Shown here in pieces: positions 1 to 64,000 of a stretch of DNA of 64,000 nt. The notes beneath the pieces were generated by a model that was not told where the DNA came from, did not search any database, and was given only the letters and a program-made list of their open reading frames with translations. Position numbers and translations under genes: made by a program. Within the stretch, counting starts at the first letter, position 1. Each line of letters starts with the position of its first letter. The stretch is from Cyanobacteriota bacterium (GTDB lineage Bacteria > Cyanobacteriota > Cyanobacteriia > Cyanobacteriales > Nostocaceae), in the NCBI GenBank assembly GCA_046045965.1, contig JBJOKS010000002.1, positions 167,138-231,137 of the forward strand, given 5' to 3'.

Positions 1-766
1 CGCTGTCTTAACTGGTGGTCTACTAATCACTGAAGATGCTGGTTTAAAACTAGATACTACCAAGCTGGATAGCCTGGGTAAAGCTCGCCGCATCACCATC
101 ACCAAGGACAGCACCACCATTGTTGCTGAAGGTAACGAAGCTGCTGTTAAGGCTCGTTGCGAACAAATCCGTCGTCAGATGGATGAAACCGAATCTTCCT
201 ATGACAAGGAAAAACTCCAAGAGCGTTTGGCTAAATTGTCTGGTGGTGTAGCTGTCGTTAAAGTTGGTGCAGCTACTGAAACCGAAATGAAGGACAAGAA
301 GCTGCGCTTGGAAGATGCTATCAACGCTACCAAGGCTGCTGTAGAAGAAGGTATTGTTCCCGGTGGTGGTACAACCTTAGCTCACCTCGCTCCTCAGTTG
401 GAAACTTGGGCTAACAGCAACTTGGCTAATGAAGAGTTGACTGGTGCTTTAATCGTTGCTCGTGCTTTACCTGCTCCTCTGAAGAGAATTGCAGAAAACG
501 CTGGTCAAAACGGCGCTGTAATTGCAGAAAGAGTGAAAGAGAAGGATTTCAATATTGGTTTCAACGCTTCTAGCAACGAGTTTGTTGATATGTTGACAGC
601 TGGTATTGTTGACCCTGCTAAGGTAACTCGTTCTGCTCTGCAAAATGCTGCTTCTATCGCAGGTATGGTGTTGACAACTGAATGTATTGTTGTTGATAAG
701 CCAGAACCTAAAGATGCTGCTCCTGCTGGTGGCGGTGGTATGGGTGGCGGAGATTTCGATTACTAA
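1..766 (+). CDS. groEL: Chaperonin GroEL, 3' part (gene starts upstream of the window)
   Basis: [34 protein letters not shown] and [15 protein letters not shown] motifs; GGM-type tail [12 protein letters not shown]; frame is open from the window start. Confidence 0.98.
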
Positions 767-790
767 AATCTTTTCCTAGTTTGAATAATG

Positions 791-822
791 GCCGCTTCCG
801 CAAGGGGGCGGCTGTTTTTTTT
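791..822 (+). terminator. Rho-independent terminator of groEL
   Basis: Stem GCCGCTTCC / GGGGGCGGC with GCAA loop, then a T-run. Confidence 0.85.
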
Positions 823-823
823 G

Positions 824-849
824 CACGCAGAGGCGCAGAGGACGCAGAG
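824..849 (+). repeat. Small dispersed repeat, CGCAGAG/CACAGAG family
   Basis: CACGCAGAGGCGCAGAGGACGCAGAG; related copies near 6595-6660, 34341-34372, 34876-34900, 34920-34950, 36729-36760, 43172-43202 and 49887-49903. Confidence 0.85.
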
Positions 850-1137
850 GGGAGGAAAGAACCATATTTTAGTGGACTGTTTAAGTCTGGAGAAGCCATT
901 GATGGATTATAAACTTCTCCTTTGTAGGGTTGCCAAATATAACCAGAGCTAAATTCTTGGAAACCTGATTATGATATTTTTATTGATATAAATTTACAAT
1001 ATAATGTGTATAGTGCTAGTTTATATAATACAATTACGCAATTAGTATAATTATACATAAGTGATTTAGGTCACTTACAATCATTTATGTAATTGAATAT
1101 TATTAAATCAACTAATAAATATTTATTAATTTCAATT

Positions 1138-3135
1138 ATGGCTTTAATTCTTCCAGAGTCAATTTCATCAAATTCTAGCCAAGGTGAAATAACTTTATTT
1201 AATTTATTAAGTAAGCAATTACCAAATAGTTTTTATGTTTGGTATCAGCAAGTAATTGATGGTAAAAATATTGATTTTATTATTCTTGCTCCCAATTTCG
1301 GATTACTGCTAATTCAAGTTATTAATTACTATCCCAATCAAATTCTTGATGTAAACATAGATAATAAAACTATAGATTTTCCTAAAGTAAAACAAGTTCA
1401 AAATAAACCTCAACAACCTCACTATTTAGATATTCCAGGAAGAAAAACCCGTAAACGCTCGCAACCAGTTAAAAAAATATCTGAAATTAATCAATATTCT
1501 TGGTGGGAAGATCAGGATTTTTTACAATCCTTAATTACAAAATTGCAAGATTATCCAATTCTCAATCTTACAGATATTGATAATAACAATAAATTAGTTA
1601 TACCTGTGGCATATAGTGTAGTATTTTCTAATATTACTGAAGAACAAGGAATAAACAAAAATCTTCATAATTTACTTCCGAAATCTCAAGTAATATACAG
1701 AGATGAATTACTCTCATTAAATAACGATAGTGTCAGTTTACTTGATAGATTGAAACAGATATTTAATGAGACAAATAAATTTAATTTTCCTGATATCACT
1801 ACTGAACAAATTGATACTATCAAAGCTGTTTTATTTCCAGAAATAGCTATCAAACTTTTACCAGCATCTTCTCAGAGTGTTCCTGATGGTTTTTCCATTC
1901 CAGATGAAAGTTATGTGTTTAGAACCTTAGATCATCGTCAAGAAAGTATAGTTAGAAGTATAGGTGAAGGACACAGAATAATTTATGGTGTTGCAGGTTC
2001 TGGGAAAACTTTAATCCTGCTATCTCACGCTAAATTATTACTAAAAATTAACCCTGAACAAAAAATTTTAATTCTCTGTTATAATCGCAGTCTTGCTGCT
2101 TTCTTAAATTCCTTGCTTGTTCAAGATATAGATCAAAAAATATTTGGTATAAATATTAAAGTATTAACGTTTTATGCTTGGGTAAATTCTGAAGTTAGAA
2201 AAATACCTTTTCAGCCGGGTTTTTATACTGGTTTTTATGATCAGATTTTAGGGAGAATTTTGTTAGAAAAATTGTCTAAAATGAGAAATTTTCAGAAATA
2301 TGACGCGATTTTAATTGATGAAGCACAAACCTTTGATCCCAGTTGGTTTAAATGTTGTGTTGCTGCTTTAAAAGATCCTCATGATGGCGATTTAATGATT
2401 GTTGCAGATGGTGGACAATCTATTTATAAACGCCAAAATTTCACCTGGAAATCAGTAGGAGTTAAAGCAGTTGGTAGAACGATGAATAAAAAGTTTAATC
2501 TTGATAAAAACTATCGTAATACTCAAGAAATTTTAACTGCTGCTTGGAGTTTATTTCACAATCATCAAAATGTTGATATTCAGGAAATTTATGATGATGA
2601 AACTTTAGTATTTGATGTGATTAAACCGGAAAATGCTATGCGTCATGGTTCATCCCCTGTTCTACATATTAAAGAATCAGAAAAGGATGAATTAGAATCT
2701 GTAATTAGTTTAGTTCAAGAATTACAGAGAAATGGTTTATCTTTAAATGATATAGCAATAATATATAGGATAGCAGATGATGATAAAAATAAGTTGTTAA
2801 CTACATTAATTCAAAGGTTAACTAATTTAGGACTTGAAACTTATTGGATATCCAGAACTAGAGAAGCTGAGAAAAACTATAGTATCAAACAGTCAGGAAT
2901 CAAAATATTAAATTCTTTGAGCGCGCTTGGTTTAGAATTTAAAGCTGTGTTAATTCTTTGGGTTCAAGATTGGGATTTTAATATACCTGCAATTTCAGAA
3001 AATGATATTTTGGTCGGTAAAAGACTTTATGTAGCTATGACTCGCGCTCAAGATATATTACACATTTTTGGTTCTGGTAATTCGGCAGTAATTCAACAAT
3101 TGCAAAACATTGGAAATTTTATAGTTAAAAATTAG
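1138..3135 (+). CDS. NERD-like domain fused to a UvrD-like superfamily 1 helicase
   Basis: N-terminal IDFIILAPNFGLLLIQV (NERD-like); Walker A GVAGSGKT, Walker B IDEAQ, NYRNTQEI, GLEF and LYVAMTRA; ATG 1138 preferred over TTG 1093. Confidence 0.85.
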   Translation: MALILPESISSNSSQGEITLFNLLSKQLPNSFYVWYQQVIDGKNIDFIILAPNFGLLLIQVINYYPNQILDVNIDNKTIDFPKVKQVQNKPQQPHYLDIPGRKTRKRSQPVKKISEINQYSWWEDQDFLQSLITKLQDYPILNLTDIDNNNKLVIPVAYSVVFSNITEEQGINKNLHNLLPKSQVIYRDELLSLNNDSVSLLDRLKQIFNETNKFNFPDITTEQIDTIKAVLFPEIAIKLLPASSQSVPDGFSIPDESYVFRTLDHRQESIVRSIGEGHRIIYGVAGSGKTLILLSHAKLLLKINPEQKILILCYNRSLAAFLNSLLVQDIDQKIFGINIKVLTFYAWVNSEVRKIPFQPGFYTGFYDQILGRILLEKLSKMRNFQKYDAILIDEAQTFDPSWFKCCVAALKDPHDGDLMIVADGGQSIYKRQNFTWKSVGVKAVGRTMNKKFNLDKNYRNTQEILTAAWSLFHNHQNVDIQEIYDDETLVFDVIKPENAMRHGSSPVLHIKESEKDELESVISLVQELQRNGLSLNDIAIIYRIADDDKNKLLTTLIQRLTNLGLETYWISRTREAEKNYSIKQSGIKILNSLSALGLEFKAVLILWVQDWDFNIPAISENDILVGKRLYVAMTRAQDILHIFGSGNSAVIQQLQNIGNFIVKN

Positions 3136-3182
3136 GAATGGAAGAATTATAATATCTTAATTGTTGATATTTTAACATATTT

Positions 3183-3222
3183 TCTGAATCAGAATGTACA
3201 AGATTTCAGGATTTACAGGATG
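3183..3222 (+). repeat. Small dispersed repeat, TCTGAATCAGGAT family
   Basis: TCTGAATCAGAATGTACAAGATTTCAGGATTTACAGGATG; reverse-strand relatives at 33947-33994 and 34977-35019. Confidence 0.75.
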
Positions 3223-3311
3223 TTGAATTTATTAACTACTACAAAGTTCTTAGAATCTGTTTTAAAAGACTTTTACTATTTAAACTGGGAATTAATTCCC
3301 AGTCTTACTAA

Positions 3312-5120
3312 TTATTCATTACAAGACTGTTCCAATTTCAGCTTTTTCTCAACAGTTTGTTCTTCCCCTGGTGGAACAGTACGCTCATCCATAAAGTAAA
3401 CATCTAATTTCTTTAATTTTTCACTACCTTGATGTTGAGTATTCCAAGCACGACAGAGATATTTTCCATAAAAAGGATAAAGCTTTTTACCAATGGCTCG
3501 GTTAAGATTGATAAAATAAGTGCGCCATTGCATATTGCGATAAATTTCACTTCTGACACTCAAACTAGGTTTATCCCAATTAACAGCATTTCCATCTCGA
3601 AAAATATCAACCTCATTACCATTTTCCAGATTACCAGGAATAACGTGCCATCCATCATCTCTGGGTGGACCAGGTGCAAAAATACTCCATGATTGATCAA
3701 GTCTTGTTATTCGTCCCATAACTTCAGTTCTGTGCCATATTTTGCGTTTAAATAAATCAGGAGAATAACTTTGAATATTCCAAAGAGTAGCATAAATTAA
3801 ACATACTAAAGCCAGAATAGTTAAAGTTTTAGATTTACGAATTTCCAAAGGACGGAATTTAAAAGGTTTGGTGAAATTACCAGCAAATTTGCGATTATTA
3901 GCTACTGCTTCATAAAATTTTGTCCCCCCTGCCATCACTGGTTTCCAATTTAATAACGGCACTAAAAACCTAAATATCGGCGACAAACTCACCACATAAA
4001 CAATACCTTTAAACTTAAAATATCGGTTTCCTTGATAATCTTCAATTACCCAAGAATTATGAGTCTGCATATCAGCATACGCATTAGGATAATCCTGCGC
4101 CATTAATAACGGTGTTCCGGGTAAAATCAATAGTGTTCTGAGGATATGCACTACCTTTTTACAGAAACCACAATCAGCATCAAAATAAATTACTAACCCC
4201 TGACGTGCTGGTGTTTGTAAACGCTTTTCCAAACCATTCCAAAACTCACTAGGGAGAAAAGCTAACCAACTAAATGAACTCAAAAATGGGAAAATTCCGA
4301 TATTCAAAGTTAACCCAAATCCGACATGGAGACCGATAAAAGTCAAAACTGCACCTAACCGAAATAAACTATTCCGCCAAGGAATAAATATAGCTAAAGG
4401 TCCAACCCATTCCAGAACTAAAGTAATTTTAGTAAAAATATTTAAAATTGGTTTAAAATTGAGAATAAAAAGACCAAATGGTGTAACATATTGATCATAA
4501 CTCAGAGCATAATAAACTGCACTTCCATCAAGCCATACAGGGCTTTTACTTTTAATTGCGGCGGAGAAAATATAGATAAAACACTGTTGACACATCAGTG
4601 CAAAAGTAGCACCAGAGGCAAATGTTTCTGGTAATTTGCGTTGAGAAGTATTCAATGCACTATCAAAAGAATAACGAGCGCCCCAAGGTAGAAACATTGC
4701 CCAAAACATAAGAGCGCGTAAAACATCATCCGCTGCAAAAATCAAAGCTGGATTTCTATTGTGCATGGATATTAATAATATCCAAGAAGCAATAGTAGCA
4801 ATTCTAGTCCGATAACCAACTAACATTTGCAATGCGAAAAACGCTGCAAGTGCAAATAATAAAACTTGAAAAATTGGTTCTCCGCTGATAGCGTGTAAAG
4901 ACCAATGTCCAGTTTTAGCTATTTCCTTGAGTAAAGCACGGGGAAGTACACCGACATCTGTATAATGGGCGGTTAAATCACCAAAACGAGTAAATAAATC
5001 GACGAGAATGATGATGGAAACACCGATACGAAAAGCAGCGAGCGATCGCAAATCTAGTCCTAAAACTGTTTCTAGATTTTTTCTCCAGGATGTTTTTGAT
5101 GTTTCTTGTTGAGTAACCAT
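3312..5120 (-). CDS. HTTM-domain membrane protein with an inserted DCC1-like thiol-disulfide domain
   Basis: DLRSLAAFRI start, many TM segments, HNRNP, YFDADCGFC (DxxCxxC) and DQSWSIFAP. Confidence 0.8.
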   Translation of the reverse strand: MVTQQETSKTSWRKNLETVLGLDLRSLAAFRIGVSIIILVDLFTRFGDLTAHYTDVGVLPRALLKEIAKTGHWSLHAISGEPIFQVLLFALAAFFALQMLVGYRTRIATIASWILLISMHNRNPALIFAADDVLRALMFWAMFLPWGARYSFDSALNTSQRKLPETFASGATFALMCQQCFIYIFSAAIKSKSPVWLDGSAVYYALSYDQYVTPFGLFILNFKPILNIFTKITLVLEWVGPLAIFIPWRNSLFRLGAVLTFIGLHVGFGLTLNIGIFPFLSSFSWLAFLPSEFWNGLEKRLQTPARQGLVIYFDADCGFCKKVVHILRTLLILPGTPLLMAQDYPNAYADMQTHNSWVIEDYQGNRYFKFKGIVYVVSLSPIFRFLVPLLNWKPVMAGGTKFYEAVANNRKFAGNFTKPFKFRPLEIRKSKTLTILALVCLIYATLWNIQSYSPDLFKRKIWHRTEVMGRITRLDQSWSIFAPGPPRDDGWHVIPGNLENGNEVDIFRDGNAVNWDKPSLSVRSEIYRNMQWRTYFINLNRAIGKKLYPFYGKYLCRAWNTQHQGSEKLKKLDVYFMDERTVPPGEEQTVEKKLKLEQSCNE

Positions 5121-5292
5121 ATATTTTTTTAATTAACCACGTTAGCGAAGCTTTCCGTAAGGATAGACACGAAGAAACGAAGGAAGAAGAAAGAAGAAAG
5201 GAGAAAGAAGAAGAAAGAAGAAATGAAGGATGAGAAAATATTAATGTTGGAATTGATAAAATACTAAAATCTATCAAAAATTTAGGTTTTTT

Positions 5293-5317
5293 ACTCCTGA
5301 CTCCTGACTCCTGACTC
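5293..5317 (+). repeat. Heptamer tandem repeat (ACTCCTG)n
   Basis: actcctgactcctgactcctgactcc directly after the oxidoreductase stop. Confidence 0.9.
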
Positions 5318-6553
5318 CTATTTTTTAATTCCTCCAAATATCCATCTTTTAGCCACCTGAAGTTGATGTTTAAGAGTTGGTAACCGTTGAATATAAACTC
5401 CTCTGCGAATGATGCCAGCTAGATTACCATTTAAGGTGATGCCAAAGCTAAAAACTACAGCATTCTTAATACCCAAAGTTAACATTTCTCCTAAATATAA
5501 GTAGCTAAATGATTTTAAGCGACGACCTGTAATTTTTGCCCATATATTACGCGCTGCACAGGGTGCTTGTTGAAATGCTGCTTGCGCTGTAGCGGGAGAT
5601 TTGTTACCTTTAATATCTCTAATTTCTGCCAAGTCTCCTAATACAAATACGTTGGTATATTCTGCTAGTTGTAAAGTGGGAGTTGCTATTAATTGTCCTT
5701 GTTGATTATGTTGACAATTTAACTCTTTTACCCATTGAATTGATTGATTTCCTCCTGTCCATAATACTAAATCTGTCTGTAATTGCTGAGTTTTACCTTG
5801 ATGATTAATTATAATTGCATCAGATTGAATTGCTTCAATATTAGTATTTAAATCTATCTGCACACCACGTTTTAATAAAGCTCTATATGATGCAGTTCGA
5901 CAACCTTTAGGGAAAGTTTTCAGAATTTCATCTCCTCGATCAATTAAGCGAATTTCTCCCCGTTTTTTTAATCTATCTGCTAATTTACAAGCGATTTCCA
6001 CACCATTTGGACCAGCACCAGCTATAGATATTTTAATGATTGGAATATTAGATGCTTCTAAAACCCGTAACCGTTCCTTTAAAGATTCAGCATCTTCTAA
6101 ACTTCTAAAAGTTTGAGCGTATGCTGCTGCTCCTGGAACTATATCTAACCGCGTTTCTTTGCCAACAGCTAACACTAAAAAATCGTAATTTACCAGAGTT
6201 CCATTTTCCAAAGTTACCAAATTTTGCTCTAAATCAACTCCTTGAATTTCTGCTTGATAAAATTTAACATTACTACCTGCTAACAACTTTTTATAAGTGG
6301 GTGCAACTTCCCAATTAAGTAACTCTCCCGTCACCACTTCATAAAGTAAAGGAGTAAATAAAAAATGATCCCGTTTTTCAATCAAGATAATCTCATAATT
6401 AGGTTGAGAGATGAGAGGAATTTTTATTAATTCCAAAGCCGTATACAACCCACCAAAACCACCACCCAAAATACAAATCCGTACCGGATCATTAGTGATA
6501 TTCTGGTTTTTTAGAGTTACGTTTTTAATAAACTTATTGCTGATATGAGACAT
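5318..6553 (-). CDS. NAD(P)/FAD-dependent oxidoreductase, type-2 NADH dehydrogenase family
   Basis: ILGGGFGG, FLFTPLLYE, second Rossmann motif IAGAGPNGVE, VFVLGD and ATAQAAFQQ. Confidence 0.88.
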   Translation of the reverse strand: MSHISNKFIKNVTLKNQNITNDPVRICILGGGFGGLYTALELIKIPLISQPNYEIILIEKRDHFLFTPLLYEVVTGELLNWEVAPTYKKLLAGSNVKFYQAEIQGVDLEQNLVTLENGTLVNYDFLVLAVGKETRLDIVPGAAAYAQTFRSLEDAESLKERLRVLEASNIPIIKISIAGAGPNGVEIACKLADRLKKRGEIRLIDRGDEILKTFPKGCRTASYRALLKRGVQIDLNTNIEAIQSDAIIINHQGKTQQLQTDLVLWTGGNQSIQWVKELNCQHNQQGQLIATPTLQLAEYTNVFVLGDLAEIRDIKGNKSPATAQAAFQQAPCAARNIWAKITGRRLKSFSYLYLGEMLTLGIKNAVVFSFGITLNGNLAGIIRRGVYIQRLPTLKHQLQVAKRWIFGGIKK

Positions 6554-6667
6554 AATTTATAATTCATGATTTATACTTTTCCCCTTTCTTCCTTTCTTCC
6601 TTTGCCTCTTTGCTCCTTTGCGACTACCCTACGGGATCTCCTGACGGAGATTGCGCGAAATAAAAAA

Positions 6668-7594
6668 TTAATTAATATTTATAGCCTTAAACTGCTCAAC
6701 CAATTCACTCGTGCGAGTGCGACGGCCATCAGGATTCAGATGATAATGGGTATCAGCAAACAAACTAGAATCAGTCTTCACATTTAAAGTTTCTTTGTCA
6801 TAAAGTACCGGGGCAATTTTTTCTAACTCTGCTGCTGTTTTACGAATATTATTGAGAGTTTTATCATCAGTGCTACCATAAATCCAAGAAAGTCCTAATA
6901 CTAAAGTTGCTCCCTTACTTTCAACTTCCTGCTTAAATTGTTCAATTCGTCGCAAAGAATGAGGAGAAACAGCATCATTGATTGTCAATTTCCACCATTT
7001 ACTCTTACCCCTTTCTTTCATGACTGTAGGATCACCGTTAGCTGTTACAGGGTCAGAATAATAACCGGTTAAACGACCTTTCTGCACCACATCTAAAGAT
7101 GATTTAGTGGCGGCTTTTAAGGTGGGAATACCTAATAACATTAAATCTTGAGCGAGTTGTTTGGGGGGTACATTTCCTAAACCGGGTTTACCAATAGCTG
7201 CACCAAATTGACCAGAGCGATCGCCAAAACCGTCATCATCTAACAACAATAAATATTCAGGAATAAGTAAAACAATATCGCCTTTTTTGATCACATCAGA
7301 AACACTAGGCAAAATCACATCTAAACCAATGGGTCCATCAGTAGCTATGTTAATAGTAGGGATGCCTAATGTCTCTTGCATCAATTTAGCATCGACGGTG
7401 TAATGAGCGCCAGAACCACCGACAATGAGAATACGCTGGGGTGTTTGTACTTCTTTAGCAATAGCCATTTTCTGCTCATACAACATTCGCACCCAGCTAA
7501 GTTCACCACCATAACGAGCGTTGTAAAAATAACCAACACTCCAAGTTAAACCAGCGATCGCAAACCAACTAGAAAGTTTTAAAAACTTGTTCAT
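6668..7594 (-). CDS. Membrane-anchored extracytoplasmic SGNH-like (DltD/AlgJ-like) acyl-transfer protein
   Basis: N-terminal TM, ILIVGGSGAH (block-I Ser), C-terminal FADTHYHLN (Asp/His); lies directly downstream of an MBOAT gene. Confidence 0.62.
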   Translation of the reverse strand: MNKFLKLSSWFAIAGLTWSVGYFYNARYGGELSWVRMLYEQKMAIAKEVQTPQRILIVGGSGAHYTVDAKLMQETLGIPTINIATDGPIGLDVILPSVSDVIKKGDIVLLIPEYLLLLDDDGFGDRSGQFGAAIGKPGLGNVPPKQLAQDLMLLGIPTLKAATKSSLDVVQKGRLTGYYSDPVTANGDPTVMKERGKSKWWKLTINDAVSPHSLRRIEQFKQEVESKGATLVLGLSWIYGSTDDKTLNNIRKTAAELEKIAPVLYDKETLNVKTDSSLFADTHYHLNPDGRRTRTSELVEQFKAININ

Positions 7595-7597
7595 AAA

Positions 7598-7627
7598 AGG
7601 GAACAGGGAACAGGGAACAGGGAACAG
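7598..7627 (+). repeat. Heptamer tandem repeat (GGGAACA)n
   Basis: Four copies between the MBOAT and SGNH-like genes. Confidence 0.9.
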
Positions 7628-7653
7628 TTAAGAGTCTTAACTGATAACTAAAT

Positions 7654-9117
7654 CTAAAATTCAAAGTAAATAAACGGAGAAGGTGCATTAGCAGCAAACA
7701 AAATAGTTAGCACTAATAAAATTCTCGACATCCATGGCGAAACTAATAAATCATATTCTGTTTCACCTTGTCGCCAAACTCCAATTTGTTCCATCAATAA
7801 TAGTCCTATTGATAAAAACAAAGTGAATAATAAAGCCGCTGCTCCATTCTCATTAAAAAATGTCAAAGCTTCACCTAAATTAGATAAAGAATAGTTCCAA
7901 GGAGTGATCAAAACTAACAGCTTTGCCAGCAAGCGTCTTGTGTTTGTTTCCATAAAAAACAAACATCCCAAAATCACAGAACCAAAAGTTAAAGCCCAGG
8001 AAATAAACTGCGGCATTAAAAACTTTTGTTGTCCCAAAAATTTATAAAATGGTCGTCCAGCATAGCGCAATACTAACAGTAATAAACCGTGATAAGCTCC
8101 CCACAAAATAAAATTCCAGGCTGCTCCATGCCAAAAACCAGATAGGGTAAATGTAATAAAAAGATAAAATGGAGCATACTTCATATTTTTGCCCATCAAA
8201 GGCAGAAACACATAGTCTCTAAACCACGTACTCAGAGTAACGTGCCATCTACGCCAAAATTCGTTAATGCTTTGGGAAGTATAGGGAGCAAGAAAGTTAA
8301 GGGTTAATTTAACACCTAAAAATTTTCCTAACCCTACGGCAATAAAACTATATCCGCCAAAATCAAAATAAATTTGTAATGTAAATAAAAAGGCAAAAAA
8401 CCAAACTAACCAAGGATTATCAACTTGATCTAATTTGATGTAAGGTGAAATATTATCTGCCAGGACAAACTTCATAAATAGTCCTAGAGATAACCACCGA
8501 AACCCAGATTCAAAGTTATCATAAGTTAACTTAAATCTAAAGTTTTCAATTTGCGGAAATAGGTCTGCTCGTCGTTCAATTGGACCTGCTACAACTTGGG
8601 GAAAAAATGCCACAAAGTTGACGTAATCTAAAGCAGCGATGGGTTGTTTCTTTTTACTGTTGTAGGAGTCAACGACAAAGGCTACCATTTGAAATGTATA
8701 AAAAGACAAACCTGGGGGAATTGAACCCATACCAGGAATAGATTTTGATTGCCAATTTTCTGCTAACCCTGGAACTACTAAACCTAAAACATCTTCAACA
8801 AAGAAGTTGAGATATTTGAAATAAGCCAGAATCGCAATATCAATTACTACTACAATCGTTGCTATTAACTTAGCTTGTGCTTTTTCCTGTTTCAACATCA
8901 ACCACACCATGATGTAGTTGAAAATGATTTCACACAAAAAGATGGCAAAACTTGTTTTGGATGCGTTGAGAAACAAAAACAACGACATCGCTACCAAGCC
9001 CACCGCGTCAAAAACACCTTTCCACAGGTTTAAAGACTTGGCAACATAGCGGACTGTAAAGTAAGGGATGGCAAATAATAGCAGCACCCACCAAAACGAA
9101 AACTCCGAAAAATTCAA
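7654..9117 (-). CDS. MBOAT family O-acyltransferase (DltB/AlgI-like)
   Basis: PPGLSFYTFQ, FFPQVVAGPI, QIYFDFGGYS, EFWRRWHVTLS, catalytic SGFWHGA and C-terminal FIYFEF; TTG start. Confidence 0.95.
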   Translation of the reverse strand: MNFSEFSFWWVLLLFAIPYFTVRYVAKSLNLWKGVFDAVGLVAMSLFLFLNASKTSFAIFLCEIIFNYIMVWLMLKQEKAQAKLIATIVVVIDIAILAYFKYLNFFVEDVLGLVVPGLAENWQSKSIPGMGSIPPGLSFYTFQMVAFVVDSYNSKKKQPIAALDYVNFVAFFPQVVAGPIERRADLFPQIENFRFKLTYDNFESGFRWLSLGLFMKFVLADNISPYIKLDQVDNPWLVWFFAFLFTLQIYFDFGGYSFIAVGLGKFLGVKLTLNFLAPYTSQSINEFWRRWHVTLSTWFRDYVFLPLMGKNMKYAPFYLFITFTLSGFWHGAAWNFILWGAYHGLLLLVLRYAGRPFYKFLGQQKFLMPQFISWALTFGSVILGCLFFMETNTRRLLAKLLVLITPWNYSLSNLGEALTFFNENGAAALLFTLFLSIGLLLMEQIGVWRQGETEYDLLVSPWMSRILLVLTILFAANAPSPFIYFEF

Positions 9118-9157
9118 TTCACCACGCCTCCGACCTGTGAAAATACTGGGGACCCTT

Positions 9158-9247
9158 GACTGGGGACTGGGGACTGGGGACTGGAGACTGGGGAAGATAA
9201 GATATTGCTTTTTTCCTCCTGCCTCCTGCCTCCTGCCTCCTGCCTCC
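9158..9247 (+). repeat. Two heptamer tandem blocks, (GACTGGG)n (STRR1-type) and (CCTCCTG)n
   Basis: Directly visible between the ACP and MBOAT genes. Confidence 0.9.
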
Positions 9248-9257
9248 TATCACCATA

Positions 9258-9614
9258 TCAACTACCGCTAATTTTGTTCCAAAGACCACCCCAACCTTTA
9301 CCGGCAGGTGCTTCTGCTTGAGGTTTGCTAGTAGCTGCTACTGGTTGAGGAGTGGTTGTTTCTTCAGGAGACACACCCGCTTCTTCAACTAAATATTTAG
9401 CAGCTTTTTCAATAGTTGGATAGTCCCAAAGTAAGGTGGAAGGAAGTTCTGCACCTAACCAGTCTTCCATATCACCAACAATGGTTACAGAGTCAATAGA
9501 ATCTAAACCATAGCGGGTTAAAGGTTCAGTGACTTTGATGGTTTCAGAACTGATGTTTAGTTGTTTAGAAATTTGGTTAACTAACCATCCTTGAATAGCA
9601 TCAATAGAGTTCAT
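9258..9614 (-). CDS. Stand-alone acyl carrier protein with a C-terminal extension
   Basis: YGLDSIDS phosphopantetheine motif and LLWDYPTIE; ATG 9614 lies just after the ACAD stop (9619). Confidence 0.92.
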   Translation of the reverse strand: MNSIDAIQGWLVNQISKQLNISSETIKVTEPLTRYGLDSIDSVTIVGDMEDWLGAELPSTLLWDYPTIEKAAKYLVEEAGVSPEETTTPQPVAATSKPQAEAPAGKGWGGLWNKISGS

Positions 9615-9618
9615 AGTA

Positions 9619-11427
9619 TCAGGTTTGGAGTTGGAGTTTTGGAGTTGCATCTGTGGTAGTTTCCTGTAGTTGAGATTTTGCTAGTTGAAAAGGAACGATG
9701 GAAAACATCCGGTCTTCGTTATACAAACGAATCATTTCTTGAACTACACCACCGTCGTCTATTCTTCTAGGTAATGCTTTAGCAGGGCGGCAGTTTAACA
9801 TTAATCTGTGTAAGCTAAGAGCCAACCATTCTCCATTAGCAAAGAATTCTCCCAGGTGATTACGGTTATAAATCCATGTATACACACAGGAAGCCGCAGC
9901 GTGTAGTACACAGTATTGTTTGGCCATATCAAACAACTCTGGATCTTGTTCATGTCCAAACTGGAAGGTTGACTCTGTAATTTCTACATCCAGATTGTTT
10001 AATTCTTCTCGTACTATATCCGTTAAAGTAATGATTTGGTAGAGAGTATCTGGATTCAGATTAGAGTCAGATTTTAGCTTCTCTAGAGATGTTAAAGCCA
10101 AGTCTAATCCCTGTAGGACATCATCTCCACCCCGGTTAACCAACTCCAGTTTTTTGCCATTAAAAGCAGGTAAATTCTGGGTGAGGTCAAAAGTTGTAGA
10201 AAGACGATTTTCTAAAGCTTCTAGATTCTTTCCAGCGTTTCTGGTGCGAGATTTTGTTAACTGCCGTAGTTGTAGTAAGAGGGCATGGAGATTCACAACG
10301 CTGCTGCCATCAAACATACTGATGATGGAGTTATCCCGCAGCACTTTCTGGAAAATACCCCAGTCGTGTGCTTCCCGCATATAAAAGCGCGAACCTAAAA
10401 CGACGGATACATTATTTACTACTGTTTCCAAGGTGGTGGTAACAAAATATTTCACCACTGCTGACCAAACACTGATTTGTTCTGGCATGGTACTAAAACC
10501 ACGACCTACACCAAAGGTAGAACAGTCGCAAATCAAAATATCCAAAAACGCATCTGTAAGCGTGCGTCGGGGTTGGGGCATATCAAAGACTGTCTTACCG
10601 TATAGTTTGCGTTCTATAGCAAATTTCAAGGTAGTCCGCAAAGCTGTATCAGCCGCACCTTGGGAAAAGGCAGCACATAAGGCTCTAGTTATTTGAAAGC
10701 CTTTTAAAGCTAGTTCTAAACCTGCACCTTCCGCACCTAACCGCATAGATTCGGGAATAAAGCAGTTATCAAACTTAATCCCACTCATATCTGATCCGCG
10801 AATCCCGTGAGTGAGAATTTTTGGCAAGTTACTAAAATGCTCAGGGTTAATTTTGCTCTTTTCCACCATGAACAAGGAAAGGCTTCTTGGTCCTCCTTCT
10901 GGGTCTGTTCTAGCTAATACAAAGGCAACTCCTGAACGGGTAGCGCGGTTAATTGGCCATTTTTCCCCAGTTAGCAAATAACCACCTTCTACTTTTGTGG
11001 CTTGCATATCACCGCCTAACAAATCGCTACCATGTGCTTTTTCGGAGTAAGCTAGACACATAGTACCGTTGTTATCCTTCATAAAGCTGGACAGGATTTG
11101 CTTTTGCTCGTCTGTTCCTGCCATCCAAACTAGGTATGACCAAAACATGGTAGTGAAAGCTATTCCCGCTGTTTGGTCACGCCGTGAAAGCACGCGCACA
11201 AAGGAGATAAACTCGTCAAAACTTGTGAACTCACCACCGCATTCTGTGGGAATGTAGTAATGTTGGAGTTTCCAGTTATATAACCAGTCGATGATTTCCT
11301 GGGGAAATTCTTCCTTTTCATCCAGGTCTATTACCTGTTTGAAGGACATCATACTCTCTGGATTACCAGGATCGCCTAAATCCTTTTCTAGTGCTTCGGC
11401 GACCCAAAATTGTTTGAGTGGCTGCAT
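9619..11427 (-). CDS. Acyl-CoA/acyl-ACP dehydrogenase family protein
   Basis: LAYSEKAHGSD, LTGEKWPIN, THGIRGSD, RKLYGK and MFDGSSVVN; ATG 11427 has an AAGGAG RBS. Confidence 0.92.
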   Translation of the reverse strand: MQPLKQFWVAEALEKDLGDPGNPESMMSFKQVIDLDEKEEFPQEIIDWLYNWKLQHYYIPTECGGEFTSFDEFISFVRVLSRRDQTAGIAFTTMFWSYLVWMAGTDEQKQILSSFMKDNNGTMCLAYSEKAHGSDLLGGDMQATKVEGGYLLTGEKWPINRATRSGVAFVLARTDPEGGPRSLSLFMVEKSKINPEHFSNLPKILTHGIRGSDMSGIKFDNCFIPESMRLGAEGAGLELALKGFQITRALCAAFSQGAADTALRTTLKFAIERKLYGKTVFDMPQPRRTLTDAFLDILICDCSTFGVGRGFSTMPEQISVWSAVVKYFVTTTLETVVNNVSVVLGSRFYMREAHDWGIFQKVLRDNSIISMFDGSSVVNLHALLLQLRQLTKSRTRNAGKNLEALENRLSTTFDLTQNLPAFNGKKLELVNRGGDDVLQGLDLALTSLEKLKSDSNLNPDTLYQIITLTDIVREELNNLDVEITESTFQFGHEQDPELFDMAKQYCVLHAAASCVYTWIYNRNHLGEFFANGEWLALSLHRLMLNCRPAKALPRRIDDGGVVQEMIRLYNEDRMFSIVPFQLAKSQLQETTTDATPKLQLQT

Positions 11428-11437
11428 AATTTTCTCC

Positions 11438-13276
11438 TTATTTGTTAACTTGCACTTGATTGAGCAAGGTATCAACTTCATGGGATAATTTGCGGTAGTG
11501 GTTGCTGTATTTAGGGTTTTCGCTCCAATCTGATAACACTTCCAATTCTCCTGATAGGAAACTGGCTTTACAAGCGCGACGTTGAATTTTCCCGCTGGAT
11601 GTTTTGAGGATATTACCTGGTTTAGCTAAAACTACGGCGTAAACTTGTAGTTCATGAATTTCAGCGATCGCCTGACGAATATTACTGATGACTTCATCAG
11701 ATGTAAACTCTTCAGGATTGCGTTTTACTTCCTGCACCACTATCAATCTTTCCACACCTTCTGACTCTATAGAGAAGGCTGCACCATAGTCAGGACGCAA
11801 ACAAGGATGAATTTGTTGTACCGTCCACTCGATATCTTGAGGATAGTGATTTGTACCTCTGATAATAATCAAATCTTTGATCCGTCCAGTGATGAACAAC
11901 TCACCACCACGCATAAAACCTAAGTCACCAGTTCTCAAAAATGGACCCTCTTTAGTATCCGCAGTATAGGCTCGGAAGGTACTCTCACTTTCTTCTGGAC
12001 GCTGCCAATATCCACCTGCTACACTCGGATCAGATACCCAAACTTCCCCCACTTCATCAGGATGACAAAGTTTCAGAGTATCAGGATCAACTATTGCCAC
12101 TTTAGTATCACATACCAGTTGTCCACAGCCAGGAATAGCCCGGACACCATCACCCCAACCATCAGCTTCGACAATTTTGTTTTTCTCTATTTCTGATGTT
12201 TTCACCAGACACAATACCGGTGATTTTCCTTTGGGACTGGTGGATACTAATAATGTATCTTCTGCTAAACCATAAGCTGGTGCAAAGGTTTCCCACTGAA
12301 AACCAGCAGGTGCAAATTTTCCATAAAATTCTTCTAATACTCTAGGATTAATTGGTTCTGCTGCATTTCCCGCTGCTTGCCAACTACTGAGATTCAAACT
12401 TGCCACTTGTTCATCGGTAACACGACTCACACACAGTTCATAGGCAAAGTTAGGCGCTTGAGAGTGAGTACCCCGATAACGCTCAATAGCTTGCAGCCAA
12501 CGCAGTGGACGTTTAATAAAGGCTAATGGAGAGATGACATAGCAGGGATGACCGTTGTATAGTGGTTCAGTCATGCCTTCCACCAATCCATAATCATGGA
12601 AATAGGGCATCCAAGTAATAGAAACACTATCAGCATCGTAACCACAGGCTTTTTGTAGATAACCGCAGTGGTGAATAATATTGTGATGGCTGATCATCAC
12701 TCCTTTGGGTGTGGAGGTAGAACCAGAGGTATATTGCAAGTACGCCAAACTCTCAGGAGTAACTTGGGGATCTTGCCAATTATCTGCTAGGCTTAAATCT
12801 ACTTTTTCAGTAGCAAACCAAGTCATTTCCCTAAATTCAGGAAAATCTGATTCTTCAGCTTGCAAAATCTCTAAAAAACTTTGATTAGTTAAGGCAAAGG
12901 TCGCATTAGCATCTTTGACTATTGCCCGTAAGCGAGGTAATGCTCGTTTCAACCTACCCGCATCAGGGGGTGGTACTGGTATGGCTATTACCCCAGCATA
13001 CAGACTACCCAAGAAAGCCGCTATGACTTCTAAACCCTGGGGGTAAAGTAACAATGCTCTTTGTCCTTTGCCATTGTGTTGCTGTAACAAAGCGCCAATA
13101 GCACGGGCTTGACGGTCAAGTTCTTGATATGTAAACTTTAAACCCTCTGTTTTCCCATCTATCAGGAACGTATAGGCGAGTTGATCAGGTTGCTGATCAG
13201 CACGCCAGCGTAGTAGTTCGACCAGGGTAGAGAAGTTGCTCATGGGCTGATTTTGGGTAGCTAGGCTTTGAGTCAT
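11438..13276 (-). CDS. Fatty acyl-AMP ligase (FAAL)
   Basis: YLQYTSGSTSTPKGV, WMPYFHDYGL, YGLAE, a FAAL-type insertion before GCG, LRTGDLG, GRIKDLIIIRGTNHYPQDIE and KTSSGKIQR. Confidence 0.93.
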   Translation of the reverse strand: MTQSLATQNQPMSNFSTLVELLRWRADQQPDQLAYTFLIDGKTEGLKFTYQELDRQARAIGALLQQHNGKGQRALLLYPQGLEVIAAFLGSLYAGVIAIPVPPPDAGRLKRALPRLRAIVKDANATFALTNQSFLEILQAEESDFPEFREMTWFATEKVDLSLADNWQDPQVTPESLAYLQYTSGSTSTPKGVMISHHNIIHHCGYLQKACGYDADSVSITWMPYFHDYGLVEGMTEPLYNGHPCYVISPLAFIKRPLRWLQAIERYRGTHSQAPNFAYELCVSRVTDEQVASLNLSSWQAAGNAAEPINPRVLEEFYGKFAPAGFQWETFAPAYGLAEDTLLVSTSPKGKSPVLCLVKTSEIEKNKIVEADGWGDGVRAIPGCGQLVCDTKVAIVDPDTLKLCHPDEVGEVWVSDPSVAGGYWQRPEESESTFRAYTADTKEGPFLRTGDLGFMRGGELFITGRIKDLIIIRGTNHYPQDIEWTVQQIHPCLRPDYGAAFSIESEGVERLIVVQEVKRNPEEFTSDEVISNIRQAIAEIHELQVYAVVLAKPGNILKTSSGKIQRRACKASFLSGELEVLSDWSENPKYSNHYRKLSHEVDTLLNQVQVNK

Positions 13277-13632
13277 CGGACGACTACGACAAGATTAGTG
13301 TATCTGAAATTAATATATAACACTGTATATTTCTGGGCTGTACGGAGTACAACTCTATGGCTATGTGCTTGACATTTTTTTTGTTTTATAGCAATTTATT
13401 GTGACATATAAAACCGATTTCTTGTACAGCTTCTTCGGTATTTTTACTAAATTTATAAATTTAATCTTGAATATCAAGTAGTTATTTCTGTGGTTATGTT
13501 TGGGTATAGCTATGATTTTTCAGGGGTTTTCACCTTTTTGAGATTTTGAATGTGAAAAGATATCATAAAGTTTTGATGAAAATTTCTGACTTGGTTAAAA
13601 ATTATTGCAGGTAATAGGTAATGGGTTATTCT

Positions 13633-13677
13633 TCCCAGTCCCCAGTCAAGGGTCAAGAGTCCCCAGTCAAGGGTCCC
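13633..13677 (+). repeat. Mixed heptamer repeat (CCCCAGT / CAAGGGT)
   Basis: cccagtccccagtcaagggtcaagagtccccagtcaagggtccc after the pcrA stop. Confidence 0.75.
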
Positions 13678-13680
13678 TAT

Positions 13681-16011
13681 TTATTCCATTCTTTGCAACT
13701 GCGCTACTCTGGGGTCAATTATTTTTTGACCCAAACTAGCAAATTTAATCGCTACAGAAATTTTATTCCCTTCTCCAAAAACGTGTGTAATTTCTCCAAT
13801 ACCAAAGGTTTTATGTAACACCTTTTCGCCTACTTGCCATTTTTGTGTTGTGCTTGTAATATCAGGTTTTGCAGATGTGGACTTGGTAAAAGTACGAGTA
13901 ACTTTATGTTTCGTGGTTAACAGTTCTTCTGGTAGTTCGTCGAGAAATTGCGATCGCATTGCTGGTTCTCTAGAACCATACAAACGTCTTTCTCTAGCAT
14001 GGGATATAAATAAACGTTCTTTGGCGCGAGTTATTCCTACATAACATAAACGACGTTCTTCTTCTAAGGATGCCGGATCTTGTAAGGAACGATAACCAGG
14101 AAATAGTCCCTGTTCTAACCCGACTAAAAAGACTACCGGAAATTCCAAGCCTTTAGAAGCGTGCAGAGTCATTAAGGAAACTGCTGTTTGTCCTTCTTTT
14201 AAATTATCTAAATCAGAACTTAACGCCGCACTTTGCAAGAATGCTTGTAAGGAAATATCATCTCCTTGGTTTTCATCCTCAAATTGAGTAATGGCGTTAT
14301 AAAGTTCTTTAACGTTACTGATTCGATTATCAGCTTCATCTGTTCCTTGTGCCATTAAGTCTTGAATATAGCCAGAATCTTCTAAAATTCCTTCTAAAAT
14401 CTCAGAACCGGGAACTTTTGTGGTTTTTTCTTGCCATTTTTCAATAATTTTAGCAAAACTATTGACAGACTTTGCTGCACGACCAGCTAAGGTATTGACT
14501 GAAGTTTCATCACTTAATATTTCCCATAGAGTTGTACCTAATTGTTGAGAAGCATTCATTAAAGCATCCACAGTCGATTTACCAATTCCTCGACGGGGAG
14601 TGTTAATAACTCTTAATAAACTGACAGTATCAGCGGGATTATTAATTGCTCTTAAATAAGCGACAGCATCTTTAATTTCTTTGCGGTCATAAAATTTCAT
14701 TCCTCCTACAACTGTATAAGGAATTTGATATTTTACGAGCAATTCTTCAAAGGGTCGAGATTGAGCGTTTGTACGATAAAGAATAGCAAAGTTACCCCAA
14801 TTTATGTCTGGGTTTTGATTTTCTAAAGTGCGAATTTGATTAATTACAAAATCGGCTTCTGCTATTTCATCATCGGCTTTATAACAGTATATTGCTTCCC
14901 CTGGATCTCTTGTTGCTCTGAGAATTTTATCAATGCGTTGGGTGTTATTTTCAATTAGTTCATTTGCAGCTTGAAGAATGTTTTCACAAGAGCGATAGTT
15001 TTCTTCTAATTTTACCATTGTTCTGGTATCATCATCTTCTAAACCATCACCAAAATTTTCTTGAAATTCTAGTAAGATGGTAAAATCTGCCATTCTAAAA
15101 CTATAAATTGATTGGTCTGCATCACCCACCACAAACACAGAGCGATTTTCCCAATTCCATTCACTTTTACGATTTTCACCATTGGTAACTAAAAGCTGAA
15201 TGAGATCATATTGAGTGCGGTTTGTGTCTTGATATTCATCTACTAAAATATGACAAAATTTCCGATGCCAATAACCTAAAACTTGCTCATTTTGCTGAAA
15301 TAATCGAGTAGGTATGAGAATTAAATCATCAAAATCTAAAGCGTTGTTTTGTGCTAATCTATCTTGATAAAGATTGTAAACATCAGCAATTACCCGACCG
15401 CGATAATTAGGTTGTTCCCGTTCAAATTCTTGGGGTGATAAACCTTGGTTTTTAGCATTGCTGATAGCGTAACGCACAGATTTATGTTCAAATTTTTTAC
15501 TATCTAAATTCAGTTCTTTTGTAACTATTTCTTTGATTAAACTTTGAACATCAGATTCATCGAAAATAGAAAAGTTTTTATTCCAACGTCGTCCTTTTTC
15601 ATCTTGATATTTTTCAATGTCATAGCGAAGAATGCGAGAAAATAAACTGTGGAAAGTTCCACACCACATATTTTTGATGATAGTGCGGTAAACCTTTGAT
15701 TTTAACTGAGTTTGTTCGTATTCTGGTAATAAATCCAACTTTTGACCGTGTTGAGTAATTGCTAATTGTTCAGCAAATAACCTTTGTATTCGGTCTTTCA
15801 TTTCCCGTGCAGCTTTATTAGTAAATGTCACCGCTAAAATATTTTCCGGGTTAACACGGTTTTGCAGAATTAAATTAGCAATACGGTAAGTCAGCGCACG
15901 GGTTTTACCGGAACCAGCACCAGCTACCACTAATAATGGTCCACAGTAGTGTTCGACTGCTTGACGTTGACTGGGGTTGAGATGGTTAAGGAAATCAATA
16001 TTTGTGGTCAT
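13681..16011 (-). CDS. pcrA: ATP-dependent DNA helicase PcrA/UvrD
   Basis: AGAGSGKT, VTFTNKAAREM, VDEYQDTN, VGDADQSIY, LYRTNAQSR, TLHASKGLEF, EERRLCYVGITRA and a Tudor-like C-terminus; ATG 16011 likely start. Confidence 0.95.
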   Translation of the reverse strand: MTTNIDFLNHLNPSQRQAVEHYCGPLLVVAGAGSGKTRALTYRIANLILQNRVNPENILAVTFTNKAAREMKDRIQRLFAEQLAITQHGQKLDLLPEYEQTQLKSKVYRTIIKNMWCGTFHSLFSRILRYDIEKYQDEKGRRWNKNFSIFDESDVQSLIKEIVTKELNLDSKKFEHKSVRYAISNAKNQGLSPQEFEREQPNYRGRVIADVYNLYQDRLAQNNALDFDDLILIPTRLFQQNEQVLGYWHRKFCHILVDEYQDTNRTQYDLIQLLVTNGENRKSEWNWENRSVFVVGDADQSIYSFRMADFTILLEFQENFGDGLEDDDTRTMVKLEENYRSCENILQAANELIENNTQRIDKILRATRDPGEAIYCYKADDEIAEADFVINQIRTLENQNPDINWGNFAILYRTNAQSRPFEELLVKYQIPYTVVGGMKFYDRKEIKDAVAYLRAINNPADTVSLLRVINTPRRGIGKSTVDALMNASQQLGTTLWEILSDETSVNTLAGRAAKSVNSFAKIIEKWQEKTTKVPGSEILEGILEDSGYIQDLMAQGTDEADNRISNVKELYNAITQFEDENQGDDISLQAFLQSAALSSDLDNLKEGQTAVSLMTLHASKGLEFPVVFLVGLEQGLFPGYRSLQDPASLEEERRLCYVGITRAKERLFISHARERRLYGSREPAMRSQFLDELPEELLTTKHKVTRTFTKSTSAKPDITSTTQKWQVGEKVLHKTFGIGEITHVFGEGNKISVAIKFASLGQKIIDPRVAQLQRME

Positions 16012-16134
16012 GGGTATGTGAAAGAGCGATCGCCTGGTATTACATCCACCAATTGTAACGATTGCTTGGGTGAGATGAACTGAACATAATTCAGTATTGA
16101 TATATTCAACCAAATTTTGCTCACCAGATACCTG

Positions 16135-17283
16135 TTATTTGTTGGATTTAAAATATATACCTTCTACAAATTTAACCATCTTGGGGTTATTGGACTGCCA
16201 CCTAATTCTATCAGTACGAATAGTAGCTTGATGGCTTTCAATAGTGTCTGGTGTTAACAACACCCCAAAATTCAAAGGCACAGTTTCCAGTTGGGACTGA
16301 AAAATTCTGTTTAAAATCAAATCTGCAACTCTATACTGGTAATGAGCGCCATCTACATAATTTTTCATTTCATTGGTGACATTTTCCGTATTCACACTCG
16401 TGTAACCAGTAAAATCCCATACTGGGGTAATTTTTACAACTTCACGCTGCCACTGTTCGTATTTTGGCCATAAGCCAGCTATATGTATACCCTCCATCTG
16501 TACAGCGTGTGTTGGTGAAAAAAATACTTTCACATCTATATTTTTTTGCTTGCAAATTTCAAGAATTTTTTGAAAATCATTAAGGCGAGCAGGGGAAAGT
16601 TGGTAGTTTTTATATCGATCTTCTTTCTGAAAATAACTTTTTAAAACTGCTTGGAATTGCAGTAACATTTGTTCAGATTTATTGTTATTTTCACCTTGAA
16701 TATTTGTGAAATCTATTGAGTTTGCATCTTCCGATTTTGATGGTAAATTGGCCGTTAGTGTAGTCCAACTTGATTGGAATGCACTGAAAGAAAAAATAGC
16801 ATTTAAAGCATCCTGCAAAACAAGATATTTTTTTTGTAACCTTTCTGCTACAAAATCTGGAGATGTTTGGACTCCAATACCAAATGAGAAAAAGTCCAAG
16901 CCAATTACGACTTTTTTTAAATCTGGTTGATTAAACAATGCGTGTTGAAAGTACAGCAATTGTTCTTGTGTTCCAGAACCAGGTAAAGCTAAGTTATATA
17001 CTGGTTGACTATTGGCAAAAACTGGATGATTAGTAGATAACCTTAATGCAGTAGATGAGCCTAATAAAATAGTTTTCGGTTTAATGCGAGTTACTTCAAT
17101 TGCTTTTATCAGTCTGGTGTTATTCTTACTAACAGGCTTTTCTTGATTGACACCTTTAATTTTACTAATACTAAATAGTTCATAGGGATCTATCAATAAA
17201 TTGAATAACCCAAAAGTCAATAGACTGGAAGAAACTAGGGAAAAAAAGACTAAATTAAAATGTTTATAGGTTTTGATATTCAT
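16135..17283 (-). CDS. Membrane-anchored SGNH-like protein paired with an MBOAT
   Basis: N-terminal TM followed by IDPY, ILLGSS, and YVDGAHY (DxxH). Confidence 0.62.
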   Translation of the reverse strand: MNIKTYKHFNLVFFSLVSSSLLTFGLFNLLIDPYELFSISKIKGVNQEKPVSKNNTRLIKAIEVTRIKPKTILLGSSTALRLSTNHPVFANSQPVYNLALPGSGTQEQLLYFQHALFNQPDLKKVVIGLDFFSFGIGVQTSPDFVAERLQKKYLVLQDALNAIFSFSAFQSSWTTLTANLPSKSEDANSIDFTNIQGENNNKSEQMLLQFQAVLKSYFQKEDRYKNYQLSPARLNDFQKILEICKQKNIDVKVFFSPTHAVQMEGIHIAGLWPKYEQWQREVVKITPVWDFTGYTSVNTENVTNEMKNYVDGAHYQYRVADLILNRIFQSQLETVPLNFGVLLTPDTIESHQATIRTDRIRWQSNNPKMVKFVEGIYFKSNK

Positions 17284-17289
17284 GCTGAT

Positions 17290-18744
17290 TTAGAACTGGA
17301 AGTAAAGAAATTCAGATATTTGATTAAGTGACAAAAAGCAATATATAGCAATAAATGATACGCCCAAAGTCCACCACAAATTAGGTTTAAATCTATCCAT
17401 AATCTCTTGAGTATTTGGCAATAGGACAACCCATATTATGAGTCCAAAAATAAAAATAAGTGTCTCTTTACCTGGTAAATAAGGATAACTACGCTGAAAT
17501 CTAACGCCAAAGGCCGTCAGCCATTGCCAGCTAGACTGGTATCCTTCTGTTAATACCAAACCCTTCATTCCTGCCATTGTCCGTAATAATTCTACAGCAT
17601 CAGTAATATTTTGAGCGCGAAATAGTACCCAGCCAATGATGACAGCGATAAATGTTATTAACCAAGCAAAGAACTTTGGCAGGGGCTTACCAAATTTACG
17701 CCAACCATGATTAATACAAAGATATAATCCATGTAGTCCACCCCAAGCTATGAAAGTCCAACCAGCACCATGCCATAAACCACCGATTAACATTGTAATG
17801 AAAAGATTGATATAACGTCTTACTTGCCCATGACGATTACCACCTAATGGAATATAAAGATAGTCCCGTAGAAAATTAGAAAGAGTAATATGCCAGCGTC
17901 GCCAAAAATCAATTATTGAAGTTGCTTTATAGGGTGAGTTAAAGTTAATAGGTAGTCGAAGATTAAACATGAAACCTAAGCCAACTACCATATCAGAATA
18001 ACCAGAAAAATCAAAGTATAATTGCAATGTATAACTTAATGCTCCAACCCAAACTTCTAGAAAACTTGCTGTACTAGCATGAGTAAAAACGGGGTTGACA
18101 AAACGAGCAACGTGATCAGCAATAACTAATTTTTTAAACAGCCCAAGTATAAACCATGTGATACCAATGGATATATTTTTATGAGAAAAGAATAAATTTC
18201 TCATTTTCTGAAACTGGGGAATTATGTCAATATGGTTAACAATTGGACCTGAAATTATATAGGGAAAAAATGTAACAAATAAACTATAATCAATAAAATT
18301 ATAATTTTTATTTCTACCACGGTAAACATCTACTAAATATGCAGTTTGAGTAAATGTGTAAAAAGAAATTCCCAAAGGAAAAATAATTGTGGGAATACTC
18401 CAATTTATACTAATTACCTGATCAATAATATTAATGAAAAAGTTAGCATACTTATAATATCCTAATATGACTAAGTTAAACCAAACTCCCAAAACCAGAA
18501 AAATTTTGGCTCTTTTACTACCTAATATTGACTTACTTATTAATTTGCTAAATTGATAATTAATTAAAATAGAGAGTAGTAATAAGGGAAGATAAACAAG
18601 ACTCCAAAAACTATAAAAAACTAAAGAAGCTATCAATAAAAAAAATCGAGATAACTTAGTTAAACGCCATGTATTTATAGCGAAAAACCCTAGTATTGTG
18701 ATTGGCAAAAAACAAAAAATAAATGGGTATGAATTAAATAACAT
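17290..18744 (-). CDS. MBOAT family O-acyltransferase (AlgI-like)
   Basis: MLFNS start, PLGISFYTF, QLYFDFSGYSDM, DFWRRWHITLS, YIPLGGNR, GLWHGAGW and C-terminal FLYFQF. Confidence 0.95.
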   Translation of the reverse strand: MLFNSYPFIFCFLPITILGFFAINTWRLTKLSRFFLLIASLVFYSFWSLVYLPLLLLSILINYQFSKLISKSILGSKRAKIFLVLGVWFNLVILGYYKYANFFINIIDQVISINWSIPTIIFPLGISFYTFTQTAYLVDVYRGRNKNYNFIDYSLFVTFFPYIISGPIVNHIDIIPQFQKMRNLFFSHKNISIGITWFILGLFKKLVIADHVARFVNPVFTHASTASFLEVWVGALSYTLQLYFDFSGYSDMVVGLGFMFNLRLPINFNSPYKATSIIDFWRRWHITLSNFLRDYLYIPLGGNRHGQVRRYINLFITMLIGGLWHGAGWTFIAWGGLHGLYLCINHGWRKFGKPLPKFFAWLITFIAVIIGWVLFRAQNITDAVELLRTMAGMKGLVLTEGYQSSWQWLTAFGVRFQRSYPYLPGKETLIFIFGLIIWVVLLPNTQEIMDRFKPNLWWTLGVSFIAIYCFLSLNQISEFLYFQF

Positions 18745-18973
18745 CGTTACTTTTTTAATATATTTTGCTGTAGTTAGTCATGGATTTGCAAATCCAATAT
18801 TTTGTTTTTAGTGAAAATTATTTGTTGTTGATTCGGATTTTTTTAAATCTAAAGTAGATTCTTTATTTTTATTAAAATCATCAAAAAATATATTATTCTG
18901 TTTTTTATATAAATGTTATTTTTTTTACAAAAATTTACATATTTTGTTTATTCCTGCACCGTCACTTTAATTT

Positions 18974-19636
18974 ATGTTGAATTGGAAAACTGGTTTTGCC
19001 TTACTGATGGCTGTATGTTTGATAGCCACTGGAATAGTAGGATATTTGCTAGGGGGAATTGATCCAAATCAAATTCAGTCCTGGTTAAAAGCAGCGGGAA
19101 TATGGGCTCCTGTTACTTATATATTAATCTATGTGGTAGCAACAATTTTGATTTTGCCTTCAACAGCATTAAATCTGACTGGGGGGGCAATTTTTGGAGT
19201 TTGGATGGGGACATTTTGGACAAGTATCGGAGCAATTATAGCGGCGATCGCTGCCTTTTTCTTTGCCCGCACCATAGGACGTGAAGTGGTTTCTGTGCGA
19301 CTAGCAGGACGTTGGCAAGCTATAGATGCCGAAGTGCAACAAGGTGCTATTTTTTATATGTTCGCCATTCGTTTGATGCCAATTTTGCCCTATGGGTTGG
19401 TAAATTTTGCAGCAGGGTTGACATCAATCAGTTTTAAAGATTACCTAATTGGCACTACATTGGGAACAGTACCAGGAATTTTACCATTTGTGATGTTGGG
19501 TAGTTCTGGTTTAAAGGCTATCCGTACCGGTGATGTTTTGCCATTAGTTACTGCTTTGGCATTAATTGGAATGCTCGTTGGTGGTTCTACTTGGTATCGT
19601 CGTCGTCGCTCTTTTCCATCTCGTAAAAAACCTTAA
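18974..19636 (+). CDS. TVP38/TMEM64 (DedA/VTT) membrane protein
   Basis: [23 protein letters not shown] and GTTLGTVPG. Confidence 0.9.
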
Positions 19637-19650
19637 TATATAGCTCAAAT

Positions 19651-20631
19651 ATGCTACCTAAATATTCTTTTCTTGTCCCGATCTACAACGAAGAAGAAAC
19701 AATTTATGAAATGTATCGCCGTATTTCTCTGGTGATGAATCAGATGGATGGTTCAGTAGAATTGTGTTTGATTAATGATGGTAGTCGCGATCGCTCTTTA
19801 CAAATGATACGCGAATTACACCAAAAAGATCCCCGTGTAGTTTACTTGAGTCTGGCACGGAATTTTGGCCATCAAATTGCTGTTACAGCAGGGTTAAATT
19901 TTGTTCGTGGACAAATAGTTGTGATTTTAGATGCTGATTTACAAGATCCACCAGAATTAATTCCAGAAATGGTGGAACTCTGGAAACAAGGATATCAAAT
20001 TGTTTACGCTCAACGAACAAAACGCCGTCAAGAAGGTTTATTTAAACGTTTTACAGCTTATGCTTTTTATCGGATCTTGAAAAATCTCGCAGACGTTGAT
20101 ATTCCTACCGACACTGGAGATTTTTGTCTATTAGATCGCAAAGTTGTTGATGTACTCAATGCTATGCCAGAAAGAAACCGCTACATTCGAGGGTTACGCT
20201 CATGGGTTGGTTTTAATCAAACCGCCATCAGATTTGAAAGAGATCCTCGTTTTGCGGGTGATGTTAAATACACCTTTAACAAATCTTTTGCATTGGCAAT
20301 TAACGGACTAGTTTCTTTTTCCAAAGTACCGCTAAGGCTCTCAACCTATTTAGGATTGTTAGCTGCTATAGTTTCATTATTTATGTCTCTGCTGGTTTTG
20401 TACTGGCGACTTTTTACCCCCCATTCTCCCCTCACAGGCATTACTATAATTTTGATGATTGTCTTCTTTTTGGGAGCAGTACAACTAGTGAGTATTGGCA
20501 TTTTGGGTGAGTATATCGGGCGTATTTATGAAGAGGTGAAACAAAGACCTCTTTATACACTATCAGAAGTGGCAGGTTTTAATGAACAGTATCAGCAGGA
20601 TACTCAAAAACGAGCGACACTTGCAGAATAG
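19651..20631 (+). CDS. GT2 polyprenol-phosphate glycosyltransferase (GtrB/ArnC-like)
   Basis: [31 protein letters not shown], two C-terminal TMs and GEYIGRIY. Confidence 0.93.
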
Positions 20632-20645
20632 GCTCTCAAACCAGC

Positions 20646-22334
20646 TTACTTCTTCACCGTCAAAGGTAAATTTACTCTAAAAGTAGAACCAGCACCAAGC
20701 TGACTTTTGACAATAATCTCACCTCCCAACATTTTGCAAAAATGACTGCTAATAGCTAATCCTAAGCCAGTACCACCATATTTCTTAGTAGTTGAATTAT
20801 CGCCTTGTGTAAAGGGTTGAAACAGCTGCTGCTGTTGACTGGGTGACATTCCAATACCTGTATCAGTGACAGTAAAGCTCATCATACCTAAAGGAGCTTC
20901 CTTAAGTAAGTTTGTTTTCTCATGCTTAACAGTCAAAGTCACTTTGCCGTTGGTTGTAAATTTAGCAGAATTGCTGAGTAAGTTTAATAATACTTGTCGC
21001 ATCCTCATTTGGTCAGCATACATTGTCCCCAGATTCTCATCACATTCCACTACTAAAGTATTGCCATTCTTTTCCATAGCTGGTTTAACTGTGAGAACAA
21101 TATTATTAATTAAATTTGTGATATCAAATGTTTCTGGGTAGAGAGTCATTTTTCCGGCTTCAATTTTGGACAAATCGAGGATATCGTTAATGAGTTCTAG
21201 TAAATGTCTACCAGCCGAATTGATAGTTTCTAAATCTGTAACAAATTCTGGGGTTGCACCAATATCAGCAGCATCATCTTTCAACAGTTGACTTAAACCA
21301 ATGACTGCATTTAACGGTGTACGTAACTCGTGACTGACATTAGCCAGAAATTGGCTTTTTGCCTTACTAGCAGCCTCAGCTAATTCTTTCGCTTGTTGTA
21401 GTTGTTTAGTTCGTTCAGATACTCTTTCAATCAAGCGATTGAGAGATTTAGCCAGCAAGCCAATTTCATCATCAGTGGTGATGGGAGCGCGTAAATCAAA
21501 ATTAGATTTTTTTGCCACCTGTTCAGCTACTTGAGTTACAGTAATTACAGGTTCAGCGATCGCTCGACTGGTACGCCAAGCCATCACAGAAGCAATAACT
21601 GCCGATACCAGCATACTGACTATGACAATTGCTCTTTCCACAAATCTCGCTTGCTCTACATCGCTTCGTCTTTCCTGCTCTTGTTGTTGAGCAGTTCGTA
21701 AAATTCTAGTCAAATTATCTGATAACTTATCTAGCTCCTCGACTGTGTGACTATTCATAATTGTCAGCAACTGCTCTCGTACTAAGTCCACTTGTTCTGG
21801 CTGCACGCTTTTGGTATCAAGTTGCTGCAAAATAGTTTCTATCTGGTCAATATAGGTTTTTAGGCTAGTAGAGTAATCGAATAATAAGGTTTGTAAAGTG
21901 CTGCTGTTGGCCGCTAATGTCTGTGGGTTACTGTTTATATATTCATAAATTTTTTGTTCTAATTTTTGAGCTTCGTCAAACGAATTGAGTAATTCAGATT
22001 TTTTCTTGTCTAGCCTTTGTGCATTATCCAACACAGCAACTAAGTTTGCAGCTCGGAATTGTGCCTCAATTACGGCATCTTTATAATTGTTGAGTAATTC
22101 TCCTTGCTGGTTTGCTTGATAGAATTGCCGAACTTCTCTTCCTCGATAGTAGTTGGCCAGCACCAACCCAGTCAGGGAACCAAAAAAGCCAATTCCAATA
22201 GCTACAAAGTAACCATAGCCAATCTTTTGATGGATACGCCATGAACTAGCCTTAAGTTTCCCACGGGAGGGAAATTCTATAGTTGGGAGTTCATCTATTT
22301 TTGGCTCTTGAGTTGACACTTTCTTGCTTTCCAA
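20646..22334 (-). CDS. Membrane sensor histidine kinase (2 TM, HAMP, HisKA, HATPase)
   Basis: DEIGLLA (HAMP), [24 protein letters not shown] and GTGLGL; start codon uncertain. Confidence 0.93.
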
Positions 22335-22798
22335 ACTTTTGTCAACAAAGGTGGGTTTTGGATCTGGCAGATCGGCAATTTATTCAAGCTCCCACAAATA
22401 TTACCAACTAAGTCTAGCCTTTATAATCACTCATAATGTGATTAAATTGGAATTTATCTTTTTTGATAACAGGAGTAAATCATTCTTTCCGAGATAATAA
22501 CATGGACTTATATTGATTAGTAAGGGAACTGATTTTTTTCAACCATCACATAGGAGTCCTACAGAAAGAAAAACAAGTAATTATATCATTAAATATAATC
22601 AATGTCCAGTCTATATGAACAGACAAAAGCAATTGTTACATATTAGTATCAATAATCAATAAGTTAATTGACGAATGCGGCTGAAGATAGCTTTAATATC
22701 AGATAAAATCAGCCTTTAGCCTTGTATCAATGACAGGTGTAGTGATTTGCCTGATTTGTACTGTAACAAGTACGATCTTAAGCAAATAACTTGAAGAA

Positions 22799-22962
22799 GG
22801 AGTCAGGAGTCAGTAGCCAGGAGTCAGAATCAATCAGTCGAGGATTGGGACCTGGGACTGATTAAAGACCACCAAATCGCAGATTTGGTGGGGGTCTGAA
22901 ACCCGGTTATTCATCCGCCGCTCGCACAGAATACCCAACTGAATTCTGACTCCTGACTCCTG
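22799..22962. mobile_element. MITE-like palindromic element with (GGAGTCA)n ends
   Basis: Left CAGGAGTCAGAAT is the inverse of right ATTCTGACTCCTG; internal hairpins AATCAGTC/GACTGATT and CACCAAATC/GATTTGGTG. Confidence 0.6.
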
Positions 22963-23219
22963 AATTCTGTTCGATAACATAGGATAATCACAAGCTCTTG
23001 GTCAAATCATTGGTGAATTTCAGAAACTTCTCGAAAATATCATCAACTGACTTTCTATCTTATAGTTGATGCAGTAGAGGTAAGGCAGTAATTATGTTTA
23101 TAGGAAATTCAAAACCCTTTTAAACCTAATTGTGCTGTTCCAGGATTCTATTGCCTACTCAACAGCCTTGTGGTCATAATTGTGCAGATTAGGAAAACTC
23201 GACTGTCAAAATTATAGGA

Positions 23220-23654
23220 GTGAAAATGCAAGAACCAGAATACACAGAAACCAAGTCAAAAGATACAACAATTCCAGATATCAACACCCAACCAGGAAGC
23301 ATCACCAAACTTCAGCCTCCTGTACAGTCTCAAGAACAATGGCTCAAATATGGGCAGCAAATTTCTGGCTTTCTAGGTACATTACCTGACTACGTAGGTA
23401 ACTTTTTTAATCAATACAAGCAGCCTATAGTTAGCGTTGGATTAGTGATTACAGCAATTGTCACCGTTAAGGTACTATTGGCTGTACTAGATTCTCTCAA
23501 TGATATTCCTTTAGTAGCACCTACCTTTGAGTTGATTGGTATTGGTTATTCTGCTTGGTTTGTTTATCGCTATTTACTCAAAGCTTCATCTCGGCAAGAG
23601 TTAACCAGTGAAATTACAACCCTCAAATCACAAGTTGTAGGTAAAGACTCTTAA
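23220..23654 (+). CDS. CAAD-domain protein (CurT/CURVATURE THYLAKOID1-like)
   Basis: AVLDSLNDIPLVAPTFELIGIGYSAWFVYRYLLK..RQEL signature. Confidence 0.88.
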   Translation: MKMQEPEYTETKSKDTTIPDINTQPGSITKLQPPVQSQEQWLKYGQQISGFLGTLPDYVGNFFNQYKQPIVSVGLVITAIVTVKVLLAVLDSLNDIPLVAPTFELIGIGYSAWFVYRYLLKASSRQELTSEITTLKSQVVGKDS

Positions 23655-23665
23655 GAATTTTAAGA

Positions 23666-23696
<31 letters not shown>

Positions 23697-23736
23697 AAGA
23701 ATTAATTTTTCCCCCTGCACCCTGCTCCCTACCTCC

Positions 23737-25026
23737 TCAAAGCACTCTTAAGATGCTGGGAATGCTGTCTATGGCTTCTAGGGTTTGAATTTCGGCTAAA
23801 GCTTGTCTAAAGTCCCCTTCTCTGACATCGTGGGTGACAACGACAATTTCCGCTAGTTCTGCCTGAAAACCTGTTTGTACAACTGACTCTAAACTCACGC
23901 CATATTTGCCAAAAATAGTACCCAATTTACCAATCACACCTGGTTGATCTTTTGTTAAAAACCGAGCATAAAATCGGGTGACGAGTTGGTCAATGGGGGC
24001 AATTTGAGAGTAATGTTGATGACTACAAGCTAATAGGGGATTTGGTTTGGGGGTATTAGTTTTCAGAGTTGCGACAAGATTGAGTATATCCGAGCAGACC
24101 GCACTAGCAGTAGCACCTGCACCGGCACCAGGTCCAAAGAACATGACTTGGCCAATGGGTTCACCTTCAACGAGAATGGCATTATAAACACCGTTAATAC
24201 TAGCCAAAGGATGAGTTTGGGGTACTAAGGTAGGATTAACTCTGACCGACAACTGAGAGTTATCATCGGTTTGGCCTTTGGCGATCGCCAGTAGTTTAAT
24301 CACAAATCCCAATTTGGCAGCATAGGCAATATCTGTCTTGGTGACTTGGCGAATGCCTTCACAATATACATCTTGGAGATTAATCCGCCCACCAAAGCCT
24401 AAAGATGCCAAGATAGCGATTTTATCGGCTGCATCTAAGCCATCGACATCAGCAGTAGGGTCAGCTTCAGCATAACCTAAACGTTGAGCATCAGCTAAAA
24501 CATCATCGAAGTCGCTACCTTCCGTTTGCATCCTGGTGAGGATGTAATTAGTTGTACCATTGACAATGCCAGTGATGGCATGGATCTGGTTGACACTTAA
24601 AGACTGCTTCAGGGGTTGAATTACGGGGATACCTCCGCCTACAGAGGCTTCTAGCATCACATATACCCCGGCTTCGTTGGCAGCGGTAAATATTTCCGCT
24701 CCAAATCGAGAGATGGCGGCTTTATTGGCTGTGACTACGTGCTTACCATTTTTAATAGCGGTGAGGATGAGCGATCGCGCTGGTTCCAATCCGCCCATAA
24801 CTTCAACAATTATATCTATCTCTGGATCATTGACAATAGCTTCTAAATCTGTAGTTACTATCCCGGTTGGTAATTCTACCGGACGGGCTTTGTCAAGCGA
24901 TCGCACTCCTACTCGATATATTTCTATTTCTGATAACAGTGGGTGACGACCTTTCTGGTCTTGCAATAATTGCACAGTCCCCGTTCCCACAGTACCTAAT
25001 CCTAATATTCCTAGTTTAACACCCAC
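23737..25026 (-). CDS. hom: Homoserine dehydrogenase with C-terminal ACT domain
   Basis: GLGTVG, VVTANKA, EASVGGGIP, NGTTNYIL, GYAEADPTADVDG and GPGAG; GTG 25026 likely start. Confidence 0.96.
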   Translation of the reverse strand: MGVKLGILGLGTVGTGTVQLLQDQKGRHPLLSEIEIYRVGVRSLDKARPVELPTGIVTTDLEAIVNDPEIDIIVEVMGGLEPARSLILTAIKNGKHVVTANKAAISRFGAEIFTAANEAGVYVMLEASVGGGIPVIQPLKQSLSVNQIHAITGIVNGTTNYILTRMQTEGSDFDDVLADAQRLGYAEADPTADVDGLDAADKIAILASLGFGGRINLQDVYCEGIRQVTKTDIAYAAKLGFVIKLLAIAKGQTDDNSQLSVRVNPTLVPQTHPLASINGVYNAILVEGEPIGQVMFFGPGAGAGATASAVCSDILNLVATLKTNTPKPNPLLACSHQHYSQIAPIDQLVTRFYARFLTKDQPGVIGKLGTIFGKYGVSLESVVQTGFQAELAEIVVVTHDVREGDFRQALAEIQTLEAIDSIPSILRVL

Positions 25027-25145
25027 AGATTTTGCACCCAAATTTCAAAATTTAATATTTGACTACTGTCACCTTCTATATATATTCATAACAAAACAAT
25101 TGTAGGTAGAGCATTAGCCCTACCTACTAATTATCCTTTGTCTAG

Positions 25146-25174
25146 TGACCAATGACCAATGACCAATGACCAAT
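25146..25174 (+). repeat. STRR2-type heptamer repeat (TGACCAA)n
   Basis: tgaccaatgaccaatgaccaatgaccaat. Confidence 0.9.
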
Positions 25175-25181
25175 AAGCAAA

Positions 25182-26528
<1,347 letters not shown>

Positions 26529-26914
26529 TTAACCGTTTATCAAAAAATAATTCTCATCCTATGCCAGCTTTAGTTTACCGGATTTTCGTTGCACAAAACT
26601 GGCCTTCTGAGAAAAGGACATCATTCTCATGATGCCTTGCTAAGTACATTCGGCAAAGACATATCGGGCATGATAAAAAACACACCTGTTCATCTTCTAA
26701 ATTTAGATGATCAGTCTTTGACAGAATGTTAATATGAATCAATTTAATTTTTTTTTCGGTAATTACATGGTTATCAATTCTCCCAATAACATAGATATAT
26801 ATTCTGACACCGCTACAAAGCAAAAATAAATATTTAAATTTCTTGGCTAGGTATCCTCAAGAAATTATACCCTTTTTTTAACTATATCTACTAGAGAAAT
26901 TTATTTAGGCAATA

Positions 26915-27077
26915 TATAGGAATCCTATTTGATTTTTGATAGCTTGTGTGGCGTAGCCATACAAGACTCAGTACACACTGAAATCCTTCTTACCTGTTCC
27001 CTGTTCCCTACCTCAACAAAAAATATGGCTTACGCCACGCTACGCGGACATAAATCAAATCAAATCAAATCGCTATA
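26915..27077. mobile_element. MITE-like element with imperfect TIRs and nested small inverted repeats
   Basis: TATAGGAATCCTATTTGATTT vs reverse complement of AAATCAAATCAAATCGCTATA; TA-rich flanks; inner GTGGCGTAGCCATA / TATGGCTTACGCCAC. Confidence 0.6.
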
Positions 27078-27433
27078 TATATTTTTGTATGGGTAATGAT
27101 GCTTTATGATCTTTTGCTGGCTAAAATCTAAAATATTGTTTAAGAATGCTCGATACACTATAGGATTGTTTTTAACAGCAAATCTTGTTACAAAATACAT
27201 CTTTCTGTTAAAATCTAGTATACCACTAGGATTAAATACTTACCAGCCCAGAATTCAGGATAGTTGAACTAAGTAACAAGTATAACTTTGTTCACCACTG
27301 GTCTGATATGCTGTTTTTATGCTGGGTAGCCAGAACACAGGACCTTACCTTTGGGGTAAACTCCTGGCTTCAAAAATCTGTTGTGAGAAAAAATATTGAT
27401 TGACACATCTTTTTTAGTATTTAGAGGAGATTT

Positions 27434-28438
27434 ATGACAAGTAAGCCGGAACGCGTGGTACTGATTGGAGTAGCCGGAGACTCAGGGTGCGGTAAATCTA
27501 CGTTTTTGCGTCGATTGATCGATTTATTTGGTGAAGAATTAATGACAGTTATCTGCTTGGATGACTATCATTCCCTAGACCGCAAACAACGCAAAGAAAC
27601 AGGAATAACCGCGCTCGACCCCAGAGCTAACAATTTTGACCTCATGTATGAGCAAATTAAAGCTCTGAAAGAAGGTCAAGCGGTTGATAAGCCGATTTAC
27701 AACCACGAAACCGGCATGATCGATCCTCCAGAAAGGATTGAACCCAACCACATTATAGTAGTTGAGGGACTGCATCCTTTATATGATGAACGGGTGAGAG
27801 CCTTACTTGATTTCAGTGTTTACTTTGACATCAGTGATGAAGTCAAAATTGCTTGGAAGATTCAACGCGATATGGCTGAACGTGGCCACCGCTATGAAGA
27901 TGTTTTAGCCCAAATCAATTCTCGCAAACCTGACTTTGACAAGTTCATTGAACCCCAAAGAGAATTTGCGGATGTGGTTTTACAAGTATTACCCACCAAC
28001 TTAATCAAAAACGACACCGAGCGCAAAGTTCTGCGGGTACGGATGTTGCAACGGGAAGGTAAAGAAGGGTTTGCTCCAGCTTACTTGTTTGACGAAGGTT
28101 CAACCATCCAGTGGACTCCTTGCGGACGTAAACTGACTTGTTCTTACCCTGGTATGCAAATGTACTATGGTTCAGACGTGTATTATGGTCGTTACGTCTC
28201 TGTCTTGGAAGTAGATGGTCAGTTTGATAACCTGGATGAAGTAATTTACATCGAAAACCATCTCAGCAATACATCTACTAAATACGTAGGTGAGATGACT
28301 CACTTATTACTACAACACCGCGAGTATCCAGGTTCCAATAATGGTACTGGTTTGTTCCAAGTGCTGACAGGGTTGAAAATGCGCTCTGTTTATGAGCGTT
28401 TGACAGCTAAGGAAGCAAAGTTAGCGGTTCAAGTCTAA
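27434..28438 (+). CDS. prk: Phosphoribulokinase
   Basis: GVAGDSGCGKST, CLDDYHSLDR, EGLHP and WKIQRDMAERGH; AGGAG RBS. Confidence 0.98.
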   Translation: MTSKPERVVLIGVAGDSGCGKSTFLRRLIDLFGEELMTVICLDDYHSLDRKQRKETGITALDPRANNFDLMYEQIKALKEGQAVDKPIYNHETGMIDPPERIEPNHIIVVEGLHPLYDERVRALLDFSVYFDISDEVKIAWKIQRDMAERGHRYEDVLAQINSRKPDFDKFIEPQREFADVVLQVLPTNLIKNDTERKVLRVRMLQREGKEGFAPAYLFDEGSTIQWTPCGRKLTCSYPGMQMYYGSDVYYGRYVSVLEVDGQFDNLDEVIYIENHLSNTSTKYVGEMTHLLLQHREYPGSNNGTGLFQVLTGLKMRSVYERLTAKEAKLAVQV

Positions 28439-28456
28439 AGTCACCAATGCTGGTAA

Positions 28457-28500
28457 ATACAAAAGGGGGTTCATCTGTTGGGTGTACCCCTTTTTTGTAT
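28457..28500 (+). terminator. Terminator of prk
   Basis: ATACAAAAGGGGGT...ACCCCTTTTTTGTAT hairpin. Confidence 0.8.
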
Positions 28501-28511
28501 CAATGTGGAGA

Positions 28512-28647
28512 CAATACTGTTTGGTTAAGAGTTTTCGTAGGTTGGGTTGAACAAAGTGAAACCCAACAAACCCTTGTAAATGTTGGGTTTCCTAGCGTCA
28601 ACCCAACCTACATAATTATATATTTTGGGCTTAACCGAAAAGTATTG
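28512..28647. mobile_element. 136-bp MITE with 18-bp TIRs and a 10-bp target-site duplication (Nezha-like)
   Basis: TIRs CAATACTGTTTGGTTAAG / CTTAACCGAAAAGTATTG (16 of 18 match); AATGTGGAGA duplicated at 28502-28511 and 28648-28657. Confidence 0.9.
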
Positions 28648-28827
28648 AATGTGGAGATGTCTAATTAATTCTTACACTTTGAGAACTCCTGCTAGAGAAA
28701 TTTTTCGTGAGATCAGAAGACACTCATGATTAAGTGTGTAAATATGGTTATGATTTCAGAAATTAGTAGCTGAACTAAAATACCCAAATTTAGTCAGTGA
28801 TGAAAATTCTTCAAGGAGGAACTTCCT

Positions 28828-30102
28828 TTGTCTCGACGCTATTTATTTACCTCCGAGTCTGTAACTGAAGGTCATCCAGATAAAATATGTGATCAAATTT
28901 CCGATACTATTCTGGATGCTTTACTGTCAGAAGATCCTGCTAGTAGGGTTGCTGCTGAAGTAGTAGTTAATACTGGGCTGGTTCTAATTACTGGTGAAAT
29001 TACCACCAAAGCAAATGTAAATTTTGTCAATTTAGCGCGGAAGAAAATTGCGGAAATTGGCTACACTGATGCAGTCAACGGCTTTTCTGCCAATAGTGCT
29101 AGTGTACTGGTAGCTTTGGATGAACAATCACCTGATATTGCTCAAGGTGTAAATACTGCCCAAGAAACCCGCGCTGAGGATAGTGAAGAACTATTCGATA
29201 AAATTGGGGCTGGTGATCAAGGTATCATGTTCGGTTTTGCTTGTAACGAAACACCAGAATTGATGCCTTTGCCGATTAGTCTAGCACACCGCATCGCCCG
29301 GAGATTGGCAGCAGTAAGGAAAACAGGTGATTTGCCATACCTGCGTCCTGATGGGAAAACCCAAGTTACCGTAGTTTATGAAGATGGCAAACCCGTAGGT
29401 ATTGACACAATTTTGATTTCCACCCAGCATACACCTAATATTGGGGATATTACTGATGATGCTGCAGTGCAAGCTAAGATTAAAGAAGACCTGTGGGCTG
29501 CGGTGGTGATACCCGTGTTTGGCGATATTGAAGTTAAGCCAACGGAAGATACACGCTTTCTAGTTAATCCTACGGGTAAATTTGTGATCGGTGGACCTCA
29601 AGGAGATTCTGGCCTAACGGGACGGAAAATCATTGTGGATACCTATGGTGGTTATTCTCGACATGGTGGTGGTGCTTTCTCTGGTAAAGACCCCACAAAG
29701 GTAGACCGTTCTGCGGCTTATGCTGCTCGTTATGCGGCGAAAAATATTGTCGCGGCTGGGTTAGCAGACAAATGTGAAGTGCAGTTAAGTTATGCCATTG
29801 GTGTAGCGCGACCTGTAAGCATTTTTGTGGATACCTTTGGGACTGGGAAGGTTGATGATGAAATTTTGCTGGAATTAGTCAAAGATAACTTTGAACTGCG
29901 TCCAGCAGGAATTATCCACACTTTCAATTTGCGTAACTTACCCAGTGAAAGAGGCGGACGTTTCTATCAGGACGTTGCAGCTTATGGTCATTTGGGAAGA
30001 ACTGATTTAGATTTACCTTGGGAACGCACTGACAAGGTGGATGTGTTAAAGCAAGCAGCTAATAAGTTGCTTTCGGACGCTATCGCACCTGCATTAACTT
30101 AA
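28828..30102 (+). CDS. metK: S-adenosylmethionine synthetase
   Basis: [28 protein letters not shown] and [11 protein letters not shown] start with AAGGAGG RBS. Confidence 0.98.
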
Positions 30103-30115
30103 AAAACTAAAAACC

Positions 30116-30150
30116 TAAATCCCCGAATTCTCAAAGAAGTCGGGGATTTA
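30116..30150. terminator. Palindromic repeat/terminator between metK and the convergent gene
   Basis: TAAATCCCCGA.TTCT-CAA-AGAAGTCGGGGATTTA; degenerate relative at 47455-47485. Confidence 0.75.
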
Positions 30151-30226
30151 TGGTGATTAGGATATCAGCTGCTGACAAAATTAAGATCCAACCAGACTTT
30201 CTTTCAATTCTGTCACCTGCTGTAGC

Positions 30227-30682
30227 TTATTCCCAGTCAGGAACTGTTGCGTCTTCTCCACCAATACCGATACCAGTGTTATATATTTCTGCATCAGTAA
30301 TGGTTAGGTTATTCATTGATGCTTGATAGACGTTGGAATCGTTAATAACAGCACTGGTGAGGTTGACACCGTTGAGATTAGCTTGTTTTAAATTGACGTT
30401 GGTGACAAAAGCTGATGTTAAATTTGCACCTGCCAAATTTGCTCCTGTGAGGTCAGCACCTTCGAGGTTAGCTTCTGTTAAGTTAGCTCCTTGGAGATTT
30501 GCACCTCTTAAGTCTGCACCGATTAAATGAGCGCCACTGAGGTTGACTCCTGATAGTTCACAGCGTTGACATTCCCCAGTTGACAAAAGTTTTTGTAGGT
30601 CTTGAGTATTCCCAGCTTGGACTGAGTTGGCGAAAAATAGGGGCGCGGCTAAGGCTATAGCGGCTAATAGCTGGCGTTTCAT
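30227..30682 (-). CDS. Secreted/lumenal pentapeptide-repeat protein
   Basis: Signal peptide ending VQA, CxxC (CQRC) and tandem A(D/N)LxG repeats. Confidence 0.93.
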   Translation of the reverse strand: MKRQLLAAIALAAPLFFANSVQAGNTQDLQKLLSTGECQRCELSGVNLSGAHLIGADLRGANLQGANLTEANLEGADLTGANLAGANLTSAFVTNVNLKQANLNGVNLTSAVINDSNVYQASMNNLTITDAEIYNTGIGIGGEDATVPDWE

Positions 30683-30972
30683 AATTTCCCCCTTCCTTTT
30701 ATAGAGTAGAATCCGTTCTTTTCCTCACAATTTAATTATCTCACCAAATGGCTAAATAATGTTGATTTATCTCACAAATTCGATGTGATTTTTAATCAAA
30801 TGGCTATTGATGCTATAACTCTGACTGGAGTTGGGTTTGAGCTAGATATAAATGCGGAAGTTGGGGAAATTTAGGATGTTAAATTTTGTGTTAAATATTT
30901 TCAAGTTGGATTTTTTTAAGCATATTTGGGTTTGTTAGTAAATGAGTAATTTTTCTTATTAAATAGGTGCTT

Positions 30973-31833
30973 TTAGGAAAGAAAGTCTCGCATATACTCT
31001 GTCACTAATTCTGGCTGTTCTTGTTGGACCCAATGACCAGAATTAGGAATATATTTGATTTGTAAGTTTCTGACATATTCTTGAGTACCATAGGTTAATT
31101 CTTTACCTAGTGCGGTGTCATGTTCTCCCCAGATCATGAGGGTGGGAACTTCCAGAATAGGCCAGGTTTTATTGGGGGTTAATTGGGAAAATAAGTTGCG
31201 GTAATAGTTTAACATAGCTGTAATTGCACCTCGTTTGGCGGCTGCATTTTTGTAGGCTTCAATATCTGCTTTGGTGAAGGCGTTTTTATTAAAAGCTGTA
31301 CCTTGAATTGCTTTGGCTATGGCTTCATAGTCAGAAGCTTGCAGGAGTAGTTCGGGAAGTAGAGGGAGTTGAAATAAGAAGATATAATAACTGCGTAATA
31401 GTTGCTGAGGAGTGCTTAAACCCTGAGTAAATTTGGCAGGATGGGGGAGGTTGAGTATAATTAGCTTTTCTACCATATGTGGGTGAGCGTAGGCAAAATT
31501 CCAAGCGATCGCACCACCCCAGTCATGAGCGACTAAAACACAACTTTCATATCCTAAACCTTTAATTACTCCTTCAATGTCTTTAATAAATTCATCCATT
31601 ACATAAGCAGACTGTGCTTGGGGTTTATCACTATCGTTATAACCGCGTAAATCAAGGGCAACAACCTGGTAATCTTGAGCAAATGCAGGTATTTGATGCC
31701 GCCATGAGTACCAAAATTCAGGAAACCCATGCAACATTAACATTAACGGTCCTTCCCCTTGAGTGACATAATGTAATGTGATGTCATTGGTGGTTATATA
31801 GGCGTGTGTCCAGGAATTTTCGATGATAGACAT
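30973..31833 (-). CDS. Alpha/beta hydrolase, epoxide-hydrolase-like
   Basis: HGFPEFWYSW, DLRGY, HDWGG nucleophile elbow and GHWVQQE. Confidence 0.92.
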   Translation of the reverse strand: MSIIENSWTHAYITTNDITLHYVTQGEGPLMLMLHGFPEFWYSWRHQIPAFAQDYQVVALDLRGYNDSDKPQAQSAYVMDEFIKDIEGVIKGLGYESCVLVAHDWGGAIAWNFAYAHPHMVEKLIILNLPHPAKFTQGLSTPQQLLRSYYIFLFQLPLLPELLLQASDYEAIAKAIQGTAFNKNAFTKADIEAYKNAAAKRGAITAMLNYYRNLFSQLTPNKTWPILEVPTLMIWGEHDTALGKELTYGTQEYVRNLQIKYIPNSGHWVQQEQPELVTEYMRDFLS

Positions 31834-31927
31834 AAGATTTGATAGATTTAAAGCTTCTGTAATTTTTACTAAAAGTAATTATACAAAGTATTTTCTAGGA
31901 AAACATCTATAAAAAGTTAGGTTGTAA

Positions 31928-33088
31928 ATGAGTAAAGTAGAGATACGGGGTGTTTGGTTAACGAAAACTGATAGTCAGGTTCTCAAGTCAAGAAAAAACA
32001 TTGCTCAAGCGATGGAATTTTTGGCTGAAACGGGATTTAATGTGGTGTTTCCAGTTGTTTGGAATCAAGGGGTTACTTTGTATCCGAGTGCGACAATGTG
32101 GCGGATGTTTGGTATAGAAATTGATTCCAGATTTTTGGGACGTGATCCTTTACAGGAAGTAGTAGAGGAAGCGCGACGGGTGGGTTTAAAAGTCATACCT
32201 TGGTTTGAATATGGTTTTGCTAGTTCTTATAATTTAAATGGCGGGTTTTTATTACAGCAAAAACCAGAATGGGGAGCTTATGATTACAAGGGTAATTTAT
32301 TGAAAAAAAATGGTTTTGAATGGTTGAACGCTTTTGATTTCCAGGTACAGGAATTTTTGTTAAATTTAGTTTTAGAAGTAGTAAAGAATTACGATGTTGA
32401 TGGTGTGCAGGGAGATGATCGTTTTCCGGCGTTACCATCGGAAGGTGGATATGATAAAATTACTGTAAACCGCTACCATCAACAGTTTCAAAAATATCCC
32501 CCAAAAAACTACAAGGATAAACATTGGTTACAGTGGCGTGCTAATATTTTAACTGATGTTTTGGCATTACTTTATCAAGAAGTGAAAGGGGTTAATCCTG
32601 ATTTATTAGTTTCCATGTCTCCTAATATTTATGATTGGGGTTTTCGGGAATATTTACAAGATTATCCTACTTGGTTAAAGCAAGGATTTGTTGATATTAT
32701 CCATCCGCAAATTTATCGGCGTGATTTTTTAAGTTATAAATGTATTATTAAGAGATTGGTAAATGAGCAGTTTACAGATGCGATGTTACCAAAGTTAGCA
32801 CCGGGAATTTTAATTAAGTTAGGAAAATATAGAATTAAACCAGATTATTTATTACAGGTAATTGAATATCATCGTCAACAGGGAATTAATGGGGAGGTAT
32901 GCTTTTTTTATGAAGGTTTGCGGGAGAATAATCATCAGTTAGCAAAAGTTTTAAGAAATGGTCCCTATGCTGAGTCAGCTTTGTTTCCCAAGTTGGCAGA
33001 TTTACAAGATGTTAATGTAAGTTATCCCAGGTCTACTTCTATTTTACAACGATTGGAAAAACGGTTAAGAAAGATTTTTAAGGTATGA
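31928..33088 (+). CDS. Glycoside hydrolase family 10-like (GHL10/DUF187) protein
   Basis: EIRGVWL, DPLQEVVEEARRVGLKVIPWFEYG, YDVDGVQGDD and PQIY. Confidence 0.85.
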   Translation: MSKVEIRGVWLTKTDSQVLKSRKNIAQAMEFLAETGFNVVFPVVWNQGVTLYPSATMWRMFGIEIDSRFLGRDPLQEVVEEARRVGLKVIPWFEYGFASSYNLNGGFLLQQKPEWGAYDYKGNLLKKNGFEWLNAFDFQVQEFLLNLVLEVVKNYDVDGVQGDDRFPALPSEGGYDKITVNRYHQQFQKYPPKNYKDKHWLQWRANILTDVLALLYQEVKGVNPDLLVSMSPNIYDWGFREYLQDYPTWLKQGFVDIIHPQIYRRDFLSYKCIIKRLVNEQFTDAMLPKLAPGILIKLGKYRIKPDYLLQVIEYHRQQGINGEVCFFYEGLRENNHQLAKVLRNGPYAESALFPKLADLQDVNVSYPRSTSILQRLEKRLRKIFKV

Positions 33089-33504
33089 TGAAATTAGAAA
33101 CACAACAAATTATTGAAGTTCTCAAACAAGATTTACCGACTTTGTTTGAACAGGATATTTCTTATGATATTTATTCCCAGGATATCTTGTTTTGTGATCC
33201 GGTGAATAAGTTTAAGGGTAAGTTTAATTATCGGATTATTTTTTGGACTTTGCGTTTTCATGGTCAGTTGTTTTTTACGGATATTGCTTTTGATTTACAT
33301 GATGTTTCTCAAACTGATGCAAGTACGATTTTAGCAACTTGGACAGTGCGGGGTGTGTTGCGTGTTCCTTGGAAAGCGCGGTTATTTTTTAATGGTTATT
33401 CGACTTATAAGTTAAATGATGGGGGTTTAATTTATGAACATATTGATACTTGGGATAGGGAACCTGGGGAGATTTTAAAGCAGTTTTTTAGGAAGGGGGA
33501 GTGA
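33085..33504 (+). CDS. DUF2358 (NTF2-like) protein
   Basis: YDIYSQDILFCDPVNKFKG and IYEHIDTW; ATGA overlap with the upstream gene. Confidence 0.85.
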   Translation: MMKLETQQIIEVLKQDLPTLFEQDISYDIYSQDILFCDPVNKFKGKFNYRIIFWTLRFHGQLFFTDIAFDLHDVSQTDASTILATWTVRGVLRVPWKARLFFNGYSTYKLNDGGLIYEHIDTWDREPGEILKQFFRKGE

Positions 33505-33616
33505 TTTTTCGTTAGTTGTTGAGGATGGGTAGTGATTGAACCACGAAGAAGCGAAGGAAGCGAAGGAAGAGAGGAAAAGAAGATAGATATAGAAAGAGGT
33601 TGTTCTATGCTAGATT

Positions 33617-33821
33617 TTATGAGGATTGATTTATATCTGGATTTATCAAACCATTTTGAAGTTTTGCTATAACCTCTGCCATTTTTGAATTGTGAAGTTT
33701 TGTAACGATAGATATGTAATAAAACATTCGTGTCGAATGAAAAAATACATTCTTTCCATAGTTCTGCAAATTCTTTCTCTGTGGGTTGATAATAACCAGG
33801 GAATAAATCACGCATATTCAT
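33617..33821 (-). pseudogene. Remnant of a PIN-like (DUF4935/PIN_8-type) gene
   Basis: MRDLFPGYYQPTEKEFAELWKECIFSFDTNVLLHIYRY matches the N-terminus of that family; similarity stops after about 40 codons. Confidence 0.65.
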
Positions 33822-34025
33822 AATTTTGATAATTTATTGAGTGTTGTTTAAATCCTACTTTGTATCTATACAATGGTAACACGCAATTAGGGAAAAATAA
33901 TTGTTTCTAAAATCTCTACATTCTTCGTTTACTCGAAATCAAACTACCTGGACATCCTATAAATCCTTAAATCCTGGATATCCTGATTCAGACATTTTCC
34001 AAAGTATTGGTATCTAACAGATAAA

Positions 34026-34256
34026 TCATAACAATGGTTTTCTTTCAGATTGTTCTTCTTGGGGCGCTCTTTCTAATGCTTCTCCTTCCCAAGCTCCAAA
34101 TGTACTCAGAAATTCTGAAGACCATTGACGTTTTTGTGGTTTCTGTACTTGTTGATAAACGATGATTACTTCTACATCAGCATCTTTAATTTCTGGTAAA
34201 GGTATGTGTAACATCCCATCGTTACCAATGTAAGATTCTAGTTTTATAGTTTGCAT
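34026..34256 (-). CDS. Small hypothetical protein, probable type II antitoxin
   Basis: IGNDGMLHIPLP..DVEVIIV beta-rich N-terminus and WSSEFLSTFGAWEGEALER tail; own TATAAT and AAGGAG. Confidence 0.6.
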   Translation of the reverse strand: MQTIKLESYIGNDGMLHIPLPEIKDADVEVIIVYQQVQKPQKRQWSSEFLSTFGAWEGEALERAPQEEQSERKPLL

Positions 34257-34285
34257 TATTCATCTTTCTCCTTTAATATTTCGAT

Positions 34286-34410
34286 ATTATAACCTTTATT
34301 TCTTCCTTTGCGTGAGTGTGAGTATTGAAGATTTTTATGAAACGAACCACAGAGGCACAGAGGACACAGAGGAGGAGTTTTTGAGTAATGTTTATTTATG
34401 ATTTAGACAA
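34286..34410. repeat. Direct repeat copy A (about 125 bp)
   Basis: Near-identical to 34852-35019 except that the ATCCTG block is missing and the CGCAGAG block is shorter. Confidence 0.85.
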
Positions 34411-34822
34411 TTAAATCCATCGCTTCCTGAATTATTTCATCCTGATTTACTAATTCTCCTAACTCATCTGCTGTATATCTTCCTTCAAATGCTTCTAGTG
34501 CAGCTTTTCTTAATGCTGATTCATAAGCATCTTGTAAGGTTGTTTGTAGTTCGTATTCTGTTAAATAAGTTCCTTTGTTTTTGGGACGTTGGTTTGTGCG
34601 TTGAATTTGTTTAATTGAATTTAAAATTGATGTTTCCCAAGAACGAGTAGAGCGTTTTTCTGCTTTTTGTTTAATCAAATGCAATAAAACAATAATCCCA
34701 TAACTAAAAATTTTATTTAATTTATCCGACTTACTCATTTCCTCCAACTCTTCTACTAATTCTAAAGCTTCGGGAATTTTACCATCATGTAATAATTCTT
34801 TTAAGGTTAATAATTCTTCCAT
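34403..34822 (-). CDS. DUF29 family protein
   Basis: LVEELEEMSKSD, VLLHLIKQ, RSWETSI and YESALRKAALE. Confidence 0.8.
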   Translation of the reverse strand: MEELLTLKELLHDGKIPEALELVEELEEMSKSDKLNKIFSYGIIVLLHLIKQKAEKRSTRSWETSILNSIKQIQRTNQRPKNKGTYLTEYELQTTLQDAYESALRKAALEAFEGRYTADELGELVNQDEIIQEAMDLIV

Positions 34823-34851
34823 AGTCTTTGATGACTCCTATCATCATTTAC

Positions 34852-35019
34852 ATTATAATCTAACTTTTTTCTTCCTTTGCGTCTCTGCGTCTCTGCGTGA
34901 TAAATTAAGATTTATGAAAACGAACCACAGAGGCACAGAGAACACAGAGGAAGAGTTTTTGAGTAATGTTTATTTACATCCTGTACATCCTTAAATCCTG
35001 GACATCCTGATTTAGACAA
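34852..35019. repeat. Direct repeat copy B (about 170 bp), overlapping the uvrA stop codon
   Basis: ATTATA..TTCTTCCTTTGCGT..ACGAACCACAGAGGCACAGAG..GAGTTTTTGAGTAATGTTTATTTA..TGATTTAGACAA. Confidence 0.85.
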
Positions 35020-37966
35020 CTGCCGGATATTGTTTCAAGACTTGCTTTAAATATTGTCCGGTGTAGGAACGTTGATTTTTTGCTACTTCTTCTGGTGTTC
35101 CGGCAACAATTATTTCTCCTCCTTTGTCTCCTCCTTCTGGTCCTAAATCTATGACCCAATCCGAACAACGAATGACATCTAGGTTATGTTCAATTACTAA
35201 AATCGAATTTCCTTTATCTACCAATCTTTGCAAAACATCTAATAATTTATGAACGTCGTAAAAAGATAATCCTGTGGTTGGTTCATCTATTAAATACAAA
35301 GTTTTCCCGGTTGCACGTCGAGATAATTCTGTTGCTAGTTTCACTCTTTGCGCTTCTCCACCTGATAAGGTTGTGGCTGGTTGTCCTAATTGTACATAAC
35401 CTAAACCAACATCTACTAATGTTTGTAATCTGGTGACTGCTTTGGGTATGTTTTCACAAAATGCTAATGCTTCTTCAACGGTCATGTTGAGAACATCGGA
35501 AATTGATTTGTCTTTATATTTAACTTGTAATGTTTCTCGGTTGTATCTCGCACCTTTACAAACTTCACACTGGACATAAACGTCTGGTAAAAAGTTCATT
35601 TCGATGACGTTTACTCCTTGTCCGCTACAAGCTTCACATCTGCCACCTTTGACGTTAAAAGAAAATTGTCCTGGTTTATATCCTCTGGTTTTAGCTTCGA
35701 TGGTTTGGGAAAATACATCTCTAATAATATCGAAAACTCCGGTGTAAGTTGCTGGGTTAGAGCGGGGTGTTCTACCTATGGGTGATTGGTCGATGACAAT
35801 GGCTTTATCAACGCAGTTTAAACCTTTAATTTCCTCAATCTCTTTTGGGAAAGGAACTCTTTTTAAAAGATGATGTTGTAAAGCTGGATAAAGTAACTCA
35901 TTAATTAAAGTTGATTTTCCTGAACCAGAAACACCGGTGACTGCAACAAGTTTACCTAACGGAATTTCTACATCTATATTTTGTAAGTTGTTGCGATGAG
36001 CATTTCTAATTGTTAAAGTTCTACCATTTCCTTCTCTTCTTTTTGCTGGGGTATTTATAACTCGTCTTCCTGATAGATAAGCACCAGTTAAAGAAGCTTC
36101 AGCATTTAATAAGTCCTCTATATTTCCCTGAGCAATAATATGTCCTCCATGAATACCTGCACCTGGACCAATATCAACTATATGATTTGCTGCGCGGATG
36201 GTTTCTTCGTCATGTTCAACGACAATTAACGTATTTCCTAAATCGCGTAATTTAGTTAAAGTTTTCAACAAACGTCCGTTATCTCTTTGATGTAAACCTA
36301 TACTTGGTTCATCCAAAACGTAAAGAACACCTGTTAAACCAGAACCAATTTGAGTAGCTAATCTAATGCGTTGAGCTTCCCCACCTGATAAAGTCATTGC
36401 CGGACGATCTAACGTCAGATAATCTAAACCCACATCTAATAAAAACTGCAATCTAGCTTTAACTTCCCTCAACACCAAATCAGCAATTTGCACTTGTCGA
36501 GGAGTCAACCTTAAATTTTCAATTTTTTCCCGACACTCCCGAATTGACACACTCGTTAAATCCAAAATTCCATATTGTCCCAACCTCACAGCTAAAGCTT
36601 CCGGCTTTAACCTTTTACCTCCACAAACCTCACAAGGTTGATCTATCAAATACTCCTCCAACTTCTGTTTAACTAACTCCGTTCCTCCCTCATATTGCCG
36701 TTGCAAAATCGGAATCACACCCTTAAAACTCTGCGTCCTCTGCGCCTCTGCGGTTCGTTTCTCTTCCCCATATAAAACAATTTGTTGTTGTTCCGGTGTT
36801 AACTTTCCCCACTGAGTTTGTAATTCAAACCCATAAGTTTGTCCCAAACTATACAGCAATTCCAAATAATAGGAATTTTCCTTTTCTGACCAAGGTGCGA
36901 TCGCTGCATACATAGGCGAATCTTGGTTAGGTATCACCAATTCCGGGGAAAATCTTTTTAAAGTTCCAATTCCATGACAATGGGGACAAGCACCATAAGG
37001 TGAATTAAAAGAAAACAAACGTGGTGATAATTCTTCCATTACCGCACCATGTTCTGGACAAGCAAAGTTTTCTGAAAACACCATTTCTGAGGGTAATTCT
37101 TGTTCAGAAATATCTTGATTTTCCCCCCCAGTTGATATATACTTACTATGTGGTCGCTCCTGCGCTACGTTATTAGATGTATCATTTAATACTTCAATTA
37201 AAGCAATTCCGTTAGATTGCTTAAGACAGGTGGTGAGAGAATCGACTAAACGCTCCTGAATACCGTCTTTTTTAACGAGCCTGTCAATAACCAGTTCTAT
37301 ATTATGTGTGATATTTTTATCTAACTCAATAGAATCTGAGAGTTCTCGTACCTCTCCATTTACCCTAATTCTGACAAAACCTTGAGCAGCTAAACTAGAA
37401 AGTAGTTTGCGGTGAGTTCCCTTTTTCCCCCGCACCACAGGTGCAAGAATTTGGAAGCGGGTACGGTCAGGAAGTGCGAGGATGCGATCGCACATTTCGT
37501 CAATGGTTTGGGGTGCAATAGAGCGATCGCAGTGAGGACAATGGGGTTCACCAGCACGACCATATAACAACCGCAGATAATCATAAATTTCCGTCACCGT
37601 CCCCACAGTCGAACGGGGGTTGTGAGAAGTTGATTTTTGGTCAATGGAAATAGCCGGACTTAAACCTTCGATAGCTTCCACATCGGGTTTATCCAACTGA
37701 CCTAAAAATTGCCGAGCATAGGCGCTCAGAGATTCCACATAACGGCGTTGACCTTCTGCAAAAATGGTATCAAACGCCAAAGAAGACTTACCCGAACCCG
37801 AAACACCAGTAAAGACAATCAAGCGATCGCGGGGTAATTCCAAATCAATATTTTTCAGATTATGCTGCCTAGCACCCCGAATGCGAATAGTATTTTGCTG
37901 GTTTTTTTGGCTATTTTGGGGATAGGGAAGGCGATCGCTTAAAGATGTTGCTAGGTGTTCTGACAT
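35012..37966 (-). CDS. uvrA: Excinuclease ABC subunit A
   Basis: GARQHNLKN, two GVSGSGKS Walker A motifs, two LSGGEAQR signatures and Zn-finger CxxC pairs; ATG 37966 likely start. Confidence 0.98.
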
Positions 37967-38127
37967 ATTGGCAGAGGGAAGGTTACACAGTGAAACAATC
38001 CTTAATAATACTATCTTTGCTTGGGTTATGCTAGAACAGCGATCCATTGAAATTCCTACCCAGGACATCGCCGCATATTTCCTGAATTTGATAGATAATT
38101 ACAGAAAATCTTGCTGAGGATAGAGTT

Positions 38128-38853
38128 ATGGTTTTGCAAATCTCAGCCCCAGAACAAACAGAAGTCATTTACCCAGACTGCGACGGACAACCAGTGGCAA
38201 ACAATACTATTCAATTTCGTTGGTTAGTAGAAATCAAACAAAATCTTGATTATCTATTCATAAATGATCCTAACGTATTTGTGGCTGGTGATTTATTTTG
38301 GTATCCGGTAGAAGGTAAAAATACCATTGTCACCGCACCTGATGTTTTAGTAGTTTTAGGACGACCGAAAATTGATAGACTTTCCTATTTACAATGGAGA
38401 GAAGATAATATTCCCCCCCAGGTAGTTTTTGAAATTCTTTCTCCCAGCAACACCAAAATAGAAATGGAGAAAAAATTACTATTTTATGATCGTTATGGAG
38501 TCCAAGAATACTATATATATGATCCAGAAAATAATGATTTTCAAGGATGGTTAAGAGGGGAGGATATTTTAGAACCTATTCCCCAAACCCAAGAATATAT
38601 TAGTCCTCTTTTGAAAATTCGGTTTTTGCTGACGGATGAAACCCTAGAAATATATCATCCTGATGGTAAAACTTTCGCAAGTTATGATCAAATTGTTCAA
38701 GAAAAAGAACAAGAAAAACAACGTGCAGAAAAAGCAGAACAAGCGAGAAAAGATGCTATTCCCAAATTGTTAGCAATGGGTTTGAGTGTGGAACAAGTAG
38801 CAGAAGCTTTAAGTTTAGCAGTGGAGGAAGTAAGAACAATGATAGAAAATTAG
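38128..38853 (+). CDS. Uma2/DUF820 family PD-(D/E)xK protein
   Basis: FVAGDLFWYP, APDVLVV, PQVVFEILSPSN, YGVQEYYIYDP and a coiled-coil EQEKQRAE tail. Confidence 0.92.
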   Translation: MVLQISAPEQTEVIYPDCDGQPVANNTIQFRWLVEIKQNLDYLFINDPNVFVAGDLFWYPVEGKNTIVTAPDVLVVLGRPKIDRLSYLQWREDNIPPQVVFEILSPSNTKIEMEKKLLFYDRYGVQEYYIYDPENNDFQGWLRGEDILEPIPQTQEYISPLLKIRFLLTDETLEIYHPDGKTFASYDQIVQEKEQEKQRAEKAEQARKDAIPKLLAMGLSVEQVAEALSLAVEEVRTMIEN

Positions 38854-38896
38854 GTATTAGATATTTGTTAGATATTTGAAACTTGAAATTATTCCC

Positions 38897-38946
38897 AAAC
38901 TCGATTTATTAAATTAAACGTTAAATTAAAACATAAATCGAGTTTT
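38897..38946. terminator. Hairpin between convergent genes
   Basis: AAACTCGATTTAT ... ATAAATCGAGTTT. Confidence 0.65.
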
Positions 38947-38955
38947 TAATTTCAT

Positions 38956-40017
38956 CTATTTTTTCAAATAAACTGTAGGTATACTATTACTAGGATCATT
39001 TTTTAACTGCACACTAGAATTAACCACATTCCCAGGAAGAGAAATAAAGGAACTTGCACCCCATCCTAATAATAATCCCATAATACTTAAACCCAAAATA
39101 TTGAAATTACTTTGATTATATATTCCTGAATAAACATTAACCAATTGTTTTTTTTCACCCATCACCGGAATAGGTTCAAGTGCTGCTAAAGCATCCCCAG
39201 CATTAGCATAGCGTTGTTTGCGGTGAGGTTCCACCATTTTCTTTAACCATGACCGAAAACCTGGACTAATAAAAGGTAGTAATTGCTGAAAATTAAACCG
39301 ATATTTATCATCAATTAATTTACCAATATCCGCAGCACGGGTATTAGTGAGTAAGCAAATTAATGTTACACCTAAACTATATAAATCTGAAGCCGCTGTT
39401 AAAGGATGTCCAAATTGTTCTTCTGGTGGGATAAACCCAGGAGTACCAGCAACTAATGTACTCAAATCTGTTTTTTCATGCTGTGTTTTTGCTAAACCAA
39501 AATCAACCAAATAAGCATTAAATTGTTGATCTACTAAAATATTTTCGGGTTTAATATCGCGATGAATGATCGGCGGTTCTTGCTGCTGTAGATAAACCAA
39601 AATTTCTAAAATTGATAAAGCAATTTGCTTAATTTCTTCAGGATGAAAGCAGCGTCTAAAACCTAGTGATGGTGCATTTTTATATTCTTGAACTAAATAG
39701 AAAAATCCTGGTTTTTCAAAATTATCTATATAATGAGGGATGCGGGGATGATGCAATTTTTGTAGAAGTTCAATTTCCTGTTCATAAGCTTTCACACCAG
39801 ACCAGTCCGCAGTCGTATTTGCAAAACAAAATTCTTTAATTACTACTTTTTGCTGAGAGTTGATGTGACTTGCTAAATAAGTAATGCGTCCTCCTTCTAA
39901 GTTACGTCCTAATTCTCGAATTACTTGATAGCCAAATGCGGAAAAATCTGGATAATGATTGTAGGAATTATTCCTTTCATATCCATGATTGACATCAAAC
40001 TCTATCATAGAATACAC
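38956..40017 (-). CDS. Hanks-type Ser/Thr protein kinase with C-terminal TM
   Basis: VVIKEF, HRDIKPEN, DFG, GTPGFIPPE and DLYSLG. Confidence 0.93.
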   Translation of the reverse strand: MYSMIEFDVNHGYERNNSYNHYPDFSAFGYQVIRELGRNLEGGRITYLASHINSQQKVVIKEFCFANTTADWSGVKAYEQEIELLQKLHHPRIPHYIDNFEKPGFFYLVQEYKNAPSLGFRRCFHPEEIKQIALSILEILVYLQQQEPPIIHRDIKPENILVDQQFNAYLVDFGLAKTQHEKTDLSTLVAGTPGFIPPEEQFGHPLTAASDLYSLGVTLICLLTNTRAADIGKLIDDKYRFNFQQLLPFISPGFRSWLKKMVEPHRKQRYANAGDALAALEPIPVMGEKKQLVNVYSGIYNQSNFNILGLSIMGLLLGWGASSFISLPGNVVNSSVQLKNDPSNSIPTVYLKK

Positions 40018-40098
40018 ATAAAATGGAGTTTGTCAAGACGTTAATTAAGTAAATATCATCCAGCATTGATATGAGAACCGGGTAAGAGGTAATGGCGT

Positions 40099-40163
40099 TT
40101 ACCAATTACCCATTACCAATTACCAATTACCCATTACCTATTACCTATTCCCTATTACCAATT
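40099..40163 (+). repeat. Heptamer tandem repeat (TTACC(A/C)A)n
   Basis: About nine degenerate copies. Confidence 0.9.
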
Positions 40164-40186
40164 CCAGATAGTTTTTAAGTTTTACC

Positions 40187-41083
40187 CTACCGACTCCAAG
40201 ACTTCTGTGCTAACCAATCAATAATTTGAGAATTGACAATTTCTGGAACTTCATCATGGGGACAATGACCAGCACCAGGAATAGGTACAATTGTGATATC
40301 TTTACCATTGTTACCTGCTGCTTCGTAAATCTTAGCTCCGGTAATTGGTGTCCAAGGATCATTAGCACCCCAAATTACTAATAGAGGATATTGTAGCTTA
40401 ATTAATAGTTCCTCTGGGGTTGGTCCGGGAGGTGCGGTGAGAATAGAAGCAAAAACTTGTTGCGCTCCTGGATCACAGGATGGTGTATAAAGTAAATCAA
40501 CAAGTTCATCAGTGACAGCTTGGCGATCGCTGTATACTTGATACAAAGTCCGACGAATTTGTGATTTTTGGCGAATGCGGTTAAAAACGAATTTACCTGT
40601 GACTGGGTTAGCTACCAACTTGTTAAAAGTCCCCATGAAAACACGTAACACTGGGTTCAATTCATGGGGACGGTGACTCAAACCACCAGCAGAATTAATC
40701 AATACACCACCAGCCGCAATTTCAGGGTATTCTGTGAGAATAATTAAACTCAAAAGTGCGCCAATGGAATTACCAATAAATATAGCTGGTGTTTGAATGT
40801 GTGCATGATAAAAATCTTTTAATAGTTCTACCCACACTTCCATGCTATAATTAATGGCTGCTTTATCCGAACCACCAAAACCCAATAGATCCACAGCAAA
40901 CACCCGATAACCAGCATCGGCTAAAACCGGGATATTTTTGCGCCAGTGACCGATGGAAGCACCAAAACCATGAATGAGTACCAACGGTTGACCTGTACCC
41001 ATGACAGTATATTGAATCTTGTAATCTTGCCAAGTCCAAATCTGTTTTTCTAAAGTTTGTAAATTATCGGTTGTGATCGTCAT
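40187..41083 (-). CDS. Alpha/beta fold hydrolase
   Basis: HGFGASIGHW, DLLGFG, GNSIG and GHCPHDE. Confidence 0.92.
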   Translation of the reverse strand: MTITTDNLQTLEKQIWTWQDYKIQYTVMGTGQPLVLIHGFGASIGHWRKNIPVLADAGYRVFAVDLLGFGGSDKAAINYSMEVWVELLKDFYHAHIQTPAIFIGNSIGALLSLIILTEYPEIAAGGVLINSAGGLSHRPHELNPVLRVFMGTFNKLVANPVTGKFVFNRIRQKSQIRRTLYQVYSDRQAVTDELVDLLYTPSCDPGAQQVFASILTAPPGPTPEELLIKLQYPLLVIWGANDPWTPITGAKIYEAAGNNGKDITIVPIPGAGHCPHDEVPEIVNSQIIDWLAQKSWSR

Positions 41084-41254
41084 TAGTTAAGATTCCTAAA
41101 GTATTGTTTCTTTATAGTAATCCTCCTGGCATTCTAGACAAAACATGATAGAAAAAACCACATAAGATGTACACTAGCACCTGTAAGTTTCACTTAGCAT
41201 CAAAAAAACTACTGAACATTCTCAGTGCAGTGTTACATTGTCAGATAAAATACT

Positions 41255-42748
41255 ATGACCTTAAGTAGATTAACCCGTTTTAGGAAAGTCCTATTTGCCT
41301 CAGTTTCTCTCATAGCACTGTCGCCAATACATTCTACTTTGGCAGCATCTGATTTATCTGCCTTATCTGTTACAATCCCATCAACACTAAGCCATCGGCA
41401 GCTTTTAGCACAAGAAACTACTGAAGAACAATCAGATCCTTCTACTTCTGTCAAGAGGGAAAAATCAGGATTTACGTTATATATTTGGCAACCAGGTGGT
41501 ACAATTTCTGAAGTTATCGCCCGTATTTCTATCAAGGGGAAATATGGTGAAAAATATCACAAAGAAAGATTTTTAGGCGATTACAAATATAAAATTAAAC
41601 AAAAAGCCAAATTTGTAAATGGTTTTAAATTGGGCGATCGCATCGTTGTCCGATTGTATGATACAAACAACCGTTTTATAGGCTACACAGAATTTGCTTG
41701 TTTAGCCGGTCACACAGCCGTCAACCTAATTTTATCAGCCAATCCCACTGAAAATCAAGTAGTGCGAGTCTTCTATGGCACAGATGCTAATGAAGATGGT
41801 ATCGTTGACAGAGATAGCACCGCTAATTTCGACTACTTTACAGAACTTAGTAACCAAAAAGTTACCTTCCTCACCAGTTCGGAAAATATCAACATTACTC
41901 AATACCAAGCTGCTGGTTTTGCTAACGTTGCTACTACCAGCGTATATCCTGTATCATTTACTGAAGGTGAATTTGCCTTAGCTGGGAAAACCATGAACAC
42001 AGTTGATGCTAACTTAGCCAAAGCCTTGACTGCGACTCCTGGGAGTTTGGTACAGTTAAGCCAACTGAGCAACAACTCGACATTTCAACTGCACCAGTTG
42101 TTAGGTAAATATCGGGAAGTGGGAGTAGCTAAAAATATCCGAGTTACATTTTCTGATATTCCCAAAGATTACTGGGCTAAAGATTATATCGCCGAATTGG
42201 CAGCAATGGAAATTATTGATGGTTATCCCGATGGTACATTTCGTCCTCATGCCCCAGTCACTCGCGCTCAACTAGCTGCCCTGTTGCAAAAGGTCTTTAT
42301 TAAAAGTAAAGTGCGAAATGCGATCGCTTTTCGAGATGTTCCTCAAGATTATTGGGCTTATGATGCCATCCGCGAAACTTACGAAATGGGTTTTTTCACC
42401 ATTCTTAACAGCAAAAACTTCAACCCCACACAAAAACTTACCCGTCAAGATATTTTAATCACCTTAGCAAAAGGATTGAATTATAAATTTACTGGTTCAA
42501 CAAAAGATATATTATCCATTTATAGCGATGCTTCCAGTATTAGAAGTGAACATCGAGAATTTATTGCCGCACTAACACAAAACGGTGTAATTGTCAACTA
42601 CCCTAATGTAAAATTGCTGAATGGGAAAAAACAGGCTACTAGAGCAGAAGTTAGTGCTTTACTATACAGGGCTATGGTGAGTGCTGGGGAAGTTGCTGAT
42701 TTTGCCTCAAAATATACAGTTAAGCCTGTTATAAAAGGTGATAGGTGA
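41255..42748 (+). CDS. Secreted protein with three C-terminal S-layer homology (SLH) domains
   Basis: Signal peptide; FSDIPKDYWA..GYPDGTFRP..TRAQ, FRDVPQDYWA..TRQD and TRAE. Confidence 0.88.
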   Translation: MTLSRLTRFRKVLFASVSLIALSPIHSTLAASDLSALSVTIPSTLSHRQLLAQETTEEQSDPSTSVKREKSGFTLYIWQPGGTISEVIARISIKGKYGEKYHKERFLGDYKYKIKQKAKFVNGFKLGDRIVVRLYDTNNRFIGYTEFACLAGHTAVNLILSANPTENQVVRVFYGTDANEDGIVDRDSTANFDYFTELSNQKVTFLTSSENINITQYQAAGFANVATTSVYPVSFTEGEFALAGKTMNTVDANLAKALTATPGSLVQLSQLSNNSTFQLHQLLGKYREVGVAKNIRVTFSDIPKDYWAKDYIAELAAMEIIDGYPDGTFRPHAPVTRAQLAALLQKVFIKSKVRNAIAFRDVPQDYWAYDAIRETYEMGFFTILNSKNFNPTQKLTRQDILITLAKGLNYKFTGSTKDILSIYSDASSIRSEHREFIAALTQNGVIVNYPNVKLLNGKKQATRAEVSALLYRAMVSAGEVADFASKYTVKPVIKGDR

Positions 42749-43128
42749 CAGGTGACAGTGAGGGAATAGTGATTAAGTCTCATCATTTTTCTGCAATTTT
42801 ACCAGTTCAAAAGACTGTTTTTAATTGGCAGAAAACAGATTTTATGGCAGTGTTAAAAAAAGCTGCTGATACTGCTGAACTAACCGTAGTAGATGAAGTG
42901 AGTTTTGCATTTCAACCACAGGGAATATCAGCAGTTATTTTATTAGCAGAGTCTCATATAGCATTGCACTTTTGGCCAGAAGAAAGTAAAGTAACAATTG
43001 ATATTCATATCTGTGATTATCAACAAGATAATTTAGCAAAAGCGCAACTTTTAACACGGATACTCACACAAGAAGTTAGTAGTTGTGAATATTTGAATAA
43101 TTGGCATTATTTATCTATTAGTGGTTAG
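42745..43128 (+). CDS. speD: Pyruvoyl-dependent S-adenosylmethionine decarboxylase family proenzyme
   Basis: FQPQGISAVILLAESHIALHFWPE (E-S self-cleavage site) and DIHIC; start may be GTG 42769. Confidence 0.85.
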   Translation: MTGDSEGIVIKSHHFSAILPVQKTVFNWQKTDFMAVLKKAADTAELTVVDEVSFAFQPQGISAVILLAESHIALHFWPEESKVTIDIHICDYQQDNLAKAQLLTRILTQEVSSCEYLNNWHYLSISG

Positions 43129-43267
43129 CTCACTATTCTGCATTTTTGTGGGCTACAATTATTTAATTAATAACGAACCGCAGAGACGCAGAGGACGCAG
43201 AGAAAACTATTAGGTTGGTAATGCTACTCTAAAACTAATTTTTAATTTTTACCCACACCCCTACTGT

Positions 43268-44137
43268 TTAAAAACACCAAGCAATTAAAAAAGAAGCCGC
43301 AATATACGCAAAAGCTTCAATTAAACCTGCACCCACATTAGGTATTTCTTGGTTAACAATTTCATCAGAAATTTTTACTCCAGGAACTAAAATCAAATCT
43401 GCTAACCAACGAATTCCGACTAAAGAAAGCAAGCAAAATAATAGAGTTAAACCATATTGAGTAAAACTAACCAACCAATTTGTAAACTCCGGGTAAAAAG
43501 CTACTCTCACAATATTACCAGTTGCAATTAATAACCCTGCTAAAGCGACACCTGCGGCGGGGTTATTGCGTTTTTCTATTTCCGCAAATACATTATATTT
43601 AGTCACACGGGGATAAAGAGAACTGACTAAAATAAGTACCACTAAACCTATTAACCAACATACCAAAGATACCCACCAACCACCATTTTCACCACCTAAA
43701 GCCGAATTTAAAATTAAGCCATTAGCAATGTGATTTCCTGCTTCTACATTAGCTGCACCCAAATTTCTATCTTGAATAATTTCCCGTTCACAATTAAATT
43801 GACGTAAAATAAATTTATCTCCTACCCATGCACCAGCTAACATAAATAAAATTACTGTTGCACCATAGGTAGCTAAATTAATAATTTTATCTTGCCAATT
43901 AACAGCACTTTGTCCTAAAACCCCACCCAAAGCAATGACAATACCAAAATAATAACCTACTAAAGCGATCGCCACAGCAGGATTATCTTTAACAAACAAT
44001 TCTAAATTCAATTCTAAGCGTGTACGAAATAACTTTTGATAAGCTAATTGTCCTACCCAAAATAAGCCAAAACCTATGATTAATTCTATAATGATAATCC
44101 CTGATTGATTGAGAAAATTCATAATAATTTCATTCAT
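43268..44137 (-). CDS. DUF350 membrane protein (tandem DUF350 units)
   Basis: Repeated ELFVKDNPAVAI / EIIQDRNLGAA / EIEKRNNPAAGV / EIVNQEIPNVGAG motifs between TM hairpins. Confidence 0.85.
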   Translation of the reverse strand: MNEIIMNFLNQSGIIIIELIIGFGLFWVGQLAYQKLFRTRLELNLELFVKDNPAVAIALVGYYFGIVIALGGVLGQSAVNWQDKIINLATYGATVILFMLAGAWVGDKFILRQFNCEREIIQDRNLGAANVEAGNHIANGLILNSALGGENGGWWVSLVCWLIGLVVLILVSSLYPRVTKYNVFAEIEKRNNPAAGVALAGLLIATGNIVRVAFYPEFTNWLVSFTQYGLTLLFCLLSLVGIRWLADLILVPGVKISDEIVNQEIPNVGAGLIEAFAYIAASFLIAWCF

Positions 44138-45197
44138 TTTTACCACCTGATAAATTTTGGAATAAACTAATTAATGTATCTGCTAATTGGTCATAGAAAA
44201 AGTAATCATGAGCGCCAATAGTTTTGATATGTGTACCGCCAAACTGACTTTTAAACTGAGAAAATTTTGTATAACCGTGATTAGTATCACGAGTAAAACC
44301 ATAGAAATCATAAACTTGACAACCGCGAAGTTTTGCCCTTTGGATAGCTTGCCAATGTAAGCCATAATTTGCCATTACTTGTCTATGTAATAAGCTACTA
44401 CCACCATATAAATAAGTTGCAGTCTGACCACAATATACTACTAAAATAGCAGCTAATATTTCTCCATTCCAAGTAGCTAAACCAATTTCTGCCATATTCT
44501 CTTTAAATAAGGTTTGACAGAGATTAATAAAAAATCCATAAGCTTCACCAAAAAACTCTTGACGTTCTACAGTTTCCCAAAACAAATCATAGAATATGGG
44601 GATATTTTGGGAATCATTACTAAATTCAATTTTTACACCATAACGTTGACTCAGACGAATATTGTAACGCCCTTTTGGTTTCATAGATGCGAAAATTTCA
44701 TCTGTATTGGGGCGTAAATCAATTAATAAAGTTTCACAAGGTAATAAGTCAGCAGGTGCGCGAACAAAATCTTTAAAATAATCAGGTTTTTCCTGCGATA
44801 ATGGTTCAATTCGCAGAGCGATCGCACCCTGTTCTCGTGCTATAATCTCCCCTTTCTCTAACAATAACTGCATACCTATTTCTGGATTATTTTCTGGTAA
44901 AATAGGACCTCCAGGAGTAAATAATAAATTGGCTTTATTGGTATGGGGATATAAATAATAAATGCACCCACCCACCAATTCATCATTTAAAAATAATCCA
45001 TAGTGCCAGGTTTTATAACCTTCTAATTCTTTAAAATTAGCCCAAATGGAAGTTTGCATAAAACAACCAAATTGAGAAGATTTAACCAGCAAATCCCAAC
45101 TTGTAATTTCGGAAGTTTTTAATTCTCTAACAGTTAAGGATAAACTGTTGTTAACTGATGAAGTTTGAGAATAATTCTTAATGTTATTAAATTTCAT
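44130..45197 (-). CDS. FemAB/FemX-family (GNAT-fold, aminoacyl-tRNA-dependent) peptidyltransferase
   Basis: FMQTSIWANFK, GGP, KGRYNIR, YLYGGS, YDFYG and QFKSQFGG. Confidence 0.88.
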   Translation of the reverse strand: MKFNNIKNYSQTSSVNNSLSLTVRELKTSEITSWDLLVKSSQFGCFMQTSIWANFKELEGYKTWHYGLFLNDELVGGCIYYLYPHTNKANLLFTPGGPILPENNPEIGMQLLLEKGEIIAREQGAIALRIEPLSQEKPDYFKDFVRAPADLLPCETLLIDLRPNTDEIFASMKPKGRYNIRLSQRYGVKIEFSNDSQNIPIFYDLFWETVERQEFFGEAYGFFINLCQTLFKENMAEIGLATWNGEILAAILVVYCGQTATYLYGGSSLLHRQVMANYGLHWQAIQRAKLRGCQVYDFYGFTRDTNHGYTKFSQFKSQFGGTHIKTIGAHDYFFYDQLADTLISLFQNLSGGKNE

Positions 45198-46642
45198 TGA
45201 TTACTATTCCGCCAACGTTTGATAATGCTATATAACCAATAACCTCCAAGATAAGTTAATACAAAACCTAAACCTTTCCAATCAGAATTACCACCACCGG
45301 AACTACTACTGCTACTACTCCTACCATAAGATGAACCTTTCGCAAATACCGAATCTGGTGCTACTAAATTAGCCATTAACAGCGTTATAGATAACAAAGT
45401 AATAAATTCAACCATTTTGGGATTTAACGTTCCTAAAGGCTGATTAGAGTTAAGTTTATCTGCGAAACTTCTCAATTCCCTAGCAATCTGCGGTGGTAAT
45501 TCCTGCGCTCTAGATAGTAAGGTATTTATTAACTGTTTAAGGTCTATTTCCGATAATAATCCTTGGAGATTATCTAACCAAGATGTTATCATCTTAGGGT
45601 CATGGTAGGGATGGCGTACTGGTACAAATTGATTGATATTTGATAAGTCTTTTTCTGCATCGGGAGCAGCATAAATATTTTCTAACCAAAACTTAGCTAC
45701 AGTTTCTAAATCTAGGGAATTAATATTTTCTATTTCTGCATTTACCTGTTCATCAATATCTAAAAAATCCACATATTCACCGGAGTTTAATGGTAGAGTT
45801 TCTGGTTTCGCTGGATAATTCAAAAGATAATAAAATAACTGTTCATTTTCCAGAGTGTGAATAGTGACTTGATGACGAGATGCTGCTATTGATTCCTCAA
45901 ATATAAAGACTGGCAATAACTTTTCCCGTGTTAAATAATTTAAATTATTTGGGAAGTAAATATTTTCTATTTCCGTCCTCAGAATACCCTGTGATGAACC
46001 CAAAAAGAAACCCCAATTACCATAACCATGTCCCCGAAATGAGGGAATTTCAATTTGTAAGGGTTTAGTGAATAAATTTACTGATAACAATGTTTGATAC
46101 AAACACCAAAAAGCTTGATTATTTCTCGTTGGTGAAACACCATTTACCGCAAGAATTCCAGAGGTAATTAAAATGCGGTTAACTTCTTGAAACCATTGCT
46201 GACTATAAATTTTTGCTTCTTCAGCAGAATTAGGACAAGTGAAATCACAAATCACAACATGATAACAATCATCAGCCAATTCTCTAGCAAATCCAAAAGC
46301 TTCTTGAGTGTAGACATTTACTTTATCATCTTCTAAACTGCCTAAATTATAAGGTTTAAATACCGTGTTAGCTAATTCAATTACATCTGGATTATAGTCT
46401 ACCAAATCAATTTTTTTAACTTGCTCAAAACGGAGTACATCCCTAGCAGCTAAACCATCACCACCCCCACAAATCAAAACCCGTAAATCTGTATCAGGAA
46501 ATCTTTGTATTGCTAAAGCTATCGTAGGAATTACCAGATGTTCATGATAAATTGCTTCATCAGCACTATCAAACTGCAAATCTCCATTGATATAAAAGGC
46601 AATACCATGATCATAGTTTTCAATAAATAAGGAAGTAGACAT
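45194..46642 (-). CDS. Spermidine-synthase-like aminopropyltransferase with a long C-terminal membrane extension
   Basis: YINGDLQFDSADEAIYHEHL, VLICGGGDGLAARDVL, LVDY, ICDFTCP and IPSF..WGF; two C-terminal hydrophobic segments flank a Ser/Gly-rich loop. Confidence 0.85.
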   Translation of the reverse strand: MSTSLFIENYDHGIAFYINGDLQFDSADEAIYHEHLVIPTIALAIQRFPDTDLRVLICGGGDGLAARDVLRFEQVKKIDLVDYNPDVIELANTVFKPYNLGSLEDDKVNVYTQEAFGFARELADDCYHVVICDFTCPNSAEEAKIYSQQWFQEVNRILITSGILAVNGVSPTRNNQAFWCLYQTLLSVNLFTKPLQIEIPSFRGHGYGNWGFFLGSSQGILRTEIENIYFPNNLNYLTREKLLPVFIFEESIAASRHQVTIHTLENEQLFYYLLNYPAKPETLPLNSGEYVDFLDIDEQVNAEIENINSLDLETVAKFWLENIYAAPDAEKDLSNINQFVPVRHPYHDPKMITSWLDNLQGLLSEIDLKQLINTLLSRAQELPPQIARELRSFADKLNSNQPLGTLNPKMVEFITLLSITLLMANLVAPDSVFAKGSSYGRSSSSSSSGGGNSDWKGLGFVLTYLGGYWLYSIIKRWRNSNQ

Positions 46643-46649
46643 AGAAACT

Positions 46650-47294
46650 TTACCCAAATATAATTAATAATATACCAGTTGAGAAAACTATAATTGCCAG
46701 TATTAACTCAGTCATTAAAGGGCTGGTAAAAATTGTCATCTGGCGTTGGGGACCCACACCTTTTTGAATATTGGAAAATTCTTTAGGCTGGACTACTTTA
46801 GTGGAGTAAATATCTAATTTTCGATTAGGAAAAGCTTCTATTGCTAAATTCACAAAATGGTCCTTGTCCCAATAATCCCAAGTAATTCGAGATTTTGTTT
46901 TTCCTTTAGCATCATAACTTCCTTCAGTTTGCGAATCGAAATAATAGGTCTTATAAAAAAGTTTCAATTCTGGATAGGGTGTAGTTAATGCTTGCATTTC
47001 CTGCCATAATCTAGGTACTATATCTTCTTGAGAGTTTGGCAGATATAAATGCACATTTTCCAACAAATTGGAAATATACCAAGTTACAGAATTAAGTTCT
47101 TCCGTGGGGTCATATTCTCGCAACAAGTAATATTCTGACCCACCTGATGATACTAACAACCATTCATCTGTTTGATAACCTTGGGGGTCTTGATAGGTGC
47201 TGTAATCTTTTATATCCCAGTCTACACTAGAATACATGACGCGATCGCCTGGACGCAAGCCATGAAGTTGAGTTTCAATACCAGTTGTATACAT
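46650..47294 (-). CDS. DUF4178-like protein with C-terminal TM
   Basis: LRPGDRV...YQTDEWLL..YYLLRE and WDY..LAIE pattern; first gene of a DUF350/SpeE operon; ATG 47294 likely start. Confidence 0.7.
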   Translation of the reverse strand: MYTTGIETQLHGLRPGDRVMYSSVDWDIKDYSTYQDPQGYQTDEWLLVSSGGSEYYLLREYDPTEELNSVTWYISNLLENVHLYLPNSQEDIVPRLWQEMQALTTPYPELKLFYKTYYFDSQTEGSYDAKGKTKSRITWDYWDKDHFVNLAIEAFPNRKLDIYSTKVVQPKEFSNIQKGVGPQRQMTIFTSPLMTELILAIIVFSTGILLIIFG

Positions 47295-47518
47295 ACAGGT
47301 TGAACTATGAATAACTGTAAATTCCACAACCGAGTTGAGATTTACATCACTATATAATCTATTTCTCGTTTTTTGCTAGAAAATTTTAAATCACTTTACA
47401 CAATAGTATACTTCCGCAATTTTAAGTATAAGATATTACAAATATAAGGCTAAAAAATCCCCGAATTTTTTAATAACTCAGGGATACGGGTAAACTAACT
47501 GCTGAATTTTGCTGTAAC

Positions 47519-48526
47519 TTAGTTACCCTGAAAATAAACATCTCGGATAGGAAAGGGAATTTGAATTCCTTCTTGTTGATAGCGTTTATGTAACTTCTTG
47601 ACAAACAAATGTTTACCAATACGCTGATCAAAATATTCACTGACCCGCATATAAAGAGTATAGTCTATACTGCAATCATTGAAAGTGTGAAACCTGATAT
47701 AAGGTTCATTTTCAATTAATTCTGGTGCAATTTCCTGCATAACTTCTTTAGCGACTTCTACAGTCACTTTTTCTACTAATTCCAAATCACTATCATAACT
47801 AACACCCACATTCATAGTTAAAGTAATTTCTTTTGCAGGGAGATGATAATTAGTAAAAATTGCCGAAGCCAACTTAGAATTAGGGACAATAATCACATTA
47901 TTAGAAATTTCCTTGATCGTCGTATTTCGCCAATTAATATCTGTGACATAACCCTGATGACCATCATCTAATTTGACATAATCTCCGGTTCTTACCTGCT
48001 TAGAAATAACCAAATAAAAACCAGAGAATAAATTAGCCAAAGTATCTTGAAGAGCTAAACCTACAGCTAAACCTCCAATTCCCAACGTCGTTACTATGGG
48101 AGTAATTTCAATCCCCACAGTTTGCAAAAGGATTAAAGTTCCTAAAACTAAAACAACAGTTTTAGCCAGATTAGAAAGTAGTGATGTAGAAACTCCTTCA
48201 GTTCTTTGGACAAATAAATTTACAAAGCCAGATGTTAGTCTAGCTAATACCAAAGTCACCGAATACAGTAAAAATATAGTCAGAATTTTTTGCAGAACAT
48301 TAGCAATATCAGGCTTGACAGGAGAACTCAGAATAGCCCAAAAAAAACCTGCCAAAACAAACCAAATAAAGGTCATTCTGTGCAGTGATTGAAATATCAC
48401 CTCACTCCCAGGAATTTGTTTATTAATAACAAATGTTTTCAGCTTTTTGAAAACAACTTTTTCACCAATTATTCCCGCTATTAAGCCAGCCAGAATAAAT
48501 GCAAGCGGTATAATCCATTGCATCAT
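47519..48526 (-). CDS. Small-conductance mechanosensitive channel (MscS family)
   Basis: GIGGLAVGLALQDTLANLFSG, GDYV, INWRNT, VPNS, GVSYDSD and IPFP. Confidence 0.95.
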   Translation of the reverse strand: MMQWIIPLAFILAGLIAGIIGEKVVFKKLKTFVINKQIPGSEVIFQSLHRMTFIWFVLAGFFWAILSSPVKPDIANVLQKILTIFLLYSVTLVLARLTSGFVNLFVQRTEGVSTSLLSNLAKTVVLVLGTLILLQTVGIEITPIVTTLGIGGLAVGLALQDTLANLFSGFYLVISKQVRTGDYVKLDDGHQGYVTDINWRNTTIKEISNNVIIVPNSKLASAIFTNYHLPAKEITLTMNVGVSYDSDLELVEKVTVEVAKEVMQEIAPELIENEPYIRFHTFNDCSIDYTLYMRVSEYFDQRIGKHLFVKKLHKRYQQEGIQIPFPIRDVYFQGN

Positions 48527-48935
48527 AGTTACTTTGAAATTTACAACTTAAACAACATAAATTTAGGGTATCAGCATTACCTGATTATTTGCCAAAAAAA
48601 TCGCTGAAAATATTTTCCAAGTCAGGTAATTTATATTTTTAGCTTTTCGGTAACAGCTAGAACCTGGGTATCAATGTAATTGGTAAGGAAAATCTCTGTA
48701 TAATAGTAATCTGCCTAAACAAAAATTTATGATACATTATTATAGCAGTCATAAATCATTTTCGATAGGATGGCTAAAACCAGACAAATACTTAAAAAAT
48801 TAGTAATTTTTATGACTTCAAAAGTATATATAAATTTATTGTTCTATTGATCACAATCTGGCCTTAGACTGATTTTTTAGACTTATCCTCAGTAGTTGTC
48901 AACCTAAAAATCTCTCGGTGTACCTCACCTAAGTA

Positions 48936-49853
48936 ATGGAACTGCCAATTATTTACCATCAAGATTATATTGCCCCTCTACCGCCTGGACATCGCTTTCC
49001 CATGTCCAAATTCCAACAACTATATGAATTGCTGTTAACAGACAGGGTAGCACACCCAAAACAGTTTCACATACCTGAACCTCCACAGCAAGAATTAATT
49101 GAATTAGTCCACACCAAAAGTTATGTACAAGCTTACTGCGAAGGAACATTAGAACCAAAAGCACAAAGACGCATCGGTTTACCTTGGAGTCCAGCTTTAG
49201 TAAATCGTACCTGTGTCGCATTAGGTGGAACAATACTAACAGCCAAATTAGCAATAAATCAAGGTTTAGCTTGCAATACTGCGGGTGGAACTCATCATGC
49301 TTTTCCTAATTATGGATCAGGTTTTTGTATTTTCAATGATTTAGCAGTTGCTTCCCGCATAATTCAAAAATTAGGACTTGCTAAAAAGATTTTAATCGTC
49401 GATTTAGACGTACATCAAGGAGATGGAACCGCCTTTATATTTCAAAATGATCACAGCGTTTTTACATTTTCCATGCACTGCGAAATTAACTTCCCTGGTA
49501 CAAAACAAATCAGTGATTTAGATGTACCCTTACCAATAGGAATGGAAGACGATGCTTATTTACAAACATTAGCTAATTATCTACCAGACTTGCTAACAGA
49601 AATTAAACCAGATATAGTATTTTATGATGCTGGAGTTGATACCCACATTGATGATAAACTTGGCAAACTAGCCCTAACAGACACAGGCATTTTTCGCCGA
49701 GAAATGCAAGTTTTAAGCACCTGTGTTAGTGCTGGTTATCCAGTAGCTTGTGTTATTGGTGGTGGTTATGCAGATGATATGAAATCCCTAGTTTGGAGAC
49801 ATTCTCTATTACATCGAGCAGCCAGCCAAACCTACCAACAATTTCATCTTTAA
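48936..49853 (+). CDS. Histone-deacetylase-family Zn amidohydrolase
   Basis: HRFPMSKF, GGTHHA, GFCIFND, DLDVHQGDGT, AGVD and GGGY. Confidence 0.95.
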   Translation: MELPIIYHQDYIAPLPPGHRFPMSKFQQLYELLLTDRVAHPKQFHIPEPPQQELIELVHTKSYVQAYCEGTLEPKAQRRIGLPWSPALVNRTCVALGGTILTAKLAINQGLACNTAGGTHHAFPNYGSGFCIFNDLAVASRIIQKLGLAKKILIVDLDVHQGDGTAFIFQNDHSVFTFSMHCEINFPGTKQISDLDVPLPIGMEDDAYLQTLANYLPDLLTEIKPDIVFYDAGVDTHIDDKLGKLALTDTGIFRREMQVLSTCVSAGYPVACVIGGGYADDMKSLVWRHSLLHRAASQTYQQFHL

Positions 49854-49923
49854 CCCCAAAAATAAACCTACCTTTTCTCTTCCTATTTGCGCGTCTGCGT
49901 GAGAAAAAAATCCAGGAGCATCC

Positions 49924-52900
49924 ATGTCAAACTTACTCAAAAAACACAACTCAGAAGCCTGGGGATACAGTTTATTAAATTCGACAATTGATAGTTTAAT
50001 TCGCAACTTTGAAGGTCAAGAAACAGTTAAATTATATCCTGATTTCCGAGAAAGAAAAGAACGCGCTCATGAGTTAATTTTTGAATGTGTAGGTAAACAA
50101 CCTTGCCTATTTTATATTCGTCGTCAAGGTACAGGAAAAGAAACAGGAGAAGAAATTTGGGATTTAACAATAGCTACAGATGAAAGTGAATTTAAACTAC
50201 CCAAAAGATTAAAAGAGCTAAATAAAACTTTAGGAATTAGAGCAGCAGTTAAAAAAAATGGAACTGGCGGTTTAAAGATTCTTTCAGTTTATTTATTACA
50301 ACCAGCACGGGGACAAACTGATGCTTATGCTTTACCTTTGTGCTTGCAGTTAGTTCCTAGTCATCATGAACCTATAAATATTTCCACCAAGCTATTAGCA
50401 CAAATAGCTAAAATGCCAATATGCGGTAATCATGTACCAACAGAAGATCAACTACAAGCCTGGAAAGCATTTTTAAAAGTTGAAGAACGCATTGCTAAAG
50501 CCAGACAATTTTGTGCAAATTTCTCCAACTTAAAATATAACACACATAAAAAAGAAATTGCCTTTCAAATTAATATTAACTCAGCTACTCTTGACGGTGA
50601 TGAAGAAAATTATTTAGATGAAGAAAACTTTTGGGAACGGGTAAGAAAGGCGAAAAGTCAAGATATCAAATTTTCTGATTCCATACCTACAGAAAAAAAT
50701 CGCCGCAGTAGTCGTCAAATTGGAACTATTGAAAAAATTGACCAAAAAAATAATATTATCCACATCAGACTTGAACGCGATTTAGTAGAATATATAGCAG
50801 CAGGAAATTATCAACTACCAACAAAAGGATACTTATTTTTTGATGCTGCTGGAGATATCAAACAAATTGAACGCAAAGAAAAAGCCTTAGAACAATTAAG
50901 ACAAGGACGCACCCAAAACCCCTATTTAGGTGACTTCTTATTTGACGCTTCCCAAGCTAGAGCTATTAAAAAAACCGTCAAACTCAAAGCCAAAGACTTG
51001 TTATTATCTGCTGCAAATTCAGGTCAAAAAGCATCTGTAGAAAAGGTACTAGCAGCAGAAGATTTAGTTTTAATTCAAGGACCACCAGGAACAGGTAAAA
51101 CTACCGTAATTGCGGAAATTTGCTATCAAATTGCTTTGCGTGGTGGACGCACATTGATTACTTCTCAAGCGAATTTAGCAGTTGATAACGCCTTGAGTCG
51201 ATTAGTTCACAACCCAGTTATTCGCGCTGTTAGAAAAGGAAAAGCTGAAAAAGTTGGAGAAGAAGGACAAGCATTTTTAGAAGATCAAGTAATTGATAGA
51301 TGGCTAGACAATACTGCTACCGACTGCGAAAATAATCTTGCTCAACGTCGGGAAAATATCTACATTCTCCGACAATTATTAGCTTCATTACAGCAGTTTA
51401 CAGATTATTTAAAATCTGAAGAAGATTTGCATGAGCAACAAAATAAATTGAAAGAAGAGAAAATAAAATTAGAGGATATTTACAAAAAGCAAGAATTAGT
51501 TTACAATGAAGTTTTAGCAAATAAAAATGAAATAGAATTACTCATTAATGGTTTGAAAAATATTCTCAAAAAACCACAAAATATCAATTGGGACGACTCA
51601 GACGTTAAAGAATTTTTACCCCGTCTTCAACCTTATACAGTAGAAAATAAGCGAGTAGAAAATTTCCGGGAAAATGTCCGTCAAGCTATCAAATATACAG
51701 ATGAACTTGGTTTTGTTCGTCCTGCGCGTGGTGCATTTGGTTTAGCTGTTTGGTTGCAAGAAACTGTAGCAAAAGAAATTTCTGAATCTAAAATAGCATT
51801 CAGTTATGCTCATGATGCAATTGAAGCTATGTCAGAATTAGCAACATTAGTAAAGGGTTTTAAACAGAGTTCTACATATTTGCATCAGTTACAAACAGAG
51901 TATCAGCAATTTCTTAATCAGGGAAAAAGTTTACAACCAACAATTCAAATTTGGGAAAACCGGAAACGAGAAATTGATTATATTATTGAAGCAGTTAAAG
52001 AATGGAAAATTACAGCTTATTCCCATCTTTATCAAGTTTTGAAAAATTGTCAACAATCTGATTTACCATTAACAGATAATTTGTTGAATTTACCACTAGG
52101 TTTATTGATGTTTGCTAATAACCTGAAAATACCCATATTACCCAAAAATTATCAAATTCAATTACCAGAATGGAAACTATTAACAAAAGCAATTTCCTAT
52201 GAGATAGAGGGTAAATTTAGTGATAGACGGGGTAAACAGCATAATTTCAGCTATTTTGTGCAGCAAAGTTTTAGTCAAATTCCAATGGTATTAGAAAAGA
52301 GCGATCGCACCAAATGGCAAGAAATTTATCAACAGTTTGAAGATTATCAATTACTCACCTCTAAACAGCGAAAATTGCTAGTTGAAAATACCCAATCTTT
52401 TTTAATTCAACTGCAAAAAAATTACAGCACATCCTATGAATTAAATAACATCGACTCTACTCTAACTCGAATTACTCAAGAATTACTAGATACCATTCTT
52501 GCAAATGCTCGTCAATGCGTTTTCAAATTAAAAACTGAAGCAGAACAACAGCTTAATATTTTACAAAAACAACAAACACAATTACCTCAACTTCCCAAAA
52601 ATGCTATTACCCAAGAACAAATATTAGCAACTCAATCTCAGGTAGAAAAAGCCAGTCAAGATGCTAACTTACAGCTTCAAAAAGTTGTCAATATTTTGGA
52701 AGAATTGAATAAACAACCAAATTTACCTTTAAAATTGCGTAATCTCACACAACAATATTTAGCCACACAATCAAATATTTGGGAACAGCATCAAGAATTT
52801 GCCAAGCAGGTAAATATTTGTGAAAATTCCATTACTCAGCTTGAAACCTTAACTTCCTCATTAGATGCTATTGCTATCTTAGAAATCATTAAAGACTCAT

Positions 52901-54246
52901 TGCAACAGGAGTTAGGAAAACTTAAAAAAACCACAAAAACTTTTTTACAAAAACTGGAAACTTCCCAAAATAAATTAAATCAATTAGAGGAGAAATTAAA
53001 ATCACAGATATCTGATGATTTAATCAAACAAAGAAACTGGTGGGATTTGACTTGGCAAGCAATACCTGATAAATTTAAGCCTAATAACCCAGAAAATGAT
53101 TTATTTAATCTGGAATTTTTGAACACAGTTAAAACCAGGTTTGAAATTTGGCAACAACAACTGCAAAATGAAGAAACTTATCTGCAAAAATATCAAAACT
53201 TTGTCCAAGATTGGATTACAAAAATACGTCAACCATCAGAAAGAGATAGTAACGACTTAAGACAGATTTATTTAGACAATGCTAACGTCGTTGGTATCAC
53301 CTGCGTTCAAGCTGCAAATTACAATTTTTCTGAAGAATTCAAATCTTTTGATGTTGTCATTATTGATGAAGTCAGTAAATGTACTCCACCAGAATTATTA
53401 ATTCCCGCTTTGAAAGGTAAAAAATTAGTTATGGTAGGAGACCATCGACAACTACCACCAATGCTGGATACTAGCACAGTGGAAGAAGTTGCTGCAACAA
53501 TTGGTCATACAAGAGAAGAAATGCAATTTTTAGAAGAATCATTATTTAAGTTTCAATTTGAAGCTGCTGATAATAGTATCAAACAAATGCTCAATACCCA
53601 ATATCGAATGCACCCCAACATTATGGGAGCAATAAATCAATTTTATGATGGTAAATTAGAATGTGGTATTTTAGAACCTGACAACAAACGCGCTCATAAT
53701 TTAGCAGGGGAAATAATTAAACCAGAACATCATCTAACTTGGGTAAAAATGCCCAGAGAAAATGAATTTCAAGAAGAACGTCTAGGAACTTCATTTTTTA
53801 ACATTCCTGAAATTGATGTCATTGAAAAAATATGTCAGCAGTTTGAAAATGTTTGGAGTTCTAAAGTTGCTAATGGTGAACCCAAAAAAGAAATAGCAGT
53901 AATTACATTTTATGGCGCTCAATTGAGAAAAATTGATGAACGTTTACAACCTGAATTTTTCCCTTCACTGCAAATTAGAACCGGGACAGTAGATAGATTT
54001 CAAGGAATGGAAAGACCTGTTGTAATTGTCAGTATGGTGCGGAATAATTATCAAGGAGATGTGGGATTTGCCAAAAAACCAGAACGGGTGAATGTGGCTT
54101 TTTCTCGCGCTCAAGAATTATTAGTAATTGTTGGTTGTCACGATTTATTTACGAGTAAAGCAGGTACAGTTGGTGGTATGTACTCAGAAGTGGCAAATAT
54201 TGTTAATTTTCATGGAGGTTTTATTGATGTTTCCTGCTTCTGTTAA
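49924..54246 (+). CDS. Large Upf1/DNA2-like superfamily 1 helicase (AAA_11/AAA_12) with a long coiled-coil insertion
   Basis: IQGPPGTGKT, SQANLAVDN, IIDEVS, VGDHRQLPP, QYRMHP, TVDRFQGME and RVNVAFSRA. Confidence 0.92.
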   Translation: MSNLLKKHNSEAWGYSLLNSTIDSLIRNFEGQETVKLYPDFRERKERAHELIFECVGKQPCLFYIRRQGTGKETGEEIWDLTIATDESEFKLPKRLKELNKTLGIRAAVKKNGTGGLKILSVYLLQPARGQTDAYALPLCLQLVPSHHEPINISTKLLAQIAKMPICGNHVPTEDQLQAWKAFLKVEERIAKARQFCANFSNLKYNTHKKEIAFQININSATLDGDEENYLDEENFWERVRKAKSQDIKFSDSIPTEKNRRSSRQIGTIEKIDQKNNIIHIRLERDLVEYIAAGNYQLPTKGYLFFDAAGDIKQIERKEKALEQLRQGRTQNPYLGDFLFDASQARAIKKTVKLKAKDLLLSAANSGQKASVEKVLAAEDLVLIQGPPGTGKTTVIAEICYQIALRGGRTLITSQANLAVDNALSRLVHNPVIRAVRKGKAEKVGEEGQAFLEDQVIDRWLDNTATDCENNLAQRRENIYILRQLLASLQQFTDYLKSEEDLHEQQNKLKEEKIKLEDIYKKQELVYNEVLANKNEIELLINGLKNILKKPQNINWDDSDVKEFLPRLQPYTVENKRVENFRENVRQAIKYTDELGFVRPARGAFGLAVWLQETVAKEISESKIAFSYAHDAIEAMSELATLVKGFKQSSTYLHQLQTEYQQFLNQGKSLQPTIQIWENRKREIDYIIEAVKEWKITAYSHLYQVLKNCQQSDLPLTDNLLNLPLGLLMFANNLKIPILPKNYQIQLPEWKLLTKAISYEIEGKFSDRRGKQHNFSYFVQQSFSQIPMVLEKSDRTKWQEIYQQFEDYQLLTSKQRKLLVENTQSFLIQLQKNYSTSYELNNIDSTLTRITQELLDTILANARQCVFKLKTEAEQQLNILQKQQTQLPQLPKNAITQEQILATQSQVEKASQDANLQLQKVVNILEELNKQPNLPLKLRNLTQQYLATQSNIWEQHQEFAKQVNICENSITQLETLTSSLDAIAILEIIKDSLQQELGKLKKTTKTFLQKLETSQNKLNQLEEKLKSQISDDLIKQRNWWDLTWQAIPDKFKPNNPENDLFNLEFLNTVKTRFEIWQQQLQNEETYLQKYQNFVQDWITKIRQPSERDSNDLRQIYLDNANVVGITCVQAANYNFSEEFKSFDVVIIDEVSKCTPPELLIPALKGKKLVMVGDHRQLPPMLDTSTVEEVAATIGHTREEMQFLEESLFKFQFEAADNSIKQMLNTQYRMHPNIMGAINQFYDGKLECGILEPDNKRAHNLAGEIIKPEHHLTWVKMPRENEFQEERLGTSFFNIPEIDVIEKICQQFENVWSSKVANGEPKKEIAVITFYGAQLRKIDERLQPEFFPSLQIRTGTVDRFQGMERPVVIVSMVRNNYQGDVGFAKKPERVNVAFSRAQELLVIVGCHDLFTSKAGTVGGMYSEVANIVNFHGGFIDVSCFC

Positions 54247-55078
54247 TCGACCTATTGATGATCATCTCAAAAATATAGTCACAAAAATTGAAACTGAAAA
54301 TCCTAATTTATCAGTTTTTGCTGCCCGTCAATTTCGCTATAGCTTGCGTCAAAATACGGTAGATTTAACAATTAAAGAACCACGACAATTTAATGTACTG
54401 GAAGAGTTTATAATTCGGGCTGGAATTGAATTTGAATCATCACCAACAGCAGATGAATTAGCATCCATACTGGGACTAGATTCGGTGTTTGTGAAAAGTA
54501 CAATTTCTACTCTTCAGTCCTTACAAACTTTGGCGGTAAAATCAGCAATTACAGTTACTGATGAAGGACGTTTATTTTATGCAAGAGGAACTGTACCGCA
54601 ACCACCTTATACAATCACACTTTATGCGACCACTGATTATTTAAATGAAAAAATTACCTTTCTATCGGAATCGTTAAATGATGTGATAGTCAATTTACCT
54701 GATTTAGCAACTTTTATAAATGTTGACCAAAAAATTAACCAAATTTCTTCTTTAAGCATTGAGGAAGTACAGCAATTGATTCAGGATTCAGGCTTAAAAT
54801 TTCATATACCAGAAGAGGGAAAAATAGTCACTGGTTTTAAAGTCATACCACCAACTAAACCTGTTTGGAAAACTATCTCGCTGTTTGTGATTTTTGATGT
54901 AATAGAAGATAAATTAAATATTCAAATCCGTAGCGGTAAACGAATTTTAGAAACAGCATCAATTAGGGTAAACTCCCTACTTAATGAGGGTAAAATTTCC
55001 TTGCAATCATTATGTGACTTGTCAGATGAAATCATCAATTCTGCACGAGAAGCTATTTTGAAACAAAGAAATTCATAA
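54227..55078 (+). CDS. Hypothetical protein overlapping the helicase stop; probable winged-helix domain
   Basis: ATG 54227 overlaps the helicase end by 20 nt; TADELASILGLDSVFVKSTISTL...ITVTDEGR resembles a wHTH. Confidence 0.65.
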   Translation: MFPASVNRPIDDHLKNIVTKIETENPNLSVFAARQFRYSLRQNTVDLTIKEPRQFNVLEEFIIRAGIEFESSPTADELASILGLDSVFVKSTISTLQSLQTLAVKSAITVTDEGRLFYARGTVPQPPYTITLYATTDYLNEKITFLSESLNDVIVNLPDLATFINVDQKINQISSLSIEEVQQLIQDSGLKFHIPEEGKIVTGFKVIPPTKPVWKTISLFVIFDVIEDKLNIQIRSGKRILETASIRVNSLLNEGKISLQSLCDLSDEIINSAREAILKQRNS

Positions 55079-55103
55079 TTAGTAATTGGTAAGTTTTTAT
55101 TCT

Positions 55104-55145
55104 CCCCCAGTCCCCAGTCCCCAATCCCCAGTCCCCAATCCCCAG
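55104..55145 (+). repeat. STRR1 heptamer repeat (CCCCA(G/A)T)n
   Basis: Six copies. Confidence 0.92.
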
Positions 55146-55209
55146 ATGCAAAAAATCGTTAAATTTGATACAATTTATCCAAATTAGGAGAGCCAAGGAG
55201 CGAAATAAA

Positions 55210-56349
55210 ATGGTCTTATCAAAAGGCTTTGAGATTGAGATGTATACTGGCACACCTCAAGGTGAAATAGTTGGCCTCTCCGACCAAATTGTTGCGGATT
55301 TGCAGGGATTTATGCGTGAGCCAGACAGCCGCAACGTAGAATACATAACCAACCCATCCACCAATTACGAAAATCAATTGTGTGGTTTATTGCGTCCTCG
55401 GCAACAGTTACGTAAATATTTGCAGCGATTGGAAAATTACACATTAATACCAGGCAGTACCCTGTCCTTGGGTGGGAGCGATCACTTTTACCGTTCTGAC
55501 CCCACCCACCCCTATCATGACTACATTGAGCAAACCTACGGCACAAAAGTAGTTACTGCCAGTGTACATATTAATATTGGCATCCCCGATCCAGAAATAT
55601 TAATGCGTGCCTGTCGAGTTATCCGCACAGAAGCACCCCTATTCCTTGCCCTGAGTGCCTCATCACCCTTTTTAGATGGTAAAGCCACAGGCTATCATTC
55701 CACCCGTTGGGGACTTTTCCCCCAAACACCCAGTCATGTACCCTTATTTGCCAGTCATGACCATCATATTGAATGGGTAGAAGCACAGCTACAAGCTGGA
55801 ACAATGCAAAATGTCCGGCATTTATGGACATCAGTACGACCAAATGGCGATCGCCGTCCTTATGATTTAAATCGCTTAGAACTGCGAATTTGTGATTTAG
55901 TCACAGATCCTATCTCCTTATTAGCAATCACTGCTTTATTAGAAGCGCGGTTATTACAAATCATAGACAACCCCACCATCGACCCCTTAACCCAAAGCAG
56001 TTTATCCCCCGATGAACTAATTACCTTAACTGCTAAAAATGAAATGGCAGCGGCCACATCCAGTCTTGATGCTCAGTTGCAACATTGGCAAGATGGTAGT
56101 ACCATACTCGCCAGAGATTGGATTGCCCAACTATATCAACAAGTTTGGGGTATAGCTAAACAACAAGGTTTCAGCTGTTTTCTTTCCCCTTTACAGAAAA
56201 TTCTCCGCGAAGGTAACGAAGCCCAACAGTGGTTACAATTACACAAAGTTGGTGTTGATACCCAGCAAGTCATTAAACAGGCGATTATTGCTACCCAAGA
56301 ACGGGAACAGGAACTAGAAAACAAATTGTGTTCCTCCCTCTTGGCTTAA
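55210..56349 (+). CDS. gshA: Glutamate--cysteine ligase, cyanobacterial type
   Basis: KGFEIEMY, EPDSRNVEY, ASVHINIG, SASSPF, WTSVRPNG and RLELRICD. Confidence 0.92.
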   Translation: MVLSKGFEIEMYTGTPQGEIVGLSDQIVADLQGFMREPDSRNVEYITNPSTNYENQLCGLLRPRQQLRKYLQRLENYTLIPGSTLSLGGSDHFYRSDPTHPYHDYIEQTYGTKVVTASVHINIGIPDPEILMRACRVIRTEAPLFLALSASSPFLDGKATGYHSTRWGLFPQTPSHVPLFASHDHHIEWVEAQLQAGTMQNVRHLWTSVRPNGDRRPYDLNRLELRICDLVTDPISLLAITALLEARLLQIIDNPTIDPLTQSSLSPDELITLTAKNEMAAATSSLDAQLQHWQDGSTILARDWIAQLYQQVWGIAKQQGFSCFLSPLQKILREGNEAQQWLQLHKVGVDTQQVIKQAIIATQEREQELENKLCSSLLA

Positions 56350-56534
56350 TTTCCAGGGACTCTCTACTGGGGAAGATATTTTCCCCAAAGACCCATTTTC
56401 TTCGTTTTAAAAAACTAATCTATCCCTAGTGGTTAATGCCTATTAACAAAACCTATAGGTTGTGTAGATCCGCCTTTAGGTAGATTTTCTAGCTACAATA
56501 CAGTGTTTTATAGAATTCTTAACATTTTCTCATC

Positions 56535-56996
56535 ATGCCCCAGGTAGTCTTAGTTAACCCGCAAATTCCCCCCAATACAGGCAATATTGCCCGTACTTGT
56601 GCCGCTACAGGGACAGAATTGCATTTAGTCGGACCATTAGGATTTGAAATTAGCGATCGCTACCTCAAAAGAGCAGGTTTAGATTACTGGCCTTACGTCA
56701 AACTGCACTATCACGAATCCCCAGAAGCATTCCAAATCATCCATCAGCAGCGTGGAGGCAGATTGTTAGGTTTTAGCGTCCGTGGCAGTTTTAACTATAT
56801 CAATTACCAGTTTCAAGCTGATGATTGGTTGTTATTTGGTAGTGAAACCACAGGCTTACCCTCAAACGTTCTCAGCGTCTGTGATTCAACCCTTTATATT
56901 CCCATGCACGAACCCGGAGTTCGCAGCTTGAATTTATCCGTAAGTGTAGCCATCAGCTTGTTTGAATCCCGACGACAGTTAGGCTATTTACAATAG
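56535..56996 (+). CDS. trmL: tRNA (cytidine/uridine-34 2'-O)-methyltransferase, SPOUT family
   Basis: PQIPPNTGNIARTC, KRAGLDYW, FGSETTGLP and RSLNLS. Confidence 0.95.
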   Translation: MPQVVLVNPQIPPNTGNIARTCAATGTELHLVGPLGFEISDRYLKRAGLDYWPYVKLHYHESPEAFQIIHQQRGGRLLGFSVRGSFNYINYQFQADDWLLFGSETTGLPSNVLSVCDSTLYIPMHEPGVRSLNLSVSVAISLFESRRQLGYLQ

Positions 56997-57776
56997 TTAA
57001 CCAAGTTTTAAGTATAAAGACTTATGGGTTCTAGAAATCACAGAGTTTTTCCCGGATTTTTTCTAAGTAAAATTACGATAATACTGAGGGCATGAAACCA
57101 AGATTGTGATACGCTACCACCCTATATAAAAAAAAGCTGGTTAGTTGCAGGAGGTTCATATAAGAAATTTGTATAGGAACTTTGATTCCATGCCAACTGT
57201 CAATGATAGATTTTAGTGAAGTGAAATATTATTTGTGCCAGGAGTAAAATCAGGCAAAGCATTTACTGTCAAGCATCTTAGCTATTTGTATCATGAAATA
57301 CAATCAACCCAGTCAAAAGTTGCTGCGAATTTGTACGGTTGTCTTTTAGGGAATAAAAGCCGTAAAGTCTCGTGTTGATAAGACGGATTGGATAAAAAAA
57401 CTTAGAAAATATCTACATCAGGAACATCGTTTTTTTCAGAAGTCGCAGCCGAGCAAATGCTAACAGCGAAAGTGGACTCAGCAAAGCTATCATAATTGTC
57501 TAGTCCCAGCGTTGAACGCAAAAGCAGCACGAATAACTGTTAAGAGCAAACAATCCTGGGGTTGTGAGGAGTAGCAACAGACAATTGAGAACAAAAATTT
57601 TAAGGTTTACTAACAAGTGTGAACTTGTCTAAATCAGAGAACCAGGTTAATCTTGATCTAAGTATCTCTGGTGAGTGTGATCTTGATCTATCGTTTGATG
57701 TGATCTCAATTATGGATTAATATCCAACCGAAAAATCAAGGTCAATGAAGCGAAGCGTGATCATAGGAGGTCGTCT

Positions 57777-60194
57777 TTGAAACGAGCATTGAAAAAGAGA
57801 GAGAAGGCTGTGTTGAACAATACTCCCAACAGCGAAGGTGTCCCGGTGGTCGAGCCGTCAAATGAGACTAATCAGAAACCAAACCGCCGAGCGGGGACTC
57901 AAGCCGCTATGATTGGCTTGGCCATCTCAATGGGCGCAACCAGCCTTTTGGTGACTCGACAAAGCGATCAAGCCCAAGCAGCGGCTCCTGTTGGCAGTCA
58001 AAAAGCAGCCTCAACAATTCCTGCTGTTTCTGACACGGAAATAAAATTTGCGGCCACAAAGCTGGAGTCCCAAGCCGTCTCTTCAGCAAGCGTGCCTGAA
58101 AATTCTGTCATCGTCGTGCAACCAACAGCAGTTTCAGTTTCGCAAGTGCCTGGGCTTGAAGCTAAATGGCCAGTTGCAGCCAAAGAAATGGCTGTGCAAA
58201 TTTCTACATCAGAAGCTGACAAACAAGCTGTCTACTTGCAACCCCAAGTAGAGCAGGAGTTGAGTAGTAACTCAGTTCAATCCAAATTACAAACAGAAAA
58301 ACAACTGTCTCAGACAGAACAACAATTTTCTCAAAATCAGGGTGTTGCTGACTCTCAACCCCCAGCCGTAATTGTGGAATCAGCAAACCCAGTTAGCAAT
58401 GATGATGTTAATGCACAACTAAAAGCGCAGCAAGAGTTTGCACTCAATCGCTTACAGGCAAAATCGAACCGTTTAAGAAATAGTTTGGCTCAGTTGCGGT
58501 CTGAGGAGACCAATAAGTTATCAAAAACTGGTATTGAGGTAAAACAACCAACTACTGTAGCCGATAAAGATTTATCAGCACAGTCAGAAGATTTGACTGA
58601 TACCAACCAATCCAGTCTGATATCCAGGTTAAAACAGGAAAAACAGACGAGTGCGCCAGCGCAGAAAGCATTTACTGCACCAGCCACTCCAAAAGTTGTC
58701 GCTCAATCAGTAACGACAACCTATGAAGTTAAACCCGGAGACACATTAGCCGAGATTGCTAGTAATTATGGGACTTCTGTCTCAGAACTAGTCCAAGCTA
58801 ATAATCTCAATGATCCCAATCAACTGCAAATCAGTCAAAAACTGATTATTCCCGTTGCTGGAGCAGGGCGTAGCAGCTACACTCAGCCAACTGTAGCAAT
58901 TAGTCCTAATTTCATCCAGTCTAGCAGGAGTACCACAGTTGCTACTTCTCCTCTGAATCCGCCTGACCCAGAAGCTAATCTACCTGTGGCATCACAGTCA
59001 ACAGCGAGTAGCAACAACAGCATTGTTGCCATTCCTGTTCCCGTAGCCAGACACTCATCAGTGAATAGCAACAACAGCCGCGTTGCCATTCCTGTTCCCG
59101 TAGCTAGAGAGACTCAGGCTCCAGTCAATGCTCCTGCTATTAGCAGTAGTATTACTATCCCCGTACCTATAGCTAAGAATAATCTGCCACAAATCCCAGA
59201 AACTGAATTCACCTATCCTACCTCTGATGGAGTGGGTGGTGAGACTTCAGCACTGGATATTGATCCAGAAACACAACAGTCTCAAAAACAGCCTCAAAAG
59301 GCAGCTAAAGCTAAAGGTACTGCGCGTATCCGCAGCTTGCAAGCTGAAATTGAGAGACTACGCGAAAAATACCGCGATCAACAGTCTGGTATCACTGTAC
59401 AAACAGCAGATGAAACTGAGAATACAGCAGTTCCTGTTGTTGTCGGGCAAGCCAATAATCTGACAAATTCTCAGGTTAATGCTCAACTGAATGCAGTACA
59501 AATTGCTGTACCTAAGCCCATACTGCCCAGCTACAGCGAACAACCTGCTAAACAGCCTTCATTACTTACTGTTCGACCCAACAACGAGCCAATTAACCCC
59601 CAATTTCTGTCAAGGCAAACAGCTTTACCTGGCAGTTCATCTGGCATTAGGTTAAACGTGCCTACCGCTGGTGTCAACTCTAATGACTCTTTGGGTAAAT
59701 TGCGAGGAACAAAAGTATCCCCAGCCTTGCCACCTTTGGCAGCAGTAGACATATACCTGCCTAAAGCTGTTGACGAGAATACTAATCCTTCCCCTTCTTC
59801 CACAGCTTATATTTGGCCTGCCAAGGGTACACTTACCTCTGGCTATGGCTGGCGCTGGGGTAGAATGCACAGGGGTATTGATATTGCGAACGGCGTTGGT
59901 ACGCCAATTTACGCCGCAGCACCAGGTAGGGTGGAAAGAGCAGGTTGGAATAACGGCGGTTATGGACTCTTAGTTGAAGTCCGCCATCCTGACGGCAGCA
60001 TGACCCGCTATGCTCACAACAGCCGAGTTTTAGTCCAAGTAGGTCAAGAAGTGGAACAAGGACAGACCATTGCTGCTATGGGTAGCACTGGTTTTAGCAC
60101 CGGTCCTCACACCCACTTTGAAGTTCATCCCGCAGGTAAGGGTGCAGTTAACCCCATCGCTTTCCTGCCATCACGGACACAGGCACGCCTGTAA
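57777..60194 (+). CDS. LysM + M23 peptidoglycan DD-endopeptidase (NlpD-like)
   Basis: YEVKPGDTLAEIA (LysM), HRGID, YAH and STGPHTHFE; TTG start with AGGAGG RBS. Confidence 0.93.
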   Translation: MKRALKKREKAVLNNTPNSEGVPVVEPSNETNQKPNRRAGTQAAMIGLAISMGATSLLVTRQSDQAQAAAPVGSQKAASTIPAVSDTEIKFAATKLESQAVSSASVPENSVIVVQPTAVSVSQVPGLEAKWPVAAKEMAVQISTSEADKQAVYLQPQVEQELSSNSVQSKLQTEKQLSQTEQQFSQNQGVADSQPPAVIVESANPVSNDDVNAQLKAQQEFALNRLQAKSNRLRNSLAQLRSEETNKLSKTGIEVKQPTTVADKDLSAQSEDLTDTNQSSLISRLKQEKQTSAPAQKAFTAPATPKVVAQSVTTTYEVKPGDTLAEIASNYGTSVSELVQANNLNDPNQLQISQKLIIPVAGAGRSSYTQPTVAISPNFIQSSRSTTVATSPLNPPDPEANLPVASQSTASSNNSIVAIPVPVARHSSVNSNNSRVAIPVPVARETQAPVNAPAISSSITIPVPIAKNNLPQIPETEFTYPTSDGVGGETSALDIDPETQQSQKQPQKAAKAKGTARIRSLQAEIERLREKYRDQQSGITVQTADETENTAVPVVVGQANNLTNSQVNAQLNAVQIAVPKPILPSYSEQPAKQPSLLTVRPNNEPINPQFLSRQTALPGSSSGIRLNVPTAGVNSNDSLGKLRGTKVSPALPPLAAVDIYLPKAVDENTNPSPSSTAYIWPAKGTLTSGYGWRWGRMHRGIDIANGVGTPIYAAAPGRVERAGWNNGGYGLLVEVRHPDGSMTRYAHNSRVLVQVGQEVEQGQTIAAMGSTGFSTGPHTHFEVHPAGKGAVNPIAFLPSRTQARL

Positions 60195-60236
60195 ATACTT
60201 TGCTGTCTGTTAACTCAGTAATTGCCTTGTTTGTTG

Positions 60237-60264
60237 GAGGGAGTTTGACTCCCTCTTTTATTTT
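60237..60264 (+). terminator. Rho-independent terminator
   Basis: GAGGGAGT-TTG-ACTCCCTC followed by a T-rich tail. Confidence 0.85.
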
Positions 60265-60339
60265 GAAAAAAAATTTTGTTTTGGGAATTGCGATCGCTAA
60301 ATTTGTATGCTATCTTAATAGAAGTTGATAAAACAACAC

Positions 60340-60413
60340 GGCTCAGTAGCTCAGTTGGTTAGAGTACGGGACTCATAAGCCTGGGGTCGTCAGTTCAATT
60401 CTGACCTGAGCCA
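60340..60413 (+). tRNA. trnM: tRNA with CAT anticodon, most likely elongator tRNA-Met
   Basis: Acceptor stem GGCTCAG/CTGAGCC, D arm GCTC/GAGT, loop CTCATAA, T arm GTCAG-TTCAATT-CTGAC; paired 1:72 argues against initiator tRNA. Confidence 0.92.
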
Positions 60414-60496
60414 TTTAATGAACTTTACTATATAAGGGTTTCAGCTCCTAGTCATCAGTAGTTCTAGAGGGCTGAATATCTGTTTTCACACCCTTT

Positions 60497-60517
60497 TGAC
60501 TATCAAATGACTATCAA
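60497..60517 (+). promoter_or_regulatory. Putative integrase arm-type binding sites
   Basis: TGACTATCAA twice with an 11-bp period between the tRNA and the integrase. Confidence 0.55.
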
Positions 60518-60546
60518 GCTAAGTCTAGAATAGTCAGGAAATTACC

Positions 60547-61671
60547 ATGAAAGTTGGTATTGAGGTCTTTAGAGGTAAACTTAGATTAAGATTCCCTAGA
60601 GCTTTGTTTGGTGGAAATCAGAAATACTTATCTTTGAATCTAGCTGACACTGCTGAGAATAAAGTGCTTGCTGAGATGAAAGCAAGACAGATAGAGTTAG
60701 ATATTCTAGCTGGTTATTTTGACCCTACCCTGGCTAAATACAAGCCTCACTATGAATCTGCTAAGAAGGAAAAAACATACACTTTAGTGGATTTATGGTG
60801 TGACTATGTTCAGTTTAAGAGTAATCAAGTAGAACAGTCTACTGTTATAAGAGACTACGCACTAATAGAGAAAAGAATTAAAGCACTACCTACTCACCAC
60901 ATTAAGGATGCAGTGCTAATCAGGAATCATTTACTCAGTAATTATTCTGCTGAAACAGCAAAGCGTACTATTAAACAACTTAATGCTTGCTGTAATTGGG
61001 CTATCACATCTGGGTTGCTAGAAACTAATCCCTTCAAAGACTTAGTTAAAAGCATTAAAACCAAAAGGAAAGATAATACTATTCTTACTTTCAACAGAGA
61101 GGAAATAGCTATTATCATTGATGCTTTTGCTAGTAACAAGTATTGCCCTAAATACTCTCCTCTACCTCACTGTTACTACACCAACTATGTCAGACTTTTA
61201 TTTCTCACTGGATGCAGACCTGAAGAAGCTGTAGCCTTGAAATGGAAACATATTAGCTCAACACACATCACTTTTGCTGAAGCTGTACCTTCTGATGTCA
61301 GGGTAAGAAAAGACACAAAAACTCACCAAATTAGACTATTCCCTATCAATAATCAATTGAGAGAACTTTTGAATGATATTGGGTATAAAGAGGCTGAGAA
61401 ATTACTTTTATATAATCGCAATGGTAGAGAGCTAAATACTCATAATTTTCTCAATAGAGTATGGAAACCAGTGTTAACTAATTTAGTCAATGATAAGTTG
61501 ATTAGATATTATTTGCCTCAATATAGTTGCCGTCACACCTTTATCACTCTATGTCTGGAATCTGGTATTAGTGTTAAACAAGTTGCTGATATGGTGGGTA
61601 ATTCTCCTGAAGTAATCTACAAACATTATTCAGGAGTAATCAAACAACTTGAAGTTCCAGAAATATTCTAA
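60547..61671 (+). CDS. Tyrosine recombinase/integrase with N-terminal arm-binding domain
   Basis: GKLRLRF..QKYLSLNL..IELDI..FDPTLAKY arm domain; TGCRPEE, KDTKT, YSCRHTF and GNSPEVIYKHY. Confidence 0.95.
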   Translation: MKVGIEVFRGKLRLRFPRALFGGNQKYLSLNLADTAENKVLAEMKARQIELDILAGYFDPTLAKYKPHYESAKKEKTYTLVDLWCDYVQFKSNQVEQSTVIRDYALIEKRIKALPTHHIKDAVLIRNHLLSNYSAETAKRTIKQLNACCNWAITSGLLETNPFKDLVKSIKTKRKDNTILTFNREEIAIIIDAFASNKYCPKYSPLPHCYYTNYVRLLFLTGCRPEEAVALKWKHISSTHITFAEAVPSDVRVRKDTKTHQIRLFPINNQLRELLNDIGYKEAEKLLLYNRNGRELNTHNFLNRVWKPVLTNLVNDKLIRYYLPQYSCRHTFITLCLESGISVKQVADMVGNSPEVIYKHYSGVIKQLEVPEIF

Positions 61672-61681
61672 AAATAGATTA

Positions 61682-61939
61682 TTACTGGGTTATAGACTGC
61701 TTATTTTTCTTTTTCTCTTTTGCTATCTCTTTCTCAACTTTCTTAATTAGCCTCTGAATTTCTGAATCAAACTTTTCTTGCATTTTAGGTAAGACTGTGA
61801 GTATGGCTTCTAAAACTTCTACCTTTTTATCTTCTGACTCCTCTGCAAATCTTTTTTGCATTGCAGTATTCCAATCATTTATCAAGCCTGGTAAAGATGT
61901 GAAGACTATGTTAATTTCATTTTTGATTGGTAGTGGCAT
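61682..61939 (-). CDS. Small hypothetical helical protein
   Basis: 85-aa ORF with ATG and upstream TATAAT-like sequence, convergent on the integrase. Confidence 0.55.
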   Translation of the reverse strand: MPLPIKNEINIVFTSLPGLINDWNTAMQKRFAEESEDKKVEVLEAILTVLPKMQEKFDSEIQRLIKKVEKEIAKEKKKNKQSITQ

Positions 61940-61983
61940 CTTAAGTACCTGTGTAATAGTATAAATTTATTATATAAAAAATG

Positions 61984-62028
61984 AACCTGATGAGTTATCT
62001 AATCTTGTAGTTACTCATCAGGTTTTTT
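61984..62028. terminator. Hairpin, possible terminator
   Basis: AACCTGATGAGT ... ACTCATCAGGTT followed by TTTT. Confidence 0.55.
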
Positions 62029-62192
62029 GATATGGAGGAGGCTGAGGTTAGTTAGCTAATTGTCAAAAGCCTAACCTCTTGTAGTAAATCCTGATTTTTG
62101 CTTTACACTCTAAAATTTTACTAGACAGTTAACTTTTGTTGTAATCAGCTCTAGCTTTGTGAATATTGATAAGGATGCTATTGGTTGTTTAT

Positions 62193-62516
62193 CTATAACG
62201 GGTCATCTAAACCTAAACTTATTTCAGATTGAATAAACTCCCTTAATTTTTTAGGGTCAAAAAAATTAACAGAATTGGCATCAGAATTTAAAAACGATAC
62301 CCCTTCAGATAAACCTATATCTTGAATAAGATCCCTGATTTCAATGTTTATATTTGAAATAGTCGCTTTAAGTTTTCCATTATCTTTAGATAATTGAATG
62401 TTGTCAGATAACAGAATAACTTTAGTTAAAAGTACAGAAGAGTAAAATAAATTATTAATTGCTTCCTTCTTTTTGTCTTGCATAATCCACACCTGATCAA
62501 TTAATACCCCAAACAA
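62193..62516 (-). CDS. Hypothetical protein (start may be ATG 62483)
   Basis: ORF only; no motif recognised. Confidence 0.4.
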   Translation of the reverse strand: MFGVLIDQVWIMQDKKKEAINNLFYSSVLLTKVILLSDNIQLSKDNGKLKATISNINIEIRDLIQDIGLSEGVSFLNSDANSVNFFDPKKLREFIQSEISLGLDDPL

Positions 62517-62815
62517 TAAAACATTATAAAAAAGCCAAGTGTGATAGTAGTCACTGATTTTATGTGATGATTTATGGTAGCTACTTGGCTGAACTACCCC
62601 CCTAAAACATTCTTGCAGTATAAAGGTAAGAAGATTTACCCTAAACTTAAATTACCTATAACTTGAGATTAGCTAAACTTGGTTTACTGTTACCATTAGT
62701 AATTAATTAACTAAATATTAACTAATGCTGCACAACCCTTTCTCTTTATATAAATAAATAATTTAGGTTGTGCAGTCTGCTAGAAAGGGGGTTGGGTTAG
62801 CTGCCCTTACCCCAA

Positions 62816-63910
62816 CTAAAATGGTAACTCTACTAACTCCTCTTGTTTACTGTATCTAGCTTCTCTAGCAGCCAAAATAGAGTTCATTATATCAACTGAA
62901 GAAGAGTCAATATAATACTTTCTGACTCTGATTTTCTCATCTGTATCTTTAGTTGGATAAACCCCTAGAGAACCCATAGCAACCATCACATCCCCTCTAC
63001 GCACAGTCACCTGCTTATCTTTAGTAGAAAGTCCTAGTACACTTAATACTGATTGAATAAACTGAAATGGTTTATCTTCTACATTCTTAGGTACAGATAA
63101 GTTTAAAAGCTCTTTAAACTCAATAGCATGACTGGTAAACCAACTATGGTTAGCATGAGGAGCATTAATCTCAGACTCAGAATAGAAAGCTGATAACTCT
63201 TCACCTTTTAGTAATGAACCCTCATAGTTAACTCTCTTTAAAAACTCTCTAATCAAGTTTACTGTCTTAACTCTGTACTTGCGGTCACTAGGAGCTTTAG
63301 TTCTAACATCTAGTTCATCTTGTTGAGCCAAATCTTCTAAGTCTCTATTCAGTAACCCTTGTAAGTAAACTGCTTTAAACCACTTAGATTCATTCTTCAC
63401 TACTTCAGGTAAATACTCAGTTAAGCCTCCAATTAACTCCAGCAACTTATGTTTCTTAAGAGAGTTAGCTTCTTGTACAGACAGTACATCAGGGTCAGTA
63501 TCTAATAAAAACCAATTTTCTGGAGTAAGGTCAGGAGCATTTATGATTGCTTGATGTTTAGCTTGCTTATTTTTTCTTCTAACAATCTTTGTAGCTTCTT
63601 TAACTATCTCTAATTGCTTAATCTCTGATTCAGTAGGTTTATGTGTTACAACTTTACCTTCTCTAGCAGCAGCCTCAAGAAAGGAACTATGTAAATCATT
63701 AAGAGATTTATTCTGTAGAGCTTGTAGCTGGCAGAACATAGTTATATACACACTGTCTCTAACTTTTGAAGTTCCAGTAGCTATATCAAAGTCCCAAGCC
63801 CAAACATCTCCTCCTCTTGCTGCTCTTAACTCAGAGTCAACACTATTCATCCAACCTGTACCAAAGGCTATTCTCAGTAAACCAAAAAGTTTTTCTCCGA
63901 AGAGCGATCG
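62816..63910 (-). pseudogene. C-terminal part of a probable cyanobacterial plasmid-type replication protein (CyRepA1-like)
   Basis: AIINAPDLT..LKKHKL and VLSVLGL...RVRKYYID resemble Rep C-termini as I recall them; the frame is open up to a TAG at 63911-63913; no primase or helicase motifs. Confidence 0.5.
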
Positions 63911-64000
63911 CTAAGGATAACAAAGCACCATTTACGTAAGGATTGGTCAAATAAAAGACAGTAAACATAATTAATGCTTATAGTGATATCAGAGTTTGAC

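Follow-up and report, generated by a model that had tools for sequence, protein, structure and literature searches.

Gene content and distribution of the locus

The window, a 64,000-nucleotide stretch of cyanobacterial DNA analysed as a whole, contains a run of four minus-strand genes faced by a fifth gene on the plus strand:

46650..47294, minus strand: DUF4178 protein, 214 aa, ATG at 47294 (PF13785, E 7e-14)
45194..46642, minus strand: SpeE-like aminopropyltransferase, 482 aa, ATG at 46642 (PF01564, E 7e-22)
44130..45197, minus strand: FemX-like double-GNAT transferase without coiled coil (FemAB), 355 aa (PF02388, E 8e-37)
43268..44137, minus strand: tandem DUF350 (YjfL-type) membrane protein, 289 aa, ATG at 44137 (PF03994, E 4e-45, two stretches)
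42769..43128, plus strand: SpeD-like pyruvoyl decarboxylase (PF02675, E 7e-20)

The DUF4178 and SpeE-like genes are separated by 7 nt (46643-46649), the SpeE-like gene overlaps that for FemAB by 4 nt (ATGA, 45194-45197), and FemAB overlaps DUF350 by 8 nt (44130-44137); the SpeD-like gene is convergent and is not co-transcribed with the four-gene operon. The genes, gaps and families given in the first-pass annotation, made from the DNA letters alone, are all borne out by the ORF coordinates and Pfam matches. The four-gene order with its convergent speD is kept in 4/4 relatives holding a FemAB orthologue, and in 74 of 80 loci, drawn from several phyla, FemAB is immediately preceded by the SpeE-like gene; the arrangement is therefore not due to chance, and FemAB is a conserved part of the operon, contrary to an outcome that the annotation had named as refuting its proposal. 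A promoter scan returned 32 sites versus 22.6 ± 4.5 in shuffles, none of which stood out. Two metatranscriptome runs hold short low-depth contigs on the cassette, which give neither strand nor level.

The longest speD ORF begins at 42745, and the likelier start is GTG 42769 (119 aa in relatives; purine-rich run upstream). The protein scores 71.2 bits against the TIGR03330 cut-off of 75.65, its pyruvoyl self-cleavage site E-S-H, characteristic of class 1b AdoMet decarboxylases, is kept in 32/32 SpeD-like proteins, and its gene is the sole PF02675 gene found in the genome; judged by sequence it is the likely source of decarboxylated SAM. Neofunctionalised SpeD homologues are described in parts of PMC13625781; arginine or ornithine would be the alternative substrates. 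The speD gene is linked to the cassette in just 32 of the 80 loci. DUF4178 (61/80 loci) has one hydrophobic helix, C-terminal by hydropathy scan (196-214), and the tandem DUF350 protein (51/80 loci) at least seven. The conserved core of the cassette is the SpeE-like/FemAB pair, to which DUF4178, DUF350 and SpeD are more loosely attached. Two further neighbours were rejected as cassette parts: an SLH gene abutting speD (only 5/80 loci, near kin) and DUF1611 before speD (6 loci, local).

Li et al. reportedly described, in 2019, operons of the DUF350/DUF4178 kind in which a spermidine-synthase-like enzyme is fused to a 7TM domain. The cassette is scattered among cyanobacteria and other bacteria; its SpeE-like protein carries a C-terminal tail. 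Among 251 genomes of the phylum, the tail and the FemAB orthologue are found in one and the same set of 10, adjacent in each. FemAB is found in 86 of 89 tail-type loci and in none of 71 sister 7TM-SpeE loci; amine oxidase shows the reverse pattern (0/89 versus 40/71), so that FemAB takes the oxidase's place. The earlier proposal that FemAB occupies the slot of an ATP-grasp ligase is contradicted by these counts: searches with E. coli queries found no YjfC-like ligase in the 160 tail-type and sister loci, and no match to YjfC, YjfM, YjfJ or YjfK and no DUF1190 protein in the 89 cassette loci. GSP_synth was absent from the 93 long unlabelled same-strand ORFs of the 71 sister loci in a Pfam scan covering ORFs of at least 250 aa that do not overlap the core, which returned one RimK and one D-Ala-D-Ala ligase. 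GSP_synth occurs in 19 of the 251 genomes and in 0/10 cassette genomes versus about 0.8 expected, a comparison of ten genomes only; in the six genomes with both GSP_synth and DUF350 the two lie on different contigs, and no PF03738 match was found in the source genome. Ravi et al. place ATP-grasp in an operon group distinct from the SpeE/DUF4178 group, according to passages of their work (PMC11237479; bioRxiv 10.1101/2020.09.24.301986).

The SpeE-like enzyme and its tail

The SpeE-like protein is built of an N-terminally shortened catalytic domain, a helical linker, a hydrophobic helix, the Lys435 motif, a Gly/Ser-rich stretch and a final helix; it has a conserved extension of 200 residues that the first-pass annotation overlooked:

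45824..46642, minus strand: SpeE-like catalytic domain, about residues 1-273; Q23, Y32, H33, GGGDG (D62), D82 and D133 kept
45443..45715, minus strand: family-specific helical linker, about residues 310-400; predicted main FemAB docking surface
45335..45415, minus strand: hydrophobic helix 410-428 and motif N-x3-P-D-x-[AV]-[FY]-[AG]-K-G; residues 413-433 are predicted FemAB contacts
45338..45340, minus strand: Lys435 codon, proposed acceptor; Lys in 143/143 rows

The predicted model (pTM 0.81) matches SpeE structures, and the aminopropyltransferase fold, the GGGDG aspartate and the catalytic Asp of SpeE are all present; D133 is kept in 87 of the 88 tail-type enzymes counted, namely those with the required GGGDG-type motif. 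The acceptor end of the site is changed. In SpeE, Asp173 and Asp176 have assigned roles, Asp176 binding the far amine of putrescine, according to the relevant passages of PMC13619349. The position of this putrescine-anchoring Asp is C136 in the window's protein; a distal Asp is present in 0/88 tail-type versus 71/71 sister enzymes, its place being taken by V (46), F (19), Y (10) or others (13, including one Glu). The T/S-x-Y-Q strand is found in 1/88 tail-type versus 67/71 sister enzymes, and the N-terminal beta domain is incomplete: in most matches the alignment starts at residue 35-82 of the solved SpeE chain and at residue 5-13 of the window's protein. GGGDG begins at residue 51-77 in 84/88 tail-type enzymes, which indicates that the N-terminal 7TM domain is missing.

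These features bear on the simplest account of the locus, that SpeD and SpeE make ordinary spermidine and FemAB is an unrelated neighbour. The two genes are the only PF02675 and PF01564 matches in a genome that is 92% complete, as this account would expect; the lost distal Asp and N-terminal strand, a TIGR00417 score of 91 bits against a cut-off of 250, the strict co-occurrence with FemAB, which extends to unlinked genes, and the predicted complex described below make it very improbable. Judged from its residues, the SpeE-like enzyme is unlikely to make free spermidine, the outcome that the annotation had named as fatal to its own proposal.

A profile search with the tail retrieved 154 clusters among 1.84 billion proteins. 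K435 is the sole lysine kept in all aligned rows (the next best lysine is kept in 131), and it is present in 141/141 divergent representatives reaching the site: 130/130 representatives of <50% identity in a pattern search that did not require Lys, and 11 more by inspection. The stretch that follows is Gly/Ser-rich (Gly 28% versus 6%), and residues 432-456 have pLDDT <50 in the model. A second membrane anchor is uncertain, since 6/12 short-tailed representatives passed the hydropathy threshold with their final helix but the window's protein did not. Lys follows similar signal-peptide-like sites in this genome in 0/19 cases, a very small sample. The Herpetosiphon form has a long C-terminal domain, with which an atlas search gave no usable match. 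The invariant Lys435 could instead serve structure or catalysis.

FemAB and its predicted complex with the SpeE-like enzyme

FemAB is the sole PF02388 gene found in the genome, and its model (pLDDT 93) has a double-GNAT fold with FemX and FemA as top Foldseek matches (TM 0.74-0.81). It scores 50 bits against the FemX equivalog cut-off of 500, and in a quick tree the cassette proteins form their own clade (SH-aLRT 100). K175 and R177 are present in 80/80 and lie in a basic helix that we take to be the tRNA-binding helix. K316, equated by motif with the catalytic Lys305 of FemX, whose role is set out in parts of PMC12945691, is kept in 79/80, the remaining protein being truncated. The FemX Tyr256 equivalent is kept as well, as is that of the precursor-binding Lys36 (K56; of 80 proteins, 68 have Lys, 9 have Arg and 3 have a gap). 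The acceptor cleft differs:

44544..44546, minus strand: Glu218 codon, acceptor-cleft charge reversal; E in 80/80 loci and 119/119 proteins

Glu218 stands where FemX has Arg211, which grips the phosphates and D-Ala residues of the precursor according to passages of PMC2655667. Glu is found here in 0/54 other Fem proteins (Arg in 29, His in 23, Gln and Tyr in one each), and FemX Tyr215 is replaced by F222 (Phe in 76/80 cassette proteins versus Tyr in 47/54 controls). Peptidoglycan is a poor acceptor candidate, and the annotation's suggestion that another substrate is plausible gains from the invariant Glu218. Its envelope acceptors, with FemAB acylating a membrane lipid, lipid II or UDP-MurNAc-peptide whether or not aminopropylation came first, would suit the nearest folds, the kept equivalents of K36, Y256 and K305, and the link to the membrane through DUF350 and DUF4178. 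Nevertheless, the Arg211 and Tyr215 replacements, the presence in Herpetosiphon of a second, His-type Fem protein elsewhere in the genome, the absence of recurring mur, PBP or lipid genes from the cassette loci and the confinement of the cassette to so few genomes of the phylum render this reading improbable.

Prediction of the FemAB-SpeE complex gave an ipSAE of 0.76, versus 0.00 for the best of three controls; the ipSAE mark is reached by 116/157 solved and 2/215 mismatched pairs, a calibration that applies only roughly to this complex, which was folded with custom alignments. At least 67% of contacts are common to the runs, and partner pLDDT is at least 87. Contacts include 413-433, 138-140 (the gatekeeping loop) and N-terminal strands 2-21 of the SpeE-like protein, and 54-60, 216-222 and 331-350 of FemAB, so placed that SpeE-like residues 427-433, just before Lys435, are predicted to sit in the FemAB acceptor cleft; K435 itself is missing from the confident contacts, and the interface list is without residue-level pairing of 427-433 to E218. 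FemAB position 339 lies within the predicted interface; all 19 of 19 cassette proteins have Ala there (A339), whereas 51/54 others have Y, H, M or F. Cassette FemAB also has a C-terminal helix that FemX and FemA lack, and its predicted docking site is the linker of the SpeE-like protein.

The complex might also be read as a channel, in which the tail merely docks or gates and a diffusible amine (agmatine, homospermidine or an amino acid) is passed on to give a small aminoacyl-polyamine handled by DUF350 at the membrane. The predicted FemAB contacts on the N-terminal strands and gatekeeping loop would fit, natural-product pathways include Fem-fold enzymes that acylate small amines according to sections of PMC12945691 (Sbb17/Sba18 are fold matches), and a DHS-like gene in the genome is a likely homospermidine source, going by passages of PMC13625781. 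We nevertheless consider a channelled amine unlikely: it leaves unexplained a lysine steadier than any neighbour and the Gly/Ser-rich stretch after it, the predicted tail contacts fall on acceptor-cleft residues of FemAB, and the Asp for the distal amine is missing throughout the tail-type enzymes. Less likely again is that K435 is used by another route, with FemAB acylating first and SpeE aminopropylating the added alpha-amine, or with K435 as a covalent carrier whose product is released later. FemX, by its NCBIfam name, directly acylates a peptide lysine epsilon-amine, the predicted pose has the motif in FemAB and not in the SpeE site, and an alpha-amine acceptor likewise needs no distal Asp; but Glu218 would better fit an acceptor already carrying a cationic secondary amine, and no hydrolase or release enzyme recurs across the 80 loci.

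Proposed modification of Lys435 and its relation to known systems

With a tail bearing an invariant lysine fused to the SpeE-like enzyme and FemAB predicted to dock there, the pair likely modifies K435 in two steps, so that a protein lysine, and not the cell wall, would come to carry a polyamine arm together with an amino acid. We propose that SpeD supplies decarboxylated SAM, that the SpeE domain would transfer an aminopropyl group onto the epsilon-amine of Lys435, a one-amine acceptor that fits the lost second Asp, and that FemAB would then acylate the newly made terminal amine using aminoacyl-tRNA, with Glu218 suited to a cationic arm where FemX has Arg for an anionic one. Aminopropylation followed by tRNA-dependent aminoacylation, the sequence suggested in the first-pass annotation and compatible with both enzymes having retained their catalytic residues, remains the best reading, at about an even chance, although the order of the steps could be reversed. 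The annotation left the choice of acceptor open (lipid, peptidoglycan or protein); the evidence points to protein, in the form of the tail lysine. More speculatively, the hydrophobic helix may later act as an export signal, with a cut at the [AV]-x-[AG] site preceding K435 that would leave the modified lysine heading a Gly/Ser-rich peptide, handled at the membrane by DUF350 and DUF4178.

Several points stand against lysine aminopropylation followed by aminoacylation. A self-modifying enzyme with one turnover is costly; the precursor-binding Lys36 of FemX is still kept, to judge from the alignment, as K56; and speD is unlinked in 48/80 loci. If helix 410-428 spans the membrane, K435 would lie outside, away from tRNA and decarboxylated SAM, so that modification must precede export. 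Loss of the Asp alone is no proof of a lysine acceptor, since the sister enzymes keep the distal Asp beside a Lys-ended peptide.

Those 7TM-SpeE operons, as described in parts of Ravi et al. (PMC11237479), share DUF350, DUF4178, AdoMetDC, a closely related SpeE-like domain with identical catalytic residues and a Gly-rich membrane-linked peptide with a lysine. The cassette differs in lacking the N-terminal 7TM domain, the distal Asp and recurring PspA or Band-7 (PspA in 0/89 cassette loci; no recurring Band-7 cluster), and in having FemAB where the sisters carry amine oxidase. Its Lys peptide is fused, with Lys before the Gly-rich stretch, whereas in the sisters Lys ends the chain of a separate small membrane peptide (26/46 loci by a fixed rule versus 1/66 tail-type). 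In E. coli, yjfIJKLMC and ygiBC likewise combine a DUF350 gene with an enzyme that forms amides and with a peptide tail rich in Gly and Ser (YjfM), and their product, too, may be a peptide bearing a polyamine arm; they differ from the cassette in using ATP-grasp chemistry and free spermidine and in having no aminopropyltransferase. The ligase of the E. coli DUF350 operon is annotated as a peptide-spermidine ligase, and YjfC/YgiC are so described (Pederick et al. 2023) in passages of a review according to which their physiological peptide is still to be established (PMC11762307).

Cassette FemAB shares the double-GNAT fold, Lys305 equivalent and basic tRNA-side helix with W. viridescens FemX, S. 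aureus FemX and FemA, and MurM, and is set apart by its cleft replacements and separate clade. Borosin RiPP fusions offer a parallel to the proposed arrangement, in that a transferase of a SAM-derived group is fused, via a helical linker, to the very peptide it modifies, but they perform backbone N-methylation with an unrelated fold. VlmA, DhpH/K, PacB, Orf11 and Sbb17/Sba18 also reuse the Fem fold on non-wall amine acceptors, although in small-molecule or carrier-bound pathways; the passages of a review on such natural-product transferases (PMC12945691) mention neither aminopropyl nor cyanobacteria. Our literature search found no publication on the SpeE-like/FemAB cassette.

The product envisaged, N-epsilon-(aminoacyl-aminopropyl)-lysine on a substrate peptide fused to the aminopropyltransferase and served by a Fem-type partner, with the modified Gly-rich peptide displayed or released at the membrane, is plausible at somewhat less than an even chance; it would be a new, undescribed protein modification, and the cassette a variant among DUF350 operons. 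SpeE-like enzymes occur in DUF350 operons of thousands of bacteria. The present variant, with a soluble catalytic end and an acceptor apparently within the same chain, makes a handy test case, in which K435 gives a direct test of the acceptor question. If true, the proposal would add the aminopropylation of protein lysines, a reaction related to hypusine chemistry, and would show that a Fem enzyme can work on the side chain of a protein and not the cell wall; the ATP-grasp, oxidase and Fem types of DUF350 operon would in that case reach, by parallel routes, a membrane peptide whose tip bears a polyamine arm.

Genes and families of the cassette

The cassette consists of four tightly packed minus-strand genes and a facing speD-like gene, and these and the other features of the window are as follows.

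42769-43128 (+), SpeD-like gene, read from its likelier start
43268-44137 (-), tandem DUF350 gene
44130-45197 (-), FemAB gene
45194-46642 (-), SpeE-like gene (482 residues) with a fused tail carrying Lys435 (K435), here called tail-type SpeE
46650-47294 (-), DUF4178 gene
43171-43205, 35-bp dispersed repeat
41255-42748 (+), SLH-domain protein gene, its stop overlapping the longest speD frame
6668-18744 (-), AMP-binding ligase, acyl-CoA dehydrogenase and two MBOAT acyltransferases
49924-55078 (+), AAA_11/AAA_12 helicase gene (1440 aa, long insert)
60547-63850, gene of the phage integrase family, plus an ORF of 344 aa without a Pfam match

The first-pass annotation is right on the five cassette genes, on their strands and on their spacing, with one gap of 7 nt and overlaps of 4 and 8 nt, and Pfam bears out the families it named (DUF4178, Spermine_synth, FemAB, tandem DUF350 and AdoMet_dc). 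No cassette protein reaches an NCBIfam equivalog cut-off; the scores are 91 bits (cut-off 250) for the speE equivalog, 50 (500) for the FemX equivalog, 210 (472) for the PRK03612 model and 71.2 (75.65) for SAM_DCase. The host genome, 92% complete, holds one gene per cassette family and gives no match to PF03738, and the near homologues carry names of Nostocalean cyanobacteria. The repeat, which has 55 genome matches of at least 25 nt, sits in the gap where speD and DUF350 converge and overlaps a minus-strand hairpin that looks like a terminator; the SLH-domain gene adjoins the cassette in near relatives only (5/80 loci). Elsewhere, 6668-18744 may be an envelope acylation cluster, with an unannotated ORF beside each MBOAT and a UvrD helicase splitting it, and a 316-aa ORF without a Pfam match overlaps the end of the 1440-aa helicase.

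The enzyme pair and its sister operons

The SpeE-like/FemAB enzyme pair forms the core of what is an accessory cassette. Scanning species genomes gave 427 confirmed FemAB relatives; among the best 80, the SpeE-like gene is present in 75 loci and directly upstream of FemAB in 74, locus and genome counts being descriptive because kin are not independent. Of the other six loci, three are cut off by a contig edge and one is rearranged; in the last two the genes are unlinked, but both genomes carry DUF4178 and a tail-type SpeE elsewhere, one copy (L266:5023-6482, genome G282) being split over reading frames by possible decay or assembly error. Profile recounts place DUF4178 in 61/80 loci (45 of the 55 of at least 14 kb), DUF350 in 51/80 (37/55) and SpeD in 32/80 (27/55). 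The pair extends to Geomonas, Herpetosiphon, Armatimonadota, Rokubacteria and Obscuribacterales. Of 251 genomes sampled evenly across the phylum, 10 carry the SpeE tail, and the same 10 have an adjacent FemAB orthologue; two further genomes give weak Fem matches only. Five Pseudanabaena loci, L056 (4508-5608, minus strand) and four others, carry a 366-aa gene divergent from DUF4178, without a Pfam match at 1e-6.

The best 80 of 438 loci in a metagenome scan comprise nine tail-type loci and 71 sister loci, the latter being DUF350/DUF4178 operons with a 7TM-fused SpeE-like enzyme. By tblastn, FemAB is found in 86/89 tail-type and 0/71 sister loci and an amine oxidase in 0/89 and 40/71, directly downstream in 29 of the 46 sister loci with enough sequence; E. 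coli YjfC, YjfM, YjfJ and YjfK queries found none in either set. ATP-grasp forms a separate operon group in the available parts of Ravi et al. (PMC11237479), where the main text makes no mention of FemAB and the supplementary tables may list it. The locus counts and these operon groups together indicate that FemAB replaces the oxidase and not the ATP-grasp ligase, whose slot it had initially been assigned. Sister loci also encode a membrane peptide of 50-75 residues with a Gly-Lys, His-Lys or Ala-Lys end; by a fixed rule, such a Lys-ended peptide occurs in 26/46 sister and 1/66 tail-type loci.

Active sites and the fused tail

The SpeE-like protein has the SpeE fold, and both sets of domains compared, 88 divergent tail-type and 71 sister, retain the residues of the dcSAM side and of catalysis. 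The Asp that binds the far amine of putrescine in human SpdS (PMC13619349, available part) occurs in 0/88 tail-type and 71/71 sister enzymes, and the T/S-x-Y-Q strand in 1/88 and 67/71. Plain spermidine synthesis is a most improbable role for the cassette; the host genome has a DHS-like gene, which in Anabaena leads to homospermidine (PMC13625781, as excerpted), so the cassette is probably not required for the ordinary polyamine supply.

The best fold matches of the FemAB model are FemX and FemA (TM 0.74-0.81), followed by the aa-tRNA peptide synthases Sbb17 and Sba18. Comparison with W. viridescens FemX revealed that the equivalents of Lys36, Tyr256 and Lys305 are kept, that Arg211 is Glu (Glu218) in 80/80 loci and 119/119 proteins, and that Tyr215 is Phe in 76/80 loci. 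In FemX, Lys36 and Arg211 bind the phosphates and D-Ala residues of the precursor (PMC2655667 and PMC8280954, in the sections available), and a wall or lipid acceptor is quite improbable for the cassette enzyme. Control searches covered the phyla of Herpetosiphon and an armatimonad (matches in 81/101 and 54/121 genomes; 30 loci from each): all seven cassette proteins have Glu at the Arg211 position and a tail-type SpeE alongside, while the 54 other Fem proteins have Arg (29), His (23), Gln (1) or Tyr (1), with tail-type SpeE near 0/54. In a quick tree, a single branch (SH-aLRT 100) separates the 19 cassette Fem rows from all others.

A helical linker connects the SpeE-like catalytic domain to a hydrophobic helix (410-428); next come the motif N-x3-P-D-x-[AV]-[FY]-[AG]-K-G and a Gly/Ser-rich stretch, soon after which the cyanobacterial forms stop; other forms are 200-500 residues longer. 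Run against 1.84 billion proteins, a linker-plus-motif profile matched 154 clusters, of which 150 were listed. With its last position free, the pattern matches 130 of the 150 listed representatives, with Lys there in 130/130; 11 of the remaining 20 keep Lys with N or D changed, six stop before the Lys site, and three leave the profile earlier, apparently by frameshift. K435 is present in all rows of a 143-row alignment and the protein's other 16 lysines in 7 to 131 rows; that the product is instead a diffusible aminoacyl-polyamine appears unlikely. Among the listed representatives, judged by protein sequence, no stand-alone tail was seen that could not be a fragment. Loci L036-L038 and L050, from Calothrix/Stigonema-like genomes, hold a variant in which R replaces P of the motif, the Lys is followed by an Asn-rich stretch, speD is co-oriented and DUF350 is missing from the locus. 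In three distant forms (L088:5443-7947, L087:5201-7960 and L097:5164-7968) the Gly-rich stretch is followed by a domain of 200-500 residues that has a recurring Y/F-G-T motif and a coiled-coil-like end; an Atlas search with this domain gave no usable match.

Predicted complex and proposed mechanism

A complex predicted from SpeE 1-446 and FemAB 18-352 has an ipSAE of 0.76 (0.75, 0.78 and 0.76; best of three controls, 0.00), and the ipSAE mark is reached by 116/157 solved complexes and 2/215 mismatched pairs, a calibration only roughly valid for the alignments used here. The runs have at least 67% of contacts in common with partner pLDDT of at least 87, and the prediction supports binding between the two proteins. 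To our knowledge no SpeE-Fem complex has been solved, and none occurs among the structure-search matches to either protein. The surest contacts join the FemAB C-terminal helix 335-345, at whose interface A339 is cassette-specific, to the SpeE linker 370-382 and helix 413-424. The interface also includes SpeE 427-433, SpeE 2-21 and 138-140 near the enzyme's own active-site loop, and FemAB 54-60, 145-151 and 216-222, the residues lining the acceptor cleft of FemX. K435 is unplaced, two residues beyond the last confident contact.

The helix before K435 resembles a signal sequence, with Arg or Lys at -23 in 96/130 and small residues at -3 and -1, the latter being the signal-peptidase rule. From these residues it is possible that the K435 tail is exported and cleaved after modification; export of helix 410-428 conflicts with its packing on FemAB unless the two states are successive.

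The gene pairing, the fusion, the invariant Lys, the intact catalytic residues and the altered acceptor sites are direct observations. We propose, as a joint reading with about an even chance of being right, that SpeD would provide dcSAM, the SpeE domain would aminopropylate K435, and FemAB would then add an amino acid from aa-tRNA. Modification of K435 in the reverse order, or its service as a carrier, is unlikely. This way of working is likened to that of DUF350 operons whose product may be a peptide bearing a polyamine (review PMC11762307); YjfC is annotated as a peptide-spermidine ligase. On tested features the cassette stands outside the SpeE, peptidoglycan-Fem, 7TM-SpeE and ATP-grasp families, and a literature search on DUF350/DUF4178 and SpeE with FemAB in cyanobacteria, mostly outside subscription journals, found no description of it among the matches listed. 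It is a variant of a known, unexplained operon kind, with a proposed mechanism that is new and sharply testable.
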